Position numbers and translations under genes: made by a program. Below the pieces are notes generated by a model, which was given only the letters and a program-made list of their open reading frames with translations, made no database searches and had not been told where the DNA came from. Source: an uncultured virus (IMG/VR IMGVR_UViG_3300029267_004181) (Duplodnaviria; Heunggongvirae; Uroviricota; Caudoviricetes). From it: DNA of 20,000 nt. Location: IMG/VR virus record IMGVR_UViG_3300029267_004181; one strand, given 5' to 3'. Within the stretch, counting starts at the first letter, position 1; each line of letters starts with the position of its first letter. Of the stretch, positions 1 to 20,000 are shown one piece after another.

Positions 1-150
1 AGCCTCCCATTCGTCCGACGCAGCAGACTCAGCCCACTCAAGCAAGTAGGTATAAGGGCCGGAATCGCGCAGACTGTAATCCATCTCCCATTCAATAAGG
101 GAGTCGCCGCCAAACAAGTGAGAAACGCGACATGACCTAAAACCAGCCAA
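1..150 (-). CDS. Partial (5' end) hypothetical virion protein, possibly head-closure/neck related
   Basis: Not in the ORF track. My translation from a TTG at 150, just after the upstream gene's stop (152-154), is open to the window edge: MAGFRSCRVSHLFGGDSLIEWEMDYSLRDSGPYTYLLEWAESAASDEWEA. It is beta-strand-like with W/Y residues. Confidence 0.55.
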   Translation of the reverse strand, partial: MAGFRSCRVSHLFGGDSLIEWEMDYSLRDSGPYTYLLEWAESAASDEWEA

Positions 151-151
151 G

Positions 152-424
152 TTACAACCCTATCGGTAAGCCGGTGTGCTCCAAGGTGCCAGGCTGCTGA
201 GCCGCTAACTCAGCCCAGTGCGCAATAGCCTGCTGCCTGGCAACCTGTCTGGCACGTTGACGCGCAATGCGACTACCTATCGCACCCGTCAAACCACCTA
301 ACAAACCACCTACCGCCATGCCGGTAAGCATGCGCTCAGTAGACCTATCCTTGACAACAGTGTACAAGGCGCCTAAAGCCGCACCCGTCAGCACGCCAGC
401 TTGCTTGTCCATTTTGCTAGGCAT
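152..424 (-). CDS. Small glycine-zipper membrane protein (putative internal virion protein)
   Basis: Two hydrophobic GxxxG segments (GVLTGAALGALY; GMAVGGLLGGLTGAIG), a basic tail and an N-terminal DKQA motif. The start may be Met5 at 412. Confidence 0.7.
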   Translation of the reverse strand: MPSKMDKQAGVLTGAALGALYTVVKDRSTERMLTGMAVGGLLGGLTGAIGSRIARQRARQVARQQAIAHWAELAAQQPGTLEHTGLPIGL

Positions 425-430
425 AGCAAA
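401..430. repeat. 30-bp direct repeat, copy 1, containing palindrome TTTGCTA-N4-TAGCAAA
   Basis: ttgcttgtccattttgctaggcatagcaaa is 29/30 identical to 963-992. It contains a perfect 9-bp inverted repeat (411-419/424-432). Confidence 0.9.
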
Positions 431-442
431 ATCGGCCTTATT

Positions 443-937
443 TTACTCCACTGCCTTTGATACATCTGTGAGAATATGCTTGTGCTTCCAAGGCGCCCAG
501 ACCGTCCCGATCGACAAGCCAAGAATACTACCAGCCAGCGCGCCAACAGGCGCAGTAAACTGTGCCATATCTTTTTCTCCGGCAAGCGCAGGTGTCGCAC
601 CTATAGCGCCTCCAGCCAACAAACCAAGTAACGCACCGCGCCAACTGGTTCGACGCTGGGCAGCGAGGTACGCTCGCTCACGCTCTGTCAGATCCTTTCG
701 TCGGGCGGCTCTGCGTCTGGCTAACCAAGCAAGAAGCGCTCCTCCTCTTACTGCTACATCAGCCGCATTAAGCGGAATAGCAGCTGCATGCAAGCCTATA
801 ACTGATGGAGGCGCGCCTCCAATAGCAGCGAAAACGGGACCCACGCTACCCATCCCGGCCCCGATAGCACCACCTATCCGAGCTCCAGTTTTCGCGCTAC
901 TACTTATTGACTCGAACAATCTGGTATCTGAAGCCAT
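443..937 (-). CDS. Glycine-zipper membrane protein (putative internal virion protein)
   Basis: Start moved to the ATG at 937 (MASDTR), which follows an SD-like GAAGGGGTG. Several GxxxG hydrophobic segments (GARIGGAIGAGMG; GALLGLLAGGAIG; GALAGSILGLSIG) are separated by an Arg-rich stretch. Confidence 0.75.
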   Translation of the reverse strand: MASDTRLFESISSSAKTGARIGGAIGAGMGSVGPVFAAIGGAPPSVIGLHAAAIPLNAADVAVRGGALLAWLARRRAARRKDLTERERAYLAAQRRTSWRGALLGLLAGGAIGATPALAGEKDMAQFTAPVGALAGSILGLSIGTVWAPWKHKHILTDVSKAVE

Positions 938-962
938 TCTAACACACCCCTTCTTGTCCTCT

Positions 963-992
963 TTGCTTATCCATTTTGCTAGGCATAGCAAA
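963..992. repeat. 30-bp direct repeat, copy 2 (intergenic, putative operator or hairpin)
   Basis: ttgcttatccattttgctaggcatagcaaa lies upstream of the 443-937 gene. Confidence 0.9.
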
Positions 993-1012
993 TTGTCCGC
1001 CAGACAACCAGC

Positions 1013-1306
1013 TTAGAAACTGTAAGCGTACTTGCCACAGATATGACACGCAACCTCGACAATGGACACGACTACACCTTCATCTCCCTCGAAATAGATT
1101 GTTGCTCCGTGCCAGCCGCAGCTTTCTGACTCGAAAGGCGTGGTAGGAGTAATAGTGCGGTAATCCCCGCCCTCTTCCGTTTTAAGCTTTACAGAGTCAG
1201 ATGATACCGTGATTTCGACTTTGCGAGTATCAGCAGCAAGCTCGCACGCTTGCTCTTCGCCGTCACAAGTAAGATTGGTTATAGTCACGTAGTCTGAAAG
1301 AGCCAC
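1013..1306 (-). CDS. Hypothetical beta-rich small virion protein
   Basis: GTG start with a strong SD (AAGGAGG), 97 aa, alternating beta-strand pattern and a C-terminal CHIC motif. Confidence 0.8.
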   Translation of the reverse strand: MALSDYVTITNLTCDGEEQACELAADTRKVEITVSSDSVKLKTEEGGDYRTITPTTPFESESCGWHGATIYFEGDEGVVVSIVEVACHICGKYAYSF

Positions 1307-1325
1307 TTCACGCCTCCTTGTGGTT

Positions 1326-2180
1326 TCACACTATTCCGTAACCGTTCTGGAGATTTAGATTCAGCTTCGTCCTCTCCATCCAGGTCTTCCATTCCAAGAG
1401 ATACCTGTCACCCGTCTCTTCGTATTGAGCAGATCTGTTGGTATCATCCAACGTCAAACCGCCGCTAACTTGGTATCTAAGCTCGTTCCTGCGATACCAA
1501 TTAGCCGCCGCTTTGTACAAGTACCCTATCGTGCCCAACAGCCAGGGGCGACGATACGGAAAAGTCGCAATCGTGTATCTGTACGGTGGCACCGGCGGAG
1601 GAGTATCATTCCACTCTTCCACCGGCATGCGCAGAGCAGCCAAAATCTGCGCATCAGAAAACTCAACATCATCCAAAACCTGGTTGGCATCAGGGCTAGT
1701 ATCCCAGAGAAACATGCGAATCTCCGGAATCGTGGGCGTAGCTGACGCATCCTCAACGTTCAACCTGGGCGTAATGAACAGGTAAAACGGCATGGAAAAG
1801 ATCGTTACGCCGTCCCTTATAACATTCCATTCGGCCAACCAGACACCCGGCGTAGCAGTCTGATCGGGCGTCAGTGTGACTGACACCTCGCCTGCCTCCG
1901 CATTCGTAATAGTAGCAGCTAATTCCAGCTCAAGCGTAGCTGCTTTACGCGACTCCTTCAGCACGAACTCAACCGTCAAAGGGCTGGTCGACTCACTGCT
2001 GGAACTGGAACTTGAGCTGGATTCCTCGTCTGCCAAGGAATACGTTGCACCCTGACAGGTACGCAACGTTGCTGTAACAGCAGCCTGAGTCTCTTGCGAC
2101 ACCGTAGCAACTGCGATTTCCCGCAGGTTGACCCCGGCTACACGGGACCGACCATAGCTTTCGTCACTACACCAACTCAT
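1326..2180 (-). CDS. Putative neck/head-tail adaptor protein with N-terminal Ig/BppU-like domain
   Basis: The N-terminal half is Ig-like (AGEVSVTLTPDQTATPGVWLAEWNV). The helical C-terminal half (EIRMFLWD...EFSDAQILAAL...YRRNELRYQVSGGLTLD) resembles head-completion adaptors. It lies downstream of the capsid genes and has a Ser9 insert. Confidence 0.6.
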   Translation of the reverse strand: MSWCSDESYGRSRVAGVNLREIAVATVSQETQAAVTATLRTCQGATYSLADEESSSSSSSSSESTSPLTVEFVLKESRKAATLELELAATITNAEAGEVSVTLTPDQTATPGVWLAEWNVIRDGVTIFSMPFYLFITPRLNVEDASATPTIPEIRMFLWDTSPDANQVLDDVEFSDAQILAALRMPVEEWNDTPPPVPPYRYTIATFPYRRPWLLGTIGYLYKAAANWYRRNELRYQVSGGLTLDDTNRSAQYEETGDRYLLEWKTWMERTKLNLNLQNGYGIV

Positions 2181-2182
2181 GC

Positions 2183-2875
2183 TTACCCGCTTGAACTGGA
2201 GCTGCTGGAACTGGTGGAACTGGAGTCCTCAGCCGGCCTGTCATTCGAAGGAGTACCCTGACGGTCAGGCGCGTCGCTAATAGTCAAGCCACGCGCGTAT
2301 ACAACCTGCACAGCCACATCAGGACCGGGATCCGCGGCTAGATTATCCTGCACTACAAACTCTAGACGCTGGCCGTACCGAAGCTGGAAACAAGAAGAGC
2401 ACCTGGACATCTTTATCGGGTACAGCGTGTGATTGAGAACACCACCCAAACCCTGCAGCAACAGCCTGTTAGTCTGCAGCGCCTGTAATACAGGATCACT
2501 AAACATGACGAAAGGCACATGATCAGTCAACGTAAGAGAAACAGGATGCAAAGGATAAATGTACGTGCCTTCTATTCGGTCCCAGACGCGAATGATGAAG
2601 CCGTTGGTCAGACCATCCGTGCTCTCGCCCCAGCCGCCTCCTGCCAGCGCGCCCTGACAAACGACAAACACGCTCATCACATCCAGCATGTACAGCTCTG
2701 ACCTGGAATCTTCCACACCTATCCAAAAAATGCCTCTGTCGTCCGGCGAATATGCCGATGCGGCCATATTGGTTTCGCCAGCTCCGTTACCATCAATAGA
2801 GAAAAAATACGTACCCCACTGAGTAGACGGAGTCAGATGATACCCCTCACTAACTGCCGAATTAGACCACTGCAT
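2183..2875 (-). CDS. Hypothetical virion protein with C-terminal poly-Ser-Gly tail
   Basis: 230-aa ORF tightly packed between its neighbours, with a beta-rich core (GLTNGFIIRV; GQRLEFVVQDNL). It ends DSSSTSSSSSSSSG. Confidence 0.75.
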   Translation of the reverse strand: MQWSNSAVSEGYHLTPSTQWGTYFFSIDGNGAGETNMAASAYSPDDRGIFWIGVEDSRSELYMLDVMSVFVVCQGALAGGGWGESTDGLTNGFIIRVWDRIEGTYIYPLHPVSLTLTDHVPFVMFSDPVLQALQTNRLLLQGLGGVLNHTLYPIKMSRCSSCFQLRYGQRLEFVVQDNLAADPGPDVAVQVVYARGLTISDAPDRQGTPSNDRPAEDSSSTSSSSSSSSG

Positions 2876-2879
2876 CTAT

Positions 2880-3347
2880 TTACTCCTTTCGCCGCTCAAT
2901 CGGAATCAGGTGTTCTTCGATGCGCCTTAGCGTCTTGTCTATCTGCGTGAGGCGCGTTTCGATCCTGGCAATCCGATCGCTGGTACTCATGGTAACCTGG
3001 GTTATCTGCTTTTGAAGATCAATGACCCGCGCATCCATGCGATCAAAATCTTCCCGCAGATCCGAATGTGACACTTCCAGCGTATGCAGCCGCCCTTCTG
3101 TCTGCGCATACCGCACCTCTGACTCTTTGACTTGAGCATTGAGTACTTCCCGGACAGAAGCCGCGTCATTACGTATAACCGCCGCCAGCTGGAGCAGGAT
3201 CATAATGAGCACAGCCGCCGCACTTCCGCCTAAAACAGGTTTAGGAATACGGTAAGTCACACCAGACAAAGCAGGCACCACCTGCGAATCAGCTGCATCT
3301 GCCATATTTACTGACTCCGTTTCGGACACTAATCCATCGCTGTCCAT
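2880..3347 (-). CDS. Single-pass membrane protein with coiled coil (possible holin, spanin-like or XhlA-like lysis accessory)
   Basis: TM segment VLGGSAAAVLIMILLQLAAVI followed by a heptad-patterned region (IARIETRLTQIDKTLRRIEEHL). Function is inferred only. Confidence 0.6.
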   Translation of the reverse strand: MDSDGLVSETESVNMADAADSQVVPALSGVTYRIPKPVLGGSAAAVLIMILLQLAAVIRNDAASVREVLNAQVKESEVRYAQTEGRLHTLEVSHSDLREDFDRMDARVIDLQKQITQVTMSTSDRIARIETRLTQIDKTLRRIEEHLIPIERRKE

Positions 3348-3379
3348 GATTTTAACTCACTATCGCCTGGAAAACCAGA

Positions 3380-3715
3380 TCACTTCAGCAAGACATCTTT
3401 CGCTTTCCATTTACCACTCGAAAAAATCTTGCCGTCACTGACACGTCGTAGCTTACCTTCCTGTACGAAGTACTCGTGCGAAGGCTCGTCGAACTGCCTT
3501 GGCAACTCGTCAGGCACCTCTACATCCTTGTAAAACTGCTCCTTTGACACATCACCCCATTCGACGTGCGTTGGAATCCACGTCGATACTCCTCTTATCG
3601 TTACAAGCTCTACCTCTCGCACAAGCGTATACCTACGACCATCTGGCGATTCGATTGCGATGCTGGCCAAACTAGTGCCTACAACCGCGCCGCGCTTATC
3701 AGTCAGCACATCCAT
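3380..3715 (-). CDS. Hypothetical protein, possible fibre assembly chaperone
   Basis: 111 aa, starting immediately after the fibre gene stop. This position is typical of fibre chaperones. Confidence 0.6.
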   Translation of the reverse strand: MDVLTDKRGAVVGTSLASIAIESPDGRRYTLVREVELVTIRGVSTWIPTHVEWGDVSKEQFYKDVEVPDELPRQFDEPSHEYFVQEGKLRRVSDGKIFSSGKWKAKDVLLK

Positions 3716-3716
3716 G

Positions 3717-6700
3717 TTAGTACACGACCCCGTATACAGCCGTAGTATATGCGGCAGTATCTCCAGTTACACTGCCGCGCTTTATAGCCGCACCGTAAAC
3801 ACTCTTTGCGCCGTAAGTATAATTACTGCCCGAACTACCATAGCAAATGATGGAAGCTCCCGCGGCACACACACCAATACCATTATCCTTAACAGTGCAT
3901 TGGTATATGTGCAAGTTGCTATCTCTGCAAACACTTACACCTATAGCATTGTAACGAATAGTGCACTGAGAGAAGGTCAAGCCGCTCCACACATGATGAT
4001 TAGTAAAAGTTGGACACAGCCATATGCCGCCACCGTGTTCGGCGTTATTGCCTATCGAGCCTTCGATCGACACGCCTTCGATTATAACATTGCATCTGTG
4101 AGGCAGCATCGGACGGAGCGTGCCCTGAACGTTGCGTGTCGCCCTGGCAGTGCCGGGACTGCCGGGACCCTCTGCCACACCGGCAGCGTTGGTTACCTCT
4201 ACCCAATCCGCGCCGTCATTGACAGCTGTTACTTTAGCATATACGTCATTAGCAGCATTGGTACAGCTACCCCTGTCTACAAACAGATACGACTGATTCG
4301 CTAACACGTTACTCAGATCAGGGCTGCCGGCGAAGGTGTAGCGCATTGTAGTGCCGGCGGGATTGGTAATCTGATCAATATCCAGCTCCGCACCGCCAAC
4401 GGCCAACGTGGAAAACCTGACGTTGGTAGGCGTGCTGGTATCTCCTGTAACCAAGACCTTGCCCGTACCTAGTGTAATCGGCGCGCCTATAAGATCCCAC
4501 CCCCTAACAGCCATGAGATCATATAAACCATTACCACAATCAATAGTCACGGTCACACCGTTACCTATAATGTAGCCGCGAATCTGCTCCCAAGCGTGTT
4601 CTAACGAGAACCAGGGATTGCCGGATGTACCGTCACCCGTCGAGTCGTCGCCGGACGGATCTATATAGTACGTGATGTCGGAATCTATGACTACGCTGTG
4701 TGTGGTCCAGGCAGGTGTAGTACCTCCCATCAAAATAGCGCCTGACGCACCAGCAGATAGTCTCACCCAAACGTCGCCGTTGTGATAAAGCGTATCCCCT
4801 GCCGTCCCACACTGCGATACGGCAATGTCTTCGACCCTTCTGTGCACCCATAAATCGCTCTCGTCGTCATAGATCAGCATGTAAGGCGAAGAACAGTCGC
4901 CCGGTGACGAGCTGGACGACATGGAAATCTCTACATCAGTCAGGTCTCCTAGCGATAAGGTGATACTAAGCGAATCGACATACTGCTTGTTTACCAGATC
5001 GTACGCTTCCACCGGCGGCTGTGTAGATGCCGGCACTGTCGTAAATGTCTTCTTGCCGGAGATCGTGCTAGCACCAGCAGCCAACACGAAATACGTCTCT
5101 GCAACCCCGGCATCAGGAACGACGACAACCCTGTCTACGCCAGCGTATTCGCCCTCGATACAATAAAAATGTGCCCTCCTGATAACCTCGGCTTGCTCTG
5201 ACTCGGATGAAGATGAAGATGAAGATGAAGATGAAGACGAACCGGCAGGAGGATAAACACGGATTCTGAATATGCTGGCTATCAGATCCTGAAAGTCTTT
5301 GGTGCCCTCCACAACCTGATCAAAATCTGCCAGAACCACGAAGAAATCTTGTAAATCAGCAGATGTCCAGATGCCAGTATCAGAATCCCACACCAGCACC
5401 TTCTCAAGACTGTCGGCAGGATCGTAATACACATCAGTCAGATCTTCCAGCGTAGTAACACCGGACGTAATCAGACCATCTACATACTCCTTCGTCACCA
5501 GATCCGTGGTGGCATACGGTGTATGTCCTTCACGCACTTCAGGCAAATACTCGAATACGAAATTCTCTCCTTCCTCTACTCGTACCTGATTGCGCCAGCA
5601 ATGCTCAAATGTGCAGCTATCCTCTATCACTACATCCGCGCTGTCGTGACGGACAGCTGCGCCTGCCTCACCAACCGGAGGCTTGCAGACGCCTTTGAAC
5701 TTCCAACCACGCAAGCGCAAATACACGGGCATTTTCGTATCGAAATGCCATAGCGTATGCACGCTTTTCGTTATATAGGCCTGAACAGTGGGACCAGCCG
5801 ACGCATACAAAGACGAAGAGGAAGAGGAAGACGAAGAGGAAGATACAGCCTCACACTCCTCTACCGGCCAGGTAGATCCTTCATACGTTTCTATATCGAT
5901 AGTTTTTTCTACGTCGTTTACAGCCTTGACCAGCACATCTGTCACGTTGTTAGCAGTAACAGGGCAGCCTTCACAAGTGAACAAGCTCTGGCCGGCTGTC
6001 ACAGAAGACAGATCAGGTAGGTATTGCGGCTCGGCGCCAGGATCCTCGGACGATGAAGAAGACCCTGGAAGCTCCTCGACAGCCAAATGATATCGAAGCA
6101 GATTACCCGCCGGCTTTTCGATCAAAGTCACCCGTACAGGATTACCGTCATTCACCATCGCGCATATAACGGCATTGTCGCTATTAGATTCGTCTCCCTC
6201 TATCACGACACATCCGGTTCCCATCGTCGCAGGAACCCTGTCTACCGTCCAGGTAGTATCAAGATTCCACTGCCGAGGCACAATAGTGTCGGGCGCTAGA
6301 GGACTGACCCGAGCCGATTTTACATACGCCGTAGCTTCATTCTGAATAATCCGATCGGCCAGCACGTAAAACGCCTCGGTAATGGTAGCATGATTGCCGT
6401 AGCCGCCTGCCCCGTCACCGCCGTCGTGTATCCACTGCTGGTTAATAAGAGAGTTAGACGCAATAGACCGCGGAAATGGAATAGCCAGGCCTGGTAGCCT
6501 GAACTGAATCCGGTTCTCCTCCATAATAAAGCCGACCATCTGTACCAGCTCAGTTCCGCTATCCGGCAGCGTCGTAGACCACTTGCCCCAAGTATCCATA
6601 GATGTGTATATGACGCCGGTAGTAGCACCGCTGGTGTTTACTTCCAACTCAGCAGCCATAGCTATCCAGCCGGACGAGCCGTGATCTATATCATCCAACA

Positions 6701-8264
6701 ACACGTGAGTAGCAGGATAATAACTGGGAACGTGCGGATAAATGAACGAGCCGCCGGCGTAGATAACCAGATCACCTTTGACTAGATTAAAACCTGACGT
6801 ATTGGTAACCCAGACAGCGCCTGTCGTATGAGGGAAATAATTAGTCCAAAGCTCGTTGTCACCATCAAAGACAAGCGCCATACCCTCCAATACACAGCCA
6901 GCCGGGTACGAAGGCTCGGACGGCTGAGCCGCCGGCACTTTTATGCACAACGCAACGTCCGACAGATTAGCCAGCTGCGCTACATAATCAACGTAGGCCT
7001 TGCGGACCGCATGATTATCATAGATAGGATTCTCCGCCGGCAGCAGCGGAATCTGACCAAACTGCCATTGCCCGGATATGTTGAAATCGCCGGACGACAA
7101 CAAGATCCAGGCGTCCTCGCCGGGATCGGGAATGGTCAGGGTATGATCGTCACAAAAATGGCCGGCAACAATCGTCACGTAATGCGCAGGATTGGCCGCT
7201 GCGTATGCGCTGGAACTGGACGAGCTGGAGCTGGAAAGCTGACAAGGCAGCGTACGAATGACCAAGCCATCAGCCAAGGTAACAGGCTGCAAGAACGTTT
7301 TGTCACCGTCAATCTCCTGCTCGCCTTCCAACATAACCAGAAAATCGCCGGGATCTCGGTTGGTCCAACACTCGCCATTGAACCACAACACGTCTCCTGC
7401 AGACGACCCCCAAGCGTAGTCGCTGCTGGAGCTGGACGACCCTTCCGACAAACATACATCCAATAACTCACCCAGATAATTCAGAATGTGGTTGTCCACA
7501 TAGCGCTTGGTCGCTACGTGTGTCGGGGCGGTTATGGCGCTGGTGACCTCTGGCGTGGCCGTGAAGGTCCAATCCCCGTTAATGGTGGTGGAACCCTCGG
7601 TCAGCACAAAAGATGCGTCTGCGCCCGCGTCAGGCACGCTGTACGCCCTGTTAGCTGCTGGCACGCCTGTGATCGTAAACCATTTGGTGCCGTCATTGGA
7701 TAAGGCCAGGCTGGGGTATACCTTTACACCTGCCGTGAACGTCTGGACAGCAGACCAGGTTTTGCTGCCTGTTACCGTCTGGACCGTAGCCAGCGTAACA
7801 AAGTACGCGTCTCCGTCAATGTTGACGAAATTGGCACCGTTGTGCCGTAGAATGTGGCCGGCTACAGCGCCGCCTACCGCCACATCCGTCAGATCATCCA
7901 GGCTCAACGCGGCAACCAGGCCATCTACATAAGCCTTCCTGGTAGCTTCGTTGGCATTGACAGGATCAGCAGCCGGCAAGACAGGAATAGACAGAAACGT
8001 CTTTATCCCATCTATATTCTGATTTACCGCCCCCGTAACAACCAGAAAGGTCTGTGGCTGCTGATTTATCCAAGTGCCGCTGGCTGCATGATAGCGCAGA
8101 ATATCGTAGTCGGCTTCACCAGCCAGGTTTACGTCAATAAGATCGCCGAGATCATAAAACAGGTCGCCCCCGCCGCCGCCGCCTACAACAGACTCGCCGG
8201 CCCTCTGCCTGCGATGCAGGCGAGTCGCCATGTCATATACGAGATTCCAGCTATCGTATGCCAT
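3717..8264 (-). CDS. Large mosaic fibre/spike protein (~1515 aa) with shaft repeats and pectin-lyase-like beta-helix modules
   Basis: Recurrent fibre motifs: LxxLxDV (6 copies), KxYVD (5 copies) and IxGxKTF-like. The C-terminal region has YYIDPSGDDSTGDGTSGNPW and beta-helix-type repeats (IRYNAIGVSV; VKDNGIGVCA). The ATG at 8264 is preferred over the TTG at 8315, which would run through a terminator-like hairpin. Confidence 0.8.
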   Translation of the reverse strand: MAYDSWNLVYDMATRLHRRQRAGESVVGGGGGGDLFYDLGDLIDVNLAGEADYDILRYHAASGTWINQQPQTFLVVTGAVNQNIDGIKTFLSIPVLPAADPVNANEATRKAYVDGLVAALSLDDLTDVAVGGAVAGHILRHNGANFVNIDGDAYFVTLATVQTVTGSKTWSAVQTFTAGVKVYPSLALSNDGTKWFTITGVPAANRAYSVPDAGADASFVLTEGSTTINGDWTFTATPEVTSAITAPTHVATKRYVDNHILNYLGELLDVCLSEGSSSSSSDYAWGSSAGDVLWFNGECWTNRDPGDFLVMLEGEQEIDGDKTFLQPVTLADGLVIRTLPCQLSSSSSSSSSAYAAANPAHYVTIVAGHFCDDHTLTIPDPGEDAWILLSSGDFNISGQWQFGQIPLLPAENPIYDNHAVRKAYVDYVAQLANLSDVALCIKVPAAQPSEPSYPAGCVLEGMALVFDGDNELWTNYFPHTTGAVWVTNTSGFNLVKGDLVIYAGGSFIYPHVPSYYPATHVLLDDIDHGSSGWIAMAAELEVNTSGATTGVIYTSMDTWGKWSTTLPDSGTELVQMVGFIMEENRIQFRLPGLAIPFPRSIASNSLINQQWIHDGGDGAGGYGNHATITEAFYVLADRIIQNEATAYVKSARVSPLAPDTIVPRQWNLDTTWTVDRVPATMGTGCVVIEGDESNSDNAVICAMVNDGNPVRVTLIEKPAGNLLRYHLAVEELPGSSSSSEDPGAEPQYLPDLSSVTAGQSLFTCEGCPVTANNVTDVLVKAVNDVEKTIDIETYEGSTWPVEECEAVSSSSSSSSSSSLYASAGPTVQAYITKSVHTLWHFDTKMPVYLRLRGWKFKGVCKPPVGEAGAAVRHDSADVVIEDSCTFEHCWRNQVRVEEGENFVFEYLPEVREGHTPYATTDLVTKEYVDGLITSGVTTLEDLTDVYYDPADSLEKVLVWDSDTGIWTSADLQDFFVVLADFDQVVEGTKDFQDLIASIFRIRVYPPAGSSSSSSSSSSSSESEQAEVIRRAHFYCIEGEYAGVDRVVVVPDAGVAETYFVLAAGASTISGKKTFTTVPASTQPPVEAYDLVNKQYVDSLSITLSLGDLTDVEISMSSSSSPGDCSSPYMLIYDDESDLWVHRRVEDIAVSQCGTAGDTLYHNGDVWVRLSAGASGAILMGGTTPAWTTHSVVIDSDITYYIDPSGDDSTGDGTSGNPWFSLEHAWEQIRGYIIGNGVTVTIDCGNGLYDLMAVRGWDLIGAPITLGTGKVLVTGDTSTPTNVRFSTLAVGGAELDIDQITNPAGTTMRYTFAGSPDLSNVLANQSYLFVDRGSCTNAANDVYAKVTAVNDGADWVEVTNAAGVAEGPGSPGTARATRNVQGTLRPMLPHRCNVIIEGVSIEGSIGNNAEHGGGIWLCPTFTNHHVWSGLTFSQCTIRYNAIGVSVCRDSNLHIYQCTVKDNGIGVCAAGASIICYGSSGSNYTYGAKSVYGAAIKRGSVTGDTAAYTTAVYGVVY

Positions 8265-8270
8265 AGGTAG

Positions 8271-8306
8271 AAAAAGCCGGGGCAGGACAGAGCCTGCCGC
8301 CGGCTC
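8271..8306 (-). terminator. Putative intrinsic terminator after the capsid gene block
   Basis: The minus strand reads AGCCGG-C-GGCAGG [CTCTGT] CCTGCC-CCGGCT-TTTT: a 12-bp GC-rich stem with one bulge and a short U tract, in an intergenic position. Confidence 0.7.
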
Positions 8307-8339
8307 GTGGATCAAAAGTCAGGAAAAGGACGACTCTGT

Positions 8340-8573
8340 CTACTGAGCTTCCTCTTCGACAGCGGCCTGGAGAATGCCGGGATGCTGCTGAAGAAGTTCC
8401 AGCGCAGTTTCATACGCTTCCTCGTCAGCCTCGCTTGCACTCTTGGTGTGCGAACAGAGCGCATTAGCAGCCTTCACAACCTCCGTAGCCTGCTGCTCCG
8501 TCTTCAACTCAACGCCCAGAGACGCAAGCTTGTCGAAAAAGGCCGCTTGCCTTATCTCGTCGTAAATACTCAA
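8340..8573 (-). CDS. Small helical hypothetical protein with K-x-A motifs
   Basis: TTG start with SD AGGGAG, 77 aa, containing DKLA, VKAA and TKSA. Confidence 0.75.
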   Translation of the reverse strand: MSIYDEIRQAAFFDKLASLGVELKTEQQATEVVKAANALCSHTKSASEADEEAYETALELLQQHPGILQAAVEEEAQ

Positions 8574-8588
8574 CTGATTTTCTCCCTA

Positions 8589-9071
8589 TTAGCCGCTGCT
8601 AGAGCTAGAGCTAGAACTAGAACTGAAAACAGCCTCGTCTTCCTGCTCCTGCTCGTCCTCGCCTCCAGCAGCTGAACTCGAACTGGAACTGGAGCTCTCT
8701 GCGGCCCCAGCAGCAGCAGCTGAACTCGAACTGGAACTGGAGCTCTCAGCAGCAGCAGCAGCTGAACTCGAACTGGAACTGGAGCTCTCAGCAGCAGCAG
8801 CAGCTGAACTCGAACTGGAACTGGAACTGGAGCCTGCTTCCTCCGCTTCCTCCGCTTCCGTCAGAGGATAGGGCAGCTCCGCTGTAATGGAGCCGTCGTT
8901 CATGTCGGCGATAAAAGCTGCAAGCTGTTCTTCCTCCAGACGTCCCAAAAGGTCGCCGTTGACCTCGTATGAGACGCCAGCAGCTAGCCGGCGGCCATAA
9001 GGCGGAATCCAGTCGAAGTACACTGGCGTGGCACCAGCATTTGTAACCGTTGTAGTCAGCACATCAGACAT
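8589..9071 (-). CDS. Putative capsid-associated protein, paralog B, with Ser/Ala repeat tail
   Basis: The N-terminal ~70 aa align with 9078-9335 (VTNA..VYFDWI.PYGR.L..G...VNG.LLGRLEE.QLA...D.NDGS). The long tail has ESSSSSSSSAAAAA repeats and ends S10-G. Confidence 0.8.
   Translation of the reverse strand: MSDVLTTTVTNAGATPVYFDWIPPYGRRLAAGVSYEVNGDLLGRLEEEQLAAFIADMNDGSITAELPYPLTEAEEAEEAGSSSSSSSSSAAAAAESSSSSSSSAAAAAESSSSSSSSAAAAGAAESSSSSSSSAAGGEDEQEQEDEAVFSSSSSSSSSSG
8671..8832. repeat. In-frame 42-bp tandem repeat (4 copies) encoding ESSSSSSSSAAAAA
   Basis: The unit gctgaactcgaactggaactgga starts at 8671, 8719, 8761 and 8803 (spacing 48, 42, 42). Confidence 0.95.
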
Positions 9072-9077
9072 TGGTAA

Positions 9078-9335
9078 CTACCCCGAAGAAGACGAAGACG
9101 AGGACGAGGACTCTTCAACGGTGTTCAGCGTATACGGAAAAACAACCGTCACGCTGCCGTCATTGATATCCTCGAGCATTTCAGCCAGTTGGTCCTCTTC
9201 CAGACGACCAAGCAGGCAGCCATTAACGCTGACTTCCTGCCCGTCTGTCAGCTTTCGGCCATAAGGCAGGATCCAGTCAAAATAGACTGTCCCGCCAGTG
9301 GCATTCGTAACGTCCGTGGTCAACTGATACGGCAT
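9078..9335 (-). CDS. Putative capsid-associated protein, paralog A, with poly-Ser-Gly tail
   Basis: SD AAGGAGGT, directly after the capsid gene, 85 aa, ending EESSSSSSSSSG. Confidence 0.8.
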   Translation of the reverse strand: MPYQLTTDVTNATGGTVYFDWILPYGRKLTDGQEVSVNGCLLGRLEEDQLAEMLEDINDGSVTVVFPYTLNTVEESSSSSSSSSG

Positions 9336-9383
9336 GTCAGCACCTCCTTGCCGCTGATAGCTAAGAAAAAGAAGCGTATCAGC

Positions 9384-10307
9384 CTAGCTGAAGGTCGCCT
9401 TGCACACACCGGCCACGTTGCCGATCGTGAAGCCCAGAGTAGTATAAGCGCCGAACGCGACCTTCGTCGGCTCGGTCTTAACCCACATGACAGGCTCCTG
9501 CAGAACGTAATGGCGGCCCAGATAGTCAGGTCCGGCAAACATGAACATCTGGTTATCAGGAATAATATCCCGCTTGATGCTCATAAGCCAGCGATACCCG
9601 AACATATCGCCCAGAGCCTTTTGGCCCTCGCGAAGCTGAGCTTCCGAAATGTTGTCCGATGTGTCAGACGGCTTCCACTTCAGGATATCCTTGGCAAACT
9701 TAACGTTCACCAGACACGTAGCAGGCTCCAGTCGGTTCGGCGTGTCGTTCATGGTCTTCAACGCTTCCATGACCGAACTGCGGGTGATCCCGCCGGAAAT
9801 GTTAGCGTGCTGAACTACGCCCGTGGCCGTGACCGTAGAACCGGCAGTACCGACGATGGTATTACAGGCCTGAATGAACCTGGTATCCTTCGTCTCGCCG
9901 ATGTCCTTAACGCCCTGATCCAGATAATGCTGACGAATGTCGTACACGTGGGTACGAAGCTTGTCAACATCCGCCCACATAGCAGGCGTCTGAATCCGGT
10001 AGAAGTAGACGGCAAACCGGCTGGTTTGCAGCTGCAAGGCCATCTGTCCGCCCAGGAAGGGCACAGCCGCAGCGCCCGGCGAATCCGGCAAACGCTGCTC
10101 GATGCGAACAGGCGTCTCCGTATCCAGCTGCGGATGCAAATCGTTGTTTCCGATTTGCACCGGCTCGATGATCCCGTCCAGGAAGGAATCTTCCTTCAGG
10201 GAGTTCTTCAGAGCGCTGGACAGAACATCCTGCGCCTCCTTCACCTGGCCCGTGTCTATGAGATTGACGATCCGGTCGTGAATCGCGTCTCGCATAGGTG
10301 TAAGCAT
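9384..10307 (-). CDS. Major capsid protein (HK97 fold, encapsulin/Linocin-like size)
   Basis: 307 aa with SD AGGAG, in the order protease-scaffold-decoration-this gene. It shows an HK97-like pattern: backbone helix DIRQHYLDQGVKDIGETKDTRFIQAC, A-domain RLEPATCLVNVKFAKDIL, and C-terminal GFTIGNVAGVCKATF. Confidence 0.85.
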   Translation of the reverse strand: MLTPMRDAIHDRIVNLIDTGQVKEAQDVLSSALKNSLKEDSFLDGIIEPVQIGNNDLHPQLDTETPVRIEQRLPDSPGAAAVPFLGGQMALQLQTSRFAVYFYRIQTPAMWADVDKLRTHVYDIRQHYLDQGVKDIGETKDTRFIQACNTIVGTAGSTVTATGVVQHANISGGITRSSVMEALKTMNDTPNRLEPATCLVNVKFAKDILKWKPSDTSDNISEAQLREGQKALGDMFGYRWLMSIKRDIIPDNQMFMFAGPDYLGRHYVLQEPVMWVKTEPTKVAFGAYTTLGFTIGNVAGVCKATFS

Positions 10308-10355
10308 TTGTTATCTCCTATCAAGCAACCGGTGATTATCTGGTTGCATGCATGT

Positions 10356-10844
10356 TTAGTGCGAGTGCTTAGGCAAGAAGCAGGAATAGACCGACAAGAA
10401 CGTATTGCCCTGCAGCGATTGCGTTGAAGCCTCGGAAATTATGCCCACCACGTCGTGCGTCGCCGGCCATGTGGCGTCTTCAAGTACGCCGGTCGTAGTG
10501 TTCCCGGTAACCTTCTGATTTGGCGCGACTGTACAATCGACAGCCGAATACTCAGTCGTCCAGAACTCCATCGGCCACAACACGGACAGGCCGAGCACCT
10601 GGTCTAGAGCAATGATGTCCGATTGCACCGCGTTCTCAACAACGATAAACGGCAACTCGTTGCCGTTATTCATGCCGACCACGAACTCGCCCGAAGCATT
10701 CATGTACACAATGCGTCCAGCGATGTAATCAGTGATTTCACCACTCTCAGGATCGGCTGTCTTGTACAACATAAGCGTGCTTATGTTAGAAAAGCCGCGC
10801 TTGACGTCCAGGATGTGCGTATGCAGCGTAGGCGCAGTAGTCAT
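10356..10844 (-). CDS. Putative head decoration/cement protein
   Basis: 162 aa, beta-rich (AGRIVYMNASGEFVVG; DVVGII), SD AGGAG, immediately upstream of the MCP as lambda gpD-like genes are. Confidence 0.6.
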   Translation of the reverse strand: MTTAPTLHTHILDVKRGFSNISTLMLYKTADPESGEITDYIAGRIVYMNASGEFVVGMNNGNELPFIVVENAVQSDIIALDQVLGLSVLWPMEFWTTEYSAVDCTVAPNQKVTGNTTTGVLEDATWPATHDVVGIISEASTQSLQGNTFLSVYSCFLPKHSH

Positions 10845-10855
10845 CCTTTTCTCCT

Positions 10856-11230
10856 TTAGCTAATCAGGCCCAACTGTCGAGCCATGACCCGATCGGTAGA
10901 ATCCAGTCCATCATTGGCGACGTTATCGTCACCAAAGCTGCCAGACTTGCCCAAAACTTCAGGCGGCATCTTGGCCACATATTCCGCTACCTTCGTCAGG
11001 TTTTCCAGCACGGCCGCCGGATCGCTGGCATATTTGTTAACGGCTTCCTCTCGATACGCGCCGTCCAACATTCCCGCCGCGATGCAAGCGTCCACCGCCT
11101 TCACAGCAGACTCGCGTGTCGCCGTCACCGCCGCATCCGCCTGCTTCGCCTGACTATTTCTGAGCTCGCGGTTGAGAGTGAGATACTCTTCCAGGACCCG
11201 AGCCTGCGCATCAGTAAACGTGATAGGCAT
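10856..11230 (-). CDS. Small helical scaffold-like protein
   Basis: 124 aa, Ala-rich and helical, SD AGGAG, containing AKQA, NKYA and TKVA. Confidence 0.7.
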   Translation of the reverse strand: MPITFTDAQARVLEEYLTLNRELRNSQAKQADAAVTATRESAVKAVDACIAAGMLDGAYREEAVNKYASDPAAVLENLTKVAEYVAKMPPEVLGKSGSFGDDNVANDGLDSTDRVMARQLGLIS

Positions 11231-11244
11231 CGCCTGTTCTCCTA

Positions 11245-12678
11245 TTAACTCCGAAGCCGAATCAGATCCAACGCAGCCGAGACCTGGCCAGTCTGAAAAC
11301 CTCGGGCTATGTCCTGATCGAGCGCCCGCGACAAATGCTCGCGAATCAACTCGTTCGACGCTTCCTTGCTGATCCCGCGCTCAGCGTACTCCTTGGCAGC
11401 CTTGATGGCGTAGCCGCGCATGAGAGCCTCGGCTTGCTTGACAGTAGGAAGAGGCGCATTCGCAGCTACCTGCAACTCCTCTTCCGTAGGCTCCTCTTCC
11501 GTAGGCCCCTCAGCAGGCGCTTCTGCGGGCGCTTCTGCCGGCGAGCCAGCAGCCTGAGCAGCTTCCTGCGCAGCATCAACAATAGCCTTGGCAACGACTT
11601 CCTCTACCTCGGATAGTGGCACGCCCTGATCCACCTTGTCAACCACGTCAGCAATCGCCTGATCAGCCAAGGTGTCAACATCCGCACCAGCCTCAGCACC
11701 AGCCAGCGCTTCAGGAGCAGCGCCGCCTTCCGGCAAGGCACCAGATTCCATCGCTCCGGCTATCTCGTCAGCAATGGCGGCTTCTTCAGGAGACAAAGGA
11801 GCACCAGACTCGGCCTTCTGAGAAATATCAGCGACTACCTGATCCGCACCAGTCGTGGTCTCACCCCCGCCCTCGGCCATCGATATGGCCTCCTCAATGG
11901 CCGCAGCCACCGGCTCCTCTTCAGGCGCCAGGGGCTCGCCTGCAACCATCTTGCCTGCCACATCCTGAATCAAGCTGTCTACCGCGGCATCAGCACCAGG
12001 CGCTTCACCAGCCAACATCGCAGCATCATCCTGACCCTGCTTGATAGCCTGCGCAACCTTGTCCAGAACAGACGCCTGCAACCGCGCTACCTCGGCAGTC
12101 GCTTCAGCCAGCTTATACCCGGCTTCCTCCTGCTCCTTGTTGGCTGCAACCGCGGCCTTGATACTCTCAAGATCGATAACGCTCTCTGTCTTCTCGGGCT
12201 CGGCTTTCTGCTTGTCAGCCTTCGCAGCCTTGACCTCGGCCGTCGACTCGTCAGGCTCCTGATCACGCGCAGCCTTCAAAACGTTGAGCAGCTCGGTCTC
12301 CAAAGCCGCAGCCTTGTGATACCCGTCCGTATTCTTGAACTTCTCCTGCTCGTCAGGCAGAGGAACATTCTCGTCATTCACAGGCTTCTCAGGCGGCGTG
12401 TCCTCGTCACGAACCTTCGGGTCCTTGGCGGCTTGCTGGGCTTTCTGCTTGGCAGCAGCAGCCGCAGCATCCGTCTCTGCGATGTTCTCAACACTCTTGT
12501 CGCCTACATCGTCCCGCACCTGCTGCGTTTGATCACGAGAATCGGCGCCTTCCGTATGCGTCTTGTTCTCAGCCGCCAGTTCCGCATCGCCAACATCAGC
12601 TGATTTGCGGGCCGACTTAATCTCTTCCAAAAGAGTGTTCATCGACTCGACGAGTTCGCTATTCGCGTTCACAGACAT
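11245..12678 (-). CDS. Putative capsid scaffolding protein (acidic, Ala/Glu-rich)
   Basis: 477 aa, very acidic and low complexity, SD AAGGAGG, located between the protease and the MCP, with many K-x-A motifs and internal repeats. Confidence 0.7.
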   Translation of the reverse strand: MSVNANSELVESMNTLLEEIKSARKSADVGDAELAAENKTHTEGADSRDQTQQVRDDVGDKSVENIAETDAAAAAAKQKAQQAAKDPKVRDEDTPPEKPVNDENVPLPDEQEKFKNTDGYHKAAALETELLNVLKAARDQEPDESTAEVKAAKADKQKAEPEKTESVIDLESIKAAVAANKEQEEAGYKLAEATAEVARLQASVLDKVAQAIKQGQDDAAMLAGEAPGADAAVDSLIQDVAGKMVAGEPLAPEEEPVAAAIEEAISMAEGGGETTTGADQVVADISQKAESGAPLSPEEAAIADEIAGAMESGALPEGGAAPEALAGAEAGADVDTLADQAIADVVDKVDQGVPLSEVEEVVAKAIVDAAQEAAQAAGSPAEAPAEAPAEGPTEEEPTEEELQVAANAPLPTVKQAEALMRGYAIKAAKEYAERGISKEASNELIREHLSRALDQDIARGFQTGQVSAALDLIRLRS

Positions 12679-12733
12679 TTACATGTCCTCCTTCGTTCCC
12701 TTGGACTGGTTATAAACCTCGTCCTGTTGGCAG

Positions 12734-12763
12734 ATTATATCAGAGGTGTTGCTGCCCAATCAA
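12734..12763 (-). promoter_or_regulatory. Putative sigma70-type promoter for the scaffold-capsid genes
   Basis: The minus strand has TTGATT-N18-TATAAT with an extended -10 (TGa-TATAAT), about 55 nt upstream of the scaffold ATG. Confidence 0.65.
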
Positions 12764-14038
12764 GCGCAAATCCTCAGAAAATCCACGTTTTTCACAAACA
12801 CCCATCAATGCCGTGGTATAAGCAGCATAATGATCCGCTAACAGCCGAGCAGCATTCGACGCTGTCTTGGCTACAACTACTCGCCGCTTATACGCCCTGT
12901 CTCCGTCTCCACCGGTGATCACACGCGCACGTATGCGCCACCGTCGACCGTCCATGCCTAATCCAAACGGCCCAAGCAACTGGGACACAAGCAACCCTAA
13001 CCCCGGCAAATCAGGACCAGGCATCCCGCGATAAGTGCTTACCAGCTTATCGTTTACATCGGAACAAGGTCCCGGCAACATGTCTACCGCATCCCGTATA
13101 ACGCCGTCCTGCACATTCATATCGGTACCAGACAAACCGCTCACCAGCTGTATAAAGGCAGGCAACGATAAACTTATGCGCATATTGTGTAATTTATCGA
13201 ACACACGCGCCGGTGGATAATGAGACAAGGCATCTATAACCTGTGGCTTCTCGTTGGTAGTAAACGGCAACTCGGCCTCGTTGTCTATCTTCTTTACAAT
13301 CGACCCGCGAGAAATTTTGCTAGCGCTAGCAATTTCCTCGGAAGGCTTGTTTGCCTCTTCCTTTTCCACCTTGTCAGCCACCTTCGCAAAGGCGAAGGCT
13401 ATACGACTGGCAGGTCTAACTACAATGCTCTGATCGAAGAACGTGGGCTGGGTATTGATAGCGTAAATCTGCTGCCCGTCATCTGCCACCTTGCCCATGT
13501 GATCGCGCAGATGCTCACAATAAACGCTTCGGTTCTTGGCCTTGTTGCCACACCAACTGCAAATGTCGAACGGCACGCGACAAGACATAGAGGTGGCTAC
13601 AGGCTCACCTGACGCCACCTTGGCCAGCTCATCCTGGCAAATATCCTTGTCCCAGCCAACAATCAACTCGACCCTGTGCATACGATCGTTGTGCGTAGAA
13701 AACGGCACAATGCCGCAGCTTTTAGCTTCGTCATCATTGTCATGATGCTTGTAACACTTGGCGTGCTTGGTGAAGGTGTTGTGATACTTTTTGTTCACAG
13801 CTTCAGCGAAGTAATCGCCGCGTCGATTGCAGCCGTAGTACTCACCGTCACCTAAAGCCACCAGGTGTACGTATGAATATCTGTCGTCTGGCTGGCTGTT
13901 AGCAAATTCCTCAGCAGCACTAGCAAACTTCATCAACCAGGTTCTGCTGGGAGCCGGGCCTGACATCTCAACCAGCTGACAAGATAGCCCGGATTTACCA
14001 GGGAAATCATCCACCGTCTTGATGAAAGGCTTAGCCAT
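12740..14038 (-). CDS. Prohead (capsid maturation) protease with Zn-ribbon-like motif
   Basis: Start moved to the ATG at 14038 (MAKPFI), next to the upstream stop. Motifs are NRRGDYF, YKHHDN (candidate catalytic His) and TSMSC (candidate catalytic Ser), followed by CSWC...CEH and FFDQSIVVRPA, as in HK97/S78-like proteases. Confidence 0.8.
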   Translation of the reverse strand: MAKPFIKTVDDFPGKSGLSCQLVEMSGPAPSRTWLMKFASAAEEFANSQPDDRYSYVHLVALGDGEYYGCNRRGDYFAEAVNKKYHNTFTKHAKCYKHHDNDDEAKSCGIVPFSTHNDRMHRVELIVGWDKDICQDELAKVASGEPVATSMSCRVPFDICSWCGNKAKNRSVYCEHLRDHMGKVADDGQQIYAINTQPTFFDQSIVVRPASRIAFAFAKVADKVEKEEANKPSEEIASASKISRGSIVKKIDNEAELPFTTNEKPQVIDALSHYPPARVFDKLHNMRISLSLPAFIQLVSGLSGTDMNVQDGVIRDAVDMLPGPCSDVNDKLVSTYRGMPGPDLPGLGLLVSQLLGPFGLGMDGRRWRIRARVITGGDGDRAYKRRVVVAKTASNAARLLADHYAAYTTALMGVCEKRGFSEDLRLIGQQHL

Positions 14039-14039
14039 G

Positions 14040-14894
14040 CTATTGACCCCGCCGCATTCGACGCAGCTCTTCCGCGATCGCCATGCGTTCTGCTCTGATG
14101 CGTTCGATGCGCTTTTGCAGATCTTTTGCAGCCCCTTCACGCGTGCGTAGCAGCGCCGCAGCGCTTGCTACACCACGACCAACACCGTATAGTTTTGCTC
14201 CCTTGCTGGCAGTATGCGCAATCGAGGTCATACGACCGGCTCTCCGGGTGAGAGCTAGCGGCGAAGTCGGAACGGCTCTGGTCAAACGAGAGCCGAGAGC
14301 GTTGAGCAATTTTCCTATCACAGGTGTGGACGGCGCCTGCTGCTGTAATTTGCCGCCTTGATGTGCAAGCCAATACAACAGCTTCTCGGATCCCCCAGAC
14401 GTTGCGCGGCCCAGGCCTGCGCCAAGAGCAAAGCCACCAATCGAGTGTGCCAGATGTTTTATAGCTCTGGGATAATCAGAATAGATTCCAGGCTCGCCTT
14501 CATACAACTGCTGAAAATCCTGGGTAAGCCCGCGCTCACGCTGCTTCAGGAATTCATGCTGCTGAGCCAGCTGCTCGCCTGCGGTCGTAGCCAAAGGAAT
14601 CCCGCCTACCATCTTGCGTATCTCTGGAGCTGCGACCGCGGCGGCCCCTCCTACAGGCGCACCAACAATAGCGCCGGTCACTACGTCAGGCAGAATCTTG
14701 CGCTTGCGAATCAGCGCGTTCAACAGGCCTGCCGTTGCACCTACACCAGTTCCTATGCCGGCACCGGCCATCAGCTGCTGCGAGGGCGTCATCTCCCAGA
14801 ACTTGGATGTCAGCTCAGACAAATTCTGAGCTCGCTTTTCCAGACCGCAAACAGCCATGAAATCATCAGAAAGGATGGATTGGGTCAAAGACAT
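14040..14894 (-). CDS. Glycine-zipper membrane-type protein (putative internal/ejection protein)
   Basis: EKRA is followed by AGAGIGTGVGATAGLL, GAIVGAPVGGAAA and GGFALGAGLG, with a basic C-terminus. Confidence 0.7.
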   Translation of the reverse strand: MSLTQSILSDDFMAVCGLEKRAQNLSELTSKFWEMTPSQQLMAGAGIGTGVGATAGLLNALIRKRKILPDVVTGAIVGAPVGGAAAVAAPEIRKMVGGIPLATTAGEQLAQQHEFLKQRERGLTQDFQQLYEGEPGIYSDYPRAIKHLAHSIGGFALGAGLGRATSGGSEKLLYWLAHQGGKLQQQAPSTPVIGKLLNALGSRLTRAVPTSPLALTRRAGRMTSIAHTASKGAKLYGVGRGVASAAALLRTREGAAKDLQKRIERIRAERMAIAEELRRMRRGQ

Positions 14895-14895
14895 C

Positions 14896-16215
14896 CTAAG
14901 CAGGCTCCTTTTCTCTGCCTACGTTTATGAGTTTTTGCAACTGCTGCTTCGCCGGCGAAGGCGCCGTGATCTCTGCAATCTGCTTCAGCTCGTGTGGCGC
15001 AAGTACCTCGCCTTGCAGCTTACGACGCAGCAGATCCGTCATCAGAGGCTCGTTGGTAGAAGCCAATGGCGCAATCGTTGCAATCGCATTGTACGCCTGC
15101 GCCACTTCGTCAGGGTCATAACCAGAGATCACCGGATCCGAGCTCATCAGGTGCGTAAGAATGGCTTTCGTTTGAGCCATCCTCATAGTATCTCGCACTT
15201 CCGGCTTGAACAGCGAAAGCAGATATTTCTTTTCAGCAGCGTGTGCGCCAGGTAGGGCCTGTGCCAAGGCTCTGAGACCTATGACCGTTCCTGTTCCTGC
15301 CTGGCCCGCCTTAAAAAGCGACGTATGGTCCTCATCCGCTGCTTTTGTCTCCTGCTCCAGGCTGACATATGCTTCCCGGAACTCTGGCAACGCTTGCTCG
15401 GCTCGATCCGCTTTCAGATTAGCAGCTGCGTATTTTGCCAAGGCACAGGCAACCTTGCCTATATGAGAAAACGGCGAACGATCAATGTTGATAGATCTGT
15501 CTCCAGATCTGCAGGCACCGGCGCGTTTGATCTGCCCGCTGGTTACTTCGCCCATACAGCCTGCAACCGCTGTTGCCGCCTTGGTTCCTATAAAACCAAA
15601 CTTAGCGGTTACCGCCCTTTCTGCCGGCTCAAACTGATCAGGATGCGCGTCGAAATAAGCGGCAGCCTTGCCTGCTTCATCAATGGCTGCGAACTTGGCC
15701 GCAACAGCATCATGCCTTGCAGCCTTCACTTCAGCCATCAGATCCTTTGCCCTGGCGCGAATGCTGGCAACCTTCATAACCAGCGACCGCTCCTCCGACA
15801 CCGGAGCAAAGCTGGAATGAAAGTGCTCGCGTGAGTTGACCAGGGCAGCATCAAGCGATGTCGCATGCTTCTCTGCCTCAGCAGCCCGCGCCTCCTGCTT
15901 GTGCTGCTCTTCCTTGTGGACAGCTGGATACAAGCTGGCCACCACTTCGGAATAATCTGCCAGCTCAAACGCGCCAGCCCGCTTCTCCACATCCGGTACG
16001 GACAACTGAGCGCGTGTGCGAGATGCGTTGAACGCGCCTACCAGCAGACGAACAAAGGGCAACGATAACTGCCTGTCTGAAGCAACCTTTACAATCGCAC
16101 CATTGGGCACCATGCCTTTGGACACATGATCCACAACTTCGGTCATGGCACCCAAAAGCATCTGCTTCGATGCGTCCGTCATAGGCGTAAACTTATTAGC
16201 CATCTTTACTCTCAC
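14896..16215 (-). CDS. Hypothetical helical protein, K-x-A rich (putative head-internal protein)
   Basis: 439 aa, Ala-rich, containing VKVA, EKRA, EKHA, MKVA, VKAA, AKFA, GKAA, TKAA, IKRA, GKVA and AKYA. Alternative start is the ATG at 16203. Confidence 0.75.
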   Translation of the reverse strand: MRVKMANKFTPMTDASKQMLLGAMTEVVDHVSKGMVPNGAIVKVASDRQLSLPFVRLLVGAFNASRTRAQLSVPDVEKRAGAFELADYSEVVASLYPAVHKEEQHKQEARAAEAEKHATSLDAALVNSREHFHSSFAPVSEERSLVMKVASIRARAKDLMAEVKAARHDAVAAKFAAIDEAGKAAAYFDAHPDQFEPAERAVTAKFGFIGTKAATAVAGCMGEVTSGQIKRAGACRSGDRSINIDRSPFSHIGKVACALAKYAAANLKADRAEQALPEFREAYVSLEQETKAADEDHTSLFKAGQAGTGTVIGLRALAQALPGAHAAEKKYLLSLFKPEVRDTMRMAQTKAILTHLMSSDPVISGYDPDEVAQAYNAIATIAPLASTNEPLMTDLLRRKLQGEVLAPHELKQIAEITAPSPAKQQLQKLINVGREKEPA

Positions 16216-17032
16216 TCTCCGCCTCTGGAGCCTTTTCAGTAGTATCGAGCACGCGAAGGCCCCCTGTTTCCTGAAACACCTCCTGGCTGGCAGGCAGGAA
16301 ACGAGGCTGCATTTCCTCTACGCGCACATCCCTTATCTCCTCGCGTGTAGGCAGATGCAACGTGTGCTCCACCTGCATCGTATGCTTCACGTTGGCCTTG
16401 CGGAAACTCATGTCCGTCACCGGGCAGGTCAGCCGCAAAGCCAATGACCGCTTCAGATCCAAATTCGCAATCTCATTGCGAATAAAGTTCTCTGCATCCG
16501 CAGGCATCTGGCCGTGTGAAAGCGTAGCCCAAAGCACCGGCTCGCCGCCATAAAACGCTGCCAACTTCAGCATATCCGCCTCAGTCAGTTCGTTAAACAG
16601 CGGAGATGGAACGATGAAAGCATGAAAGTATATGCGGTTAGCTGCGTAATCCCGCACATTGAAAAACAGGCGCTCGAACATCGAGATAACCTCGGTATCC
16701 GTTACCTGTATATGATACGCGATCTCGTCACAGCCAACGTCAGCCAGCAGCATGGCTTCGACCAACCAACGTATCCGCTTGTTAGGACCGAACTGCAGGA
16801 TTCTGGCGCCGTGTACGTCCGGCATATCAGCAACCAGACGAGACAGCGCCCGCTTGCTTTTGATCTTGCGGTAGCGTCTGATATACCTACGCGCCCTGAC
16901 CACTTCATCCTTGGTTATAGCATGCCTGCCTATGGCACGCCTCCAACCCCAGTCAGGTGGCCGGAACACGGTGGACGATCCTACATCAAGATCGTCCTGA
17001 GTGATATTAGTCAGAGTACTCACCTTCGTCAT
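16196..17032 (-). CDS. Hypothetical protein with possible helix-turn-helix
   Basis: 278 aa with a basic N-terminus (RPPDWGWRRA...RARRYIRRYRKIK) and an HTH-like stretch EAMLLADVGCDEIAYHIQVTDTEVISMFERLFF. It overlaps both neighbouring genes. Confidence 0.65.
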   Translation of the reverse strand: MTKVSTLTNITQDDLDVGSSTVFRPPDWGWRRAIGRHAITKDEVVRARRYIRRYRKIKSKRALSRLVADMPDVHGARILQFGPNKRIRWLVEAMLLADVGCDEIAYHIQVTDTEVISMFERLFFNVRDYAANRIYFHAFIVPSPLFNELTEADMLKLAAFYGGEPVLWATLSHGQMPADAENFIRNEIANLDLKRSLALRLTCPVTDMSFRKANVKHTMQVEHTLHLPTREEIRDVRVEEMQPRFLPASQEVFQETGGLRVLDTTEKAPEAESESKDG

Positions 17033-19127
17033 CCTGCGGCGGACGCCACTTGCTCTCTCGCAGCTCCAGCACCAACTCGCCTACACGCTTGCTGGCATCC
17101 CGTAAAAGACTCTCCAACTTGGCCGCATCATCGTCACCGTACCGCTCAATGAACGCATCACGATGCCACAGCATCAGCACCAACAGCCTGCACAGACGAT
17201 CCGTGCCGATAATGATCTCGGGCAGCCATTGATTTACGAGCGCCGGCACGTCGAACGCCTGGACCAGCGACGACATGGCCAGAGTATCAAACACCGACTT
17301 TTGACCTTGCTGCGCAGCAGTCGTCATCATGCTCATCAGCTGCTCATCAGGGATGTCGACCGTTTCGATCTGAATGTCGGGATATTCCTCTGGCTGAACG
17401 TCAGACGCATACCCGTAAGACCCGTACTCGTCAGTCGGCACAAGACTGGCGCCGCGCTTAACCAGGTATCTGTGATCACCTTGCTTGGCGATCAGCGTAG
17501 ATGCAAGCTTCACGGGCATGCCGTGGCTTGTTATTAGATGCACCTGCGCGTCTAAAGGCCGCATAACACGGCTGGTTACACCTGCCTCCTTGAATTGAAT
17601 GTCCGTATCACGAACAAACACGTCCAGAGGCATCAGCCTCCAGCCCAGATCACCAGCAGACTTGAACATGTAATCCTGGTATGTACCCAGGCGAAGATCA
17701 GACGACGACGCGGTAAAACACTGTGTATCCCAGTAATCAGCGTACACGGCATCGGCTGTTAGCGTAAAACACGGCAACTTAGGTGTGTCGATCAATACCA
17801 TTCGCTTGGTCGTACCGTCAGCGCGCAAAGTGCCAATCAACCGCTCGGGCGAGGTGTAGTCATTGCGCACCACTTCAGACAGATGACAAGGCTCTAAAAC
17901 CCTGCCGGCCTTGCTTACCAGAACCATAGGCTCAGAATGCGCGCGCTGCAGATCATACGCATCCCAGCGAACAGAAGGCGACAACTTGTCAGGCTCGCGA
18001 GGCGGCGGCTCGCCTTCCGGCACAGGCCTGGCCAGCTCGGTAGGCAACGACTTCACATATTCACGAATGTCGGCCACCTTGCCGGCCACAACAGGCGGAT
18101 CGGACTGCATTCTGTACGCGCCGCGCGCACAATCAACAATCAGCCAGTTACCCGATCTTTCGCCGTCACCTATACTGCTTAGCTGAATCGGACGCACAAC
18201 TATGCAAGGCTTGGTAGACCCGTCCGCCATGATCACGTCATAGACAGCGTCCTCGTTTGCGTGCGCAGCTGTCTGATACTCGTCCACTTCGTATACGGTT
18301 GCCAGGTCATTAGCATCACGATTATCCTGAATCACGACCCCGCGAGTAATCAGCTCTTGCTTGACCGCTTCAGACAGGAAATCGAACGACGGCTTGTCAC
18401 CATCCATACGAGTAGTAGTCCGGATGACCTTCAGCTTCACGTTGGCAGGAAAACCCGCAGACTTAGGGAACCGCATGTCCGCTGCAGGCTCAAAGTCGGC
18501 AGGCTTGTACATGTCGAACAGCGCCTGCTGGTACTTTTCGCTATTCCTAACAAATTTCAGGAAGGATTCCAGGTACGGCGCGCCTGCGGCCTTGAAGAAA
18601 TCCGGCAAGCCGACCCCAGGCTTAACATGAGCCATCTTGACATTGGACAGCATGGGATCCGAAATGTGGGTGAGCTTGGGCTTCTTCTTGAACAGCTGCT
18701 CTTCCTTCTTGTCCTTTATAGCTTCGCCTAACGCCGCCGGCTCCTCCTCGATGAAGTTGATCCACTCCTCTGTCAACGGCACGAACAGGTCGTAATCCCT
18801 GATGTACATGACATCGCCGGTCTGCGCCTTGCCGGACATGTAGAAAATGGGCACAAATACCAGCAGCTGGCCGCCCAGCTTAAACGCTGATACACCGACT
18901 GCCCTGGAACTGTCCTCGCTACGTTCAAGCAATTCGAACGCAACCATTTTGTCCAGCAAGCCGGGCACAGTGTTGTTCAACAAGCCGGCATTCAAGTTGG
19001 CCAGAATGATAGGAAGCTGATCCTCTTGCCCCGCCTGATTCTGGGCAAACTTGATCAGTGCCCGTCTGGCCTCAGAAACAGGATCATCCGCCGAACGAGG
19101 CGGTACAACGCTGCTCGCAAAATTCAT
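17007..19127 (-). CDS. Large hypothetical virion-assembly protein (706 aa)
   Basis: SD AGGAG. Globular N- and C-terminal blocks are separated by K-x-A sites (IKFA, VKMA, FKAA, PKSA, FKSA, VKLA). I cannot name a family. Confidence 0.8.
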   Translation of the reverse strand: MNFASSVVPPRSADDPVSEARRALIKFAQNQAGQEDQLPIILANLNAGLLNNTVPGLLDKMVAFELLERSEDSSRAVGVSAFKLGGQLLVFVPIFYMSGKAQTGDVMYIRDYDLFVPLTEEWINFIEEEPAALGEAIKDKKEEQLFKKKPKLTHISDPMLSNVKMAHVKPGVGLPDFFKAAGAPYLESFLKFVRNSEKYQQALFDMYKPADFEPAADMRFPKSAGFPANVKLKVIRTTTRMDGDKPSFDFLSEAVKQELITRGVVIQDNRDANDLATVYEVDEYQTAAHANEDAVYDVIMADGSTKPCIVVRPIQLSSIGDGERSGNWLIVDCARGAYRMQSDPPVVAGKVADIREYVKSLPTELARPVPEGEPPPREPDKLSPSVRWDAYDLQRAHSEPMVLVSKAGRVLEPCHLSEVVRNDYTSPERLIGTLRADGTTKRMVLIDTPKLPCFTLTADAVYADYWDTQCFTASSSDLRLGTYQDYMFKSAGDLGWRLMPLDVFVRDTDIQFKEAGVTSRVMRPLDAQVHLITSHGMPVKLASTLIAKQGDHRYLVKRGASLVPTDEYGSYGYASDVQPEEYPDIQIETVDIPDEQLMSMMTTAAQQGQKSVFDTLAMSSLVQAFDVPALVNQWLPEIIIGTDRLCRLLVLMLWHRDAFIERYGDDDAAKLESLLRDASKRVGELVLELRESKWRPPQDDEGEYSD

Positions 19128-19166
19128 GGCCGTCTCCTACCTGCTGTAAGTATTCGCACTGACATA

Positions 19167-19195
19167 ACTTTAGCAGAGTCATCCTTCTATTGCAA
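19167..19195 (-). promoter_or_regulatory. Putative sigma70-type promoter
   Basis: The minus strand has TTGCAA-N17-TAAAGT with an extended TGc, in the intergenic gap 40 nt upstream of the 19127 ATG. Confidence 0.55.
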
Positions 19196-19201
19196 TGCGC
19201 C

Positions 19202-19834
19202 TTACTTGCCGCGCAGCCAGTTCGCCAGAATACCGGCTCCTTCCCTGGTTTGCTTCCACCAGGGCACAAGGTGTTTTTCCCTGATCAGATCGGCACCTCT
19301 GCCAACATCCTCTTTCAGCGTGCGGGCTGCACCGCGCCAACTCATACCTCTACGTGCGCGTTGACCCGCCATAGCATCTCTGAAAATACGCCGGCGCAGC
19401 AGATGTTCGTTTCTGCCTAGCTGCCACATACGCTCTTGTACACCTGTTAGGTCTTTCGGCCCTGCTGCTGCCAGGTACTCACGAGCCTTCTGAGCCGGAG
19501 AGTACCCCCTGAACGCCATCGCACCCCTGTATATAGGAGCGAGATCCGGTGCAACCTCCCGCGCTGCGCGCTGGAACTGTGGCCAGCTTGCGCCCGCGGA
19601 CTGGTCTAACGGCGCCTCACCGCCAGCAGCTCGGTATGTAGCCAGTGCCAAACTCTCCGGACCGCTGCGTACACGGCCGTACCGCTGCCTTTGCACGTTA
19701 GCGAAGTACCCCGGCCACAGCATCTGATTGAATATACGCCACTGATCAGGTTTGAATGAAACAGCCGGTACGTCAGGATAGTTCAGGGCGGGCGCTTCCT
19801 GCGCAACCTTGTAAAACGGTTCCATTGATTTCAT
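19202..19834 (-). CDS. Basic Arg/Ala-rich hypothetical protein
   Basis: Start moved to the ATG at 19834, which follows SD GAGGTG. It has an N-terminal FYKVA motif and an Arg-rich C-terminal half. Confidence 0.7.
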   Translation of the reverse strand: MKSMEPFYKVAQEAPALNYPDVPAVSFKPDQWRIFNQMLWPGYFANVQRQRYGRVRSGPESLALATYRAAGGEAPLDQSAGASWPQFQRAAREVAPDLAPIYRGAMAFRGYSPAQKAREYLAAAGPKDLTGVQERMWQLGRNEHLLRRRIFRDAMAGQRARRGMSWRGAARTLKEDVGRGADLIREKHLVPWWKQTREGAGILANWLRGK

Positions 19835-19844
19835 GCTGCCCACC

Positions 19845-20000
19845 TCACATGGGCGGACCAGCAAACGAATACGCAGGCGCAGCTTGTAAATACTGCCTGC
19901 CAAACGAGTCCCAAAACCCTTTTGGTTTTACAGCCGCCGCACGGCGAGCCTGCTCTATCATGCTTCTATCCAGCTTCTGATGAACCGGTGAACGTTCCCT
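19845..20000 (-). CDS. Partial (3' end) hypothetical protein
   Basis: My translation is open from the window edge: RERSPVHQKLDRSMIEQARRAAAVKPKGFWDSFGRQYLQAAPAYSFAGPPM*. The TGA overlaps the SD of the next gene. Confidence 0.5.
   Translation of the reverse strand, partial: RERSPVHQKLDRSMIEQARRAAAVKPKGFWDSFGRQYLQAAPAYSFAGPPM

Follow-up and report, generated by a model that had tools for sequence, protein, structure and literature searches.

Virion glycosylation has been demonstrated for a few mycobacteriophages, according to the overview in PMC12363180, and in Che8, Corndog and Myrna the capsid and tail-tube proteins are glycosylated, with phage-encoded glycosyltransferases proposed as the responsible enzymes (Freeman et al. 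2023, as cited there). The TibC/Aah enzymes (TIGR04414) are described in PMC4358343 as cytoplasmic GT-B proteins related to family GT9, which use an ADP-heptose donor and serine acceptors to modify surface proteins densely; TibC heptosylates Ser and not Thr, and the enzymes feature a four-cysteine iron finger (339/342/358/370 in TibC) and dodecamer assembly. Homopolymeric serine runs are also found in the carbohydrases of Saccharophagus degradans and Cellvibrio japonicus, where they separate domains (PMC2386152). For Salmonella phage Arash (OQ632216), the major capsid protein (MCP) and gp233 have been detected in particles by mass spectrometry (PMC10585845). The literature covered on poly-serine phage structural proteins, GT9 with virion glycan, phage heptosyltransferases and SPINDLY with poly-serine, in which few subscription papers are represented, holds nothing on a system combining such elements.

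The window analyzed here, the whole 20,000-nucleotide stretch from an uncultured virus, belongs to a long-branch member of an Arash-like group of 180-225 kb phages. Its MCP is homologous to that of Arash (25.5% identity) and is 36-41% identical to those of uncultured 180-225 kb relatives. Since the window MCP sits on a very long branch (3.7 in a quick tree), the gene content of this phage may differ from that of its relatives. Arash differs in that the 41 kb surrounding its MCP gene contain no Ser run, and has no GT9-GT2, GT2, GT41 or HldE match.

Serine runs of at least five residues number 14 in the window, with lengths of 5-12 amino acids, and are confined to five of the 21 genes, all downstream of the MCP gene (Table 1). 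These are the five proteins in which an earlier note on this DNA had located them, and the positions agree throughout. Within-protein shuffles (n=2000) gave a mean of 0.21 such runs and a maximum of 3. All 14 fall within the 3003 residues encoded downstream of the MCP, and none within the 3476 residues of the MCP and upstream genes; Ser runs reach a length of 3 at most in the MCP and its nine upstream genes, which bears out the claim that the MCP, protease, scaffold and upstream proteins lack comparable runs. Homopolymer runs of at least five non-Ser residues in the same genes amount to only four (three Ala, one Gly).

Table 1. Features of the window and their serine runs
Feature	Coordinates	Strand	Remarks
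284-aa neck/adaptor-like protein	1326..2180	-	S9 at 1995-2021 (aa 54-62)
230-aa orphan protein	2183..2875	-	C-terminus SSST-S8-G-stop; S8 2189-2212, SSST-S8 2189-2224
1532-aa fibre-like protein	3717..8315	-	repeated shaft modules; six Ser runs: S6 7422-7439, S9 7209-7235, S5 6048-6062, S11 5811-5843, S12 5205-5240, S5 4905-4919
77-aa post-capsid protein	8340..8573	-	no Ser run; internal control
160-aa paralog of 85-aa protein	8589..9071	-	S9, S8, S8, S8, S10 between 8595 and 8831
85-aa post-capsid protein	9078..9335	-	S9 9084-9110; C-terminal S9-G tail
Major capsid protein (MCP)	9384..10307	-	no Ser run
Head-assembly block	10356..19127	-	162, 124, 477 (scaffold-like), 466 (protease), 284, 439, 278 and 706 aa; maximum Ser run 3; negative control

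The five proteins had all been predicted to be outer-virion components, and the support for this varies among them. In the 284-aa protein, the N-terminal part (aa 20-140) is a BppU-N-like beta-sandwich (3uh8, Z 9.7, rmsd 2.4, 97 residues aligned) and the helical C-terminal half is homologous to Arash gp233 (hhalign probability 99.1, E 5.7e-19). The fibre matches phrog_16641 (tail fiber) over aa 97-135 (E 2.6e-17); no relative was found for its first part, and the protein database gave four short matches only. A predicted outer-virion location has reasonable support for two of the five, namely the neck-like protein, through its gp233 homology and loop placement, and the fibre, through the PHROG match and its repeats. 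The 85-aa and 160-aa proteins (62% identity over 66 aa) may be virion proteins as well, given their gene position and the conservation of the 85-aa family across the phage group; the 85-aa model is a small alpha/beta domain with a disordered tail (aa 71-82, pLDDT <50), and fold searches with it returned no nameable fold (best Z 4.0). For the 230-aa protein, gene position by itself suggests a place in the virion: a search of 1.84 billion representatives recovered the protein itself and one 26-aa match (E 5e-4), with no usable feature match and structure matches at TM <0.5 by query.

Models and alignments place the runs in loops or at C-termini and never between domains, except that two fibre runs (aa 752 and 825) have no placement. 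The S9 of the 284-aa protein is a loop within the beta-sandwich (model pLDDT 83.5; mean of 63 over aa 51-60), repeated modules of the fibre hold four of its runs, each inserted at the same turn (two of the six LxDLxDV modules and two of three copies of a second module), and three runs are C-terminal, ending as S(n)-G-stop. In the 160-aa protein, four tandem S8-9/Ala units precede the final S10-G-stop. The neck-protein loop is Ser-rich at the same site in many relatives, with widely varying lengths, and so is the tail of the small post-capsid protein, which often finishes in short Ser strings.

The earlier note had held that the tracts are not copies of one DNA repeat and had taken this as a sign of selection at the protein level. 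The statement on repeats holds in part only. TCN and AGY codons are mixed in 10 of the 14 runs, but within the 160-aa gene a tandem array of 42-48 bp units contains the four internal runs, and the tracts consist of dicodon (hexamer) repeats: codons are identical at lag 2 in 36 of 71 cases (18.0 expected) and at lag 1 in 5 of 82 (20.6 expected), values that none of 10000 shuffles reached, three duplicated copies being excluded. The codon argument is therefore weaker than stated, yet the mixing of codons and the dominance of Ser among the runs remain in its favor. A WSN-repeat DNA pattern was also tried as a counter of Ser runs and was dropped as too noisy.

The hexamer repeats and the tandem array are what would be expected if the runs were unmodified, hydrophilic, low-complexity loops and tails, expanded by slippage wherever the particle tolerates insertions, with Ser favored as in bacterial polyserine linkers. 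Such linkers are known from the Saccharophagus degradans enzymes (PMC2386152), and tract lengths differ widely among relatives, which is also consistent with this explanation. However, known linkers separate domains, whereas the window runs are short, occupy intradomain loops or free C-termini, and belong to a family trait that tracks an enzyme in relatives (vide infra). The tracts of relatives show no dicodon periodicity (lag 2 identity in 29 of 134 cases against 31.8 expected), so slippage fails to explain the family trait. Unmodified loops are accordingly regarded as unlikely, if still deserving of some weight.

The flanks of the runs had been described as often acidic, in the form E-S(n)-E. 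That literal form occurs once among the 14, but an acidic residue lies within three positions of 11, and no Lys or Arg lies within six positions of any. These flanks, together with the presence of the DNA in sediment and seawater sequencing runs, would suit tracts phosphorylated by a phage or host kinase into a polyanionic coat binding minerals or cations. The kinase search, limited to the Hanks type, found PF00069 over the cut-off in none of 31 relatives and an HRDLK-type motif in none of 14 genomes; of the phosphorylation that the earlier note had also proposed, the version with a phage Hanks kinase is thus unsupported, and phosphorylation in general is considered very improbable.

A glycosyltransferase alongside the tracts was likewise expected, and none was found within the window; its proteins also gave no match to those of 77 GT9 loci. 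In relatives, a GT9(-GT2) gene is present in 21 of 41 records, including 10 of the 18 that are at least 90% complete, and PF01075 (GT9) exceeds its gathering cut-off in 18 of 31. The relatives' enzyme gives Atlas feature matches of 0.97-0.98, mostly to viral GT9 clusters, and matches PDB 1psw (E 3.4e-4). Across 11 GT9-positive genomes, 27 of the 30 runs of at least five Ser fall within the morphogenesis block, to which 37% of residues belong (p 2e-9); runs of other residues show no such enrichment (27 of 99). G020 entered the analysis with its first-pass ORFs.

The GT9 gene is missing from the Arash group and from two clades, one comprising G001, G002, G024, G025 and G026 and the other G003, G017 and G039. 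In G017, the two cassette genes that flank it elsewhere are retained in uninterrupted sequence, and the GT9 gene is absent. G003 and G017 have no run of four Ser from the first head gene to the end of the tail block, and at the orthologous sites their tails are Pro/acidic and their loops poor in Ser, which also argues against unmodified loops. The maximum number of Ser per 12 residues, averaged over six orthologous proteins, is 3.4-7.8 in the 11 GT9-positive genomes and 3.0-4.0 in four negative ones (p 0.006, uncorrected for kinship). Contrasts come from two GT9-negative lineages, both devoid of the loops, and one outgroup only. HldE-like genes occur in 10 of 31 records and in none of the GT9-negative clades. 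The association is imperfect: G004, G011, G013 and G020 are GT9-positive without a run of at least five Ser, a point in favor of unmodified loops, and of the 36 GT9 loci left after dereplication, 19 lack such a run within 10 kb.

In relatives, the presence or absence of such Ser loops follows that of a single glycosyltransferase, so the runs are probably sites of sugar attachment. The preferred reading, judged from sequence to be somewhat probable, is that the runs are acceptors for virion O-glycosylation, probably with heptose, by a phage-encoded GT9-GT2 enzyme. On this view, particle proteins of the group carry surface loops and tails that are rich in Ser and flanked by acidic residues, and the window runs would be enlarged versions of these; a GT9-GT2 enzyme from the tail-fibre block, presumably also encoded by the window phage, would O-glycosylate them in the host cytoplasm. 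The GT9 half may prime Ser with a heptose-type sugar supplied through HldE of host or phage origin, and extension may fall to GT2 or to further transferases of the phage, resulting in a putative glycan coat over the neck, capsid surface and fibres; in the window lineage, hexamer slippage would have lengthened the acceptor tracts. The O-glycosylation proposed in the earlier note thus gains from the co-variation at orthologous sites and the concentration of runs in the morphogenesis block of relatives; for the window phage itself the argument is an indirect one, with the enzyme and the sugar as candidates.

Glycosylation by another enzyme (a GT41/OGT-like, Maf-like, GT2 or GT4 phage transferase, or a host O-glycosylation system) is suggested by the many transferases in relatives and the distance of the window lineage from them. 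GT41 genes lie between the MCP and neck genes in G001 and G002, with one more in G025, and G008, G012, G021 and G023 encode a Maf/MptE-like protein. However, G001 and G002 have no run of at least five Ser in modelled genes, the neck loop of G025 is Pro-rich, and the Ser-rich G005, G006 and G016 lack the Maf-like cluster. GT41 as a partner of the tracts was rejected because all three of the 41 records that carry it belong to the Ser-poor clade, and general transferase load was rejected as a correlate because GT2 is equally common in Ser-poor genomes (four matches in G003). Neither GT41, GT2 alone nor Hanks kinases follow the loops in relatives. Glycosylation by another enzyme is considered improbable.

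As in the TibC/Aah enzymes, there are invariant cysteines near the C-terminus of the GT9 half of the GT9-GT2 enzyme, five in the relatives' alignment (A2; 262, 263, 269, 284 and 299), but their spacing differs from that of the iron finger. The best scores of the GT9 half are to LPS heptosyltransferases, at values far under the cut-offs, and it reaches at most 21 bits with TIGR04414 (cut-off 200; none of 31 records over), so that protein priming by the GT9 half is a proposal. The phage enzyme also carries a fused GT2 part, and poly-Ser loops take the place of beta-helix motifs as its candidate acceptors. The mycobacteriophage system is similar in that phage-encoded glycosyltransferases are proposed to act on particle proteins; its targets are the capsid and tail tube, whereas here the MCP has no run, the candidates, predicted from sequence, are the neck, fibre and small post-capsid proteins, and a GT9-GT2 fusion is proposed as the enzyme.

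A broader and more tentative possibility is that, in widespread 180-225 kb environmental phages, a phage-specific GT9-GT2 enzyme primes and extends glycans on portable poly-Ser tags, insertable in whichever loop or C-terminus is exposed, with coat density tuned by hexamer slippage. If so, the window phage would stand at the extreme, as it carries 14 long tags in 7 kb, and enzyme and tag together would make up a compact tool for O-glycosylation in the cytoplasm. Phage virion glycosylation is already known, and the candidate system is a variation on it; if the Ser loops and GT9-GT2 do form a system, virion glycosylation would extend to a large group of aquatic phages, with a role unrelated to antibodies, perhaps in adsorption, stability or the evasion of surface defences or grazers.

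Five MAG contigs with MCP relatives indicate no consistent host. No tract-length variants were seen in contigs, but rare variants are lost on assembly into contigs, and two of the repeats interrupt them. The DNA of the window is present in sediment and seawater sequencing runs, and the tracts in a second assembly (L004) are identical to those of the window.

Every gene in the window lies on the minus strand, and five of them contain a total of 14 Ser runs of 5-12 residues: one each in the 284-aa, 230-aa and 85-aa proteins, six in the 1532-aa fibre and five in the 160-aa protein. The feature is real; within-protein shuffles yield a mean of 0.21 runs (maximum of 3 in 2000). The genes and run coordinates agree with those of the earlier note, as does the absence of comparable runs from the MCP and nine upstream genes, where the longest Ser run is 3 residues. 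Three of the proteins end in S(n)-G-stop. Asp or Glu is found within 3 residues of 11 of the 14 runs, and none has Lys or Arg within 6 residues; the literal E-S(n)-E form given earlier occurs only once.

TCN and AGY codons are mixed in 10 of the 14 runs, in keeping with the earlier claim that the tracts are not copies of one DNA repeat. That claim holds only in part: the tracts are dicodon repeats (with three duplicated copies excluded, codon identity is 36/71 at lag 2 vs 18.0 expected, and 5/82 at lag 1 vs 20.6 expected), and the 160-aa gene contains a 42-48 bp tandem array. Given these repeats and the array, tract length in the window has probably been raised by slippage, even if the residue was chosen by selection.

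The 284-aa protein gives a good predicted model (pLDDT 83.5), in which the S9 run forms a loop within an N-terminal beta-sandwich resembling TP901-1 BppU-N (Z 9.7, rmsd 2.4, 97 aligned). Its helical half is homologous (prob 99.1) to gp233 of Salmonella phage Arash, a member of the Arash particle proteome as given in a permissive list of 116 proteins. The "adaptor" label comes from one weak Foldseek match (8gtd_M, E 7.4e-4). The 1532-aa protein has a tail-fibre match in PHROG, and four of its six Ser runs are inserted at equivalent turns of repeated modules, other copies of which have no insertion. The 85-aa and 160-aa proteins belong to a family that adjoins the MCP gene throughout the group and for which fold searches gave no named fold; the tail of the 85-aa protein is disordered in the predicted model. 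The 230-aa protein is an orphan, with no usable relative in sequence or feature searches.

Relatives (G numbers, genome records; L numbers, contigs or loci) were examined with our own gene calls in 14 nearly whole genomes (at most 4.4 kb of an end excluded), the morphogenesis region of G003 and part of G017. Runs of 5 or more occur on at least three proteins in G005, G006, G012 and G016; the modelled genes of G022 contain one, and those of G001, G002, G004, G011, G013 and G020 none. A cruder gene model gave further ORFs that are probably shadow frames (one for G001, one for G011 and four for G013), and a genuine S12 protein of G006 is missing from the refined one. Many relatives share a Ser-rich neck loop at the orthologous site, to a graded degree; in the clade of L005, L008, L090 and L091, represented by fragmentary records, Ser tails are mostly missing, and the loop is missing in L005, L006, L090 and L091. 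Across 11 GT9-positive genomes, 27 of 30 Ser runs fall inside the morphogenesis block (37% of residues), and runs of other residues show no enrichment there (27/99); G022, in which a boundary gene is missing, was left out of this count. Ser/Thr tracts are found in G008, G021 and G023, which also encode a Maf/MptE-like protein and possibly have a second glycosylation system. Three of the four mucin-like tract loci in these genomes directly adjoin GT2 genes.

The candidate modifying enzyme is a GT9-GT2 fusion of ~650 aa. Its gene closes the tail-fibre block, next to that of a small protein whose ends are usually rich in Ser. The fusion is present in 21/41 records and 10/18 near-complete ones; G020 has GT9 only, and the genes of G018 and G040 are stop-interrupted. 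The fusion is missing from the Arash group, from a clade (G001, G002, G024, G025 and G026) with a Pro-rich neck loop where seen, and from a clade (G003, G017 and G039) that nests among positives. G017 has lost the enzyme and kept both flanking genes, and loops in G003 and G017 are Ser-poor at every orthologous site examined. G022 also has no fusion, in a record that ends within the tail block; G010 and G015 are incomplete. Scored for Ser at orthologous sites, 11 positives range over 3.4-7.8 and four negatives over 3.0-4.0, two ranges that overlap (p 0.006, kinship-uncorrected), and the informative contrasts are two GT9-negative lineages and one outgroup. HldE-like genes occur in 10/31 records, namely nine GT9-positive ones and G022. 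The co-occurrence of a candidate enzyme with poly-Ser, a check suggested earlier, is seen in relatives for GT9-GT2 and not for GT41, GT2 alone or Hanks kinases.

We lean towards the tracts being acceptors for O-glycosylation: a putative phage GT9-GT2 enzyme would modify them in the cytoplasm, and hexamer slippage would have lengthened them in this phage. No GT9-GT2 gene of the window phage was found among 120 listed of 246 matches or in 77 GT9 loci. The sugar is probably heptose, and the coat may serve adsorption, stability or evasion of surface defences or grazers. The proposed way of working would resemble mycobacteriophage virion glycosylation as excerpted from PMC12363180, and the proposed chemistry would resemble that of TibC (excerpt of PMC4358343), although the relatives' enzyme misses the BAHT cut-off. 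Judging by sequence, the GT9 half could instead act on a glycan or host surface, because its likeness to LPS heptosyltransferases at least equals that to TibC. Among the papers listed by literature searches, none dealt with poly-Ser proteins of phage particles or with a GT9-GT2 enzyme.

Unmodified loops are a less probable explanation. In its favour, four GT9-positive genomes have no run of 5, as is the case within 10 kb of 19 of 36 dereplicated GT9 loci; against it, polyserine linkers, in the excerpt of PMC2386152, differ from the window runs in position. Modification by another transferase is improbable: GT41 beside the MCP gene was rejected (3/41 records, in a Ser-poor clade), as was GT2 (22/31, regardless of Ser loops), and none of 31 records reaches the BAHT cut-off. 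Phosphorylation, the other modification proposed earlier, is very improbable, with no Hanks kinase above cut-off in 31 records of relatives.

Coordinates of additional features in the window and its relatives
Locus	Feature	Observation
Window 431-962	182-aa Gly/Ala-rich gene (443-991)	Missing in L004
Window 3717-8315	Fibre between 85-aa family gene and neck gene	Slot variable across phages: GT2 (G004, G005, G011, G012, G013); GT2 and large fibre-like genes (G003); GT41 (G001, G002)
Window 10856-19127, minus strand	Lys-x-Ala enriched in head-assembly proteins	Observed vs expected: 439-aa, 13 vs 5.6; 706-aa, 9 vs 3.3; protease, 7 vs 2.9; 477-aa, 11 vs 6.5
Window 19216-19845	Variable site in 233-aa gene	Minority form without ~580 bases; alternative ends near 19834-19845
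G008:91774-94119	Mucin-like Ser/Thr tract	At most 34 residues
G021:126843-127796	Mucin-like Ser/Thr tract	At most 34 residues
G023:65572-71670	Mucin-like Ser/Thr tract	At most 34 residues
G023:78188-79156	Mucin-like Ser/Thr tract	At most 34 residues
L001:14010-15923	TPR + GT41 (OGT/SPINDLY-like)	Between MCP and neck genes; phage without Ser loops
L002:14124-17814	TPR + GT41 (OGT/SPINDLY-like)	Between MCP and neck genes; phage without Ser loops
G025:166405-167484	TPR + GT41 (OGT/SPINDLY-like)	Phage without Ser loops
L160:13834-15030 (G016)	RuBisCO-large-like gene (PF00016, E 4.5e-35)	Within phage glycan gene cluster
L226:12138-13793 (G006)	TROVE/Ro60-like gene	In phage

The window MCP compares at 25.5% with that of Arash and at 36-41% with those of uncultured 180-225 kb phages, and a quick tree places the window, unsurely, as a lone long branch. 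L004, a second assembly of the window phage, extends ~600 bp past the window's left end. The Gly/Ala-rich segment near that end is taken as a minority insertion variant, since it is missing in L004 and the contig with it has a depth of ~6 vs 22-34 on the flank, in four runs.
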